A stretch of DNA of 63,624 bases, filler included, from Licmophora abbreviata (Eukaryota): assembly GCA_900291995.1 (NCBI GenBank). It is 10 parts of 10 records of this genome, joined end to end, with 100 filler letters (N's around TTAATTAATTAA, not from the genome) between each part and the next. Parts side by side here need not be neighbours in the genome. Positions count along the whole stretch, not along the records: positions 47,120 to 55,597 come from OLMU01004106.1; 9 more parts are not named here. One strand, 5' to 3'. Of this stretch, positions 1 to 63,624 are shown in pieces. The notes under the pieces were generated by a model. That model worked only from the letters and a program-made list of their open reading frames with translations. It did not search any database and had not been told where the DNA came from. The translations under genes and the position numbers were made by a program. How positions within the stretch are numbered: the first letter of the stretch is position 1; each line of letters starts with the position of its first letter.

Positions 1-56
1 GGCGCGACACACATCGCTCTACTCATGATGCATCAGACGATAGGAGTCTTCCTCGG

Positions 57-1253
57 ATGGCTTTCTTTCTAGTATTATTATCATTGGTGAATGATGTTTG
101 CAGTTTCTCTTCCAGACCATCCTTGGTCCGTCGATCATTCAGTCGTCTCATTCTCCGGGACAATAATAGTGACATGATGGACCACAAAGTGTTCGGTTCC
201 GAGTCATCGCCCACCTCCTACTTTCACTGGGAGAGTGCACAAAACAAAACACAACACCTCTCTATACCTCCATCCTTTCGTCGTCGACAACGACGCGAGA
301 CTCCAACCAACAGCGATGTTGCCATTCAAGCCGCTATGGAATCCATCGGCATGCCCTGGATGTCGTCGATTGACCCCACGTACGACCCACAGGATGACCT
401 GACCTACATGAAGTTCTGGAATTGGCAATTGAACTTTATGCAGGAGCACTTAACGGACTTAAGCGTATTGCCCTCGGCCAATCACGATGGATCGTTGGAT
501 TTCTCCTATTGCGATACGGCTACGATGAGTATATCCAAAGAGCAGCCTGCTCGTGTGGCGAATCTCGCATTTGCCTCTCAAGAATACCGCAAGATTCGAA
601 TGACCTATTACGATGCCGGTCCGCGTGTCCAAGTCTTCAACTCCTTGTGGTACCCATCCAACAACCTCCCCGTACTGGGCATCGACTTGCTGCAATTCCA
701 TCATGGCAAGAAACACCTCTGTGTTGTGGACTTTCAGCCTACTGCAACTGCTCGTTGCAGTCATACTGAGGATGATTGCGACAACGAGGTTGAGTCGGCG
801 CATGACGCCCCATATCACTACTTGATGGAGCCGATTGCTCGCAAGTATAGCAAGTTGCAGCAGGGGAGCAAAATGAGTAAGCGATTCTACGATGAATCGC
901 AATTCTTTTCGCCTCACAAGCTCTTTACGAGATTCGAGGATGAATCGTTGATAGAGACGGACGTCTTGCCTGCCTTTCAGGAGTACGTCAAGGCACACGT
1001 ATGTGACTTGGTCAAGCCAGTCGTAAGAAACACATTGACGAAGACGACGACAAGCCAGACAGTATCCTTACGACAACATATTCCGGTATCGATTTTGGAG
1101 CGACAACAGGCATACGATGCGTACTCGGCCGACCGGGATCCGGCCAAGGCCATGTTTGCGCGTGTATTTGGTCCAGATTGGGCCGACGCGTACGTACACG
1201 AGTTTCTGTTTGATCTGAGTCGGGTCGATGACTTGTTATCATGTCAACACTAA
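57..1253 (+). CDS. pebA: Ferredoxin-dependent bilin reductase, PebA-like (15,16-dihydrobiliverdin:ferredoxin oxidoreductase), plastid-targeted, paralog 1
   Basis: 398-aa ORF with PebA motifs EYRKIRMTYYDAG..QVFNSLWYP, LPVLGIDLL, VVDFQP, RFYDESQFFS, YDAYSADRDPA..FGPDWAD.YVHEFLF; N-terminal signal peptide ending VCS-F followed by an S/R-rich transit peptide. Confidence 0.85.
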   Translation: MAFFLVLLSLVNDVCSFSSRPSLVRRSFSRLILRDNNSDMMDHKVFGSESSPTSYFHWESAQNKTQHLSIPPSFRRRQRRETPTNSDVAIQAAMESIGMPWMSSIDPTYDPQDDLTYMKFWNWQLNFMQEHLTDLSVLPSANHDGSLDFSYCDTATMSISKEQPARVANLAFASQEYRKIRMTYYDAGPRVQVFNSLWYPSNNLPVLGIDLLQFHHGKKHLCVVDFQPTATARCSHTEDDCDNEVESAHDAPYHYLMEPIARKYSKLQQGSKMSKRFYDESQFFSPHKLFTRFEDESLIETDVLPAFQEYVKAHVCDLVKPVVRNTLTKTTTSQTVSLRQHIPVSILERQQAYDAYSADRDPAKAMFARVFGPDWADAYVHEFLFDLSRVDDLLSCQH

Positions 1254-1487
1254 TCCATGGTGGACGGCGTGATGGGGTGTTGTAAGGGGACGTGCCAGCA
1301 CTGTTGTACAAGGCGATAATATAGAATAAAGATAAACCCGAGTCATTCGTTGGTAACGTATGATACAAATAAGAGCTCTGGCTAGAGGGAGTCAGTCAAT
1401 CGAGTGTAAATCAAAACTGCTTCTCTATATGCAGGTACTAGTCTTACAGAATCTACAAACTATTGCGAGAGATCATGAACGAGTTCA

Positions 1488-2645
1488 TCATCTCGCTGCT
1501 GCCACCTCGGTCGGTTGTGCTCCTTGGGGTGCACCACCACCTTGTGGGGGTGGGCCACCGCCGCCACCCATCATGCCCATGGGCGGCATTTGCACGCCTC
1601 CCTCTGTTCGCTCGCTGAGAGAGAACAAAAAGTCAAACACAAAGTCGTCGGCCCATTCCTTGCCAAACATGGCAGCAAAGAGACCCGTAGCTGGATCGCG
1701 CTCGGCCGAGTAGGTATCATACGCCTTTTGCCGTTCCATAACGGATCGTCGTTCGTTCGGATTGGCATCGGTGGAACGGATCAAGTCCAAATGTGTCTGC
1801 ACGTACTGCTGAAAGGCAGGCATCAAGTCGTTGTTGACAACTTTTTCGTCTTCAAATCGAGCAAAGAGCATTTGCTGTGAGAAGAACTTGGTTTCGTCGT
1901 AAAACTTGGAGCTCATGCGTCCCTTCAACGACTCGTAGTTGTCCTTGATGGGCTGCAACAAGTGTTCGTAGGTGGCGGCATGCTGGTCTTCGTCGTCATG
2001 AAGCGGCTGAAAGTCGCAGATTGCGAGGTACTTTTTGCGGTTGAACGACAGAAAGTCCGCCCCGAGCACGGGCAGGTTGTACTCTGGGTTGGGATACCAA
2101 ACCGAGTTGAAGACCTGGGTGTTGTCTCCCGCATCGTAGTAAGTCATGCGGATCTTGCGGTATTCGTCCGACGAAAAGCACAAGTTGACGATGCGTGCCT
2201 TCTTTTTGGAATTTTCCGTGTAGGAAAAGTCAGTGTTACTGGACGAGGACTCGCAGGCCTGTACACGAAGGTTCGTCAAGTTTTCCTTCATGAACTGCAT
2301 CTGCCAGTCCCAGAAAGGCATATAGAGGAGGTCTTGTGCATCCTGGTCAATGGAGGTCGTCCAGGGCATGCCGTGGGCCGCTTCGGCCTCATGGACCGTG
2401 ACAGTAGGACCAGCCATGAGCTGATCGAGTGAGGTCTTGTCCTGCAGCATTTTTTCAATGTTGATACGCGAAGCTTGGTCAATAGAGTCGCCCTCCATGT
2501 CCATTTTCCACGGAGTACTGGTACCGGTCGATACAGATGATGGCGGCGAGGAGACGACCGGACTGCCGACAAAACTGCGTCGCGGCGTGGAAGTCATGTA
2601 CGCATCTACCACAGGGAGAGCCAAGAGCAAGTGCTGAGCCTTCAT
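1488..2645 (-). CDS. pebA: Ferredoxin-dependent bilin reductase, PebA-like, plastid-targeted, paralog 2
   Basis: Motifs EYRKIRMTYYDAG..QVFNSVWYP..YNLPVLGADFLSF, CDFQPL, KFYDETKFFS, YDTYSAERDPATGLFAAMFGKEWADDFVFDFLF; first ATG at 2645 (MKAQHLLLALPVVDA-Y). Confidence 0.9.
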   Translation of the reverse strand: MKAQHLLLALPVVDAYMTSTPRRSFVGSPVVSSPPSSVSTGTSTPWKMDMEGDSIDQASRINIEKMLQDKTSLDQLMAGPTVTVHEAEAAHGMPWTTSIDQDAQDLLYMPFWDWQMQFMKENLTNLRVQACESSSSNTDFSYTENSKKKARIVNLCFSSDEYRKIRMTYYDAGDNTQVFNSVWYPNPEYNLPVLGADFLSFNRKKYLAICDFQPLHDDEDQHAATYEHLLQPIKDNYESLKGRMSSKFYDETKFFSQQMLFARFEDEKVVNNDLMPAFQQYVQTHLDLIRSTDANPNERRSVMERQKAYDTYSAERDPATGLFAAMFGKEWADDFVFDFLFSLSERTEGGVQMPPMGMMGGGGGPPPQGGGAPQGAQPTEVAAAR

Positions 2646-3231
2646 GCTTGCAAGTTTCGTTCCGGTTAGATACAAACTGGGTCAAAGAAACAGGGTCTCT
2701 CGTTGCGGGGGGGCGACGAAAAAAGTGTGAATGGTGGGAGCAAGTTGAGTTTCAGAATGCTTCGCGATCTTTGTGTAGACTTTCTACTGCGGGCTACGTA
2801 GCCGCGCCCACATCGACCGGTTGAACCTGAAAGATCGCAAAGAACCACTCCCAAGCGTGAGCATGGAAATTTTATTTTCTACACTTTGATGGTTTTAGCA
2901 TAAGCAATTTATGAATCGAAGATGATGCTAGAGATGTACCAGTTCGCTGACGAACGACAACTGGGATTCCCTTTTGTAGGACAGTGTATACGTATCCTTC
3001 TCGTAGAAGAAAGGAATTTCAAATCGATACAGATTTCAGATTGCGTTCGCGTTTTGTCAATATGAGTCGAAGGAGTCATGACAAGTTAGTGGCTATTGTG
3101 GACGAACACGACACCCTGCCATACCGTTAGATCTACAGGCACGACGAAGCACTTGAAGCACTGACAGTCATATCATAGCAAGAGTGTTCATGTAATCTAA
3201 TGGACTTTTTTAGTAAGTACGACATGATGAC

Positions 3232-4540
3232 CTAAATTTCATAGAGAACCTTACCCTTGCTCTTTCCTGCCTCGAGGTAGAGGTGACCCTCCGCCGCTTG
3301 GTCGAGCGGGAATGTCGTGTCGACGCTCACCTTGAGCTTGCCATCCTTCAACCAGTCGAAAATCTCGCCGGCACGCCACACGAGCTCCTCCCGCGTCACA
3401 GTATAGTCCAACAACTTGGGACGAGTCACGTACGCCGACTTGCCAATCAGTCGAAGGACAGGAAAGGCTGGTACGGCGCCGGAGGCATTTCCAAACGAAA
3501 CAAAGATACCCCGACGGGCCAAGGAGTTAATAGAAATGTCCATGGTACTCTTTCCAATACCATCAATCACACACTTGACGCCCTCGTTGTTTGTCACTTC
3601 CATGACACGCTTGACAACGTCCACAGACTCGTAGTCCTCGAAAGACGCTCCCGGAACCTCGTCCAACACGATCAACTCATCGCATCCTAGATCACTGGCA
3701 ATGTCTGCCTTGCCCTTGGAGACGGTTCCAATCACTTTGAATCCCCGAAACTTGGCCATCTGTGCAGCCCACTGGCAGGTACCACCCCCAACACCGTGAA
3801 TCAAACACCATTCGCCCTCCTTGATCAAGTCGGCATGCGCCGATGTCGTCAAGTAGTGAGCCGTCATTCCCTGAACCACACACGATGTCGCAACATCCAG
3901 GCCAATGCTATCTGGAACGGGCAAGAGCTTGGCGGCTGGAACAGCCGTGTACTCGGCATACGATCCAAACACGGAGTAAGCGACGCGGTCGCCTACTTTG
4001 ATTCCCTGGGACGCTGCTTCATCTGACACAGCCGCAACTGTTCCTCCTCCCTCCTGTCCGCCAACAAAGGGAAGATCCCGAGCGTACAATCCTTTGCGAT
4101 GATACGTATCAATAAAGTTAATACCCGCAAACTGATTCTTCACGATGACTTGTCCTTTCCCCATGGCCGGAGTGGGAAAGTCTTCTTCGACCTTGAGCGC
4201 ATGAGCATCTCCAGTTTCGCGGACTACTGCCGCCTAAGAGCACGTGGGAAAGCAGAGGCAGATGGGACGTTAGAACACGAAAAAAGCCCGAAAGCGGGGA
4301 TGAACTCTGGCGGCTAGCGTCGGTGTCTCCAAAATGTGAGCGTTCGTCCTTCGTAGGCACACCCGCGTGCGTACGTCTTGTGACTACTGCAGTCGCGTGG
4401 GAGACTCCTGTGTTGTGTTCAATCTGCCGATTGGTCGACCTTACCTTCATTGTGGCTGGAACAGACGACATGGAGCGATGCAGCAAGGCAAACGCAGAGT
4501 TTGGCTGCTGTGTAACACGACGGGTAACGATCGAAAACAT
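3232..4540 (-). CDS. NADPH:quinone oxidoreductase (zeta-crystallin/Qor, MDR family), probably mitochondrial
   Basis: GINFIDTYHRKGLY, GQEGGG, QGMTAHYL, HGVGGG, VSFGNASG, YVTRPKL, SKGKVL; exon 1 4540-4445 (MFSIVTRRV..RSMSS, mitochondrial-type presequence), GT-AG intron 4444-4234, exon 2 in frame. Confidence 0.9.
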
Positions 4541-5085
4541 CTCAAGAACAGTAGTGAACACACAATGAGAAAGCTGTGGTTGATGTTTCGCTCTCAGTCT
4601 CTTTGTGACGCGATGACGATGAGGTGGGAGCGCGCGGGAGGAAATAAATCGAAGGAATCAGGAATGTATTATATACATTACTTATGAATATGTTGGGCCA
4701 ATTGTGTCCTATTGGTGAAACGTGATACTTAATGCAATCGCCGAATAGACACCCAATCGCTCAAAAATCGAAACACACATCAATCTCGCGGGTCTCACAA
4801 ATCAAATTTTCTAATCTCGTCTATGTGCCTCTCACAAAGGAAGACATCGGTCGACCGAACTTGAAACCACAGGTTCACCCACTGGAGCAGAAAGTTCATT
4901 GATCGAGATAGTGCTGGCAGTGGAGAGTCGAAAATTTGGCTGTAAAAGCTATCGTCCTGCTCTCAATCGTCGATCCGTATCGCTCTAGTTGGGCGTACTT
5001 CAAAGTTTTAGAAGAACACTGTGGCCTCACCCAGTGCGCTCCTCGACTGGCATCTCAAATCAAAAGAGTTCACAGTTTTAGAACA

Positions 5086-6751
5086 ATGTCCCCATTGGGA
5101 ATCTTTCAACGGCACCAAAAGGCACCTGTCGTCTCATCAAAGGAGTCCTCAGACCTTCGCATGGTCAAAACGACAAATGGTCTCGCTTTAGCCTCTCACC
5201 AAGGCATGATAGTCACTGTCCCAACACCCAGTGATTTAACGGAAACAAGTCATCTGAAGATTGTTCGTGTCTCTTCTTGTCTTTCCTTCTCGGATGACGA
5301 AGACGATGACGACTGGAAGCGTGAGCTAGCGATGGCCACCTCGGCACATCAACCTAGGAGCGAAAAACATCCAGTTCTGTCGCCTCCTCCTCCACCACCA
5401 CCACCGCCGCTTTCATCCCTGCGAGAGCTTCACCCAAGTGATTCTCATTCGACAGACTCCTCTGTTCCACAAGTTCCGCTCAAGCGAGCTTCCTCGTCAG
5501 CAGCGCTGGATTCCCTCAAGTTACGATCGCCTAGTATCGAGGTTGCCCGCCGGCGAACATTCACAGAGACGTATGAGTTGCCTGTGTCTCCCACACGTCC
5601 AATCAAGCCAAGCCATAGACGGTACAGATCCTTTACGGAGCAGGATATGCAAGAAGTTGGGGATCTTCAGGACTCTGCCGACTTTCAGGCAGCTCGGGTG
5701 CCCATGCCTCGACCGGAGAACGGACTGATCGGTGACTCCGCGCCATCAGCTCAGGGTGCGAGCCCGCCGTCCCGTGGCAGACTTCTCTCATTGGCCAATG
5801 GCTCAACCCTCGTTCATGATTTGGTCTCCTTGACACGTATTCTGGATCAAAGGCGGAAGAAGTATGGCATCTTTCATGTCAACGGTCGGTCTCGTTTGGA
5901 ACCAGATTGGAAACTATCACTTTCGCTGCCATGAGTATGAAAAGGCTTTGGTCGCGTATCGAGAAGCGCTTGAATGCAGGGACGACAAATCTGAAGTCAT
6001 AGGTCAGGAGCACATTGCATCGGCGTATGCAAATATTGGGACTGTACTGTGGAGCACGGGACGTGCCGAGCAAGCCATCACTCCGCTTCGAAAAGCCGAA
6101 CGGATGCGCATTGCGTTCGAGGTGTCTCAAGGTCGGGATCCGGAAAGATGCCTAGCGATTGCAGAAAGCCAACACCAACTAGGATTGGCGCTCTGTCTGA
6201 ATCAACAGTTTGACGATGCGTTGGACGCACTTCAAAGAGCCCTGCTCATTCGACAGAGAATGGCGGGTGAAAAGAGTGTGGCGGCTGCTTTGTCGCTTGA
6301 TGCTATTGGGAAGATACATTTTCTTCGTGGTGACTTTGCCGAGGCCATGACCTTTCACAAACGAGCACTATTGTTGAAACGGAGCGAATCGATGCAAGGA
6401 AGTCCGACAGTTCTGGCTTCAATGAAGAACGTCGCTGCCGTCCAGGAAGCGTGTGGAGACTATGACGGGGCTGTGGCATCACTCTTGGAAGCTGTCGAGG
6501 AGCAGAAACTGCATCTATCCAAACTGATGAGACACCTCCGAGTTGGTGGACGGCAGCACCAGACATTTCGTCTTGCAAGGGAGGTCGGTGATACCCTCCA
6601 ACAGATAGCAAGGGTGCACTTTGCGCGGAACAACTTTATTCCGAACAGAGCTGTTGAAGACGCAGTCCGGGAAGCAATCTCGTACTATCGTGAGGGTGGA
6701 GTTGCAGACAATGACCCTACGATGATTGCGCTCCGCACCTTCATTACCTAG
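5086..6751 (+). CDS. TPR-repeat protein (kinesin light chain/nephrocystin-3-like TPRs) with a disordered Pro/Ser-rich N-terminus; apparent frameshift near 5880
   Basis: TPR-type repeats VWNQIGN, AYANIGTV, SQHQLGLA, SLDAIGKI in ORF 5864-6751; the upstream ORF reads RRKKYGIFH and would join after a 1-nt shift. Confidence 0.7.
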
Positions 6752-6943
6752 CCGCTGCTACGAAGTTGGCGTGTACCAAGTCTGTTCTTTTTTCCGTTGA
6801 TCATCATATGAAGGTGGCTGATATTGAACGCTGTCTCGCATCGATGCTATTGAAGATCATAAACACATAATAATCTGGATAACTAAGAAATTTTAAAACT
6901 ATGAAACATAAACGGAAGCACGACGCCGTCATCCGACTAAGGT

Positions 6944-9571
6944 TTAACGCCGTCCCCTGCCCATTTCCAGAAGCGTAGTCATAAGTTCCTTCACTTGCTG
7001 AAGATCTGACATTACTTCACTCTGGACGGTATCGACTTCGTTCCTCATCCGACTCATTTCGTTTCGATCGACAGCCATTTCTCTCTTGAGGTCACCCTTG
7101 AGCGATTTGATGTTGGTCTGAATCTCCTGAAGCTGCTCGAGCTTGTGTTTTTCCAGATCAGCACGAGAGATGGCAGTCTCCTTTTGAACGAAGAGATACT
7201 CGCGAATCTGCGGAGGCCACAGCCAGCCAGCAGTCATGAGTCCTGCAATTATCCAAAGGGGGATGACGAAGACGACGGCCAACCCACGGAAGAGGAAGTA
7301 GCACCAGAATTCGAGGTTGCTGGGGCTCATATCAATATCATCGTATAAATGTTGATCAAAAAGCTGCACAAGATTCTTCCAACCATCGTGAAAGACTCGC
7401 TTCGAAGCTGCACCACCCTTTCGTCCGCTTGTCGCAACGTTTCCATTCCTGCCTTCCTGGACTTCGGCGGGAGCACCGTCGGTACCTTCTCCGCCCCGGC
7501 ATAGCTTCAGCTTGCTGCGCAAACCGTACGAGATACCGTCCATCTCGGCAATGAAATCAAGACGATTCGACCAGAACACAATCGCTGCGCGGTCGTTCTG
7601 AATGATTTCGTACGAGTCCGTCACGATAGCAATAAGCACGTTACTGAGCAAAATCACAACCAAGAAAGCGTACAAGACGTAAAGCACCTGTGCCACTTGC
7701 GATGTTTCGTATCTCGTCTCATCTCCAATCTCACCCATCATCATGGTGTACACCTTCAGCAATGACGAGTCGAACGCACAGTGCGGAAATTCGCAATATC
7801 CATCACGTTCACCCTCTGGCGGTTCCTCGCATATGGCAGTATCCGTGTAGACAATGTAGAACATCTGGGCAAACGCCAAGAGAATCACACCGACGGCCAA
7901 CAAGAATGCGGCGAGGCGCTGAAGGACGTAAAAGACACCACCGACAAAAACGGCAAAGTCGACCAGAGTACTCTTGAGGAAGTAAATGACTGCCAACCAG
8001 AGAATACCTTTCGTAAAAGCCACTCCATAGCGGAATGCCTCATCACTGATTCCCCAATCATCATTTGTCATGAGGACACCATAGTAAAAGACTAGGATGA
8101 TCACACACATATCCAGCCAGTTACTAGGATCGTAGAACCACGAGCTGACATTCCCCAAAGTCCATAGAGAAATGATCTGCAAGAGTTCGCGAGCCAGGAA
8201 GTACGCACCACCGATGAACAAGAGAACGAGAGCTATATCGGACTCGGTCGGGACATTGGCGAAGCGAAAGTCAATGTGATCGCGTGTCGTAATCTCAAAC
8301 GTGACGATCAAGACCATCAACATGTAGCCATCGAGCATCAGAAAACTCGTAGGGAAGCGCTGGACAATCTTTTCGTTGAGAATGTTACGAACGTGAGGAC
8401 TGACGACAGCAACATCTTGCAACCAGTCAGGCAAATCCTGAAGTGCCGTCAAGAAGTCCGCCGTCGCATGGGGCTCGGCCTCCAAGTACATTTTGAGGCA
8501 GTCCGACACGCTGTTGCGCTGTGCGGCCGTTTCCGCTTTGAATCCATGGAGACCCAACGCGAGCAGATGAATGGGCAAGTAGCCCTTTTGATCGCGCAAG
8601 TTAATGGTCGCAGGAGGGCTCTGGTTCACCAAGAACTCAATGACGCCGGGACTTTGTTTGCGATGAGCGTTGACAAGCGCCAAATGCATGGGCGTACGTC
8701 CATTGTTCTCGCGAGCTACCAAACTGTCTGGATACGCCTCCTCCAGGACAACCAAGACTCCCTGCGAGACACCGTAGGCCGAGGCGTAATGCATGGGAAG
8801 CATGCCTCTGATATCGGGAAGCTCGGCTGCCCCCGTGTCGCTGAGGAATCCAACGTTGGAAGCCATGGCCTCGGACCTCTGCGCCAAGTAGAAGTGAAGA
8901 GGCGTACGCTTCTGCGTATCCTGTACGAGCTTGCCTTCCGGATAGGCCTCACAAAGAATAAACAAGACGTCTCCCTTAGCACCATTGGCACATGCATGGT
9001 GAAGCGGTAGCCATCCGTGGCTATCCGATACACTGGCCATTTCGGGCGAGGCTGCGAGCAGGTCTTGGATGATCTCGACAGGCGGGTCGCTGAGCTTGCA
9101 AATGTTGTGGAGGCAGGTGGAATCGTTGGTGCCGCGGACAGCACATGCCGCAGAGCGATCTATCATGTCTTGATGTGCATGGAGCCACTTGCGGACGCGG
9201 TCGTAGGTCTGATCGACGACTTCTTTGCGACGGTTGAGTTCGGTCTGGGTGACTGGGCGATTGTTCTCGTTGGGACGCGCCATGCCCTCCTCGATGATGA
9301 CAAATAGACGCGTCGGTTCATCGTCGGCCTGGACGTCGTCATGATCATCGTTGTACTCAATCTCATCCTCGTCATCGCCGTCGTTGATGGGACGTCCTCG
9401 ATAGCGGTCGCTATAAGCTGGGTAATCCATGGGAGCCTGAGCGTCTCCTACAAAGGCATCTCCTACTTGAGCACGGGCATCGTCTTCCGCAGCAGCTCCG
9501 GTAGAAAAAACTGCAGATTCCCGTCCTTCTAGACCAGGCGAAGGGGCACGATCCCGATGATCGCGGTACAT
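6944..9571 (-). CDS. Ankyrin-repeat, TRP-like cation channel
   Basis: Ankyrin repeats (GWLPLHHAC, KRTPLH, GMLPMHYA, GRTPMHLA, GYLPIHL), six hydrophobic segments, SNWLD, pore LLKVYTMMMGE, S6 VILLSNVLIAIVTDSYE, post-S6 WSNRL and a C-terminal coiled coil; first ATG at 9571. Confidence 0.85.
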   Translation of the reverse strand: MYRDHRDRAPSPGLEGRESAVFSTGAAAEDDARAQVGDAFVGDAQAPMDYPAYSDRYRGRPINDGDDEDEIEYNDDHDDVQADDEPTRLFVIIEEGMARPNENNRPVTQTELNRRKEVVDQTYDRVRKWLHAHQDMIDRSAACAVRGTNDSTCLHNICKLSDPPVEIIQDLLAASPEMASVSDSHGWLPLHHACANGAKGDVLFILCEAYPEGKLVQDTQKRTPLHFYLAQRSEAMASNVGFLSDTGAAELPDIRGMLPMHYASAYGVSQGVLVVLEEAYPDSLVARENNGRTPMHLALVNAHRKQSPGVIEFLVNQSPPATINLRDQKGYLPIHLLALGLHGFKAETAAQRNSVSDCLKMYLEAEPHATADFLTALQDLPDWLQDVAVVSPHVRNILNEKIVQRFPTSFLMLDGYMLMVLIVTFEITTRDHIDFRFANVPTESDIALVLLFIGGAYFLARELLQIISLWTLGNVSSWFYDPSNWLDMCVIILVFYYGVLMTNDDWGISDEAFRYGVAFTKGILWLAVIYFLKSTLVDFAVFVGGVFYVLQRLAAFLLAVGVILLAFAQMFYIVYTDTAICEEPPEGERDGYCEFPHCAFDSSLLKVYTMMMGEIGDETRYETSQVAQVLYVLYAFLVVILLSNVLIAIVTDSYEIIQNDRAAIVFWSNRLDFIAEMDGISYGLRSKLKLCRGGEGTDGAPAEVQEGRNGNVATSGRKGGAASKRVFHDGWKNLVQLFDQHLYDDIDMSPSNLEFWCYFLFRGLAVVFVIPLWIIAGLMTAGWLWPPQIREYLFVQKETAISRADLEKHKLEQLQEIQTNIKSLKGDLKREMAVDRNEMSRMRNEVDTVQSEVMSDLQQVKELMTTLLEMGRGRR

Positions 9572-10268
9572 GGTAATGTTGGTGGTTGTGGTGACCTTGA
9601 ACTTGGTGGCACTTCTGAGCGACGTCGAATGGAAACTGATTTGCAAAGAACTTCACTCAGAGTTCACTCCAATTTACTTCGGTTCAAATCAAGAGAAGCG
9701 CCCCTAAACACACTAATCTCCTCTTGGATGGTTTGCCGTCAGCCTCTTCCAACACAAAAGCGTGGCGATGACTTGGACTTTCTTTCCAATAGATAGTTGT
9801 TGTGTGCAATGTGACTGCGAGTGTGGGTATAGTGTCGTAGTGGTCGCGTGAGGTGAACTCTATTTTGGAATGACTCCCACATCGCGGAAAGATTTATCCG
9901 CGTAGACTGCGTTACAAAACTGTCGTTGAAAACGCAAGGGCCAAGACATCATCCGTCTTGGGTGCCACAGCCATCACACCATCATCGCCCCAAGTGAAAC
10001 AATACAGTGAGTAGAGGTAGTTCCCACCAATCAGACACACAGACATTCCTTCAGGCCGTTATTTCACATCTTGGCATTGGCGATATTTTTGAAAGTATCA
10101 AGTCGCCAAATACCTTCATAAATGAGGGTGAATATAGCTTTTTAAATCGTAGAGTGATCTGTGATTCAGTGCTCATGTCTACGCGCCGGAAGACCTACAT
10201 ACCCAAGAAGCCATCACTCAAAAGAGTTCAGTGATCATTCTTCTTTGCGCTGTTTTACCGTGTCCACG

Positions 10269-11553
10269 ATGAAGCTCCTCGCTGCCGTCTTGTCGCTCCT
10301 GAGCTTGGTCTCTACCGCCTCCTCCAGGGCTGTGGAGATCCCCATGAATGCCGCCATTGAGGCTTCCAGTGACACGGGCATGAAACTGCTGAGCCAGGCC
10401 CGTCGTTTGGATCAAAACGAGGCCGACTTTACCTGGGTCGCCGGATACGCTCTCAAGTTCCAGGGCTGTCATCACATTCAGCAGTGGAACGACTACGCCG
10501 ATGAGGACGAGGATGTGCGCATCAAGACCACCCGGCTCGTTCGCTTCCGGCTTTGCCCGAACTCGTCCTGCAGCTCCTCTGGATCGGCCGGATGCCGCTC
10601 GGGCTATGGCGACTACGTCGTCGACATGGAAACCTACGTGAATGCCTACTATGAAGTCTCCCGAAAGAACACGGAGTATGCCTGTGACATGCACTTGAAC
10701 TACAATTGTGACTGTAATGAACAGGACAGTAGTAAGGGAGACGACTTTGACGCCGAGTACTGTGAGTACGACTGCTTCAACGACGCTCGCATGTACCAGT
10801 GCATCGAGAACAATCCCTACGAACAGGACCAAAGCCAAGCGGAGGAAGAGTTCCAAGTCGAACAATACATGCAGTGTGCGCAGATTGATGTTCCCGATGA
10901 CAGCAGCAATGGTGGACGCCGGCTGGAGGAAGACTCGTCGGAGGAGGTTCAGTACTATGTCGGACCCTACTGTGCCGATCAGGGTGGCAAGATTCTGTTG
11001 GGCTTCTTTACCGATGACACGTGCACTACCTTTGCCGATAGCGATGCAGGACTTTCTACCTACAAGGAACTCATGGGAGAATCGCTTCCCTACTCCAAGA
11101 CCACCATCGTTGGAAGCGAGTGCGTCAAGTGCATCGAACAAGAATACAACCAGGACAATAGTGGTACGGACTCGACCGACGCGGACATGGTCCACGAGTC
11201 GTGTGAACAAATCTACCAAATGGCCGGCAAGTGTGAAGTGAAGCTGCCCGACGGTATGGTGGGAGGCGATGGCAAGAACGAGGCGGCGTGTAACTTTATC
11301 NNNNNNNNNNNNNNNNNNNNNNNNNNNNNNNNNNNNNNNNNNNNTTAATTAATTAANNNNNNNNNNNNNNNNNNNNNNNNNNNNNNNNNNNNNNNNNNNN
11401 GTCCGTGAGGATGGTATCATTACCGGCAGTGCTAGTCCAAGTCCTGTCATGACGGCGTTCATTGTCATCTTTGCCATGGCCTTTGCCGCCCTTGGTTTCT
11501 ATGTGTATTACCTTCGAACGCGACTTGGAACCAAGATGAACACTCTCTTGTGA
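10269..11553 (+). CDS. SIN1: Silicanin-1-like silica deposition vesicle type-I membrane protein (spans a gap)
   Basis: Signal peptide, RXL motif (ARRLD), YALKFQGCHHIQQWN..LVRFRLCP..GYGDYVVDM, Cys/Asp/Asn-rich lumenal domain, YYVGPYC; after the gap 11401-11553 encodes a TM helix plus the basic tail YVYYLRTRLGTKMNTLL*. Confidence 0.8.
11301..11400. other. Assembly spacer (N-TTAATTAATTAA-N, 100 nt); identical spacers at 14987-15086, 16116-16215, 23601-23700, 34774-34873, 37968-38067, 47020-47119, 55598-55697 and 58154-58253
   Basis: Identical all-frame-stop linker between N runs; artificial contig joins. Confidence 0.98.
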
Positions 11554-11931
11554 GGAGAGAACGCAAGAGGAAGGGCGTAAGGGTGGTATAATGTGGGAGA
11601 CGGCTCTTCCTTACGGTTTCGAACACAACACTGCTTGCTCATCAACTTCAAGTCTCATACGTATGAATAAAAAGGAAATAGTGATATACATTTAAATTTG
11701 AGACTGTGTGGTACCTCGCGAGGAGAGACGACGCTCGACGCCCTTTTACTGCGTCTGAACACTCGACTTCCAACAGATATTACCACCGCTCTTCTGCCTT
11801 ACGCCATCAACATCATTTAAACGCCCCGTCTATGATAGTTTTGACTTGTTTGCAACAAAGAATCATATCAGTAAAAGTCCAGGCTTCGTAGTTTAGAAGC
11901 TAGCTGCTACCGCCCACACTTACGACTGGTA

Positions 11932-12338
11932 CTATTGATGCACTGTCGGTAGCGGCTCCGCCGCAATAGTCTTCCATTGGTCGTCCCTTGCTGCTGCAGC
12001 ATTCCCCTCGTCCTCATCCTTCTCGTTGCTTTCTACCACACTGATGAGTACTACATTATCACCTCGAATGACATACAAGCCGAGCGGCACTTCCTCTGCG
12101 TCGTCGTCTCCGTTGCTGTAGATGCGCTCGGTAGCCTCTTGCAGTATCAGATTCTGGACCTGGTCGTGTCCCATCAATTGACCCACAATCGTGCGACCGT
12201 CGCATGTGACGACGAAAATGAATTCTGTGGGGATGAGGGAGAGAAGAAATGAGGTGGGCAGGAGACGTCGGCAAGGACATTAAAGCAAGTGGATGCAAAA
12301 AACTTACTCAGTTTCCAGTCTGCCAGTGTGGAAGCCAT
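11932..12338 (-). CDS. LSM8: U6 snRNA-associated Sm-like protein LSm8
   Basis: Spliced MASTLADWKLK/FIFVVTCDGRTIVGQLMGHDQVQNLIL..ERIYS..EEVPLGLYVIRGDNVV; GT-AG intron 12307-12225. Confidence 0.9.
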
Positions 12339-12791
12339 GATTATATTTTGGAGCGGGTCTTATTGTTCCGAGACTTTTCAAGGTCATCAATCGATAGGTC
12401 GGGAAAAGTTTACGCAGGGGTGGTAATTGTGACACAGAAACGGTCAAATCAAGGAGAAAGAGGCGCCGATGCGATCATACGGGGCATCATGGTCGCGATC
12501 GTCGATTTTTGTGTGGTCGAAATCTCGGAGGGGCGCCTGCCATGCGTCAGTCAAATGTCGGGACATTTTCCGTTTGACATTTGTTTCTTCGTCGCAACGA
12601 GAAGAACCCGACAAGAAGTAAAGTGTGTTCCCCACTCTAAGAGCTAGAGCAGTCGGAAACATTGTCGAACTATGAGGAGGAGTGACGAAGGATGTGCTAC
12701 GTTTGTCTTTGTGTTCTGCTCACTAGGAGAGACCGAGTTATGCAATGCCGTTGGTTGCTTTTACAATTCTTCTTTACTGGGGTGGATCGTT

Positions 12792-14334
12792 TCATAGATC
12801 GCTTATTGACCACGTTGCTACATTCATTTCGACCCTGTCCGAAAGCAATGGTGGATACAACCTGGGTGAGACGTGCGCCACGACGCACGCCAAAAATCGA
12901 AACACACCACCAGTTCTTCACCAAACAACACAAGATAACACTCACCATTCTTGAAATTTCGCCTCGGACAGACTCATGAGATAGGGCGGCGAATAGGCAA
13001 AAGCAATGTCATGTAACTTAAGAAGATCAAGTCGCGGCCGCAAACGAGACTCCAGACTGTATGCCAGCAACGAAGGCTGGTACAGGACAAACTCCCTCAA
13101 CTGTTCCAGCGTGAGCGATTCGCGCAAACACGCCACTGTAGGCTGCAAGTTGCTCTCGACGCTCAAACCGAGCACCTGTGGATAACTTCCAATCAAGTAG
13201 GAGAGCTCCACAACTGTAAGTTCCAGCTCCGTTTCCAGAAACGTTACTTTGGTGTCCAACAACTCCGGTCGCAACCAAAACACAGGAGGGAACTTTAGCA
13301 CAATCTCGCTCGCATCGGTTGGACGCGCGAGTTGTAAACGTTCCGCCAGGAACTGGAGTTTCGATCGTAGCACGCGGTCTATCGAGTGTGTCAATACTTG
13401 TGGGTACTTGCTCACAACACGCTGGATCCGTTCCGAGCTGCCCAATGTATGCAGAAAGTCGACCGTCGGGTGAACGTGTCCAGAGATAGAATAGGAAACA
13501 AGCATGGTCGACAGCAGTATCATGCGCGCAATCTCGCGGGGCGACAGTAGCAACTCAGATTCAAAGTAGTCCACCATGCTGTTTCACTTGGCGATCTGAT
13601 AGTTGATTACCTGTGGCCGTACTACTAGGAGTTTCTGAATCTGATCGTCCGTCATGAGCAATCGGTCTCGCAAAATATGGATGAGCTGCCGAAGATGAGA
13701 GCGTGTCCAACGATGCGGGAACGCACCCTTCTGGTGGCACATACGATTCCACTGAGACTCTGTTAGTCCAATAAGTGCTTCCAGAATCTGTTGTAGCGTC
13801 TGCAGAGCAATATACCGATGCCTCAAGTGTAAGATGGCGTGACCCCATGAAGACTGACGGTCGGTTTGGTTGATGTCGGAAAACTCACCGCAACATTTGT
13901 CGACTGCAATGCCATTGCCAGCAACACAGGGTGACACTCCACCATGGTAGCGAGACGTGAAGTCTTTATTCTCCCTCTAGATTGCAGCCATCCCGCAAGA
14001 GTAGTATCGTCTTCGCCGTCGTCACACCGATCCTGAAATCGCAACACCGCGTCGATCAAATCTGGACAAGAACAGAACGACTTTTCAATCGCTTCCGTGA
14101 CTGGAAGCTTCCATGCCTCGCAAAGCTGTACTGTAGCCTCCGTTGCGCGATCTCTTGGGCCGCGTCTTTTCTGGCATGCTGCAGGAGACCACGGCGTGAT
14201 TGGCGTGCGCCGCCGTATGCGAGTCCATCAGGTGATGATAATGATGATGATGGAAAGCCAATGTTGAAGCAAAGGACGGCTGGTAAGAAAATCAAAGCAG
14301 AAATCAACCGTTCTATCCACCTCCGCAATGACAT
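12792..14334 (-). CDS. mTERF-repeat protein, probably plastid-targeted; disrupted in this assembly by a frameshift near 14140 and an in-frame TGA at 13584-13586
   Basis: mTERF repeats KYPQVLTHS, KFPPVFW, SYPQVLGLSVESNLQP, YQPSLLAYSLESRLRPR; N-terminal signal VLC-F; GT-AG introns starting near 13888 and 12945. Confidence 0.7.
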
Positions 14335-14942
14335 TCTATTCCTGCGCTTGCTATAATAATAATAAGCCCTCCATCATTGCTTTACAGTGTTGTCTCGAAC
14401 GGATGTGTGATTGTCAACTGTGTTGATGAAGCGCGAAAAGAAAGGTTCAGTTTTGGAACAGAAAGTTGTTTGACTCCTTCGACTATATTGGTGCGTTCTC
14501 GTGCGTCGCGAGCGCACACAACGCTACCTGGTATGTATCATACTACACGAGCAGAGGGTTCACAGAATCTCCGTTCGTTCTTGTGCCGTGCTGAGGGGTT
14601 CGACTTGCTTCAAGTCATTCAGACGATCCTGTGAGTGTATTACAACACAAAGAGGATGCCAGTGAAAAGAAATTTGCTATCGAATGGGACGAACAAAGGC
14701 GAATGGATCATGACGGCCTCGCGGCTGTGATTTGTTGAAGGAATTCGGAATTTACGTGATCAGCACCTGTGACACACTCCAATAAGGGAAAGAAGACAAG
14801 GAAGTTTACTCTTGCTCACACGTTCTCTCCGTGTACTCTCGTTTCCTCTCTCGTATCATAGGCACTCACCAGTGTCATCTTACACCGGGATCCTGCAGCC
14901 AACTTTCAAGCAGTGTCTCATCCGTAGTTAGGCAATCACAGT

Positions 14943-15311
14943 ATGGTCCACTTGGACGGTCACGAATTGGCCATTTTGGGTACCATNNNNNNNNNNNNNN
15001 NNNNNNNNNNNNNNNNNNNNNNNNNNNNNNTTAATTAATTAANNNNNNNNNNNNNNNNNNNNNNNNNNNNNNNNNNNNNNNNNNNNACCATCTCGGGTAC
15101 TGCCTCGGTCATGCAAGCCACACTGGGCAAAGGCTGGTTCAAACGATTCATCCATACACAACCTATTCCAGCCATGAGTGTCGTCTTGGGATTGGTGGGA
15201 ATCGGCATGCCTCTGGTCGTTGTTCCGATCCGACGAGCGATCGGGCTTCCCACCAACCAATACGATGCAACGCATCCGAATGTCAAGTTTCCAGCCTATG
15301 TAGATCCCTAG
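14943..15311 (+). CDS. Small single-TM protein resembling mitochondrial complex I NDUFA3/9.5-kDa subunit (spans a false gap)
   Basis: HTQPIPAMSVVLGLVGIGMPLVVVPIRRAIGLPT; contig ends overlap by ACCAT and merge in frame from ATG 14943. Confidence 0.55.
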
Positions 15312-15476
15312 TGGTGACGAGTGCGATGGAATATAAGCATGTAAAAGAGTATATCTCTTTATTGGAGGTGGAGTGCCTTCACTTTAGCGGATAATAACAG
15401 CTGTATTGACTGCAACTTATAGGCTCATTGTTGAATCCAGATAGAGGAATACAGTCTTGCAGCACCGTAGCATCAT

Positions 15477-15845
15477 CTACCACAATAAGAAGGGTATTCG
15501 TATTCTGGTCCACAATACATAGAGCACCACTGTATAGAAGAATACAACTGAAATCATCAGATACAATCGTTCCTTTTGCTTTTGTCGTTCCAACTGCGTC
15601 AACGCCCCCTTTGCCCCCTTGACAGTATCCTTCATTTCATGGTGATGTGTTTTCGTGTCTCCCAATACTCTCGAATCCTGTTCAATGGCTTGGGATACAT
15701 GAGAGACTCGTTCTAGTTCGTGATGCAGCAAATTTTGAGTCCTGCGGAGGGATTGAGTAATGGAACGAGCGTCGTCGGCAGTGCTGCTGTTGGCCTGCTG
15801 AGAGGAGGACGACTTTGGACGGCGACGGGTGCTGGAAGCATTCAT
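15477..15845 (-). CDS. SEC20: Sec20/BNIP1 ER SNARE
   Basis: ITQSLRRTQNLLHHELER coiled coil and C-terminal TM helix FFYTVVLYVLWTRI. Confidence 0.8.
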   Translation of the reverse strand: MNASSTRRRPKSSSSQQANSSTADDARSITQSLRRTQNLLHHELERVSHVSQAIEQDSRVLGDTKTHHHEMKDTVKGAKGALTQLERQKQKERLYLMISVVFFYTVVLYVLWTRIRIPFLLW

Positions 15846-16553
15846 ACTGAGAGAGAGAGAGTCTTCTTGCAGTCGATCCGAGATTGATTCAGAAAGTTTT
15901 TAGAAACACGATGGTATGTTGAAACGCAACGAATTAAGTGCGAACGAGGAGAGACAGCAAGGCATCACTGAGGACCGACAAAGCACGGCCGTTTGATGAT
16001 CATGGTCATCCTCCAACATAAATTTGGAACTTCCAATAGCGTGCGGTCGGGACACAGACGGAGCCTTTTCTCGTTGTGACCAGTTCGACTCGACATCGGA
16101 TCCAATGCCAAGGATNNNNNNNNNNNNNNNNNNNNNNNNNNNNNNNNNNNNNNNNNNNNTTAATTAATTAANNNNNNNNNNNNNNNNNNNNNNNNNNNNN
16201 NNNNNNNNNNNNNNNCGCTCTTTCGTTTAAGTTTTGTTTATCCTCGATACTGATGATGTGTATTAGTTGAATCACCTTCGCGATTCCATATGGTCATTCG
16301 TTTTTTAGCATACGCGACCGAAGGTGTTTCAAGGGTATCCAACCTCTTCTACCGATATAGGTATTCCCACCAATCCCAATTTTTCAGCGATTCTTCCAGT
16401 CAACACGCAAGAGTCGGCGTCATTTGAATAATGTCAAGAGGATATTAGCGAAGCCTTCGCTAAGTAAAACTGCCTTTTGCGAACACCATCGCCACAGAAA
16501 AGATTTTGTTCCGACTCACAACTCACAAGAGCGAGGTGCTGCAGTCTGTGACC

Positions 16554-18300
16554 ATGATGTTTCTCAAGTCCGCTTTCGTCGCTCTGTTGGCGCTCACTTC
16601 GGTGTCCGCGAAGGCCTTCCGCAAGCGTGATGCCTTCTTGAAGGCCATGCAGGGTCCTCCGAGTGCTGCCAAGACGCTTCGCGGAAAATCAGAGGCTCGC
16701 CGACAGCTGTACCGGAATATCGTCGCCAAGGGCCGTCATGTAGGGGGACGCCAGCTCAACGACCAGGGCGACGGCTTCGGCTTCGACGTGTCTCAGTACT
16801 CTCTCAAGTACACCGGCTGTGCTTCTATCGACACGTACTCGGACGAAATGGCCGAACAGGAGGATGTCACTTCCGTCTTGGCAAAACAGCGATTCGTCAC
16901 TCTGCGACTCTGTCCCAGCAACTCCTGCAACAAGTACAGCGTCAATGGATGCGGATCGGACTACAGTGAGATCCTTGTCGACATGTATGATTACCTCGAA
17001 GCCGTGTCGCGTTACACCGAAGAGGTCCAGGAACGCTACTGCCAGTACTGTGAGCGTTGCTACGAGGCGGAGGAAACTAGCTCCAATGGTCGTCAATTGG
17101 ACGGAACTCAGTCCTCGCAGCCCGACTTCGATGCTGATGCAGACTGCGAAGATCTCTGCGGTGACTACTACTACAACAGCAGTGGCTGTGACATGCGTGA
17201 TGAGGATGAAAGTGGAACGCAGCAGCAGCAAGAAGAGGAGGAACTCGATGTCTCCCAGTTCTTCATGTGCAGTATGTACGGAGAGGAAGATGAAAGTAGT
17301 ACGAGCAATACCGGTAGCTACTGGAGCGACTGGGAAGGAGACGACAATGATTACTACATCAGTCCCATTTGCGATTCTGATGGATACAGCATTACCTTTG
17401 GCGTCTTTGGCGATGAGTTCTGTTCCACGAAAGTTCAAAACGGCAAGTCCTTCTATGCTGTGACCGGCTTGAATATTTCCGACTTTGACTTGGATGCGTA
17501 TACTCCCCAGGAGTGCGTCTCGTGTGTCGAAAGCGTAAGTTATTGATGTAGAGTCAATTTGGGGGGGGTTGGTCTTTTGAGTTGCACTAACATCACACAC
17601 TTCGTGCTGCTTTCTTTTCTTTTACTGTCGACGCAGCGCGACGATTGGGAATTCCAGGAAGACTCCTCGAGCAATGGCGGCGGCAACCAGCAGCAGAATG
17701 AAGCAGACGAAATCTCTGAAATGTGTCAGCAGGTATGGGAGTCCGGTGCCAAGTGCAACAAGAACTTCAAGGCCTCCCAGAGCAGCTACAACTATATGGT
17801 ACGTACAACAACTACAATTGCCGAGTCACTACACAGCACACGTGATGTTAAAAACTTACTTTCGTATCCTTTTTCCTCCTCTACAGGGCTGGTACGAAAA
17901 TAGCGCTTACCAGGAACTTGTCTGTGACTACATTGGCATGCTCGTCGATGGAGACTACAATGAAGGAGGAACGATTACCGTCGACGCCAACCTATGGCAG
18001 TTCAACACTTCAAACTGGAAGAACAAGACCGAGTACCTCAAGGAAGGCCAAGTCCTGTACTCTGCCGCCCGCTCGAATGTCTCCACTGGACGTATTTTCG
18101 GCCTGATTGTTTCGTCCGTGGCAGTCTTTGTCATGCTCATCTGGGCGTGCTGCCTCCACGGCGCCCTCCTCCGAACCAGTGGCGACTGGAAGCCGCGTCG
18201 CAGCAAGCAGACGTACACGGATCCGGACTCTGTCTCTCGACAGAACTCGGGCATTGTGTTGGGACGTTCACTCAGCGAAAAGGAAAATCCTCTCATCTAA
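16554..18300 (+). CDS. Divergent silicanin-family type-I membrane protein
   Basis: Signal peptide, RQL motifs, YSLKYTGC..RFVTLRLCPSNSC..GC..DYSEILVDMYDYL, YYISPIC, C-x-S-C, TM helix and SRQNSGIVLGRS tail; introns 17535-17636 and 17799-17886. Confidence 0.75.
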
Positions 18301-18568
18301 ATGGGGAGTGAGTGGGTGACTTGTTCCGTTTTTTGTGCAAGAATGGTTCTTCCGTTAGGTAGTACATTGGCCACTGGCAATTCGATATTTGTTTTTTCTT
18401 GTGTTTCTTTATTACAGTATTACTAGTTCACGTACTTCAACAACAACAACTAGTACTACTACTACTACTACTTGATCACCAGAATGTCTATTTGCAAGGA
18501 GTGTTGTGTTGTGTTGCGTTGTGTTGCGTTGTCTATCCATGACGGTGTATTGTTGATTCGACGTAACA

Positions 18569-19297
18569 TCACACAGTAGGTCTCCCAGCAATACTGACAA
18601 GATTGATGCAGTATCGGTTTCCCTTTCGATCCGGAAGGTCATGTCCCAAATGCGTTCCATCGACACTGACCGTTTCCCCCGAGTTTTTCAAGACACGCAC
18701 ATTGTCCCACACCACCTCATCGTCTCGAAAGGAGGGCCACCCATGCACCCGACTCTCTTCGAGAAAGTCTTGGACACTCCGATGAATCGGAGCGACAAAC
18801 AAGGGCTTTCCCGTGTTGCTATCGTAAAAGGTGACAGGCTGTCCATCATTATCATTACTGGCTCGCAGCATGGTCTCTTCCAAGGTGGTTTCTTGAAAGT
18901 ATCCCGCCAGTTCGGCAAAGTGACGATTGTAGTTGGAGATCCGATCTGCAAGTTTGTTGGAAACGCCGTACTGAAGATCGGCCTGGACGGGCGTATTGCT
19001 ACTCCCGTGTGCCTTTGGATCCATAATGGACTCGTCGCCGAATTGAATTTTGCCTCCGGGCGCTACTGCAGCGGATGCGGGAGACGCAGACGACGAAGAT
19101 GACACAATGGTTGCTGCTGCTGCTGCTGCTGCAATTGAATTAGTGAAAAAGGTGCGGCGGTCGGTGGGAGTAGTGGTGGATGCGTCTCGTGATGGTAGTA
19201 GTCCAAAGGCAGCAGCATCCGCCATGAGGATGAAGGACAGTCCACTGGAGGAGAGGAGCGCCAAGCTCAGGACTGCATGAGAACAGCAAGTCTTCAT
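18569..19297 (-). CDS. msrB: Methionine-R-sulfoxide reductase (MsrB/SelR)-like protein with plastid and twin-arginine presequence
   Basis: HGWPSF, THLGH and RYCIN motifs; signal AAA-F followed by DRRTFF, a hydrophobic stretch and ASA. Confidence 0.75.
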   Translation of the reverse strand: MKTCCSHAVLSLALLSSSGLSFILMADAAAFGLLPSRDASTTTPTDRRTFFTNSIAAAAAAATIVSSSSSASPASAAVAPGGKIQFGDESIMDPKAHGSSNTPVQADLQYGVSNKLADRISNYNRHFAELAGYFQETTLEETMLRASNDNDGQPVTFYDSNTGKPLFVAPIHRSVQDFLEESRVHGWPSFRDDEVVWDNVRVLKNSGETVSVDGTHLGHDLPDRKGNRYCINLVSIAGRPTV

Positions 19298-19698
19298 GGT
19301 GGAACGAATTTATTGTAACTCTAGAGGAGGTTCATAGAAAGTGAGAGGAGGAGCGGCTTCTTGTGAGCGCTCTCATCATCGCTATGGCGTCAGTCATCAC
19401 ATTCGCGCGTGTCATCAGACTATGTTTCGTCGCGCCAAATCATCCTTCGACGAATGAGTCATCCCTCGGAGTTCTCATGATACGTCACGTGTCTTAAATA
19501 TATCGTGTCGCAAGTGACAAACCCCAAACAAAAACAAAAAGTGAAAACTACAAAACTAGCGCCACGCGACGACGACGATGACGAAGAAGAAAAAGATACA
19601 ATAGTGGCACATGAACGATGTCTCACTGTTCTACACAATCCTACCTTGATCAGTGTAATACAGCAGTACAGTCAGAACTTCAGTATACTCGATAAGCA

Positions 19699-21826
19699 AT
19701 GAAGCTACCTACCGTCTCCTGCTTGGCGGTGGCTTATTTACACTGGATGCCAACATCTTTTGTGTCTTCGTTTACGACACATCACTTGGGACACTCATCA
19801 TCCTTTCAAAGTACTTCTACTACTACCGCTGTCTTGCTGCACAGTACACCAACGAAAGATAGCAGCAGTAGTGCGGAATTGACAAAGTCAAACGAACAAA
19901 CGACGCCTAAATCCAAGACGCAACGCATCATGGAACAGACGTCGTCGTCTGGACAGTAAGTGCATGTGATTGTAGATTTCGTACTTTCTGTCGGGATCTC
20001 TTTTTTTTGTGGTGGTGCGTGGCATTCCTATCTTACATATTTCTAAATCTCTGCACGTTATTCTTAGAACGGGTGGTGCTGGAGGATCCTCCACCTACGA
20101 TGCCTTCCTTCGTGCCGAACAGAATTGGTCTCGTCTCAAGACTATGAAAGCCTTTCACTATGATCCGAAACTACTACGCTCCACCACAGACGCCACTACA
20201 CTGCCTCCTTCGTTTGTCACTCAAGATGGTGCCGCGGGGAATCCCAGGTGCTGGACCAAACTGCGAGAGGAGCTATCGGATGGCTCCCTCGATTACGATG
20301 TCGTTCTCTGCGGTGGGACGCTCGGGATCTTCTTTGCCCTCGCGCTTCAACAATACGGACACTCGGTCTGTGTCTTGGAAGCTGGCAAGCTGCAGGGTCG
20401 AGAGCAGGAGTGGAATATTAGTAGGAAGGAATTGGAGGAACTGATGGAACTCGGTGTACTCACAGAACAAGATATGGACGCCATTATTACGACCGAGTTT
20501 CCGGCCTGTCGGAGTGGCTTTAAGAACAAGGAAGTGACGCCCCTCGAAGGTGGGTACTTGGAAAACAAGATTGGCTATGAGTGTGAGACTCCGGATGTCT
20601 TGAATTTAGGAGTGGCGCCTAAAGTCTTACTGGAACGGGTCGCACAGCGGTTTCGAGACAATGGAGGGACGATTCTGGAAGAGACGCGGCTGCAGGGAGT
20701 GGCCGTGTCGGAATCCATGGGGGCGGCACTCGACTTGGGAGAGGGAGAGGAGCCTATTACGTCTCGACTGGTACTCGATTGTATGGGCAATGCATCGCCC
20801 ATTTCGAGGCAGCAGAGATATGGAATGAAACCGGATGGAGTCTGTGCCGTGGTGGGGTCGTGTGCGGCGGGCTTTGACAAGGAAACCAATCTGATTGGAG
20901 ACATTATTTACACCAACTCGGAAATCCAAGACAAGGGCGAAAACGGAAAACTGCAATATTTTTGGGAAGCCTTTCCTGTCGGAATTGGGCGAAATGGACA
21001 AGAGCCTGGCACGAGCGACGTCAAGACAACGTACATGTTTACGTACATGGACGCCGATGAAAAGCGGCCGTCGTTGGAAATGCTCATGGAGGACTACTGG
21101 GACTTACTGCCGATCTATCAGCCTTCGATTCAAGATCCGGAACGGGATCTGGATGTCAAGCGCGTTCTTTTCGCGTACTTTCCCACGTACCGGGACTCTC
21201 CCTTGCAGCCTTCGTGGAATCGCGTGCTGGCGGTGGGCGATGCCTCTGGCATTCAAAGTCCGTTGAGCTTTGGAGGCTTTGGTGCGTTGACTCGACATTT
21301 GGATCGAATCTCGGGAGCCATCAACGAAGCTTTGGAAAACGACTGCCTCCATAAGGATGATCTTGCAGAGATTAACGCGTACACTCCCAATCTGAGTGCT
21401 GCGTGGATGTTTCAAAAGGCAATGTCGGTGCGAATGGGACAGAACGTCGACCCCAAGTTTGTCAATCGACTGCTGGCGAACAACTTTGAAATCATGGACA
21501 ACATGGGTATGCGAACGATCAAGCCGTTCCTCCAAGACGTCATTCGCTTTGACGGTTTGCTCGGAAGTCTGGCCCGTAGCTTCGTCAGCGACCCGTTGTT
21601 TATGCCAGAAATTGTCGGCCATGTAGGCATCCCGGCTCTGGTGGACTGGCTGGGACATGTGTCGATGATGGCACTGTACAGTGTTCTTCACTCAACTGTG
21701 ACACCGGTGGCCACACCATTTGTCGACAAGATGGAGAATCCGCGCGAACGCTTCCTGTGGCGACGGCGGATGGAGGCATGGAAGTATGGTAGCGGCAGCG
21801 ACTACATTTTGCCAGAAGAGAACTAA
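19699..21826 (+). CDS. cruP: CruP/CruA-family FAD-dependent oxidoreductase (lycopene-cyclase-like), plastid-targeted
   Basis: DVVLCGGTLG, GREQEWNISRKEL, QYFWEAFP, TTYMFTY, GDASGIQSPLSFGGFGALTRHL, WKYGSGSDY; presequence VSS-F; intron 19956-20067. Confidence 0.8.
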
Positions 21827-22020
21827 GCGTAGTAACACTTATCTATAGATCGTACACCTACTCAATAGAATCGAGCTAGATTTGTGTGGCTACGTATCCA
21901 TGTTTCATGCTTGAGAGTTGATTGCAACATCTATCTGGTTAATCTACGTCAGCTAGCGCAAGTCTCGCGCAACACTACAGCGTTCCAAACGCTGCACGGG
22001 CGACAGCACTTCTAAACTAG

Positions 22021-22995
22021 CTAACACTCATAGAGAGTGCCGATCTCTTGAAAGATCTGTCGAATTTCAGGTGGACACGATGATGATTCAGTAGGCCTCG
22101 GGATCACATTGGGCTGTTTGTCTTTCTCGTTCATCGTAGAGGACGAGTCGGAATCTACAATGCGGGGAAGAGAAAGAGATCGAAATGCGTCGTCGTCGTC
22201 CAGGGGCAAGTCATCCGCTTGAGAATCCTCGTCCACAATCAGTGGAGAGATAACGCCTGCATTACTGGAACCCTCATCCACCACCACCATCATGACGTCA
22301 TTCGGGAAGGAGGCACTGCAAGGTGTCGGCGTGGATCGCTCGTCACTCCACGTTCGTTGCTTTGTCGAGTCGGATCGCGACTCGTGTCCATCAGGGGCTC
22401 GTCGTGGCGTTGACTTCAAAGCCGAATGATGACCGACCAATATGGGGACCTTATCCAACTTCAACTTGGGTCGTTTCACCTGCACGTATACAGGACGCTG
22501 AAAGAAATTCTTCAAGCCGCCGGACGGCGACAAGTCCTGCTGGGTAGTAGAATCCTGACCGGACGATGACGAGACTGGTGTCACTGGACGAGCCGAAGTT
22601 AGCTTGACCGGAACGTACGCAGCATTCTTGTCGACACTAATCACTTTGGAGTTTTCCTGTGCACTCTGTAAAGACGACATGCGATCTTCCTTTTCGTCTT
22701 GTGGTGAGGGAACGGTGACGTTGGTAGGCGACGACGACCCGCTGTGTGCAATCATACTGATCGGCGACGCCATGTTTGGTTTCTTTGTGACAGCAGTAGG
22801 AATCGAATCCTCATCATTCTCCATTGCCATCACCGGTTCTCCTTGACGCTGTTTCGAAAGCTCTTCTTCTGCTTTCGATGACTCGATGACATTGGAGCTC
22901 TCCTCCGTAGTAGACTCGTCCTCTGTGTCGTTTACTGGAACGGAGGACTCATCCTCCTGCACATCACCTATTTGACCATGCTGTTGTCGCTGCCG

Positions 22996-23032
<37 letters not shown>

Positions 23033-23419
23033 CCCATGAGGCGTTCATGAACCTGCAGAGCACCGAGGACATGGAGCTCCACTGCTCTTCGTTGTTGCAA
23101 TTTGGGTTCCACAGCACTTTCATCATTGCCGCGCAACATTAGTTTCTTCACCTGTCGAATAAGAACCTTGCGTTCCGCGCGAGCTTGTTGCAAGCGACGG
23201 TCGAGAGAAGAGCATTGGTGTTGGAGTGTGCGCACTTGGTGTTCGGCTACTTCGGCACGGTGGGTGGCAGTGTGACAAACTTGATGGGCGTGCTGGACAT
23301 CGGATACCAAGATATCGGCCTCTTGGGATGCCAGGGAGGCATGTTCCGATACCATTTGGGCGGCGTCGTCGAGTGATGCAAGTAGTACTGCTAACATATC
23401 AGCATGGCAGTTGTCGTCG

Positions 23420-23451
<32 letters not shown>

Positions 23452-24060
23452 GCTGGATTGTAACTTCTTGATCAAGTCTTCTAGTCGCATACGGTCATCC
23501 GAGTACGGATGATGACTGTTACACGAAGAAGAAGAAGAGGACAAGTCATCGCCGTCTGCAATCATGTGTGGTAGGTCACCGCCACAACGGTCAGTCGTGT
23601 NNNNNNNNNNNNNNNNNNNNNNNNNNNNNNNNNNNNNNNNNNNNTTAATTAATTAANNNNNNNNNNNNNNNNNNNNNNNNNNNNNNNNNNNNNNNNNNNN
23701 CGTGTCTGTGTTTCCATCCATTCGCTTCAATTGTCGTGTAATGATCCGAACACCCTCCGAGAGTCTCTCGAGAGCTTCTTTCGCTTCGGTCGCTTGTCGC
23801 CTCGCGTCCCGGAGGTGAAGCAGCAAATCTTGTTGTTGTGGCTTTTCGGGAGTAATGAGCGATGGGATTGGTGTAAAAGAGGACTTGTCACGTTCCATAC
23901 TGACGGTATGTGGTGCTGGATCGACAGCAAAACTGCTACTAGTAGGAGAGGAGTACGACGCAAACGAACCCGTCGAGGAGCAGGATCCGCCGGTCATGGT
24001 CCTGTCTCGATTACTATTTCTTCCAAGAGTAGTAATAGCAGAAGGGCTTTGTCGATGCAT
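22021..24060 (-). CDS. Hypothetical coiled-coil/low-complexity protein with poly-N and poly-Q tracts (spans a false gap)
   Basis: ORFs 23701-24060 and 22021-23565 merge in frame through a CGTGT overlap of the contig ends (..GNTDTTDRCGGDLPHMIAD..). Confidence 0.6.
22995..23031. repeat. (TTG)n microsatellite encoding poly-Q; a second (TTG)n tract at about 23419-23452 encodes poly-N
   Basis: Perfect trinucleotide runs visible in the sequence. Confidence 0.9.
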
Positions 24061-24635
24061 GTTTGTGATCTCGTTGTTGTTGAAGACTGCTAGAAACGTC
24101 TCTCTCTGGGAGCGACTCCGACAACCGATGACGAAGTTATAGATTGACGCAGTACAATCTGGAGGCTAGATTGGGTCGTGCAATCACATCAGTGCCTTCT
24201 AGTAGGGTGGTGTGAGTCTTGTGACGAAATATTTTGTGATGGCCCGCTGGCCGTCTTTGGCGATGGGTTTGCCGGCGTACTTCCTGACATTTTAGTGTTT
24301 AAACAATCTTGTATAAGTAAAGACGATTCCAAACGATCACTAGGTGCACCTCTACGAGCTTCGAGCTCCTATAATATACACGTTTAGAGACATTCCGAAT
24401 TCTATCGTGATGCACGTAGAAATCTGTAGACTTTCTACCAGCGCGGGTTGCGTGACGTTGACCGAAAGAGAGTTCGACAGTTTTTATATACAAAAAAGCG
24501 TTTCTTTCGAATGCGCTGTGTTGGATTTAGTTTCAGTGCCCATGACGACACTGCACCGAGGAAGAGACATCCATCATCCACAGTCTCGTCGTCGCCGTTT
24601 TCTTGTTGAAAAGCCATCCAATTTTCAAAAACATC

Positions 24636-26370
24636 ATGGAAGATCACGATCTGTCGGAAAGTAGCAATGACGGAGTTTCCTCAGGCCTGGACCATGTCTT
24701 GCTGGAAAGTATTTTCTACAATGAAATGATGATGCTCGGTGATACTGCTGCTAGTACCACTGCGAGCGACGCTACGGACGACCATTCCTTTCTTGCTTCG
24801 CTTCCAGAACTGCAGCCTACTGCTTCTCCTGTTCTTAACCATCACGATCTCAGTGCCTTTGCAGAACGAGCCATGCTGCACGACTTTGGAGTAGACGAAG
24901 CATCGACCAATACGAATCGCAGCAGCAGTACTAGAAATGGAAATGGTTCTGTAGGATCCGTATCTTTGCAAGCAAGCCCAACGACTGCTACCGGATCAAG
25001 TACCCCTTACGAATTTCATTCATCGCCCACTGAGGAAGAAGTGTCTCAAGAACGACGCGCGCAGCAACTCGTGTCGCAATTTGCTACCCTTGCCTCCCGA
25101 CTGGGAATCTCCTTGCCCCCGACCGTCTTGTCGTCTCTCACTGCCACAGCTGCTGCCAATGAAGCGAAAACAACAACAGCGAGCACTTCTGCAAACTCCA
25201 TCCTTGTTCCACCACCGACCGCGATGCCCGCTGCTACTAGGACTAGTACTACTGCGAATCGTGTTGTTGCAACGACTGAACTACCGGTGACGACGACGAC
25301 GACGGCATCTGAAAATGCTGCTTCGACGACATCGCTTGCTGCTACTTCCGAAAGAGTAGTACCCTCCTCTTCGACAGACAACAAAATTGTGCTTCCTCTA
25401 CTTCAACAGCTCCAGAGTACGGCCGAAGCTTCCATTGCTGCCGTCTCTCGCAAACGCCAGGCTCCCGATGCTCCCGCCACTTCGTCCTCCTCGCTCCCTC
25501 CACCTTCCAAAACCGAAGGCTCCTCTACTACTGCAAACAATACTAAACAGTTGTATTATTCTAAACGCCGCAAAAAGCCTCAACTCTCCGATTGCGAATC
25601 GAAACTGGCGCAACTCAAGGAAGAGAATGACATGCTCCAGCGGCATTTGGACAGTATTGCCACGCGATCGACCAAGCTTCAGCGGGAACGCAAGGAGGCG
25701 GAACAAGAGATGCGGCGGCGCTTGCAACAGGGGGATACGTCCACGACCTTGAGGCCGCTTTTGGAGAAGTTTAGTGAAATGTACTCGGATTATGGGCAGC
25801 ATCGACATGAGGAATTGTCCTTTCATTTGGGGCAACTGGAAAAGTGAGTTTGTATTGGTATACAGTGGGTGTGTGGTGGTGTGTGCCAATGTAATTCTCA
25901 TATCCACCGCACGCTAACACGTGCCTTCGGTCGTTAGACTTGTCGCTCCGACGAACTTTACCAAGATGGGTCTTTGGACACTGGGTCAGAGCGAAGGCTT
26001 TTACACGAACCCAAAACGCAATCCCATTGCTGGCATTCTTCGCAAGGAGCTCAACATCTCGCCCGCGCAGGGACGAAAAATCATGGAACAGCGACAAAAG
26101 ATACGGGATGTATGTGCGAATGTAAAGGAGTGTTTGGTTTTGTTGGGGAAACTCAAGGGCCTGTGTGAGCATAAACAGAAAGTGTTTGCCGATCGCATGT
26201 CAAAGTGTCAAGAAATATTGACGCCGCTGCAGGTTGTGAAATTGTTATTATGGGTGGACGAGCATTCGCAAGTATTGGAGAGTGTGTGTCCGGGATGGGG
26301 GTCGGAGCGGATTCGACCGAAGGAACCACCGTCCAAACCGCCCGCGACGGATGCGTCTCCACCGTCGTGA
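24636..26370 (+). CDS. bZIP-like transcription factor (diatom type)
   Basis: Basic region SKRRKKPQL followed by leucine heptads (LAQLKEENDMLQRHL); C-terminal PTNFTKMGLW and ILTPLQVVKLLLWV domain; intron 25844-25937. Confidence 0.7.
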
Positions 26371-26483
26371 GAAGGATCGCATCGAACGTTGGCAAGACTA
26401 CTAGCTATTGACTAATGACTACTGCTATGGATTGTGAATTGTGCTACAGCGACAGAAACTACATTTATGGTAATAGCGCTAGC

Positions 26484-28373
26484 TCAAGACGCTTTTTCTG
26501 TGTTGGGCTCTACCTCCCTCCAGCGACAAGCCTCCACTACCTCCCACGCTGCTTGGGCGGCCCTCGAATGATGTTCCAATTCTTGCAGCAGTCCACACGT
26601 CTTGGCATCCATCTGCGCCGCCGCCCTGGCCTCACTCATGGGTGGTGCACCCTTGGCCAGCGCCAGCCACACTGGAATGTACTCGGGCGCATATCCTCTC
26701 CCGACGACGCAGTCGTCAATCTTGGCGCGACACGTGTCGTCGTGAGAGCGCACGAGAAGATTGCGAGCCCGTGTGCGGCTGTTGGTATACTCAAACTCGC
26801 GGCGCTTGATGCGTCGCATCAACTCACGTGCGCGACTTGGAAACAAATTGGCGACGCTCACGTCCATATCCAACGACAGCATCGATGGAACGTTGGTGGG
26901 AGCATGGTCTTGCTCCGCGGCAGAGGTAGTGGCTTGAGCCATCATGGTCGCCTCTTGCTCAAGTGTCAGTGACGCAGTATCCTTGCTCATTATGTATGTG
27001 AGAGTCACGGGTGTCACGCTCGCGTCAGTCAATAGCTGTTTGGATAGCAAAAGCTGTTGCACATCAGCAAAGTTGAGCTTCTCGCACCCAAACAAGGATT
27101 GAAGCAGCTTGTCACAAACGATGACACTCGGCTCATTCTTGTCACACAAGTGATGGTGTTGAATATAGGTAAAAAGACCCATGATTACATCCTTCATACG
27201 AATCGTGGGCGGCACAAACATGTCATTGTCGAGTGGAATCGGAGGCGTATCGTCCTTTTCTTCTTCCATGACGGGGCTCGAGCGACGTCGCTTCTTCTTG
27301 GATTTCTTCTTGGTTGTGGTAGCGGGTGGTATTGGTGAGTGTTGAGGGAAGAGTGCATCCGATAGCTGCGGAGAACAAAGAAAGAGAGGTTCAGATCCAG
27401 TTCGGGGGTAGAGCTGGATTGTTGCCACAACGCTGTGCACTTGCTGGTTCAAGGGATCCCGCGGCGGCGGTGTCATGTACGGGAGTAGAAAGGCATGGGC
27501 ATCCTGATCGGTGGTGGCCGCAGTGGCATCGTAGAATCGGCGCGCTTCCCCGGTACTCGGAGGGCGATTCCACGTCAGTGACGATGTCTCGCTCGTCGTA
27601 AGGAGTCGCTCGTCGAGTGCCGCCACAACTTGCGGAGATGACTTTTGCTTCTTCTTGGCACTATTGCGTCCCTTCTTCTTGGGTGTAGTCGTATTGGCTT
27701 TCGGAGGAGACGGCTGTTTGACAAGAGGCTGATAGACAGTCTGAAAGGAGACCGCCACCTTGTCAAAAAAGTGCGTAAATTCAATCGGCTCCACCTCTCC
27801 CTCACCCTCTTGCTCATTCTTGCCGCGGTAGAGTGTGCGGTCTGTACTGCGCGTCAACAGAGCATCGTGCGAAAAAGTAGACCCAAGATCGTGTGGTTGC
27901 TGTTGCTTCGAGCCGGGCGTCGATGCTGTCGATATTTTACCCTCTTGCTGCTGCAATGCTTTGTCTCGTGCTTCCTGTTCAATCTGCTCTACGCTCTGGT
28001 GATCCAAGTGTCCCACCAAGAGCTTTCCTTCAATCACCAACGTCCACTTGTGCTGTTGCTGCTGCATGAGATCGTCCGGTTGCTGCTGCGGTTGGGACAT
28101 GCTGATTCCTCCTGTACCGCCACTACTAGTAGTAGTAGCAGCAGTACGTTCGGTCTCGTGATGCGTCACAAAGAGCCGCAAATGAGACGGTCGGTGCGTA
28201 CTCGTTTCACCTAGTAGATTGGCAATCCTTCGGCGTTTGCGCAGAACGTTTTCGTCCATGCGTCTTTCAAATTCGTCGATTCGAGAATACATGTCTTGAT
28301 TCAGTATCATGTCGAGTCGAGAAGAGGCGAAATAGGACGGAGATTCGGCTCTGACAGGGGGAGACGATGCCAT
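26484..28373 (-). CDS. SWIB/MDM2-domain SWI/SNF subunit (SMARCD/BAF60-like)
   Basis: HLRLFVTH, KWTLVIEGKLL, FTHFFDKVAV and SWIB core GLFTYIQHHHLCDKNEPSVIVCDKLLQSLFG. Confidence 0.85.
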   Translation of the reverse strand: MASSPPVRAESPSYFASSRLDMILNQDMYSRIDEFERRMDENVLRKRRRIANLLGETSTHRPSHLRLFVTHHETERTAATTTSSGGTGGISMSQPQQQPDDLMQQQQHKWTLVIEGKLLVGHLDHQSVEQIEQEARDKALQQQEGKISTASTPGSKQQQPHDLGSTFSHDALLTRSTDRTLYRGKNEQEGEGEVEPIEFTHFFDKVAVSFQTVYQPLVKQPSPPKANTTTPKKKGRNSAKKKQKSSPQVVAALDERLLTTSETSSLTWNRPPSTGEARRFYDATAATTDQDAHAFLLPYMTPPPRDPLNQQVHSVVATIQLYPRTGSEPLFLCSPQLSDALFPQHSPIPPATTTKKKSKKKRRRSSPVMEEEKDDTPPIPLDNDMFVPPTIRMKDVIMGLFTYIQHHHLCDKNEPSVIVCDKLLQSLFGCEKLNFADVQQLLLSKQLLTDASVTPVTLTYIMSKDTASLTLEQEATMMAQATTSAAEQDHAPTNVPSMLSLDMDVSVANLFPSRARELMRRIKRREFEYTNSRTRARNLLVRSHDDTCRAKIDDCVVGRGYAPEYIPVWLALAKGAPPMSEARAAAQMDAKTCGLLQELEHHSRAAQAAWEVVEACRWREVEPNTEKAS

Positions 28374-28667
28374 GGTGATGCTGTGTGAGGTTCGTCGCTG
28401 TGGCAAAAAGTGAGTTTTGAGTTGTTGTCCGGCCACAAATCAATCCTGGACAACGCGTGCAATAATTGACGAGCTAATTGTTGATGATAACTCTCAATAG
28501 ACTTCGCGCACAAAAATGTCGGAACAAAAAAGTGCGAGCCCAAACAAAATCTTCGACCATGATGGCGGCACAGTATATGATTATCAAGTCGACGGCCCTG
28601 AACTTCGGGCGACATATCGAATTCACCACGCTTGTTATGGATGTCGCGTCGAAAATTGAACCCCCAA

Positions 28668-30066
28668 ATGAAGGACTCTTGGATTTTACCTGATTGGAGT
28701 CTCGACGACACCAACGACGACGATGCTCACGATAGTTTGGCTGAATCCAGTCACACTTCCAGACCGACGGCTTTGCCATTTTGGCTTCTTCGCACCACCG
28801 ATTCCTGTCGGAAGAAGCGTGCTATGCGGTCCAAGAGAGGATTCCTCTTTTGTTCCGTGGACAATTCGAGACGGGAATCTACCCTGACGAGTGGCATTGG
28901 AGGTACGTCTGTTGTCTAGTCTAGTCTACTACTCTTTGCACGCCATCTCTCACGTTTCGCTTCATCCTATACATCTCATTGGTTGTTATTGCTATTGTTT
29001 GTAGACAAGGAATCAGCCTGCCTCATGTGACTCGAGAAATTTGCAATGCTTGGAAATCAGATCCGACGATTGCTTCCATTGTACTCAGTGAGAAACTCGC
29101 AAAGTTTGTGGCCATGCAGATGCAATGGGACAGTGTCCGAATCGCTCAAGACGACCTGATTTGGAAACCTCCATCATCTGTCATCCATACGAATGATGAG
29201 GAAACTACCACTAACAAAACAGTCGTGGGATTCCATCAAGACTCGGCGTACATCTCGTCACAGTTTACCACGTCTCATCATCGTCCGAGCGACAACATTT
29301 CGGTGACGGTCTGGATGGCGTTGGACGATGTAGACGGAGCAACGGGCAGTGTCGAATATGCCGTTGGATCCCACAAGTGGGAACGAAACAATACGACCCA
29401 TGGTAGTAGTAGCAACAGTACAGCCATAACAGGAGAGCCCGATGATACCGCAATTCCAACGTCACAGGTAAGAAGAAGCGCCGGATACGGCGCCATGATG
29501 ACGATTGTGGCAGCTGCAATGCACGACACCCTCACACTCCCACGCCGTGCGAAACGTCTCTATAGGAATCATCATTCTTTCATGACTGTACGGCTGAAAA
29601 TTACAAACGCTCTATTCCTACGTGTCCTAATTCGCACCATCAGTCAGAAGTAGTATCCACAGTGGTGAAACAGGGACATGCAATACTTCATCACCAAGAT
29701 GTGTGGCATGGTTCCGGACCGAATCGATCCAGCAGTCGTCACCGGCGAGCACTGGTGGTACATTACATACGAGGGGATGTGCAGTTTCGAAGTGATCGTG
29801 ATGGTATGAATACGCGTGCTCAGCCAGAGTTTAGCTCGGATATACTACGACGACGCGACTCACCCGTTCATTCATTCTACTGTTCACGTCCAGAAGGTCG
29901 CATCAGCACTCCCTGGGGACCCTCCAGCTACATATACGGTCGCTATAGAAGGTTTGGCAGTACAGAGGTAGATGAGAATTTCTTTCCAATAGTGTTCGCG
30001 GCTCCTCAGTCAGCCCTAAAGCGAACGAGTTGGGTGGACGATTACATCGTTGGCGCAGTTATATAA
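28668..30066 (+). CDS. Phytanoyl-CoA dioxygenase (PhyH) family 2OG-Fe(II) oxygenase; frameshift at 28744
   Basis: FETGIYPDEWHWR, REICNAWKSD, FHQDSAY (HxD), VWMALDD, HHQDVWHGSGPN..RRALVVH; introns 28903-29004 and 29468-29565. Confidence 0.85.
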
Positions 30067-30321
30067 AGGATGGCTTATGGTTTAGAGCCTGCGTGAATGT
30101 CTTGAAAGAGCCGTCTCGTCATCCTTATCGACCATCAACTTGGAAAGAAAGTTTGTTCTTCTTTTTCCTCGGGTGCAGCCCCTCATTCAACCGAATGACG
30201 GCGCGCGCGCATAGTTCGGTGATAGCGAACCCCGATGCGAAGCACAGGTGTGACGTCAGTGATGATGCAGTTTTCAATTTCGAAAGAATATCTTTTCACC
30301 ACATCCATCAGCATCGCGACC

Positions 30322-31513
30322 ATGAGAATCCTCGTCAACGCTCCTATATTAGTTCTGACGCTCTTCTGGGCATTCCCCAGCACTATTGCTTGGACGCCCA
30401 GAAGATTCAGCTCTTGCCGTCGTCAGAAGTCATCGTTGTTGTCAATGACGACGTTCCCGGCGTCAACGAGAGAAGCACTGCTGAAAAAGCAGAAATCCAT
30501 TGATCCTTCGTTTGTTGCCGACAGCGGCGGCAGCTACTCCAGCGTGGGCTGGAGCAATCGCGCGGGGACAGTTTTGACACCGGCTGCTATCCCTGGAGTA
30601 TATACGGCCGATAGACCCTTCTACTGGAACAAGATTGATGTCGGTTGTCGGATGACTGTCATCGAGTTGCAAAAGAGCAACGACAATCAGGAGAACAAAC
30701 CACACTTGTGGGTCCACTCACCGGTATCACTGGATGGACCATTGAGAGAGGCCATCGATAGGCTTGGGACTGTCAAACACATTGTTACTCCCAATTATGA
30801 GCATCTCAAGTTTGCTGCACAATGGGCGAATTCGTATCCCGACGCCAGCATGTGGGCGTGCCCAGGATTGATGGAACGAATGCCCGAGGTAGATTGGAAG
30901 GGTGAGATGCCATTTTTCTGTCGTCCTCCAGACTGGTCAGGAAGCGATTCGCGAGCCCCAATGGAGTGCTGGGATTGGAATGAGATTCAACCGTTGCATG
31001 TTGACTGCGAAGTGAATCCAGTAACGAACAAGCCATTCTTCAATGAAGTCACGTTTTATCATTCTCCATCCAAAACGCTATTGACGACAGATCTGTATTG
31101 GAACTATCCCAAGAGCGACGGTGTGACCAATTCCAACTACCGGGATATTTCGAGCATAGAGGAAGATTTGGGGGTATGGGAGCTGGCACCTGCAATGGAG
31201 AAGATTCCATTTGGATCTCAACTGTGGAAGGTGAGTGAGCATTTTGTCAGAACTGGAAAAGCGATATTACCTTTGCTTGCTCACACTAGTCTAATGCTGC
31301 TTTTTTCATCATTAGAATGCAATGGACAAGCTTTATAGACCTCTGTACATGAATGTCATGATTAAGCAGGATAAACGGCCCGAGTTCAGAGCTATTGCCG
31401 AGTTTCTCGTTGATGGCTGGGACGTGGAGACTGTCATTCCAGCGCATGGAGACATTATTCGGGGTAAAACCTTCATTCGGAGCGTCTTTCGAGACTTCTT
31501 TACTCTCAATTAG
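30322..31513 (+). CDS. DUF4336-family metallo-beta-lactamase-fold protein with plastid-type presequence
   Basis: RMTVIEL, LWVHSPV, TPNYEHLK, FFNEVTFYH..SKTLLTTD, VIPAHGD; presequence TIA-W; intron 31231-31315. Confidence 0.75.
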
Positions 31514-31638
31514 AAGTTGCCACTCTTCTTACATTAGCAGAGGACTGGCATAACGGTGCAAGCTAAACTACAACATACATATGAAAGTCGAGTACTTTCT
31601 CGTAGTCTAGACAAAAACAGCATGCTTTGCTGGTTACT

Positions 31639-34600
31639 TCAACGGGAATGTTGTCCTGCCATGCTACGGCCCTCCTCGACGGCGACCATTTCCGTTTCTA
31701 CCGGTCCGACAGTCACTCCGTTTGGCGCATCGTCTGCTTCGTCCTCCACGTCACCAGGATCGGCCGCGTTACTGGCGTTCCGTTGCTGTCTCAATCGCTG
31801 CTCCTGACGCCGCAGGACTTGGAGAATGTTGGCAACTTCACTGTGAAAATCGTCACGGCGCAAGGCTCGCTGCAATGGATTGCCAGTATTTGGAGTTACA
31901 GCGTTCATGTCCGAAGCGCTGGTGTCTCCATCGGGAAGCGAGGATGGAATGTCGGCTCGGCATACTGGACACGTGCGCGCCTGTGTTAACCACTCTTGTA
32001 GGCAGCGTTTGTGAGTCACGTGTTGGCATTCTGTAGCAACGATAGCTTCGCCTGCTACAAAGTCGCCCATGCAAATCTGATGATTGAGGTATTGCAAGGG
32101 TCAAATCAGTAGTGTGAGATGAGCGTGTCGGTGGGGAAAATAGATTAGATCACATGGCATGGCTGATAGTCACTTACACAACACTCGGTCGGGTATTCGT
32201 CGGGAAACTCTTCCAGTAGGACGGTACGCAGCTGATCGATGCAATGCGGTGGTGCACCATTGTTCGTATAGGCCGACGGAAATACTCCAGGAAATGGGGC
32301 ACTATCCCTCTCTCGATTGACATCGGTACCAGGAGAGTATCCATTCAAAGTCAATAGAGTCGCCACAAAACAGAATGGAACGAGGTAGCCCAAGACGATT
32401 GTCGACCACGCAGCGATCGACACGCATACAAACACTGTACTTGACTGGAACAGTTCAGAAGCTGTTTTGGAACACGTTTCTTCCTCTTGTATCCACACGC
32501 TTTGGATGCCCATCCGAAGAACAAGCAGAGCATAGATCAGCTGACAGTGAACAACATGAGAGAATAGTGTGAGCGACGATTTTTGGAGACACAGAGCTAT
32601 ACGAAGCTCCATAGCGCAACGTACATAAGCAATGTTGTACGCGATGACACGAGCTGGTACTCTTTCGTTCGAGCTCGTCTCCCATCGGAAAATGCATCTC
32701 ATAATGTCGGCGCGAAACACATCTAGAATGAGCTGAAGCGTGGCTAACCAGTAGTATGGCTTCAGGGGGACGTCGCAAGGCTAGAGTTGACGCAAACGAA
32801 ATCGTCAGTAAAATGCGTAAACATAATAGCAGTGGCAATCATCCACCTGCATCCTCAAATGTCACTCGTACCTTATCGATCGATACGACATATGCACTCG
32901 TCAATACCACCCAACAGACCAAAACCGCAAACAGCAGCAAACTAAAAATGAGCGCCACAATGGTAATGATGAGCTGGAATCGTCGATTGATCCTAATCCA
33001 TCTCATGCGAGCGTCTCGATTCGGATCATGCTCTTCCTCGCCTTCCTCGTCTGAATTCGGAGATGCATCCGCACCCGCAATGAGCGTGGTCGTCGTCTCG
33101 GCAATGCTGCTCTCATCGGCATCTACGATACGGTCCGAAGCCGACACCGTTTCCTGTGACAGTTCTCTCGATTGCTGTTGCTGCTGCTGCTGCTGCTGCG
33201 AGTGGAAAAACGAAGAGTTCAATGCTGCTGTCGACAAATGTGCCGGTATGGATGACGGCACAGGAGTCGAGTTCCCAGAATCTGTTCCTCTCTCATTGTC
33301 TTCCGAGTCTCGACTCAGTGTTCGTCGTCGTCGAAATGCACGAGCCCCCTGCGAGAAGAAGCTCTGTATACGATGCTGATCGGGTTCGGATAAGGCACGC
33401 TGTCGCGGACTGTGTATGTCCTCCCCCTCATCTTCCAGTATCGACGGTGGATAGACGGATGCTGATGAGGAGCGATGGGATTGGCGAAATATGGAACCTT
33501 CATCCGAGTCAAAATAATGATGCTGTCCCCGTGGATCAGTTCCAGCATTGGTCAAGGCAAACAAATCCTCGTCTCCCAATGCCAGTGTCGAGGTATCCGC
33601 GGCATGCTCTCGTTGCCAACGACGCGCGGCACGAGAGGATCGATGCGTCGAAGCTGCTGCAGCGGACGAGGGAGTCGGCGCCCGTGATCGTACCCATCGC
33701 CGGACCGCCGCCATGCCGGTATCGAGCGAGGCTAGCAGTCCCGTCGGGTTATGTTCCTCGACAGTCGAAGGCATACTGGGAAGAGTCGTCGCTGATATCG
33801 TTGTGCTGGATGACAATCCTCCCGCAGATGCGCTGCGACGTGTGCGAATTGCAGATCTCTCTTGTCGTGACGGGGCAGATGCAGTTCGAGGAAACCTTCG
33901 CCTGTTCGAGCCTCGGACTGTTCGCCGCCGATGGGCATAGGATCCAGAAGACGAAGAAGAATTCGAAGCAGTGTTGGTACTTTCATTCATTTCCGATACT
34001 GCATCCTGGGGAAGGGGAGGACGCGTATTGGCAAAGGCAACAGGCACGTTTGTCGTCATCACGGCCGTGCCACCGCACGCAATGTCGTCTAGCAGTGATA
34101 CATCTTGGTAGGATCGTTCCTCTTCGGCATCACTGGCATCGACCTCACCGACTTCATCGCTGTACTTTTGATACTTGTAAGAATATGGATTGACTGGATG
34201 CGGCGACCGCCGAGCTTCTCTCGAAAACATGGATCGCTTCGCTGATGATGGTCGAGTTGATGTTTCTGCATCAGTCTCTGTCGTTGTGGCAATCATGGAC
34301 GCTGCTGCTGCATCGACCAACGACGAACACATGGAGGTATTGTTAAGATCGTCATTGACGTCTTCATCATTCTCGTCCGTCGAAGATGGTTGTCGTCGCA
34401 ACTGTCCGACCATGTCCCAATTCACGTCGTAATCATAGGGCGATGCTAGAAGAGGAGGCGTTGCTGGTTGACCCACTTCCTCCTTCTGAATTTCCTCTTC
34501 CTCTTCTTCTGATTCAAGGGTAGAATGGTAGCCGTCGTTGTCTTCATTTTCGGTGAATGATTCTCCATCGTTGGCAGGACGCCCGCGTCGTCGTGTTCCA

Positions 34601-35108
34601 AAGATCAAGTCTAAATCATCATCCTTCAAAGCGGATGCTGATGCGGAAGCACTACTAACAATGGGAGGATCTGCATGTTCGTCATGCATCAAGAGCTGCA
34701 ATACATCATCATCATCGTGTACCAAGACAGCAGAAGTATCAAGCGGGGACAAGGACCGACCATCGTGAGGTTCNNNNNNNNNNNNNNNNNNNNNNNNNNN
34801 NNNNNNNNNNNNNNNNNTTAATTAATTAANNNNNNNNNNNNNNNNNNNNNNNNNNNNNNNNNNNNNNNNNNNNGGGACAAGGACCGACCATCGTGAGGTC
34901 CGCCTTCCTTCGTCGTCGAATCCTCCTCCAGAGCAGCAGCAGCAGCCGACATGTGCATCACCAATGGAGAAATTCCAATGGTACGCTGTCCCGCCGTCTG
35001 AGCCTCTTTCTCCTCTTCTTCTCTGTTCGAAGTGTCAACAACCGTCGCAGTGTGAAAGGCATCGAGAGGTCTCGCGCCTCGTCGTTGTCGCTCCTCCTCG
35101 GAACTCAT
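31639..35108 (-). CDS. Membrane-anchored RING-H2-type E3 ubiquitin ligase (spans a false gap)
   Basis: Long disordered N-terminus, TM helices, PCDVPLKPYYW, C-terminal CCIC..TECQHVTHKRCLQEWL..RTCPVCR; three GT-AG introns (first 32871-32781); contig ends at 34774/34873 share about 25 nt and merge in frame. Confidence 0.8.
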
Positions 35109-35789
35109 GTAGTCTGCAGAATGAATTTCAAAATTAGTACTCCAAATTTATACTCCAAATTTACAGAAGAGTTCAATTCCAAATTCGCTCGTTTCAATTT
35201 TGCATGCCATGCGTTTTCGTTCGCTCGCTCGTTCGCTCGTTCTTTTCCCTTCTAAGCTGGTGTAGTGTACTGTGTCTCCTCTAAAGTAGAGAGGCGCTAC
35301 AGTAAGGCCAATGCGACCGCAGAATAGTTTGGAACGAATGAATGAATCCTGGCATCACACACACAGCCGGAACGGGGGCTGAGGTTAGCGAAGAGAGGAA
35401 AAAGACGCGCGATGGAATGAGGCTGGCGATGCGCTTTCCTATCGTACTTATGATAAGTGTATCATTGGCATTTATGGGAATGAAATTGTATCTACGTATA
35501 TGTATTCACAATGACCGTGACATACTTAAAGATGTCGTTCATTGATTCCCGTATGAGGAGGATTCGAATCGATTGATTTGATTCATTCCATTCGCTTGGA
35601 GTTCGTAGACTAAACGTACCCACCAAAAGCTATTGTTGAGGGTGATTGTTACCTATCATGACAAGCACCACAGTGACCTTCTAAAGCCACTGTGGGGGAT
35701 GGACTTTCGCGTGACGGCAACCGAGACTCCATTCACTCTCTATAGAGCTCATCATCATTATCAGTACCAGGTACACTCATGCATATCTA

Positions 35790-37023
35790 TCATGGCCGCT
35801 CATACCAAACGGCATCATTCTCCGGTCGGTGAATAAACTCAGTCTGAAAGACCAAAAGTTCCTCGCGTTTCCAAATTTAAGATCAAATGCCTCCTTGTCC
35901 GCCGGCTCGCCAATACAAAAGATCGAAGTCCCGCTTCCCGACATCATGACATGCTGGAATCCCTCCACCTGCATCAATTCCGACTTTAGAATAGCGAGTT
36001 CCGGAACACACGTAAATGCCGGTGCTTCCAGGTCATTAATGTACTTGGAGTCGGCAATATCTTCCACACCCTCATCGATAAAGTCTTGCAACAATACTTT
36101 TGGATCTGCTGTTGACAATGCGTCGTAGTCCAAGGCCTTGAAGACTGCTGGGGTCGACAATCCAATCTTGGATGGCTTTACAATGCAAACTTTTGTTCCT
36201 GCGGGGAGTGGTGGATCGATGGGTGTCATGATTTCACCTCGGCCCGTGCAGTAGGCTGTCCCTCTTGACAAGAAGAAGGTTATGTCCGATCCCAGCTCGG
36301 CGGACCATTCGACAAGCTAGAATAAATAAAACACGAAACAAATGAGACAGGAATTTTGACATGTCAGACAAATGCTCTCGTTCACCATGTGCTAAAACCC
36401 GACCAGGTGCTTACTTGTTCTGTTGTCGCAGGCCTTCCCATGAGTGCATTGGCCCCAAACATGGCCGTCGCGGCATTCGCCGACCCACCCCCAAGTCCCG
36501 CCTGCGCGGGAACCGACTTGATCAAGTTGGCACTAAAGTAGGCATCCGTCTGTCCCGTCTTGGTACGCATGAGATCCAAGGCTCTCAATACCAAATTCGT
36601 CTTATCCACCGGTACTCCCTCCATGTTGCACGTGAACGAGTCGCATCGTTCGCCTGGCGCAGTAGTATCATCCTTGTTCAAGCAAGTCAATTCGAGTGTG
36701 TCTCCAAAGCCAATACTTTGAAATAAGGAAGCTAAATCGTGATAGCCGTCCTCTCGTTTTCGAAGGATGCGAAGAAAAAGATTGATTTTGCAAGGAGAAA
36801 AGAGAGTCAAGGAGGGAGAAGACGCGGCTGCTGTCGACGAAGAGGAAGTTTTCGCGGATGACGACGATGCGTGCAAGACCCCACGTCCGAATCGACTGCT
36901 TCTACTGCTACTGCTGCTGCTGCTGTGATGAGCCACCGTCGCAAAGCCAGAAACGGTACTGGTAGCAAAAGAAACCAGTAGACATGTCACAGTCCAGCGT
37001 TGTAGTGTCATGATCGTCATCAT
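35790..37023 (-). CDS. ispE: 4-diphosphocytidyl-2-C-methyl-D-erythritol kinase (MEP pathway), plastid-targeted; homopolymer frameshift at 35868-35870
   Basis: SPCKINLFLRILRKREDGYHDLASLFQ, VPAQAGLGGGSANAAT, GSDITFF, NDLE.PAF, MMSGSGTS; presequence VSG-F; intron about 36318-36414; adding one A restores the C-terminus ..VFQTEFIHRPENDAVWYERP*. Confidence 0.95.
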
Positions 37024-37414
37024 CAGGCTGATGGCTGTGATGGTGTGTCGTTGAAGTGATGGCGCGCCGCGATCTTTTTTGGTGAGTTTTGGTTCGGGCG
37101 GTAGCTGATGCTCTCACGCGTCTAATGTGCTGCCGCCACGTGGAATCTATTTTTAAGAAATCCTTATCCCTCGTCGGCCGTCACCACCATGACGACTGGA
37201 GATTTGATTTGTTGCATGTCGCGACGCCGCCATCAGATTGATTCGCAGTTCACGATGCTGTGTGCATGCATCGTCTGGTATTCTAGTTCGTACTTTACTA
37301 CAGGCGTTCGTCAAACAGAGTGCACGAGAGTGTATCTTGTGCTGGATGCGACGCAGAACGTCAATCGAAAAAGAAGGCACAACAAGCATCGGTGCGTCGT
37401 CTACAGCACATCAG

Positions 37415-39066
37415 ATGATTCACCGTAGTACGCGAACACAGAAGCGAGAGTCGCCGCTTATCGCTACTAGCAGAGACGTCGAACAAAGCACTTCTGCAGA
37501 CGGGAGTCGTCCTGCAACGCAGTCGGATGCTGGGAGTCATCTGCAGGTCGCGTCGAGCAATCACAGCAGCAGCTCTGTCAGCCGAGAACCATCGGCGGCA
37601 AACACACGTCGACGCCGGCGGAAGCGATCCGAGGTCCGAGCGTCTTTCCCTAAATCATTTCCTCTTGTACTACCTGCTCTTTCTACCGCTTGTGTACTGC
37701 TCCTTTGCATTTTCTTTTGGTCCTCCCGACAACAACGACTCCTCGCCAACAACAACAGCAAGGGATGGTGGGTGCTGACGGCAATGTCGGCTTTGCCAAT
37801 CCTGTCCTGCGCCTCGGTGGTCCTTCGATCCAAACATCATCCTCATCAACGTCTCATTGCAGGCTTCTTTGTGGGCGCCATCGTGTGCGGTCGCTTGCCG
37901 AAATTCATCACTTCCGGCCTCGTCGTCACTGCCATCTTTGTCTTGGGTCTAGCCACGAGACCCATCANNNNNNNNNNNNNNNNNNNNNNNNNNNNNNNNN
38001 NNNNNNNNNNNTTAATTAATTAANNNNNNNNNNNNNNNNNNNNNNNNNNNNNNNNNNNNNNNNNNNNACTGCAGCATCATCATCTTCACCTGCTACTCCT
38101 ACGCACCCTGGACTGTGGGCTGCGATAGCTGCCATTCTTACCACACTATCCCTCCTCGTGGAAAACTTCTTCATCTGGGTGGTCAGCGCCACCTACTATC
38201 CCAGTCACAACGGATCCCCAACCCCACTCCAAGACAATGGGAGACTCGTGCAGCAATACATGTTTCAAACCGCATTAGGTCTATCAGGACGCACGGTACA
38301 AAGCTGGCGTGCCACTCTGAACGTCCAGTGGGCCCTCGTGGCGGGATTCGCAGCTGCCTTGGTCGTTTGCGAACTGCAGCTCGTGCGCAGGCGCAATGTG
38401 GCGGGACTCGCGACACGGGCGCTCTCCACGCTGGCGGCCGTACGCTTCATTCGAACGATCAGTTTCTTGATTACCGTCCTTCCCTCGCAAGTGCAGAATT
38501 GTTATCGACAGCGATTTCCAATGCCGCCACCCACGGAGTGGGGTGAATGGGTCATGGTGGGGTTGGCGCCACGCACTCATGGAGGGTGCAATGATTTGAT
38601 AGTGTCGGGGCATGCGACAGTCACGACTGTGTTGGCGTGTGTCAGTACGTCCATGGTGGGGAATTTGTGGTTCAGCTTTGGGCTCTGGGTGCTATTGGCG
38701 ATTGACTTTTGTGTGGAGGTCTACGAAGGCTTTCACTATTCTGTCGACATGTGGATGGGAGCGCTCTTGACGAGTTTGCTGTGGCGTGTACTGGCGCCAA
38801 TGGAAGAAGCGTGTCATCAGGATGTTTCGACAAAGCGTGGCCTGCACCCTCTCTCCTCCACCACTCCAGGATTGACCCTGCAGTATGCGATTCCGGCGAT
38901 GGGCGCGTACATGGCGATATCGGTGTTTCCAGAGTCGGCGGCCAATTATTGGATAGTCTTGTACGTGCTGGTACCTGGAATTCAAATTCTGCGTGGCGGA
39001 TTCACGCACCTTGTCCAGCATGAACTCTTCTTGACGTTGACCATTGCGCTGGGGACGTACTTGTAG
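37415..39066 (+). CDS. Sphingomyelin/inositol-phosphorylceramide synthase-like (PAP2_C) membrane protein (spans a gap)
   Basis: RTISFLITVLPS, GGCNDLIVSGH and HYSVDM catalytic motifs; multiple TM helices; the two sides join in frame. Confidence 0.8.
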
Positions 39067-39344
39067 CGACGAGAGAACGCATCTATCATGTCGGTCGTGG
39101 GTGTGGTGGCACGCAGTTTGTGAGCGGTGTTTCGATGGGTGGGCCGGCACGCGCGTTGACAATTTTTGAAATGGAAAATGGCGGGAAACGTGTCGCAAAC
39201 ATGGCGCGGGGCGATGTTTCGCACACCATGTATTGTTGTTGCCAACCCAAACAGACCAGTACGCATCATTCATTTCTTGTGCTTGCCGTCTATCGCGCTT
39301 GTCGTCAGCAAGATACTATTAGTCCCTCTCAACCAGAGTCAATC

Positions 39345-40562
39345 ATGACTGCTTCTCTGTTACGATCGAACGATTCGCGCATGTCTGGAAAACAATATCA
39401 TTTCGTGTCGCTCTGCTTGTGGCTTCTCATGACGATGTTTGCCATGATGGTACAATTTGAGATTATGAGTCACCTCTATGAACCTCGTGTCCCCGTGGAA
39501 GCTGATCCCCGTGTTCTGTCTCGCCGCAATCGCCCAACGACGCTTCGCACAATAAACAGTCCTCCGCAGCGACCCTCGGTACACCGGAATAGCAGTGCGC
39601 CACGCAAGCTTGATTTCTTCATTGTTGGATTCCCAAAGTGCGGTACGACGACGCTTCTTTATGCGTTTGGCGATCACAACGAAACTGCCATTAGCAATCG
39701 CGAACACTGCACTATTGTTAACACCAACATACCCGACGGTGCTGCCTACTCGAAGCTCAACGACGAGTTGAAGGAGCTGTCTCCGGAGCCAGCCAACGTC
39801 GCCGTCAAGCGCGGTATCAAGTGCCCTCAAGGACTCAAGTCTGCCCGTAGTCTCGAACGTCTTCAGCAACATTCACCGGATGCACGCCTCATTATTGGTG
39901 TGCGTCATCCCGTTCACTTCTTGCAAAGCTATTACAACTACCGCATCACGGAGATGTACGACAAGCAGCTCGACGATGCTGCGGTCCCACCGATTGAAAC
40001 TCTCATTGGAAGTGACGACTGGAAGGGAGTCTCCACTGACAGCGCTCGCTTTGAGCTCTTCTTGATGCAGCTCGGCAAGACCAACATGACTGCGACCGAC
40101 ATGAGTCAGCTCACGGGGCGACAACACATGTCGATCAAGCCCAATTCGTTGAAGGTCTTTCTGTACTCGCTCGAGCAGATGGATGATACGCATGCAACGC
40201 GTGCCGCTAGCTTTCGCAATGGTCTAGAGAGCTTTCTCGAGTTGGATCACCCACTGAAACCGATCGGACACGAGAACCTGAACCACTTTGTTGGCGACAA
40301 GGCACACAAGGAGACGATTGACATTTGCGAGCGCAAGTACCGGCCACTTCGCCTCGTACTCGTCGCACAAGCTCGAGCGACCCATCGCTGGATCCGAGAC
40401 GAGTTCCTCCGGAGCCTGGATGTTACGGTCGCTAATAAGGAACACTTTCTTCAGACGCTGCAGAGTTGGGATGAGGATCCTTGTCCGCAAGTCCTCGTCA
40501 AGAAACCTACTCGCTCTGCGACACTGAACCACAGTCAAGTAGCTTCCGCTCAGTCCGAGTGA
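39345..40562 (+). CDS. Golgi type-II membrane sulfotransferase
   Basis: N-terminal TM helix, 5'-PSB loop FFIVGFPKCGTTTL, GIKCP, 3'-PB motif RHPVHFLQSYYN. Confidence 0.85.
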   Translation: MTASLLRSNDSRMSGKQYHFVSLCLWLLMTMFAMMVQFEIMSHLYEPRVPVEADPRVLSRRNRPTTLRTINSPPQRPSVHRNSSAPRKLDFFIVGFPKCGTTTLLYAFGDHNETAISNREHCTIVNTNIPDGAAYSKLNDELKELSPEPANVAVKRGIKCPQGLKSARSLERLQQHSPDARLIIGVRHPVHFLQSYYNYRITEMYDKQLDDAAVPPIETLIGSDDWKGVSTDSARFELFLMQLGKTNMTATDMSQLTGRQHMSIKPNSLKVFLYSLEQMDDTHATRAASFRNGLESFLELDHPLKPIGHENLNHFVGDKAHKETIDICERKYRPLRLVLVAQARATHRWIRDEFLRSLDVTVANKEHFLQTLQSWDEDPCPQVLVKKPTRSATLNHSQVASAQSE

Positions 40563-40673
40563 ATGATTTAATCGCTATCTTCCGTCTGCCACAAAGGCCC
40601 AACAACAATCACGTATCTCGAATAAGAAAGGATTGCCATGACACTGCATTTAGTTCTTATTATAATTGTAGGT

Positions 40674-41392
40674 CTACTCCTCTTCCTCCTCTTCTTCACC
40701 CGCATTGATACTAAAGTAGCGGAGCTCGTAGGAGTTCTTGGACGCTGCCACAACACGGAGATAATCCCTCAACTGCTGCTTCTTCAAGTATCGCTTGCTC
40801 AAATACTTGAGCTGACGCTTGCTGAATCCCAATTCGGCGGGCGACGCCACTGTGAGCTTGGTGCGGTCCTTCGAAATGACGACATTGTTAGCCGCCAAGA
40901 CGCCCGTCTTGCCACCAATCTTGATGCGATCGTGCAAGTACTTTTCGAAGGAGGCCATGTCGAGGACCTTATCGTCAACGGGTGCACTGCAGTCAATGAC
41001 AAACTTGACTGTGGATTTCTTTCCTTTGACCTGCGGGAAGGATGGTGGATCGAGGGGTGAGTGAGAAAATATAGCTCATTAGCCTTGTAGCCGTCTACAA
41101 GTGTATCGAAGCAGCGCATGTCTCTCTAGCCAGAGCCATACTCTTGAAGTGATCGATTCCGACGTACAGTAGGCACAATGACGGCCCTAAAAGCGTGTAC
41201 TTTCATTGACATGAACGTGTCGAGCAGACGGAATGATGAACCATCACTGCCGCAGTCGGCGCGGGGCTCTACATGATATGAACTATGAAAATACTCTTTT
41301 GGACCGACATTGGCCCCCGGACCAAGCACTCCCTAACTACATGCAGCAGGGAGTGTGACCGGATGGGCGGATCGCTTTCGATCTCTTACCAT
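40674..41392 (-). CDS. RPL22: 60S ribosomal protein L22e
   Basis: [69 protein letters not shown]; coding exon 1 is only ATG (41392-41390, CCACCATG/GTAAG), intron 41389-41031. Confidence 0.95.
41116..41281 (-). ncRNA. Candidate intronic box H/ACA snoRNA or other structured RNA in the RPL22 intron
   Basis: Sense to the host gene: stem-loop region, H-box AAAGTA (41203-41198), second stem (TAGGGCCGT/ATGGCTCTG), then ACA (41121-41119); the 359-nt intron is much longer than most in the window. Confidence 0.35.
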
Positions 41393-41671
41393 GGTGGAAA
41401 ATGATGAAGATTAGCAACGACCACAAGAAACACTGTATCGGTTGCAATACTGAAATGCCATCTTCAAAGGCTGGTCGCACGGCTTCGTCACAGCCGTACA
41501 TTTTCTTCTCCGTCTCATGTAGGTTTCAGTATAAAGTCTACACAAGAGTAAGTTGTAAGTGGTAAAGGAATTAGGAACCTCTTCTGACAAACTGAAACTC
41601 ATGGCCCCAAAATCAAAAATCAAATTCCAAATTCACTCATCGACATCATGTGATGCAACCATGGGATCATC

Positions 41672-42506
41672 ATGAACGGCAACGACAGCCATACTCAAGA
41701 TGCGCCTCGTCTCATCTTGAACTATCACGATGCCATCCTGTACGACTCGGATCTAAAATTGTTGGAGTCCCCAGACTCTTGGTGGAATGACGCCTGTCTT
41801 CATTTTGGCTTGACACACTATCAGCATCACACTACAAAAGCAGACATGCGCCCAAGAAATTACCATGCCATTCTTGACCCGTCCGTTGTTTCCTTTCTCA
41901 TGAATCAGTGTTGCGGTGACGACGAGGATGGTTTGGAAGACTTTCGACGCGGCAATCAACAAGCAATAGATTCGCCTTGCTTGTTGGTACCGATCAATGA
42001 CACGTTCGTGTCAGAAAGTCGAAATTGCAACACCACTCCTGGACGAGTAGTACTTGGTACACATTGGAGTATTCTGCTCGCGGTGAAATTGCATGACTCT
42101 GCGACCCCAGGAGAGAGAGTATTGGCATTTTGATTCCGTCGCAAACAGCAATTCCCGTGCTGCACAAGCCGTGGCGTTGAAACTGAGTGGAATTTTGGAA
42201 GCACACGACTCGTCAGCAAATATTACTCGCCGGCCTCGCGTGGTGGTGACAGAATGCCGTACGCCACAACAGACCAATGGATACGATTGCGGCGTCCATA
42301 CGCTAGTAGCCGCTCGTGTTGTAGAATCGTCCATGGTGGATCACAATAGCGTCAGTGGTAGCTCCTCTCGTCGTCTGACACGAGAACGATTGGAAGAAGC
42401 ATTGTCGAGCGAGTTTGATGCTGCGACGAGTCGAACGTGCCAAGTCGTACGGCGGCAAATTGCTCAAGAGGCGCGCCGCCTGGCAGAAGACTATCGTGCA
42501 GGATGA
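41672..42506 (+). CDS. SENP8: NEDD8-specific protease SENP8/NEDP1 (Ulp1/C48 family); frameshift in a GA repeat near 42110-42120
   Basis: LNYHDAILYDSDL..WWND, LVPINDT, GTHWSILL, HFDS and TPQQTNGYDCGVH (His-Asp-Cys triad). Confidence 0.85.
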
Positions 42507-43001
42507 TCGGGAAATGGGTGACAAATCAAATTGACCTAATGGAGTGAGTCGAGTCTTCCTGGATGGTGTGACGGCACTCCGCGGTCATGATGATGCGTAA
42601 AATCAAGCAAGCAGGCCGATGATGATGGTATTGTGTATGCACAATGGAGGGAAGGATAGCCACGAATGAATGAATGAATGCGCTCTCTCCATCGAGAGCG
42701 TTGGACTTTCAATCCCGTCTATTGGTTTTGGCGACATGGTGCACCTATGTACGTTCTTTCACGAATAGTCACAAAGCAGTTGAGAATAAGGGCACGAATC
42801 AGAACGCCATGAGAACAGACCCGGCAGGAAGGATGCCTATCCGAAGGAGCGGGGAGGGGATATTCGTAGAGCAAACAGAGGTACTTCGGATGCAGCTCTA
42901 GTGTTCACATCGCATCTTTGTGCATTAATCATATGTAACGAACTTAATTTTTCTTGCCACTAAAAGTATCATGTATGATCATAGTATTCGTCCCCCTCTC
43001 T

Positions 43002-44351
43002 TTATGACTGTGCTGGATGGGCAAGGCGCGACTTGAGCAACTTCAACCTCGGTCCCCTTTGCGGCTCGTCGACAGTAGTATCCATGTAGCATCCCGTGGA
43101 CACGGTGCTGCTACTCGTCGTACTCGTGCTTGTCATGGAATCGACGCTGCGAAGAGACGATGAACAGGATGATGGCAGTGCCTCTTCCATTAGTTTGCGC
43201 TTGCTTCCTGCCGTCATGGTGGTGTTGTTAGCTTGATGTGTATTGCTACCGGGACTCTCGTCTATTGCAGCCGTCAGTACTCGAACAATAGTGGGGCTGG
43301 AATGATGAAACAAGGATGGTGTTGTCAAAATACCCGAGACAGAGTCGTCGGAAACGACGCGTGCCCGATTTGGACTGGGAACCTCGTTCGACTCGTTGGG
43401 AAGTAGCAGCAACTGCGATTCCGATGAGTCTTGCGGTGGGGGGATAGTAGGCGTACTGAATTCCGTTGTCGTCGACGTCGTCATGGGACGGAGGAGAGCC
43501 GCGGGGTGCGGATTGACGATGTGAAAGCCATGGATGGATGGCATGGTACTAACAATACTTGCAGTACGAGTACCATCATCCTTGTCGTTGTTGTTGACCG
43601 CGCCGATGAGTCCATGGCGCAATTCGGGAGCCCCTTCGCGAAGCGCCTGCGACGTCTTTTCGCGTGCCTTGCGGTCCCCAATGTCGACATAGTCCCCTTG
43701 TGCCGTCTTTTTGAGAAAGCGTCCCTCTTGTTTCCTGACCGTCTGGACAATTTCCTTTGCCACACCGGCCTTGTCTCGTTTCGATGCCTTCAAGTATACT
43801 TCCTGGTGGAAACGCACGAGCTGGCGAAAGTACACGTTACCGGGATGGTGGTTTGTGAGTCCGCCACGGCCACAGAGAACATCGTGCTCGCCAATGTTGT
43901 AGGCTAGGAGATCGCTGGCGGCGGGATCCGATTTTCCATTCTTAGGTTTCGTGGGAGTAGACTTACTGCTGCTATTCGTGTTGGTGGGTAGAGCCGGTAG
44001 AGCGGTGACAGAAGTATCCACAGCTTTGTCAGTTCCACTCACAGTAGTAGTATAGCTAGTAGCAGGATTTCTGGTGCTGTGAAGCGAAGGAGGGTCTTGA
44101 GCACTCGCACATGCGAGAGCTAGGGCGTCGAGGGCCGTCGTGGCAGTAGGAAGAGACCAAGTGGGCTGCTGCTGTTGTCGTCGATGCGGATCGTCGCGAT
44201 GAGGAATCCTTATGAGTGCGCCACGATCAAACATGGATCCTTGTGTCGGGGTCTCTTCGAGAGTAGGATCTTGTGTGGCAACAGCTGACTTCTCTTCCAA
44301 GGAAAGCGTCGCTGGATTCGGTACTAGCAGGCTCGTATCAGCGGTATTCAT
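43002..44351 (-). CDS. DUF6824-domain protein (diatom-expanded putative regulator)
   Basis: HDVLCGRGGLTNHHPGNVYFRQLV..GRFLKK..KAREKTSQALRE core inside a low-complexity S/T-rich sequence. Confidence 0.8.
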   Translation of the reverse strand: MNTADTSLLVPNPATLSLEEKSAVATQDPTLEETPTQGSMFDRGALIRIPHRDDPHRRQQQQPTWSLPTATTALDALALACASAQDPPSLHSTRNPATSYTTTVSGTDKAVDTSVTALPALPTNTNSSSKSTPTKPKNGKSDPAASDLLAYNIGEHDVLCGRGGLTNHHPGNVYFRQLVRFHQEVYLKASKRDKAGVAKEIVQTVRKQEGRFLKKTAQGDYVDIGDRKAREKTSQALREGAPELRHGLIGAVNNNDKDDGTRTASIVSTMPSIHGFHIVNPHPAALLRPMTTSTTTEFSTPTIPPPQDSSESQLLLLPNESNEVPSPNRARVVSDDSVSGILTTPSLFHHSSPTIVRVLTAAIDESPGSNTHQANNTTMTAGSKRKLMEEALPSSCSSSLRSVDSMTSTSTTSSSTVSTGCYMDTTVDEPQRGPRLKLLKSRLAHPAQS

Positions 44352-44837
44352 GACGGCAACAGGATCGATAGGAACAGCAACAAGAAGAAATAAAGTATCT
44401 AGACAGACGATGGATTGGGTGTCGTGCGTTGGGGACAAACAAGAGTGAAGATAATGATGAAGTGGGATACAAAACGAGTGTGCTTGTTGCAGTCGTATCA
44501 GATATGTATGAGCCACTCACTGGACTGAGAGCTGCTTGACGTTTGCCTTTTGCGATCACGACTGGACAAACGAACGAGCTTCGATGTTCGACTGCTTCGC
44601 CGATCCTACTAAATACCGTGGCACCTACGTACAGTCTTTACTAATTCCTACGTAGAGATCACTCGTGGATAAGAACCCATCATCAGGCGATACTAGAAAA
44701 AGGTATCTTGTGAGTCGAGTCACGGATACGTCAGAGATCCAGTCCCGCCATGTGATGACATTTATTTCCAAACCCGCGACCACACTACAAAACTGAAAAA
44801 ATCCAAAACACCCCGCGACATCGAGACACGGCGCACA

Positions 44838-46481
44838 ATGACCCTCACCATGCCGCCGTCGTCGTCGCTTCGCTCGCGTCGTCCCACACGTTCTGAGGAG
44901 GTATCTCCGACTCCAAGTCGACGCCGTCGGAATCATGCATCTAGTAGTAGTAACAATGACAAGGAGAGCAGAGAGCCTCTGTCAAAACGAGGACTCTTTT
45001 GTCTCTTTGTGGCACTCTGTACGGCTGGACTGGTACTCGAGTATCGACGATTTACCCACAGCACTGGTGGTGGAGTGGTAGGGACGGGTTTCTTGAGTCG
45101 AATACTAAAACAACAGCAAAGTCACAGCATGGAAACGAAGGAGGCTATGTCTACTTGGAGCAAAATCAACAATAACGCCCCACTGCACCATGACCAACAT
45201 CGCCCCCTTTCTCCCGAGGAGGACGCCAAGCTTGAATTTGAAAAGGACACCAACGCTCGCTATCATGTCATTTTTAGCACCGACTGCTCTCCTTATCAGC
45301 ACTGGCAGAGCTACCTTGTCTACTACTCCGCCATGAAGGTCCAGCAGCCTGGTCATGTCACTCGTATTGCGTCGGGATGTACAGAGGAGGAGACCGCCAA
45401 CATTCAAGAGTGGTTTCAACAACACATTCAACACATGTCCGCCCGCTTTCATTTGCACCTCACACCGCACTTTTCAGCAGTCAAGAATGTCAATGGAGAC
45501 CTAGTGGGGGACTACAAGTTTTTCAACAAGCCCTTTGGACTGAAACACTGGTTGGAGAACTTTCAACACGTCATCGACTTGCAAAAGAGTGACGATGATG
45601 TAGTTATATTGATTGACCCAGATATGGTGTTGTTGCGACCGCTTGTATCGGACTTTTCTGATTCAAGAGAAACGTTGATTGGAGAACGACGGCAAGATAA
45701 CATATTGGGAACTCGTGTAAAGCATGGCCTTCCCTTTGCACAGACGTACGGATTGGGGACTCAGTGGAGGACATTCGACCTCGACAAGATTGCAGGACCC
45801 GACTCGCCCGCCAAACTCGTGTCCAAAGAAGACGGGGCCTTGTACTATCCCGTAGGTCCTCCCTACTTGGCTACCGTCCGCGACATGTACCAGATTGCAC
45901 TCAAGTGGACGGAGTTTGCGCCCCTCGTCCACGCGCAGTATCCGCATTTGCTGGCCGAAATGTATGCCTTTTGCATTGCAGCTGCGCATTTGGAGTTGCG
46001 TCATCAAATCGTCGATTCGCTCATGATTTCCAACACCAACGCCGGCGGAGAGGGATGGCCGCTTATTGATAGGATTCCGGGGGCGGACATGTGCGAGTAT
46101 GCGCGGCACCCTGACCACAGTCGGTACGCAGTGCCGTCGGTCTTGCACATGTGTCAACGTTACTGCGTGGGTGATGATTGGTTCTTTGGCAAACGCAAGG
46201 TCCCTCATGACTTGTACGGATGCGAACAACCCTTGTTGCAGGAGCCACCAGGCGATCTTGCCGTCAAGTACGATTTCAAGCGACCGCCGAACCAGAAGGA
46301 TCCAACACCTCTGACCACACAAAGAGCGTCGCGAGAGGCATTCATGGTGTGCTTCTTGACGTCTCTGGTCAACGACGCTGCTTCGTTTTACAAGCAAACT
46401 GCATGTCCACTGGGAACGGCCAACTTGACCAAGTCGCTCAAACTGGCGGACTTGTTTACTGGGAGGGAACGGAAGCACTAG
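44838..46481 (+). CDS. Peptidyl-serine galactosyltransferase / hydroxyproline arabinosyltransferase-like glycosyltransferase (GT96/GT95-like)
   Basis: Type-II TM helix; HVIFSTDCSPYQHWQS, GHVTRIASGC, FNKPFGLKHW, DPD (DxD), LAEMYAFCIAAAHL. Confidence 0.75.
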   Translation: MTLTMPPSSSLRSRRPTRSEEVSPTPSRRRRNHASSSSNNDKESREPLSKRGLFCLFVALCTAGLVLEYRRFTHSTGGGVVGTGFLSRILKQQQSHSMETKEAMSTWSKINNNAPLHHDQHRPLSPEEDAKLEFEKDTNARYHVIFSTDCSPYQHWQSYLVYYSAMKVQQPGHVTRIASGCTEEETANIQEWFQQHIQHMSARFHLHLTPHFSAVKNVNGDLVGDYKFFNKPFGLKHWLENFQHVIDLQKSDDDVVILIDPDMVLLRPLVSDFSDSRETLIGERRQDNILGTRVKHGLPFAQTYGLGTQWRTFDLDKIAGPDSPAKLVSKEDGALYYPVGPPYLATVRDMYQIALKWTEFAPLVHAQYPHLLAEMYAFCIAAAHLELRHQIVDSLMISNTNAGGEGWPLIDRIPGADMCEYARHPDHSRYAVPSVLHMCQRYCVGDDWFFGKRKVPHDLYGCEQPLLQEPPGDLAVKYDFKRPPNQKDPTPLTTQRASREAFMVCFLTSLVNDAASFYKQTACPLGTANLTKSLKLADLFTGRERKH

Positions 46482-46606
46482 AAATTATTACAGTCCGGTA
46501 TAAAAGAGTCGTATGACAAGAGATATGAAGTGATGTCGCTAGCATACATGCTATATATATATATAGGGTCACATGAATATACAAAGTTGTTGGTGACACT
46601 ACTCTT

Positions 46607-47019
46607 CTAGAGAGCTAGTGGGAGTCCCTCTTTGGTCCACTGATGATCTTCGTACTGCTGCAACTGCTCCCGGTACTGCTCATTCCGCTTCATTTCGTTG
46701 AGCTGTTCCGAGAGTAGCAATGGACTGACATTCGCTTGCTCGTGTCGGTACCGTGTGTACGCCATCATGGCTTTGAGTGCGGCGTCGATAGAGTGAGCGT
46801 CAACATCATGTCGGCTGTGCGGTAGTGGAACGTTCGGTTTTACAACGAGATCCAACTCGAGCGGCGAAGATCGTTTGCTTTGTAGGGCAACATCAAAGAC
46901 CTTCAATAGGACACTGCGAAACTCTTTGTAATGCTCGTGAGGTGGAATCAGCGGAGAAGACTGAAGAAAAGAGTCGACCGAGGTCTGATTCGAGTCCAGC
47001 ATGACTTGTACGTCGCTTA
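46607..47019 (-). CDS. Hypothetical protein, 3' fragment truncated by a gap
   Basis: Open frame from the gap edge to a stop at 46607; no recognisable motif. Confidence 0.4.
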
Positions 47020-47178
47020 NNNNNNNNNNNNNNNNNNNNNNNNNNNNNNNNNNNNNNNNNNNNTTAATTAATTAANNNNNNNNNNNNNNNNNNNNNNNNN
47101 NNNNNNNNNNNNNNNNNNNATACACAACGCCATCACAATTCATGCACATCCATAATTGATTCTTGTAAGCTCACCACG

Positions 47179-48747
47179 ATGAAACCGAACAAGTTGATTC
47201 TCATTCCATGGTCGCTGTTGCTGCTCCATCTTCCTGACGCGGCCCAATCCTGGTCTTCAGCAGTCACAGCACACGGTCATGTCTCGACGACGACAACGGC
47301 GTGTTCGAACAACGATCGACGAAACGCCATGTCGGTGCTTCACATGTCCTTTCACAATAGGAGCCCCACAGCATCATCACGCCGCAAGAAAAACAAGAAA
47401 AGACGACTCGTGGTGGTCGGCGGGGGTATTGGCGGCCTATCATCTGCCTTTGATGCACGTCGCATGCTCCACGACGACGAAATCATTCTAGTGTCGGATC
47501 GCGAGCAATTCCAATTTACGCCCAGCAATCCGTGGGTTGCAACGCGGGCAAGAACCGAACAAGATATCTCCTTGAGTCTTACCAAGATTCTTTCCAAACA
47601 CCAAGGGATTGACTTTATTCATTCCGCCGTGACGCATCTCGATCCAGAGCAGCAGACGCTGACACTGAAGAATGGCAATTCCATCGAGTATGACTTTTTG
47701 CTGATCGCAACGGGACCACGACTGGCGTTTGAGGATATTCCTGGACTGGGACCGGAGAAGTACTCGACGAGTGTCTGTACGACACCTCATGCCAGCGAGG
47801 CGGCGGACGCCGTCGATCGATTGACATCGAGTCCAGGTCCTGTCGTGGTGGGGGCTGTTCAAGGCGCCTCGTGCTTTGGACCTGCCTATGAGTTTGCCTT
47901 GTTGCTACAGTTTGAGCTGGAGAAGAGGGGTGGAAGGGTGTTGGTGGATAAGTGTCCCATTACATTCGTCACGTCGGAGCCATACATTGGTCACCTCGGA
48001 CTCGGTGGTGCGGGGGAGTCGAAGAAGATACTCGAAAACCTCTTTGCCAAGAAGGGTATTGAGTGGTATACGAACTGCAAGGTCGATGAGCTTACCAGTG
48101 AGAGTGTCTCCATCGAGTACCTCATTGACGACGGAACGGCAATGAAGAAACGAAGCAAGACGATTCCGAGCAAGTTCAACATGCTGATTCCACCCTTCAA
48201 GGGAATGGACGTGTGGGGCTCTGTTCCGGGTCTGACCGATCCCAACGGGATGATTCTCATTGATCACCACCAGCAATCCACAGCATTCCCCAATATATTT
48301 GCAGTCGGAATTTGCGTCCATATGGATGCTTTGGAAGAGACTCCCATTCCCACCGGAGCACCAAAAACTGGTTATATGATTGAGTCCATGGGCACGGCCG
48401 CCATCAAGAACATTCGCAGTATGATTGACTATTTGGAGCTGCACGACGACGAGGACAACGCCAACTTGAAAGCCATCGAGCTTTGCAACAGACCTCTCTT
48501 GAACGGTCTTTGCATAACCGACTTTGGCAACGACGGTGCCATATTTCTGACGCTTCCTCAACTGCCACCGCGACGAACGGACATTACCATTGACGGAAGA
48601 GTGGCGACCTTGGCCAAGATTGCTTTTGAACAATACTTCTTGTACAAGATACGAACGGGTGATACGGATCCGTACTACGAAAAGTACATGCTCCATCTCA
48701 TTGGCGTCGATAGGACAGTGAAGGAGAAGTGCAAGGAGATTGGATGA
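47179..48747 (+). CDS. sqr: Sulfide:quinone oxidoreductase, bacterial type I (SqrA-like), with a bipartite plastid-targeting presequence
   Basis: VVVGGGIGG, FTPSNPWV, YDFLLIATGPRL, SVCTTPHA (C200), GASCFGPAYE (C232), FVTSEPYIGHLGLGG, PTGAPKTGYMIESM, LCITDFG (C445), AKIAFEQYFLYKIRTG..PYYEK; intronless and intact. Confidence 0.92.
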   Translation: MKPNKLILIPWSLLLLHLPDAAQSWSSAVTAHGHVSTTTTACSNNDRRNAMSVLHMSFHNRSPTASSRRKKNKKRRLVVVGGGIGGLSSAFDARRMLHDDEIILVSDREQFQFTPSNPWVATRARTEQDISLSLTKILSKHQGIDFIHSAVTHLDPEQQTLTLKNGNSIEYDFLLIATGPRLAFEDIPGLGPEKYSTSVCTTPHASEAADAVDRLTSSPGPVVVGAVQGASCFGPAYEFALLLQFELEKRGGRVLVDKCPITFVTSEPYIGHLGLGGAGESKKILENLFAKKGIEWYTNCKVDELTSESVSIEYLIDDGTAMKKRSKTIPSKFNMLIPPFKGMDVWGSVPGLTDPNGMILIDHHQQSTAFPNIFAVGICVHMDALEETPIPTGAPKTGYMIESMGTAAIKNIRSMIDYLELHDDEDNANLKAIELCNRPLLNGLCITDFGNDGAIFLTLPQLPPRRTDITIDGRVATLAKIAFEQYFLYKIRTGDTDPYYEKYMLHLIGVDRTVKEKCKEIG

Positions 48748-49163
48748 CAACGAATAGAGCAACATGTAGTTTCTGTTCATCGCCACAATCTACCAAATCA
48801 AGAACCATACATGATGGTAGCAATCGTGGTATTTCATATACACCATCAAGACAACAAGAGGTGACGTCTTCTTTTCAAAGGAGAGAGAGAGAGAGAGAGT
48901 TGATCTTGAACACGCTTGCTCTCCTGCAGTCGCCATCACAATCCACTCCGGCTCTAACCCTCTGTGCGAGTAATATTGTAACATTGTCACGACGAGCTTA
49001 TTGATTGTAACCCATAAGTCTATTAAGAAGCGTCCAGTGATGTGGTGTTTCCCACATGTGTGTGTGTGTGTGTTGGTCGTGTGTAACGAACGCCCACAAG
49101 ACATGCGGTCCTGAAATTAAAAAGACCGTCATGCCACACTTCCTACACACACTCTATTGCGTG

Positions 49164-50176
49164 CTATGTCAGGACACTACCCTCCTTGGGTGGCGTGGGT
49201 GGTACAAACGTCCCAGCCGCACTGCCTGACCGCCTGACATCGAATCGTTCCCCAATGTATCCACTCGACATGAAGTTCGGATTACTCCTACTATTCCTCC
49301 TCATATCACCGGGTCTTGTCATGAGATCGTTCGCATTCTCTTCCATAATGTCATGGACAGAGAGCCATGTGAGTGTGGCGAATCCAGCATACAAGATGGT
49401 GAGAAAGGCACACATGATACTAAAGGCCATGCTCCTCCGATCGACGGAAGAGTTGTTGTTGTCGTCGTCATTATAGGAATAATAGTCCCCGTCGGCGTCC
49501 TCGGGTTCTCCGTCGCGACGGTCGTAGTCTCGAATCTAGTAGTAAGAGTAGTGAGTAGTAGTAGTAGTAGTAGTAGAAGAAGAAGAGAGTATCCAGACAG
49601 AGGAGAACGTGGTCAGATACATAGAGGGACCGGTTGTATGCGCCCACTATGCTGTGTTCTATCAGCAGCAGCATCACGACGGATAGTACTCACTTGAAAC
49701 TCTCCAAAGAGTACAGCGCAGACCAGTGTGAGATTGGCAAACATGATGAGTGCCCCAATGAAGGATCCCAGTCCCAATTGCGTTGTTTGATGGACCGATG
49801 GCGAGCAGCACGTATAGTATTGTCCCGTGGGCGATTGAAATCCCAAAATGACCGTCCCAAAGACCCCAAGCAACAAGGCCACGACGGCCGTCCAGAGTGC
49901 CGTAAAGGCCATGGCTCTGGATGTGACGGCGACTTGCGGTTCACTGTTGTTATTATTGTTGTTTTGTTGCTGCTGCGTGTTGCTTGCATCGTCATCGTAG
50001 TAGTAATTATTAGTATTGTTGTTTGAATTCGTGTCTGCCGAAAAGGCAAAGGCTAGAGCAATCAAGAAGGCCAGGGCTGTCAAGCTCGTGACGATATTCC
50101 ATTGCAATGCCAACAAGCCTCTTTGAGAGGTGACAATCGAGCCACACAGTGAGGATGATGAAGAAGAAGACGGCAT
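49164..50176 (-). CDS. Hypothetical four-TM membrane protein
   Basis: Exon 50176-49694 (three TM helices), GT-AG intron 49693-49536 containing a (TAC)n microsatellite, exon 49535-49164 in frame (fourth TM helix). Confidence 0.65.
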
Positions 50177-50553
50177 GAGCAGAGCGGCGGTTGGGTGAGA
50201 CGCAGGGAAATGCTCTTGGACTGCATGTATGATATGATACTCGAGTATCGTAGTAGGCCAATGCCATCGCCGCGACACCGCCGGCTCCCCACACTGCCGC
50301 GCGCCTTGCGGGATTCTGTTTGTTGCACGACACGCTCGCAGCTGTCCTGTCGTACTTCCAGTATGAGTCAAACTGTAGGGGGCATTGGTCACAACGGATA
50401 AGGATGCTTTTTGAGTTTATGACGCTTTCTGGAGTCGGAGAAACGGAGATACTTCTCATCCATAGATGAGTTGTGCAGTGTATCGACATTCCGGATGCCA
50501 CTGTGTATCAGTCTTGCAACGAGAACAAAGAAGATACGCAATGACTGACGAGA

Positions 50554-52251
50554 ATGATCATGGGCTTGTGCTGTCGTCGTCCTTTTGCAGCTTCTTCGAG
50601 GCTTTCGCTGTTGCTGCTGCTGCTGTTGCATCTGCTGTGTCCCCTTGTATCCGCAAGCAGTGATACTGTACGACTGTCAACGAGCCGTCAATATCAGCAG
50701 CAGCAGCAGCAGCAAAAGAAGTATGCGTCTGTAGCGACTACAACGCAGTTGCTGCCAATGCACCGAACAAAGAAGAAGAAGAAGAAGAAGAGGACGATGG
50801 AAAGACCAGTTTTAGCAGCAGCAGCAACGGCACCCTCAGCAGCAGTGCGGACTACTACTGTCACTGCTTCGACTGCTACTACTATTCATACTCGTGGAGG
50901 TGCGGTCCAGACAAAGAAAACAGACGACCCCAATGACGACGACGACGACGACGACGACAAGACCAGCAAAAAGGCCAGTATTCCCAGCAGCATCTTTAAC
51001 TTAGTCAACAACGTCGCCGGGGCAGGCATTCTCACACTCTCCGCTGGCATGGCCGGAGGCACAGGATACGTCCCCGCCATTGCCGTCAGCAGTCTCTTGG
51101 CAGTCCTCTCCGCTCATACTTTTGAAATGATCGGTGAGGCCTGTGAATTGCTCCATCAAGACGACTTCAAGGGACTTTGGAGTCTCACGATTGGACCCAA
51201 GACTACCTACATTGTCGATGGGATGGTTGCTGTTCTCTGTTTGGCCGTCTGTGTTATCTACTCGGGCATTCTGGGGGATGTCTTTACGCCCCTCTTGGAC
51301 TCTACCGGAGTCGCAGCCAAGTACAATGCACGAACGTCCAATATCATTGTACTCACTCTGACACTCTTGTGGCCCATGAGCTTGATCAAGAATCTATCCA
51401 GACTGGCATTTACGTCCATACTGGGATTCGCTTCCATCATGTACACGGTCCTTTTTATTCTTATTCGAGCACTCGATGGCACCTACAGTCTCGGTACTAC
51501 CACCAGTTCTGCTGCCGTTCATGGCGTCGGACGTGTTGCGGGCAAGTTTGTCCATGATGCTACCATTGTCGCCCCTGCATTTTCCAAGACGTCCATGTGG
51601 AATATGGACTTTACATCGCTCGTATTGGCTTCCAACTTGGGACTCGCCTACATTGCTCACTACAATGCTCCCAGTTTCAAAAAGGCTCTCAAAGACAGTA
51701 CGACCAAACGATTTTCCACCATGGTTCGTACTTCCTTTGTCATTCTCGTTGTTCTCTACATAATGACCATGATTGCAGGATACACGACCTTTGGTGACGT
51801 CTGTCAAGGCAACCTGTTGCTCAATTACCATCCCAACGACGTCTTGTCGACACTGGGACGACTCACGACGGGCTTTAGTATTCTCTTTGGATTTCCATTG
51901 GTAGCATTCGGAGCCCGCGAAGGCATTGTCAATGCTGCAAGTAGTTTGGGGTGGAAACTGGAACGACATCATTTTTGGCTCGTCACGTGCATTTTGATAC
52001 TCGTCACGAGCATATCCACGACGGTACAGGATGTGTCGCTAGTGGTGGGTTTGACGGGAGCTGCGCTAGGGTCCTTTATTGTCTACATTTGTCCGGCTTT
52101 GATTTATACCAAGGCAGTGAAACTAAGCAAGGGTGGAGAAAGTTGTGAATACAAGAGAGCGAGACTGAATTTGGCGTTGATTCCATTTGGTGCAGCGATT
52201 GGTGGGTTGGGAGTGTACATGACACTCAAGGAAGCCCTTAGTGAATCGTAG
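50554..52251 (+). CDS. Amino acid transporter (Aa_trans/AAAP, SLC38-like) with an N-terminal signal peptide
   Basis: SIFNLVNNVAGAGILTL, AYIAHYNAP, GYTTFG..GNLLLNY, GLTGAALGS..YICPALIY; about 11 TM helices. Confidence 0.88.
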   Translation: MIMGLCCRRPFAASSRLSLLLLLLLHLLCPLVSASSDTVRLSTSRQYQQQQQQQKKYASVATTTQLLPMHRTKKKKKKKRTMERPVLAAAATAPSAAVRTTTVTASTATTIHTRGGAVQTKKTDDPNDDDDDDDDKTSKKASIPSSIFNLVNNVAGAGILTLSAGMAGGTGYVPAIAVSSLLAVLSAHTFEMIGEACELLHQDDFKGLWSLTIGPKTTYIVDGMVAVLCLAVCVIYSGILGDVFTPLLDSTGVAAKYNARTSNIIVLTLTLLWPMSLIKNLSRLAFTSILGFASIMYTVLFILIRALDGTYSLGTTTSSAAVHGVGRVAGKFVHDATIVAPAFSKTSMWNMDFTSLVLASNLGLAYIAHYNAPSFKKALKDSTTKRFSTMVRTSFVILVVLYIMTMIAGYTTFGDVCQGNLLLNYHPNDVLSTLGRLTTGFSILFGFPLVAFGAREGIVNAASSLGWKLERHHFWLVTCILILVTSISTTVQDVSLVVGLTGAALGSFIVYICPALIYTKAVKLSKGGESCEYKRARLNLALIPFGAAIGGLGVYMTLKEALSES

Positions 52252-52364
52252 AAAAATGACGAACGCTGTGATTTGGGCCGCCACAACGACAGCAAGAGCG
52301 ATAGAGACACTGCTATCATTAAAGTAGTACCGATTTTTCGATAGAGCACTCTGTAGCGACGCAA

Positions 52365-54110
52365 TCAGGACTCGCCGCTGTCTTGTAGTGTGCCATCTCC
52401 CCACCACGGAGTTCGAGCCTTGGCGCGTACACCTCCAAATAAAATTGCATGAGCCTGTAAGCCAATAGGAGCCGTCGGAATCCGACACTTTTGTAACGCC
52501 TGATCCATGCCCTCCTCATCCTCTTGCAAGCTCTCAAACGTATATCCTGCCATTGGCTCATACAACGTATCTCGAATAATGGGACACCCCAACGAGGCCA
52601 GTTGTGCGCGAACTTGATGCTTGCGACCCGTCACGAGGCGAATGGTGGTCTGGTAGTGTTGAACACCTGGGTCGGGATTGTACGTGTGCTTGTCTGGTTC
52701 GGCTTGTATATGAATAGGCTCACACTTGACAACCTCCAATGCACAGCGGGTCCAGAATTGCTTTACAAAACAAATAGAATAGTAGATAGCACAAGTGTGA
52801 GATTGGTCGCAACACTGGCTGTGTACCACAGGATACAACCGTCTTGCACATACCCTCGCTTTCCTCCGACTCTCCGGAGGCAAATGACTGACCAGCTGAC
52901 ACGGAGGTCCGCCAGTTCGCCCTCGCGCAGTCGTCTGAGGCGCCCACATCCAATGCAAGTGCATACCCACTGGCACAGGGTTCCGAGTGACGGCCAGGTA
53001 TACTTTCTTGAGCTGTCGTTTCCGTTGCAAGTCATGAAAGACTCTTTGACCATTTCGATCCTTACTCAAGACGACACATCCCCCCACACAGGCATCGGCA
53101 CGATGACACAACAACGGACGCGGTACGGGTTGACCGGTAATTGTCGTAAAGGGACCCAACAAGTCGTGCACACACCCCGGAAGGCACTCGTAATAGTTGG
53201 ACGCATCCGGCTGCGTCGGTAGCATCGGTGGCTTGTCCACCACTAGGAACGTCGTGTCTTCATACAACAGACTGTCTTGACCGTTGCCTATTTCGTAACA
53301 CGATGGAAAGCGCCGTGGCGAAGGATAGACGCGAATATCAGTTCCTGCCTCGACCGTACTGGCACTCAAGATTCTTCGATAGCGCTGTGACATCATTCTG
53401 TCCACGTAGTCTTCCAAGTCATCTTCGTCTTCGCCATCACCACTGTTGGATTTTTTGCTCCCAAAGTCAGAATACAAGACAGAAGTGGAACTCATAGCAC
53501 TTCCACCACTGTTTCCACTCATACTACTGCTATCCCACTCGTCGTATTGACTCAGTACATCTTCTTCAGTCAGTGTTTCCATACGCGCCCATACGGCACC
53601 AATCTCTACCAGTTCATTGGCTTCTTGGAGAGTCGTATTGGCAATTCGTGAGACTTCGAGATTCAACGGTCCAGTCCGTGCTGCCACTCCCTTGAGGGCG
53701 CGATGACGATGACGACGCGGAGGTGATAATGATGATGATGATTCATTCGCAGGAGAAGCAGCTTCGAGAGTACGAGTCGTTACGTCTTCCTTGTCTTGTT
53801 CCAATGTCATCCTCATCATGCTACTACTTCTTCTTCTTCTTTGGTGAAGACGAGACCATGATGACTCCACCGTCGAGGAGCAAGAGGTGATGCTGCATGC
53901 CGGATCGATGATGGGTGATTTTGATGGAGGACGATCACCGCGTTGACTACGTTGTATCACGGGATGAGAAGGAGTGACGAACGACCAGGCAGCTGAAAGC
54001 GTACCGAACAACACCAACAGAGTCACACTCATTGTATGAGAGTAGTACTCTGGCGGTCGCCGTCGCTTTCGAGTCTCAGTTCCGTGAAAGAAGAACGCCA
54101 TACTCGTCAT
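52365..54110 (-). CDS. RluA/RluD-family pseudouridine synthase, probably plastid-targeted
   Basis: VVDKPPMLPTQ, CHRAD (HRLD variant), KKVYLAV, LVTGRKHQVRAQLASLGCPIIRDTLY, GLQA; AWS-F presequence (start may be 54032); in-frame intron 52853-52761. Confidence 0.85.
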   Translation of the reverse strand: MTSMAFFFHGTETRKRRRPPEYYSHTMSVTLLVLFGTLSAAWSFVTPSHPVIQRSQRGDRPPSKSPIIDPACSITSCSSTVESSWSRLHQRRRRSSSMMRMTLEQDKEDVTTRTLEAASPANESSSSLSPPRRHRHRALKGVAARTGPLNLEVSRIANTTLQEANELVEIGAVWARMETLTEEDVLSQYDEWDSSSMSGNSGGSAMSSTSVLYSDFGSKKSNSGDGEDEDDLEDYVDRMMSQRYRRILSASTVEAGTDIRVYPSPRRFPSCYEIGNGQDSLLYEDTTFLVVDKPPMLPTQPDASNYYECLPGCVHDLLGPFTTITGQPVPRPLLCHRADACVGGCVVLSKDRNGQRVFHDLQRKRQLKKVYLAVTRNPVPVGMHLHWMWAPQTTARGRTGGPPCQLVSHLPPESRRKARVCARRLYPVVHSQCCDQSHTCAIYYSICFVKQFWTRCALEVVKCEPIHIQAEPDKHTYNPDPGVQHYQTTIRLVTGRKHQVRAQLASLGCPIIRDTLYEPMAGYTFESLQEDEEGMDQALQKCRIPTAPIGLQAHAILFGGVRAKARTPWWGDGTLQDSGES

Positions 54111-54423
54111 GCTGTCATGGTCGGAAGATGATGGATTGATGGGATTATTTCAGTATTTCAGTTTGTCTTGTTTATTTTCTTTGGAAAATACGTGGCTGGC
54201 ATTCGTCGTCATGGGTCAGTCTTGCTGTCGTACGTTTGAATCTACCCACGACTTGATGCCTCGTGACTGACTCTCAACACGAAAGCACTATTGACTCAAA
54301 ACCTTTTCCTTTCCCGCCCAACAAAAACATAACACAAAAAAACATCGTGAGTCGGTTGACACTTCAACCATGATATTGACGATGACGGAGAAGAAGGTAT
54401 CTTCCGTGACGAGAAACAGAAGG

Positions 54424-56218
54424 ATGAGGCAAGCAACGCTAGCAATGGTGCTTTTGTGTTTCGGGGCGCCCACGATGACCGATGCGTTCTCGTCGTTGCC
54501 ATCCGTATTCACATCTAAATTAAACCGACTGCCATCACCATCGGTAGTCGCGCCGCGGACCACTGATGATGCTGCGACACTCTTGCCGTTGTCCTCCAGG
54601 ACAACAAACAACAATAACAGCGACGACGATGACGAACTGTCCAAGTTGATTGGCAAGAGAGAGGAAATCAAGCGAAAAAAGAAAATTATTCCCGAAGAAG
54701 ACGTGGAACGCATGACCCTCGATGCACCACCCTCCTCTGCCGACCAGATTGACTTTGATTCCATGCCAGCGTTTAAAACAGAAAGACCCGTGAGACAATC
54801 CAAAAAGGGAAAGGAGACTAACAAAAACAGCAACAAAAAGGAAAAGGACTCTCAGAACAATCTAGACTTTCTTGCGGAATTCGACGACGAAAATGACCTG
54901 CACATTCCCAATCGAATCGGTGTCAGTACCATGAAATGGGGCGACCCGACTCATGGCTTTGTCAACGGTGGAAACTTACCAAAAAGCAGCGACGCCAAGG
55001 AAAATTCGTACCTGGTGACGTTCAAATGGCCTACAATACACTCTTGGAAAATGGTATTTCCTTTCTGGAAACCAGCGAGCTCTATGGGGCATCGTCTCGA
55101 TCGCAGACACTCTCGTCGGAGCACATTCTGTCTAGGTGCATGGAGGAGAATGATGCGTATAGTGCCATTGTGGCGGGCACCTTTTGTAATTCCTGGAAGA
55201 ATCTACTCAAGAATCGAGGTGTTAGACTGGGTGCCAACGGGGTATTCAACGCCATCGAAAAGAGTTGTGAGCGAATGGACACTTCGGGGGTAGAACTGTA
55301 TCAGATTGAAAGCACTCTCTTATATCCAGGGGGGAGAGGATCGCTTGCGGATGGCTTGGCCATGGCCATCGACAAGGGATACTGTAACTACATTGGAGTT
55401 AAGAATGTTGGGAAGATAGGAATGAGAGGATTTTCGCGGAAACTGGAAAGTCGTGGCTTGTCGCTCACGTCCAATCAGGTGAGTCTGGTACTGTGCTCTG
55501 GTGGTACCGGTAGTAGCATAGGGTGGCCGCCCCCGAAACATCTTCTCACGTTGACCCGACTCACGACGATGCCACCCTCAACACCCCTCTTTTGTAGNNN
55601 NNNNNNNNNNNNNNNNNNNNNNNNNNNNNNNNNNNNNNNNNTTAATTAATTAANNNNNNNNNNNNNNNNNNNNNNNNNNNNNNNNNNNNNNNNNNNNACG
55701 ATGCCACCCTCAACACCCCTCTTTTGTAGTTCGAATTCAGTCTCACGAATCGAAAGGCGTTGAAGTCAGGTTTGATTGATGCCTGCAAGAATCTCGGGGT
55801 GATTCCTCTTGCTCGAGCTCCATTGGACGGTGGCTTGGCCTCGGGCAAGTATACCGCGACGAATCCTAGTGGTGGCGAAGCAGGTGGGGCCGCCAAGTAC
55901 ACCTTTGCAAAGCTGGAAAAACTGCAGCCTCTCCACAGTGTTCAGGAGACTGTTGCAGAACGAGCGAGTACGAGAGTACGACGAGAGCTGCGGGACGTAC
56001 AAGAACGAATGCGACGCTTTGGTCCAGCGCCCAAGGTCAACACCGATATCACCACAACACAAGTGGCCATCAACTATATCATTGCAAAGGGAGCAGTGCC
56101 CCTGTGCGATGTTACGGACTCGAAGCAGGCTCGGGAGGTGATAGGATGTTTGGGCTGGAGCTTGTCGGAGGATGAGGTCGATATGCTGGACTCCGCAGCG
56201 TCGCTTTGTGGGTTGTAA
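54424..56218 (+). CDS. Aldo/keto reductase family protein, plastid-targeted; frameshift at 54972-54974, intron spans a false gap
   Basis: TDA-F presequence; GISFLETSELYG, SCERM..VELYQI, IGVKN, SNQ/FEFSL, PLDGGLASGKY, QVAINYIIAKGAVP, CLGWSLS. Confidence 0.8.
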
Positions 56219-56335
56219 TAGTCTGAGTCTGACGACTAGTGGTGGGTAAGTTGGCTAGTGCGGACACACCGCATCCAATAAAATAGATTGACGTTGATCG
56301 CCATGTCGTCCCTAGCTGTACAATTAAAGTAAGAT

Positions 56336-58153
56336 CTATTTGGCTGCCGCAGCAAGTTCTTTGTAGCGTACTTGCATCTCGCTCTGGATCTTCTTATATT
56401 CCGACTTGTTGAACAAATCGTTCATTTCGAAAGGATCCTTCTTGAGATCAAAGAGCTGCTCAAACTCATAATCAGGCCACTGCGAGTACGGTTGGCAGCA
56501 GCAGCATGTGAGATCGAGCACCTATCGACAAACAGTTCGCTTTCACACATGGTATGGCAACTTACGTTCATGTACTTAAAATCTTTGCGCACCAAGGCGC
56601 TGGAAGCCGGGATTGTGTTGGTGTGCAAGTGAACAGGGTGTTCGTAGAAGAATTCTTTTCGCCACGGGGATGTTTCTTTGGGGTCTTCTACGTATAGATC
56701 GGAGATATCTCGCCCTTGCATCACGCTCGGAGGCTCGACTCCGGCCGCGCCCAGAATAGTTTCCGCAAGGTCGATATTCAGCGTGAACGCATCATTCGTT
56801 TCTCCGACCTTCTCTTTCGGGATACGCGGGTCCTGGACGACCAATGGGACACGGATGCTTTCTTGATGGGGATACCACTTTCCAGCTAAGGATATGAAAC
56901 AAACAGATTATGCTACAATGAGGGAACAAGCATACATCAAAGCAACAAAAGTCGGATCACTTGATATACGTACCCATGCCATGTTCGCTGTGGAAGTAGC
57001 CATTGTCTGTTGTAAATATGATCATTGTTTCGTCGAGGATACCTTGTCTCTCCAGTTCACTCACGATCGAGCCTTGAGACGAGTAGATTTTAAGAAGATG
57101 CTGTATGTGAGCAAACACCAAAAGGCTCAAAGACGTACATCCGCTATTCAAGTACTCACCGGCTGCCTCATCAATCTCACTTATAAGTCTGTAGTAGTTC
57201 TTCATCATGCGCTGATGCAGCTCAGGGTTACTGAAGCGCAACTTCCAACGGTATCGCGCCTCGTTCGTGTCGCCAAAGAAAGGTGGCTTGTCCTCTTGCC
57301 ATCGATTCGCGCTTCGCGGAAGTGGCACATCAATATCTTGATACAAGCTCATGCTCTTGTTCTGCGGGATGTACTGGTCGGGATTGCCGTCCTCAGAATG
57401 GGGAGCAAAGAAACAAACGCTCAGTACGAATGGCTTATCTTTTGGGCGCTCGTGTAAAAAGTCGAGGGCATCGATCTCGTTCTTTTTGGTGACATGAGTC
57501 TTTCCCATAAAGTGCGAGCCATAGTAGGAACGCCAAAAGTGAAAATCATGTTCAATCGGACGCGAATCAAAGTGCCTGAGCGAAAGAACAAAGAAAGCGA
57601 TAAGCTCCATGCAACATCCATTCTAGATCAGCAAGCACATGAAGACTCCTACCATTTTCCAACGTGGCCCAAATGATATCCCGCTTCGTTCAGCAAATGA
57701 GGCCAGCTGCTGTTCCAATCGCTGTAGAACTGTGCATCGTTCGGCATGGACGTCAAGTGTCGAGAGAAATACTTGCCGCTGTAAAGCGTAGCACGACTGA
57801 TCCAACAGACCGATGTTGTGACACAGTTATGAGTGAATCGCATCCCATTGCGTGCCATGTTGTCAATATGAGGCGTCTGAACGATTGACGTTCCGGCGAT
57901 TCCGATCGAATCATGGCGCATATCATCGGCATAGAGCAATACAATATTCATGGGCTTCTTCGGCTTCGGCTTCTCTGCTGGCTCTTTCTTCTCTTTGGTA
58001 GACTCCTTTTCGCTTTCTTTCTTTGCTTTTTCCTGTGCTTCCTTCAGAGCCTGTGCGGCTACTGATGCTGCGGCCGCCTTGGCCTCGGCCACCTCTTTCT
58101 CAAAGGTGACTTGCTTCTTGTCGTCGCTTCCCGTAGTCACCAGCCCAGGTGCT
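56336..58153 (-). CDS. Formylglycine-dependent sulfatase (S1 family), 5' end lost in a gap
   Basis: MNIVLLYADD, CWISRATLYSG, GKWH, FFAPH, FTTDNG..EHG..GKW..ESIRVP, NIDLAETIL, EQLFDLKKDPFE; four GT-AG introns. Confidence 0.9.
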
Positions 58154-58351
58154 NNNNNNNNNNNNNNNNNNNNNNNNNNNNNNNNNNNNNNNNNNNNTTA
58201 ATTAATTAANNNNNNNNNNNNNNNNNNNNNNNNNNNNNNNNNNNNNNNNNNNNCGACAGCGACCTTCCACTCTGCAACGACTCAACCTTTAGCGAGAATA
58301 CAATGCCGTTTGGGTCTTTCCAAGTACAGATCAGCAGCAATTGACTCGATC

Positions 58352-61300
58352 ATGGTCGGAGAATCTTCAACAGAATCGAAATCGGAAGAGTCGCTGAACG
58401 TGTCGGCGTCTCGTTCCGCGCTTCCGACGCCAGTTTCAGCGCCGCTGTTTTACGGCCGGGATTCAGAATCGCAAATGCTCCGTGCTGCCTACGAGCGGCA
58501 CTGCGGTGCCTCCACTTCCAATAATATTATGAGCGAATTGGTGATTGTCAACGGAGCATCCGGGACTGGCAAAACATCGTTGGTGTATCATGTGTTACAG
58601 CCTCTGGTACAGCAGCAAAGTGGGGGCATGTTCTTGTCGGGAAAGTTTGATCAGCCGAGTCGCCACAAGACGGGGCAAGTGCCGTATGGTCCCTTTGTCA
58701 CAGCTTTTTCCAACTGGGTAGAGAAGATTAGATCTCAGGATGTTCTCAGTCATTTGCAGGATCAGCTTGTGCAGGAACTAGATATGGATGAAAGGAGTCT
58801 TCTGGCGGATACCGTTCCGGCCCTTGCGACTGTCTTGCAGGTACCATCAGATCTCGCATCGCGTCGCCGAAGTAGTTTGCTTGAACAGTTCCCAGAATTC
58901 GACGTTTCGCGGCATCTTTTCTTGAGTGAGAGTCAACTGGATTATTCCAACGAGCTGAGCCAGGATGAGGAAGATGGTGGTGGCACACAAGACCGGTCCC
59001 TTGATCAGACGGGACTCACTGGTGGGGCTCAGAAACAACGCTTTCTGGCAGCATTTGTGAGCTTCCTCCGTATCACTACATCGCGTGAGCGACCATTGGT
59101 CCTGTTCCTAGATGATCTGCAGTGGGCGGATCAAAGTAGTCTGGATCTGCTCTCTGCTTTGGCACTGCGGGAGAAACACAATGGGCTCATGCTGTTGGGA
59201 GCCGTTCGTGGTAACGAAGTTGGACTCGATGACGTATTGGCAGTCGTCTTACGAGCTATGGAGGATGCCAATGTGATTATTACAAATATTGAGCTCCATA
59301 ACTTTGATCGGGAAAATGTCAAGGGGATGGTTGCGCAACAATTCCCAACGGACGACCTGGACAGGGTTTCGAATGATGTGTACAATCAGACCGACGGAAA
59401 CGCATTCTATATTGCGCAGCTCATGACCCTCTATCAGCAGAAGGGAGTTCTAACTAGAAACGTCATAAGCAAAGAGTGGCATTGGGACGAGAATCGGATA
59501 GAAAACCGAAACAAGCGCAACGTATCCGACGTGATGAAAGATTCCTTGCATGAGCTTCCTGAGGCTGTGCAGCTGGTTTTGAAAGTTGCTGCTTGTATCG
59601 GGTCGAAGTTTCAGGAGCGACATGTCAAGATTGTGCTACCCGATATTGACGTACGCGCTGCACTCGAGATAGCTTCTGAAAAGGGCATTGTCCAATATGC
59701 GTCTGGCCGGGGAATGTTCAATCATGACAGACTGCAGGAAGCGGCCTACAAGTTGATACCTGAGAACCGCCGTTCCATTCTTCATGCGTCTATTGGACGG
59801 AATCTGCTAAACGCATTTTCTGAAGAAGAGCTCGACGAGAACATATTTCTTGTTGTTAATCAGTTCGGCGCTGGCATTGAGGAGATAATCGGTTCGAGGC
59901 AGAGAGACCGACTTTCAATTCTATGTCTTCGTGCCGGTGAGAAAGCGGTGGTGTCTTCGGCATTTGAGCCTGCAGCTTCCTATCTAGACATCGGTATTTC
60001 CTGTCTCGATTCTTCGTACTGGAAGTATCAGTACAATTTAAGTCTGGCGCTATTCAGCTCTGCGGCTGAAGTCGAGTACTGCAATGGGAGATTCGACAAG
60101 ATGGATCGTTACATTAAAGAAGTGTTTGCGAACGCCAAGACGTTCAATGACAAGATCAGATCGTACACGTCGCATGTGTTCGCTCTTGGAGCACAGCAAA
60201 AATTTCAAGAAGCGATCGACACCGGTCTTTATGTGTTGAGCGAGCTAGGTATGCGATTCCCGCACGGCCACGAAAAATCCACGCCATAATCGCAGTACTC
60301 AAGACGAAGCGACTCCTTCGTGGAAAGACAGCAGACGATATTGTAAATCTCCCCGTTATGACGAATCCAGAGACGCTTGCAGCCTTGCACATGCTCAACT
60401 TGATATCGCTTTATGTTTTCTTCACAAGACAAGCCTATCTTCCGCTCATGTCTACTCGTTTTGTGCAAACGACATTGTCGAGCGGCCTCAGCGGCTTCGG
60501 TAGCTCTGGCTTCGGCTACCATGCGATGCTTACTTGCGGAGTCTTGGGTGATATTGATGGCGGCTACTTCTACGCTCAGATCGCCCTTCGGCTCCTCGAA
60601 AAATTTCATGCCAAGGCGTATGTTGCTCGTGTGTATGTCCCCGTGTATGGCATGGTTGTGAGTATCACTGCAATGATATCGTGTATGAGTCCAGTATTCT
60701 CGTATGATTCGGACAATAACTCAATCTTGTATCGCTGTCATTGCCTACGCAGACGAGCTGGAAGGAGCCAGTACGAAACAGTTTTGGACCCTTGAAACTG
60801 GCCTACCGAAATGGCCTCGACTCGGGTGATATGGAGTTTGCCATGCTTGCCGCGACATTATATGTATTTTCGTCTCTCTTCGCCGGGGCGCCACTGATTC
60901 AGCTTCAGAGTGAGGTCCGCACTTTTCTTGCAGAGGGCAAGTCGCACAAGCAACAGGGCATACTATCGCTAGTTCTACCGGCGGCACAGATGATAGATAA
61001 TCTCATGGGCAACGCAAAGAGTAGCCCGTCTCTCCTTACGGGTGACTTTATGGACGAGGAGACGTATCTGAGACACCCAGAGCATAAGAAAGGCTCTGCG
61101 CACTTTGTGTCCATAAACCTCCGCCGACTCATGTGTAAGTACAGGGGTGAATATGCGAAGACCGCGCTCAGCCTCGTCAGAATACATGCCAACAAGCGTT
61201 CCTCACTCTTGTATGCATACGGGACACAGGTGCATACGTCATGAACGACCTTGAAACAAGTTCGATTTCGGCAGCGAACAGCCGTGGGATTGAGAAGGAA

Positions 61301-61755
61301 ATTGTCTCATCGCTGTCGGCCTCCATGCAGGCATTCTATGATGGCTTGTCTTGCATTGCTCTGGCAAGGCGAGAAAAGAATCGCTGGCGCAGAGCCTCGA
61401 AGCTCCAGAAAGCTCGACGCAGTTGGAAGAAACTCAAACGATGGGCGACGAAAGCCCCGCAGAATTTTGCGGACAAGGTATACTTGCTGGAAGCAGAGCT
61501 TGCCAGCATGGCGGGAAGAGTCGATTCCGCACTCGACCTGTACAAGCAGGCCATTGCAGAGGCCGAGAAGGAAGGTTCATTCACAATAAGGCCGTTGCTA
61601 GTGAGAGAATGGGCGATACGCTCCTCCGAGGCGGGAGCAGTGATGCTCGCGCCTGTTTTGAAACGGCACGGGATGCCTATCAGGAATGGGGTGCCCGAGC
61701 GAAGGTGGATCAGCTTGACGAGATGATTGCAGAATTGTGGCCCTCCGCATCGTGA
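58352..61755 (+). CDS. STAND-class AAA ATPase (COG3899/AAA_16-like) with helical/TPR C-terminus; frameshifts at about 60275 and 61577
   Basis: Walker A GASGTGKT, SGKFDQ, Walker B LVLFLDDLQWAD, TDGNAFY, FNHDRLQEAAY, LLEAE, AYQEWGARAKV; introns 60658-60752 and 61135-61229. Confidence 0.8.
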
Positions 61756-62314
61756 GATCACGATCGGCATATCACGATCGGCATCAACCTCGATCAACGT
61801 CAAAACTACAATTGCTACTCGCTAATTTCTGTGTATATTATAGCGACTGCTTTCGCCGCCGCGAGTGTCAGTTGACGAATGCTTCTGGTGTTATAGACCT
61901 GTGAAATACAAACACAAGGAAGACTATAGGATTGTAGGGTGACATCCTTGATGGCACATCTCCGCGCAGAGGTCGTGATCGTACGACTTTTGCGATCGCT
62001 ATGATACAACTGTCTAGCGGCGTAGGCGAACGGTTGGAGGAGCATCTCGAATCTTCTAGTCTCCAGCACAACAGTATAGGTGCGGTGATGGTACGAGGTG
62101 CGCCAGTTCGACATGCGTGCAAGTGGAGCTCGAGCGCGCCAATCCGAAAATTGAAAATTGAAAATTGAACTATGTGCAAAATTCAAAATTCCGTTCCAAA
62201 GTTCTGCTTCTTGCTGTCCCGTTTCTTTCCACATCACAATGTGGAGCTATATACCAATGCAGCACCTGTGTTTCTCCTCAAATCGCTTCCTTCTGACTTG
62301 CATCGACAGAAACC

Positions 62315-63624
62315 ATGGAAGACGGTACTCACAAGGAGGATGACTTTGTCCAAATCGAAACGCCCCCTGTCGACGACGATGCTTCCACGGCTTCATCTCT
62401 CAAGGACCAGATTCGTGTCGTGCACTACGACGAGGACACGCAGGAAACGCCCGCGCCGCTCGAAAACATGCCTCAGGATCCTCATCCGGTCCAGGTTGCT
62501 CTCGTGAGTGCTGCAGAGAACACCAAGACAGCCGTGAGCAAGGCCGTCAAGGATGTGCAGGGATGGAGTGACGAGAATCTCGTGCCACATGTGGAGACCG
62601 TTAAGACCAACACCTCCAAGACCTTTGCGGCCCTCGGAGAATCCACCAAGAACACAGTCGACACACACGTAGTTCCTCACGTGGAATCGCTCAAAGCCAA
62701 CACTTCCAAAACGATGGAGCACATTACCAACAGCACGCGCAGTATTGTCGACGACCACGTTGTGCCCAACTACGAAAGCATCAAGACCAACACGTCCAAG
62801 ACGGTCGAGCAAATTAGTACTAGTACACGCGAAGCCTATGTCGAAAAGGTCCAGCCGCACGTGTCGACACTCACGGAAATGGCAAAGCTGTTTGCACCCT
62901 ACTACCTGGGAACAGCGCCTGCCTTGTTCGATGGCGACGCCAGCGTTTGGTACATGCACCCACTCGTCGAGGCTTCCTGTCGCTCGTACGGACAAGTGGT
63001 CTTCTGCAACAATCCCGTGACGGGAGTCTTGATCTGGTTCGCCCTCTTTTGTGCCTCGCCTCTGGCGGGCATTTGTGCGCTTGTGTGCGTCGCATCGGTA
63101 CGTACACAAGACGACCGCCTTGACGTGAAGGAGCGTGTGGGATATCGCAACCGTGCCCACTACTAGAAGCTGGACCATCAGGCATCTCACCCAAAATGAT
63201 CATTTTGCTTGATTCTTATATATTACTTCATGCAGGCCAATGCTTCGGCATGGTATCTGGAGATGGACGCGGTGTCACTTCGCAAAGGAAGTTTTGCCTA
63301 CAATGCGGTCTTGGTAGGCTGCGGCGTCGCGACTTTCTTGTCGTTTGACTGGGGATTCGTCATGTCCATTCTCTTGTCCCTCTTGGCTGGTCCCTTGGTG
63401 GTACTTGCCTATGTGTACACGGTCAGTTCCTGTCTCTTGGCCGTTGCACCTGCCGGCGAATGGAGTTTTGATTGTCATTCTGCTGAGCGCCGTCGTTTGG
63501 GGTTCGACAACCGTCGTTCCCGAAGACGAGACAGGAGGTTTCTTGGCAAATCTCTTCCATGGCATTTCGAAAATGTTCCTTGTCAAGGGAGCCTTCTCTG
63601 GCTTCTTGATTCTGATTGCCATGG
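62315..63624 (+). CDS. UT/SLC14-type urea transporter with an N-terminal repeat domain (3' partial; frameshift near 63422)
   Basis: RSYGQVVFCNNPVTG, GSFAYNAVLVG, WPLHLP; intron 63098-63235. Confidence 0.75.
62582..62870 (+). repeat. Three-plus tandem 90-nt (30-aa) coding repeats, VP(H/N)xExxKxNTSKT
   Basis: Units start at 62582, 62672, 62762 and 62852 (partial). Confidence 0.85.

What the first reader, a model, noticed from the sequence alone, without database searches (positions are those of the whole stretch)
47179..48747. Plastid-targeted bacterial type I sulfide:quinone oxidoreductase in a diatom: possible sulfide-fed plastid electron transport
Seen: an intact 522-aa ORF with the full SqrA signature (C200 in SVCTTPH, C232 in GASCFGPAYE, C445 in LCITDFG, EPYIGHLGLGG, PKTGYMIESM and a C-terminal membrane-binding helix pattern AKIAFEQYFLYK..PYYEK). 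It is preceded by about 75 aa shaped like a diatom bipartite presequence: a signal peptide ending AQS-W, then an S/T/R-rich transit peptide with LHM. Established: eukaryotic SQRs (SQOR/HMT2) are mitochondrial type II enzymes; type I SqrA is the enzyme of Aquifex, Acidithiobacillus, Rhodobacter and of cyanobacteria doing sulfide-driven anoxygenic photosynthesis by reducing plastoquinone; W is an accepted +1 residue of the ASAFAP motif. Inference: this alga may oxidise sulfide inside the plastid, either to protect sulfide-sensitive PSII or to feed electrons through plastoquinone to b6f/PSI without water splitting. That would be anoxygenic-type photosynthesis or sulfide-fuelled chlororespiration in a eukaryote, plausible for a benthic or mat diatom. 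I cannot tell from the sequence whether this has been reported before.
Basis: partly seen in the sequence, partly recalled or inferred. Interest (0 to 1): 0.93.

Follow-up and report, generated by a model that had tools for sequence, protein, structure and literature searches.

The report
Plastid-addressed bacterial sulfide:quinone reductase in diatoms
A diatom nuclear gene encodes a bacterial-type sulfide-oxidising flavoenzyme with an address tag for the chloroplast; the same gene is present but unstudied in many diatoms, so sulfide handling inside a eukaryotic chloroplast can now be tested.

Summary
The 522-aa ORF is real and is a type I sulfide:quinone oxidoreductase. It matches A. ferrooxidans SQR at E 2e-116 and Aquifex SQR at 8.6e-103, with model TM 0.92 to both. 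Human type II SQOR shares only 18% identity. All six residues mutated in the solved enzyme are conserved.

It belongs to a single eukaryotic, diatom-centred clade (100/97). This clade includes Thalassiosira pseudonana, Cyclotella, Nitzschia and Amphora. A clade joining it to cyanobacterial SQRs is rejected (p-AU 0.0075), so the gene is a non-cyanobacterial bacterial acquisition.

Using the published ASAFind matrix, 51 of 57 orthologs carry a strong plastid presequence. The ASAFind supplement already lists the T. pseudonana and P. tricornutum orthologs as 'Plastid, high confidence'.

Caveats:
- The query's own motif (AQS|W) is weak, with transit score 1.60 against a cut-off of 2.
- The window is ten contigs joined by linkers, and the gene starts 59 nt from a contig edge.
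- The gene occurs in planktonic diatoms, so it is not specific to benthic ones.

The most likely role is sulfide removal in the plastid, with electrons passed to plastoquinone. Sulfide-driven photosynthesis is untested. Ten literature searches found no paper describing this enzyme.

The parts
47020..47119 (.). Artificial contig linker (44 N + TTAATTAATTAA + 44 N). The SQR contig begins at 47120.
   Evidence: Nine such linkers split the window into ten contigs.
47120..55597 (.). The 8.5-kb contig that carries the SQR gene. It also holds an Aa_trans amino-acid transporter (50554-52251 +) and a pseudouridine synthase (52365-54110 -).
   Evidence: The transporter's nearest Atlas clusters are Bacillariophyta (score 0.97). 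GC of the SQR CDS is 0.516 against 0.497 for the rest of the contig.
47179..48747 (+). Complete coding sequence of the SQR precursor: 522 aa plus stop, single exon.
47179..47250 (+). Signal-peptide-like segment, residues 1-24 (MKPNKLILIPWSLLLLHLPDAAQS).
   Evidence: Hydrophobic window of mean KD 2.47. AlphaFold helix at residues 8-16. The cleavage site is read by eye; SignalP was not run.
47251..47403 (+). Transit-peptide-like segment, residues 25-75, starting with W25. It is Ser/Thr/Arg-rich and predicted disordered.
   Evidence: Composition and net charge +10, computed on residues 25-76. pLDDT is below 50 for residues 21-62. ASAFind transit score is 1.60 at W25.
47404..48726 (+). Mature type I SQR core, residues 76-516.
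   Evidence: phmmer against 3sz0 E 2e-116 and 3hyv E 8.6e-103. Foldseek TMt 0.92. pLDDT is mostly above 90.
47419..47436 (+). FAD-binding GxGxxG motif (GGGIGG, residues 81-86).
   Evidence: Pfam Pyr_redox_2 E 1.7e-21.
47776..47778 (+). Cys200, equivalent to A. ferrooxidans Cys128.
   Evidence: Alignment. Conserved in 27 of 27 eukaryote rows.
47872..47874 (+). Cys232, equivalent to A. ferrooxidans Cys160.
   Evidence: Alignment. Conserved in 26 of 27 eukaryote rows; the N. inconspicua row has Ser.
48511..48513 (+). Cys445, equivalent to A. ferrooxidans Cys356.
   Evidence: Alignment. Conserved in 27 of 27 eukaryote rows.
48433..48486 (+). Eukaryote-clade insert of variable length, acidic in the query (residues about 419-436). 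It is absent from all bacterial rows.
   Evidence: It is longer than the bacterial rows in 24 of 27 eukaryote rows.
48598..48699 (+). C-terminal helices (residues 474-493 and 499-507). They correspond to the C-terminal part of type I SQRs, which is the membrane-binding part according to my recollection of the structure papers.
   Evidence: DSSP on the model. The alignment to 3sz0 runs through to chain residue 430.

Best explanation
This is a nuclear diatom gene for a type I (SqrA-like) sulfide:quinone oxidoreductase. An ancestor of the diatom clade acquired it from a non-cyanobacterial bacterium, and it was fitted with a bipartite presequence (signal peptide plus transit peptide).

Inferred steps:
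1. The precursor enters the ER.
2. It crosses the four plastid membranes and is processed.
3. It binds FAD.
4. It attaches by its C-terminal helices to a plastid membrane, probably the stromal face of the thylakoids.

There it would oxidise H2S at the Cys200/Cys232/Cys445 site to sulfane sulfur. The two electrons would pass through FAD to plastoquinone.

The most likely physiological role is to keep sulfide low inside the plastid. That sulfide could be environmental or could come from plastid sulfite reduction. The electrons would be disposed of through cytochrome b6f/PSI in the light, or through a plastid terminal oxidase in the dark.

Shown here: the enzyme type, conservation of the catalytic residues, the eukaryotic clade, the non-cyanobacterial placement, and the conserved presequence.
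Inferred: import, membrane side, quinone identity and role.
For: Enzyme type:
- phmmer against the PDB gives A. ferrooxidans SQR 2e-116 and Aquifex SQR 8.6e-103. Acidianus type V gives 8e-21, human type II 1e-10, and FCSD 1e-8 to 4e-5.
- The AlphaFold model has pLDDT 88.6. It matches 3sz0 and 3hyv at TMt 0.92 with 40-42% identity, against human SQOR at TMt about 0.8 with 18% identity.
- Equivalents of S126, C128, H132, C160, H198 and C356 are all present (6 of 6; alignment). These are the residues named as mutated variants in the PDB titles.
- 26 of 27 eukaryote rows keep all eleven sites checked except position 446, which is a hydrophobic I or L.

Eukaryotic gene:
- The same contig carries an Aa_trans gene whose nearest clusters are diatom.
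- GC is similar to that of its neighbours.
- Orthologs lie on a 3.68-Mb Nitzschia inconspicua contig and a 2.44-Mb T. pseudonana contig.

One clade, not cyanobacterial:
- In the careful tree of 46 rows, eukaryotes get 100/97 and cyanobacteria 100/100. The branch that excludes cyanobacteria gets 99/93.
- AU rejects a eukaryote+cyanobacteria clade, p 0.0075.
- The best 80 of 595 genome hits include no cyanobacterium.

Targeting:
- 49 of 56 orthologs with at least 30 residues of extension have a hydrophobic core followed by [AGSC]|[FWY]. Shuffled sequences give 12.5%.
- With the published ASAFind matrix, which I validated by reproducing 6.4079/4.8185 for Thaps3a_3977, 54 of 57 have F/W/Y/L at +1 and 51 of 57 also have a transit score above 2.
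- The ASAFind supplement lists Thaps3a_3977 (SignalP D 0.766) and Phatr2a_49591 (D 0.658) as 'Plastid, high confidence'.
- Two bilin reductases elsewhere in the same bin have presequences of the same shape.

Expression: orthologs occur in MMETSP transcriptomes of Nitzschia sp. RCC80 and Amphora coffeiformis, and as a T. pseudonana-like transcript.
Against: - The query's own motif is weak. The ASAFind transit score at W25 is 1.60 (cut-off 2), and within +/-2 residues the matrix's best site has Q at +1. That would give 'not plastid, SignalP positive' if SignalP cleaves at 24/25.
- The true start cannot be confirmed, because the contig ends 59 nt upstream and the frame is open to the edge.
- There is no localisation, activity or expression data for this organism.
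- Quinone specificity cannot be read from the sequence.
- The N. inconspicua ortholog has Ser at the second cysteine, and the P. tricornutum catalogue model is truncated after SVCSTPH. The function may therefore be dispensable or altered in some diatoms.
- The bacterial donor is unresolved. The sister relation to an Aquificae-like group has only 92/83 support and involves long branches.
Confidence: 0.6

Rival explanations
1. The enzyme's main role would be energetic: sulfide serves as electron donor to plastoquinone, b6f and PSI, and supports DCMU-insensitive CO2 fixation. That would be anoxygenic photosynthesis in a eukaryote.
For: - Type I is among the SQR types said to enable growth on sulfide as sole donor (passage in PMC13384644).
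- It is also the type linked to anoxygenic photosynthesis in cyanobacteria (passages in PMC8651085 and PMC12658273).
- The family has a plastid presequence.
Against: - The gene occurs in planktonic oxic-water diatoms such as T. pseudonana and Cyclotella.
- It is not derived from the cyanobacterial enzyme.
- SQRs also serve detoxification (passages).
- No physiological data exist, and nine text searches found no report.
Confidence: 0.15
2. The protein enters the secretory pathway but does not reach the stroma. It would stay in the ER, the chloroplast-ER lumen or the periplastidial compartment, or be secreted. This could apply to this species alone or to the W-type subclade.
For: - The query fails the strict ASAFind criteria: transit score 1.60, with the best nearby site having Q at +1.
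- Several close relatives with W at +1 also score below 2: P0003 1.36, P0005 1.90, P0022 1.43, P0059 1.87.
Against: - W is one of the four residues ASAFind accepts at +1 (passage).
- W recurs at the matching site in relatives P0002 to P0005, and P0002 and P0004 pass with 2.19 and 2.38.
- 51 of 57 family members score as plastid.
- The region after W25 is hydroxylated and has net charge +10, like a transit peptide.
- A quinone reductase needs a quinone-bearing membrane.
Confidence: 0.15
3. It is mitochondrial, like other eukaryotic SQRs, and feeds ubiquinone.
For: Eukaryotic SQR activity is classically mitochondrial (passage in PMC9736554).
Against: - The N-terminus has a 13-residue hydrophobic core, not an amphipathic Arg-rich helix.
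- The orthologs were SignalP-positive in the published tables.
- The protein is type I, with only 18% identity to human SQOR.
Confidence: 0.05
4. It is a bacterial contaminant or a binning artefact in a diatom MAG.
For: - The window is a concatenation of ten contigs.
- The gene lies at a contig edge.
Against: - The 75-residue eukaryotic presequence is absent from all bacterial relatives.
- The protein falls in a eukaryote-only clade (100/97).
- A diatom-type transporter sits on the same contig.
- Orthologs lie on megabase-scale diatom scaffolds.
Confidence: 0.01

Closest known systems
Acidithiobacillus ferrooxidans sulfide:quinone oxidoreductase (PDB 3SZ0, 3T31 and others), type I
   Same: - Full-length alignment at E 2e-116 and TMt 0.92.
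- Equivalents of S126, C128, H132, C160, H198 and C356, the FAD motif and the C-terminal helices are all present.
   Different: - 42% identity.
- The diatom protein has a 75-residue presequence and an 18-residue acidic insert before the third cysteine.
- Ile replaces Phe after that cysteine.
- The bacterial enzyme reduces ubiquinone in a bacterial membrane (decylubiquinone complex named).
Aquifex aeolicus SQR (PDB 3HYV), type I
   Same: - E 8.6e-103, TMt 0.92, 40% identity.
- Aquificaceae sequences share Ile after the third cysteine.
- An Aquificae-like group is the weakly supported sister of the diatom clade (92/83).
   Different: - It has no presequence and no insert.
- The sister relation is not robust because the branches are long.
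Cyanobacterial type I SQR (Aerosakkonema, Phormidium, Leptolyngbya and others). This is the enzyme class used for sulfide-driven anoxygenic photosynthesis.
   Same: Same type, same catalytic residues, and the acceptor in vivo is plastoquinone (passages).
   Different: - Only 36-39% identity.
- It forms a separate clade (100/100).
- A common clade with the diatom proteins is rejected (p-AU 0.0075).
- It has Phe after the third cysteine.
Mitochondrial type II SQR (human SQOR, PDB 6OI5)
   Same: Same flavoprotein fold and same overall reaction.
   Different: - 18% identity, E 1e-10, with the match confined to residues 77-385.
- Different organelle and different targeting signal.
Thalassiosira pseudonana 'sulfide:quinone oxidoreductase, partial' (XP_002289088.1 / Thaps3a_3977)
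   Same: - It is an ortholog within the same clade (its cluster representative P0030 is 57% identical to the query).
- The ASAFind supplement lists it as 'Plastid, high confidence'.
   Different: - The GenBank model lacks the presequence and part of the insert.
- It has F at +1 with transit score 4.82, against W and 1.60 in the query.
- I found no paper that discusses it.

Membership tests
Type I sulfide:quinone oxidoreductase (SqrA) | FAD-binding Rossmann fold with GxGxxG | tested here: met
   GGGIGG at residues 81-86. Pyr_redox_2 E 1.7e-21.
Type I sulfide:quinone oxidoreductase (SqrA) | Three conserved cysteines (A. ferrooxidans C128, C160, C356) | tested here: met
   C200, C232 and C445 align to them. 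They are conserved in 27, 26 and 27 of 27 eukaryote rows.
Type I sulfide:quinone oxidoreductase (SqrA) | Accessory active-site residues probed by mutagenesis (S126, H132, H198) | tested here: met
   S198, H204 and H272 align to them. The residue list is taken from the PDB titles.
Type I sulfide:quinone oxidoreductase (SqrA) | Type I C-terminal region with two helices, aligned over the full length | tested here: met
   The alignment runs to chain residue 430 of 437. Helices at 474-493 and 499-507. TMt 0.92. That these helices bind the membrane is recalled, not tested.
Type I sulfide:quinone oxidoreductase (SqrA) | Closer to solved type I enzymes than to types II, V or FCSD | tested here: met
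   E 2e-116 and 8.6e-103, against 8e-21 (Acidianus), 1e-10 (human) and 1e-8 or weaker (FCSD). Named references for types III, IV and VI were not available. NCBIfam SQR_III_seleno scores 78.6 bits against a cut-off of 525.
Type I sulfide:quinone oxidoreductase (SqrA) | Sulfide-dependent quinone reduction | not testable with these tools
   Needs an enzyme assay.
Diatom bipartite plastid-targeting presequence (ASAFAP type) | ER-type signal peptide | tested here: inconclusive
   The hydrophobic core has mean KD 2.47. SignalP could not be run on the query. Two orthologs are SignalP-positive in published tables.
Diatom bipartite plastid-targeting presequence (ASAFAP type) | F, W, Y or L at +1 of the cleavage site (ASAFind rule, passage) | tested here: inconclusive
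   W25 follows AQS. However, the ASAFind matrix scores position 23 (Q at +1) higher within +/-2 residues. In orthologs the rule is met in 54 of 57.
Diatom bipartite plastid-targeting presequence (ASAFAP type) | ASAFind transit score above 2 (high-confidence class) | tested here: not met
   The score is 1.60 at W25. It is met in 51 of 57 orthologs, at 4.82 for T. pseudonana and at 4.77 for P. tricornutum.
Diatom bipartite plastid-targeting presequence (ASAFAP type) | Transit peptide rich in hydroxylated residues, with few acidic residues and net positive charge (passage) | tested here: met
   In the 52 residues there are 9 Ser, 6 Thr and 7 Arg, with net charge +10.
Diatom bipartite plastid-targeting presequence (ASAFAP type) | Experimentally shown plastid import | not testable with these tools
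   Needs GFP fusions or organelle proteomics.
Eukaryotic mitochondrial type II SQR (SQOR/HMT2) | Sequence membership in the type II clade | tested here: not met
   Human SQOR gives E 1e-10 over residues 77-385 only, with 18% identity.
Cyanobacterial type I SQR clade (endosymbiotic origin) | Forms a clade with the cyanobacterial sequences | tested here: not met
The branch excluding cyanobacteria gets 99/93. AU p 0.0075.

The most novel reading that the evidence does not exclude
Diatom plastids hold a working sulfide:plastoquinone reductase. In sulfidic, low-oxygen light conditions, sulfide rather than water would then supply electrons to b6f and PSI. This would give a eukaryote a facultative anoxygenic-type photosynthetic electron flow, on an enzyme acquired sideways from bacteria rather than inherited with the plastid.
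Probability: 0.15. Interest if true: 0.9.

Novelty: new variant of a known kind. Interest (0 to 1): 0.62.

Why it matters
Eukaryotic sulfide oxidation is treated as a mitochondrial, type II SQR process (passage). Sulfide-to-plastoquinone electron flow is treated as a speciality of cyanobacteria (passages).

A conserved plastid-addressed type I SQR across diatoms would add a new input to the plastoquinone pool of a major group of primary producers. It could help explain how diatoms tolerate sulfidic sediments, mats and oxygen-minimum waters.

It is directly testable in T. pseudonana, a model diatom that carries the gene. The reference annotation hides the key feature, because the GenBank model is cut back to the bacterial-like core. 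That may be why the enzyme has gone unremarked.

Tried and rejected
- Own-genome search: no genome is held for this window. I could not look for a type II SQR, persulfide dioxygenase or PTOX in the same organism.
- Expression: no RNA holder is listed for the stretch.
- Earlier findings of the scan: nothing near this place. The one sequence look-alike is an unrelated bacterial sqr locus.
- Pfam and NCBIfam give only generic flavoprotein hits or sub-threshold SQR_III hits. There is no type I model in those libraries.
- The 82-row careful tree did not finish in three runs. I used its quick version and a finished 46-row careful tree. Rows were chosen by me, and the 36 rows dropped from the 82 were picked for speed.
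- In the first tree I labelled P0117 'bacterial'. It fell inside the eukaryote clade and has a presequence, so I relabelled it.
- The metagenome scan found one eukaryotic ortholog (L081, 57%) and no near-identical contig. The upstream start could therefore not be checked.
- The hydrophobic moment of the C-terminal helices was not informative.
- An LxM[ST]-like motif near the end of the transit peptide occurs in 16 of 56 sequences, against 7.9% in shuffles. This is too weak to build on.
- Literature: nine text searches ran, plus one search for the ASAFind paper. None found a paper on a diatom or plastid type I SQR. The candidates I read as passages were negative.
- A recalled paper on horizontal gene transfer in diatoms (DOI tried) is not held. 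The SQR classification papers I recall (Marcia 2010, Sousa 2018) were not seen. They may mention eukaryotic type I sequences.
Full report
**1. Observation**

The ORF at 47179..48747 (+) is present and translates to 522 residues.

Nine 100-nt linkers (44 N, TTAATTAATTAA, 44 N) join ten contigs. The SQR gene lies on the contig 47120..55597. Its ATG is 59 nt from the contig edge, and the frame is open upstream to that edge with no in-frame stop. The start codon therefore rests on the signal-peptide-like shape that begins at Met1 and on comparison with orthologs. A scan of metagenome contigs found no near-identical copy that could settle it.

**2. What the protein is**

Against all PDB sequences, the best matches are the type I enzymes of A. 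ferrooxidans (E 2e-116, query 76-516 against chain 6-430) and Aquifex aeolicus (8.6e-103). They are followed at a great distance by:
- Acidianus type V SQR (8e-21);
- human mitochondrial type II SQOR (1e-10, N-terminal two thirds only);
- flavocytochrome c sulfide dehydrogenases.

An AlphaFold model built on 46 aligned sequences has mean pLDDT 88.6. Residues 75-515 are mostly above 90, and residues 21-62 are below 50. Foldseek ranks the same two enzymes first (TMt 0.92, 40-42% identity). Human SQOR follows at TMt about 0.8 and 18% identity.

The six residues named as mutated variants in the A. ferrooxidans PDB titles are S126, C128, H132, C160, H198 and C356. They align to S198, C200, H204, C232, H272 and C445. 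Pfam and NCBIfam have no type I model and give only generic or sub-threshold hits. I conclude it is a type I SQR by every sequence and fold criterion I could test. Activity was not testable.

**3. Whose gene it is**

The same 8.5-kb contig carries an Aa_trans transporter whose nearest Atlas clusters are Bacillariophyta (score 0.97). GC and GC3 of the SQR gene are close to those of its neighbours.

A search of 5.8 billion proteins returned about 70 eukaryote-like relatives at 48-70% identity. After these come bacterial proteins of 422-435 aa without the extension, at 45-49% identity (one further eukaryote-clade row, P0117 at 51%, sits among them). Named sources among the eukaryote-like relatives are:
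- a Bacillariaceae MAG (69%);
- Cyclotella cf. meneghiniana and C. atomus;
- Nitzschia sp. RCC80 and N. inconspicua (on a 3.68-Mb contig);
- Amphora coffeiformis.

The 90% cluster of P0030 contains the T. pseudonana CCMP1335 protein annotated 'sulfide:quinone oxidoreductase, partial' (XP_002289088.1, on a 2.44-Mb contig). It also contains a full-length EukProt model. Several orthologs come from MMETSP transcriptomes, so the family is transcribed in other diatoms. For this organism no RNA evidence could be obtained.

**4. Origin**

The best 80 of 595 hits in 185,579 prokaryote genomes are Pseudomonadota, plus two Nitrospiraceae, one 'Deltaproteobacteria' MAG and one unnamed assembly. None is cyanobacterial. 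At 50% clustering, an Aquificaceae cluster is 44% identical and a cyanobacterial cluster (Aerosakkonema/Planktothrix) is 39% identical. I then collected cyanobacterial type I diversity.

A careful IQ-TREE (LG+C20+F+G4 PMSF, 46 rows chosen by me) gave the following support:
- eukaryote clade, 100/97;
- cyanobacterial clade, 100/100;
- the branch uniting eukaryotes, Aquificae-like and proteobacterial rows to the exclusion of cyanobacteria, 99/93;
- eukaryotes plus the Aquificae-like group, only 92/83.

The quick 82-row tree agrees, with 97 for the branch excluding cyanobacteria. Its careful version did not finish. An AU test rejects a eukaryote+cyanobacteria clade (delta lnL 14.27, p 0.0075).

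So the gene was not inherited with the plastid. It is a horizontal acquisition from a bacterium that I cannot name.

The eukaryote clade also shares an insert of 5-35 residues before the third cysteine, acidic in the query. It is longer than the bacterial rows in 24 of 27 eukaryote rows and absent from all 19 bacterial rows.

**5. Targeting**

Bacterial relatives start 2-4 residues before the Rossmann strand. The diatom proteins carry 30-126 extra residues.

Of 75 eukaryote-clade proteins examined, 56 start with Met and have at least 30 residues of extension. Of these, 49 have a hydrophobic 10-residue window followed within 8-22 residues by [AGSC] then F, W or Y (37 F, 11 W, 1 Y). Shuffled presequences give 12.5% (1397 of 11200). 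By eye, six of the seven misses have near-canonical sites (HG|F, HP|W, SG|L, EG|L, AT|F, HA|L).

I then took the published ASAFind scoring matrix from the paper's supplement. I checked my implementation by reproducing the published 6.4079/4.8185 for Thaps3a_3977. I scored 57 presequences, using a hydrophobic window in place of SignalP. In 54 the best site has F/W/Y/L at +1, and 51 of those also have a transit score above 2.

The supplementary tables of that paper (PMC4329603; I read passages and supplement rows) provide independent support:
- Thaps3a_3977: SignalP positive (D 0.766), cleavage at 22, F at +1, transit score 4.82, 'Plastid, high confidence'.
- Phatr2a_49591 (the P. tricornutum ortholog): D 0.658, cleavage at 23, F at +1, transit score 4.77, 'Plastid, high confidence'.

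ASAFind's rule that only F, W, Y or L at +1 qualifies, and its +/-2 sliding window, were read in the paper.

Two ferredoxin-dependent bilin reductases on another contig of the same bin have presequences of the same shape: VCS|F scoring 5.52/4.85 and VDA|Y scoring 4.45/1.76.

**6. The weak point**

The query's own motif is poor. At AQS|W the cleavage score is 2.67 and the transit score 1.60. Within +/-2 positions the matrix prefers DAA|Q (3.85). Four residues downstream, SSA|V scores 4.37. Strict ASAFind would therefore return at best 'low confidence', and possibly 'not plastid, SignalP positive'.

Against this, W recurs at the equivalent site in the nearest relatives (P0002 AKA|W 2.19, P0004 VGA|W 2.38, P0003, P0005). 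The following 52 residues look like a transit peptide: 15 Ser/Thr, net charge +10, predicted disordered. I put plastid import of this particular protein at about 0.7, and of the family at about 0.9.

**7. Mechanism and role**

By homology, the enzyme oxidises sulfide on the three-cysteine/FAD site and reduces a membrane quinone. In a plastid the available quinone is plastoquinone. I saw no second hydrophobic (lumen-targeting) domain after the transit peptide. The basic stretch before the Rossmann strand is not a conserved twin-arginine motif in orthologs. The stromal face of the thylakoid or the inner envelope is therefore the likeliest site. This is inference.

The gene is present in the planktonic T. 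pseudonana and in Cyclotella as well as in benthic Amphora and Nitzschia. This argues for a general protective or homeostatic role rather than a speciality of sulfidic mats. That role would be to remove sulfide that inhibits PSII (abstract of PMC8002359) or that arises from plastid sulfite reduction. Electrons entering the plastoquinone pool would still pass to b6f/PSI in the light. Whether that flow is physiologically meaningful is the open and interesting question.

**8. Prior knowledge**

Nine full-text searches found no paper on a diatom or plastid type I SQR. The closest candidates were read as passages and do not mention one. The library lacks most subscription papers. The SQR classification papers I recall were not seen, and one recalled paper on gene transfer in diatoms is not held.

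The gene itself is not new to databases. T. pseudonana's copy is annotated as SQR, but its GenBank model is trimmed to the bacterial-like core and loses the presequence and part of the insert. Its plastid prediction sits unremarked among 996 rows of a supplement.

**9. Verdict**

Enzyme type and family-wide plastid addressing hold. The benthic inference and any cyanobacterial descent do not. Sulfide-fed electron transport remains a testable hypothesis.

Noticed in passing
window 11301-11400, 14987-15086, 16116-16215, 23601-23700, 34774-34873, 37968-38067, 47020-47119, 55598-55697, 58154-58253: The window is ten contigs joined by identical 100-nt linkers (44 N + TTAATTAATTAA + 44 N). This is typical of a concatenated metagenome-assembled genome. 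Gene neighbourhood across a linker means nothing.
   Followed up: yes
window 57-1253 (+) and 1488-2645 (-): Two divergently oriented ferredoxin-dependent bilin reductase genes (Pfam Fe_bilin_red, E 3e-40 and 5e-55). Both have diatom-type plastid presequences (VCS|F and VDA|Y). One has a Gly/Pro/Gln-rich C-terminal tail.
   Followed up: partly
ASAFind supplement row Phatr2a_49591: The Phaeodactylum tricornutum ortholog in the optimised gene catalogue is only about 205 aa. It diverges after SVCSTPH and stops before the second cysteine motif. It is either a pseudogene or a faulty gene model, yet it keeps a 'Plastid, high confidence' presequence.
   Followed up: no
protein P0031 (Nitzschia inconspicua), alignment A1/A2 column of query C232: This ortholog has Ser in place of the second catalytic cysteine (GASSFGP). 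The other sites checked are kept. It may be an altered or inactive enzyme.
   Followed up: no
proteins P0416, P0417 and P0030: The GenBank model of the T. pseudonana gene is trimmed to the bacterial-like core (424 aa). It lacks the 51-residue presequence and splices out part of the clade-specific insert. Full-length models (489 aa) exist in EukProt and in the ASAFind catalogue.
   Followed up: yes
protein P0062 (EukProt label Alexandrium tamarense): Over the 64 N-terminal residues printed, this sequence is identical to the T. pseudonana EukProt model P0417. It is probably diatom cross-contamination of a dinoflagellate transcriptome rather than a dinoflagellate gene.
   Followed up: partly
window 47323-47334 (residues 49-52, LHMS) and the matching place in orthologs: An L-x-[ML]-[STAM] motif lies 3-23 residues before the Rossmann strand in 16 of 56 presequences, against 7.9% in shuffles. 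It may be the stromal processing site. The enrichment is modest.
   Followed up: partly
window 48433-48486 and orthologs: A clade-specific insert of 5-35 residues, variable in length and acidic in the query, sits before the third cysteine. It is longer than the bacterial rows in 24 of 27 eukaryote rows and absent from all bacterial rows. Its function is unknown.
   Followed up: partly
window 43002-44351 (-) and 58352-60289 (+): A DUF6824 protein (E 7e-32) and an AAA_16/STAND-type NTPase lie on other contigs of the bin. I did not examine them further.
   Followed up: no
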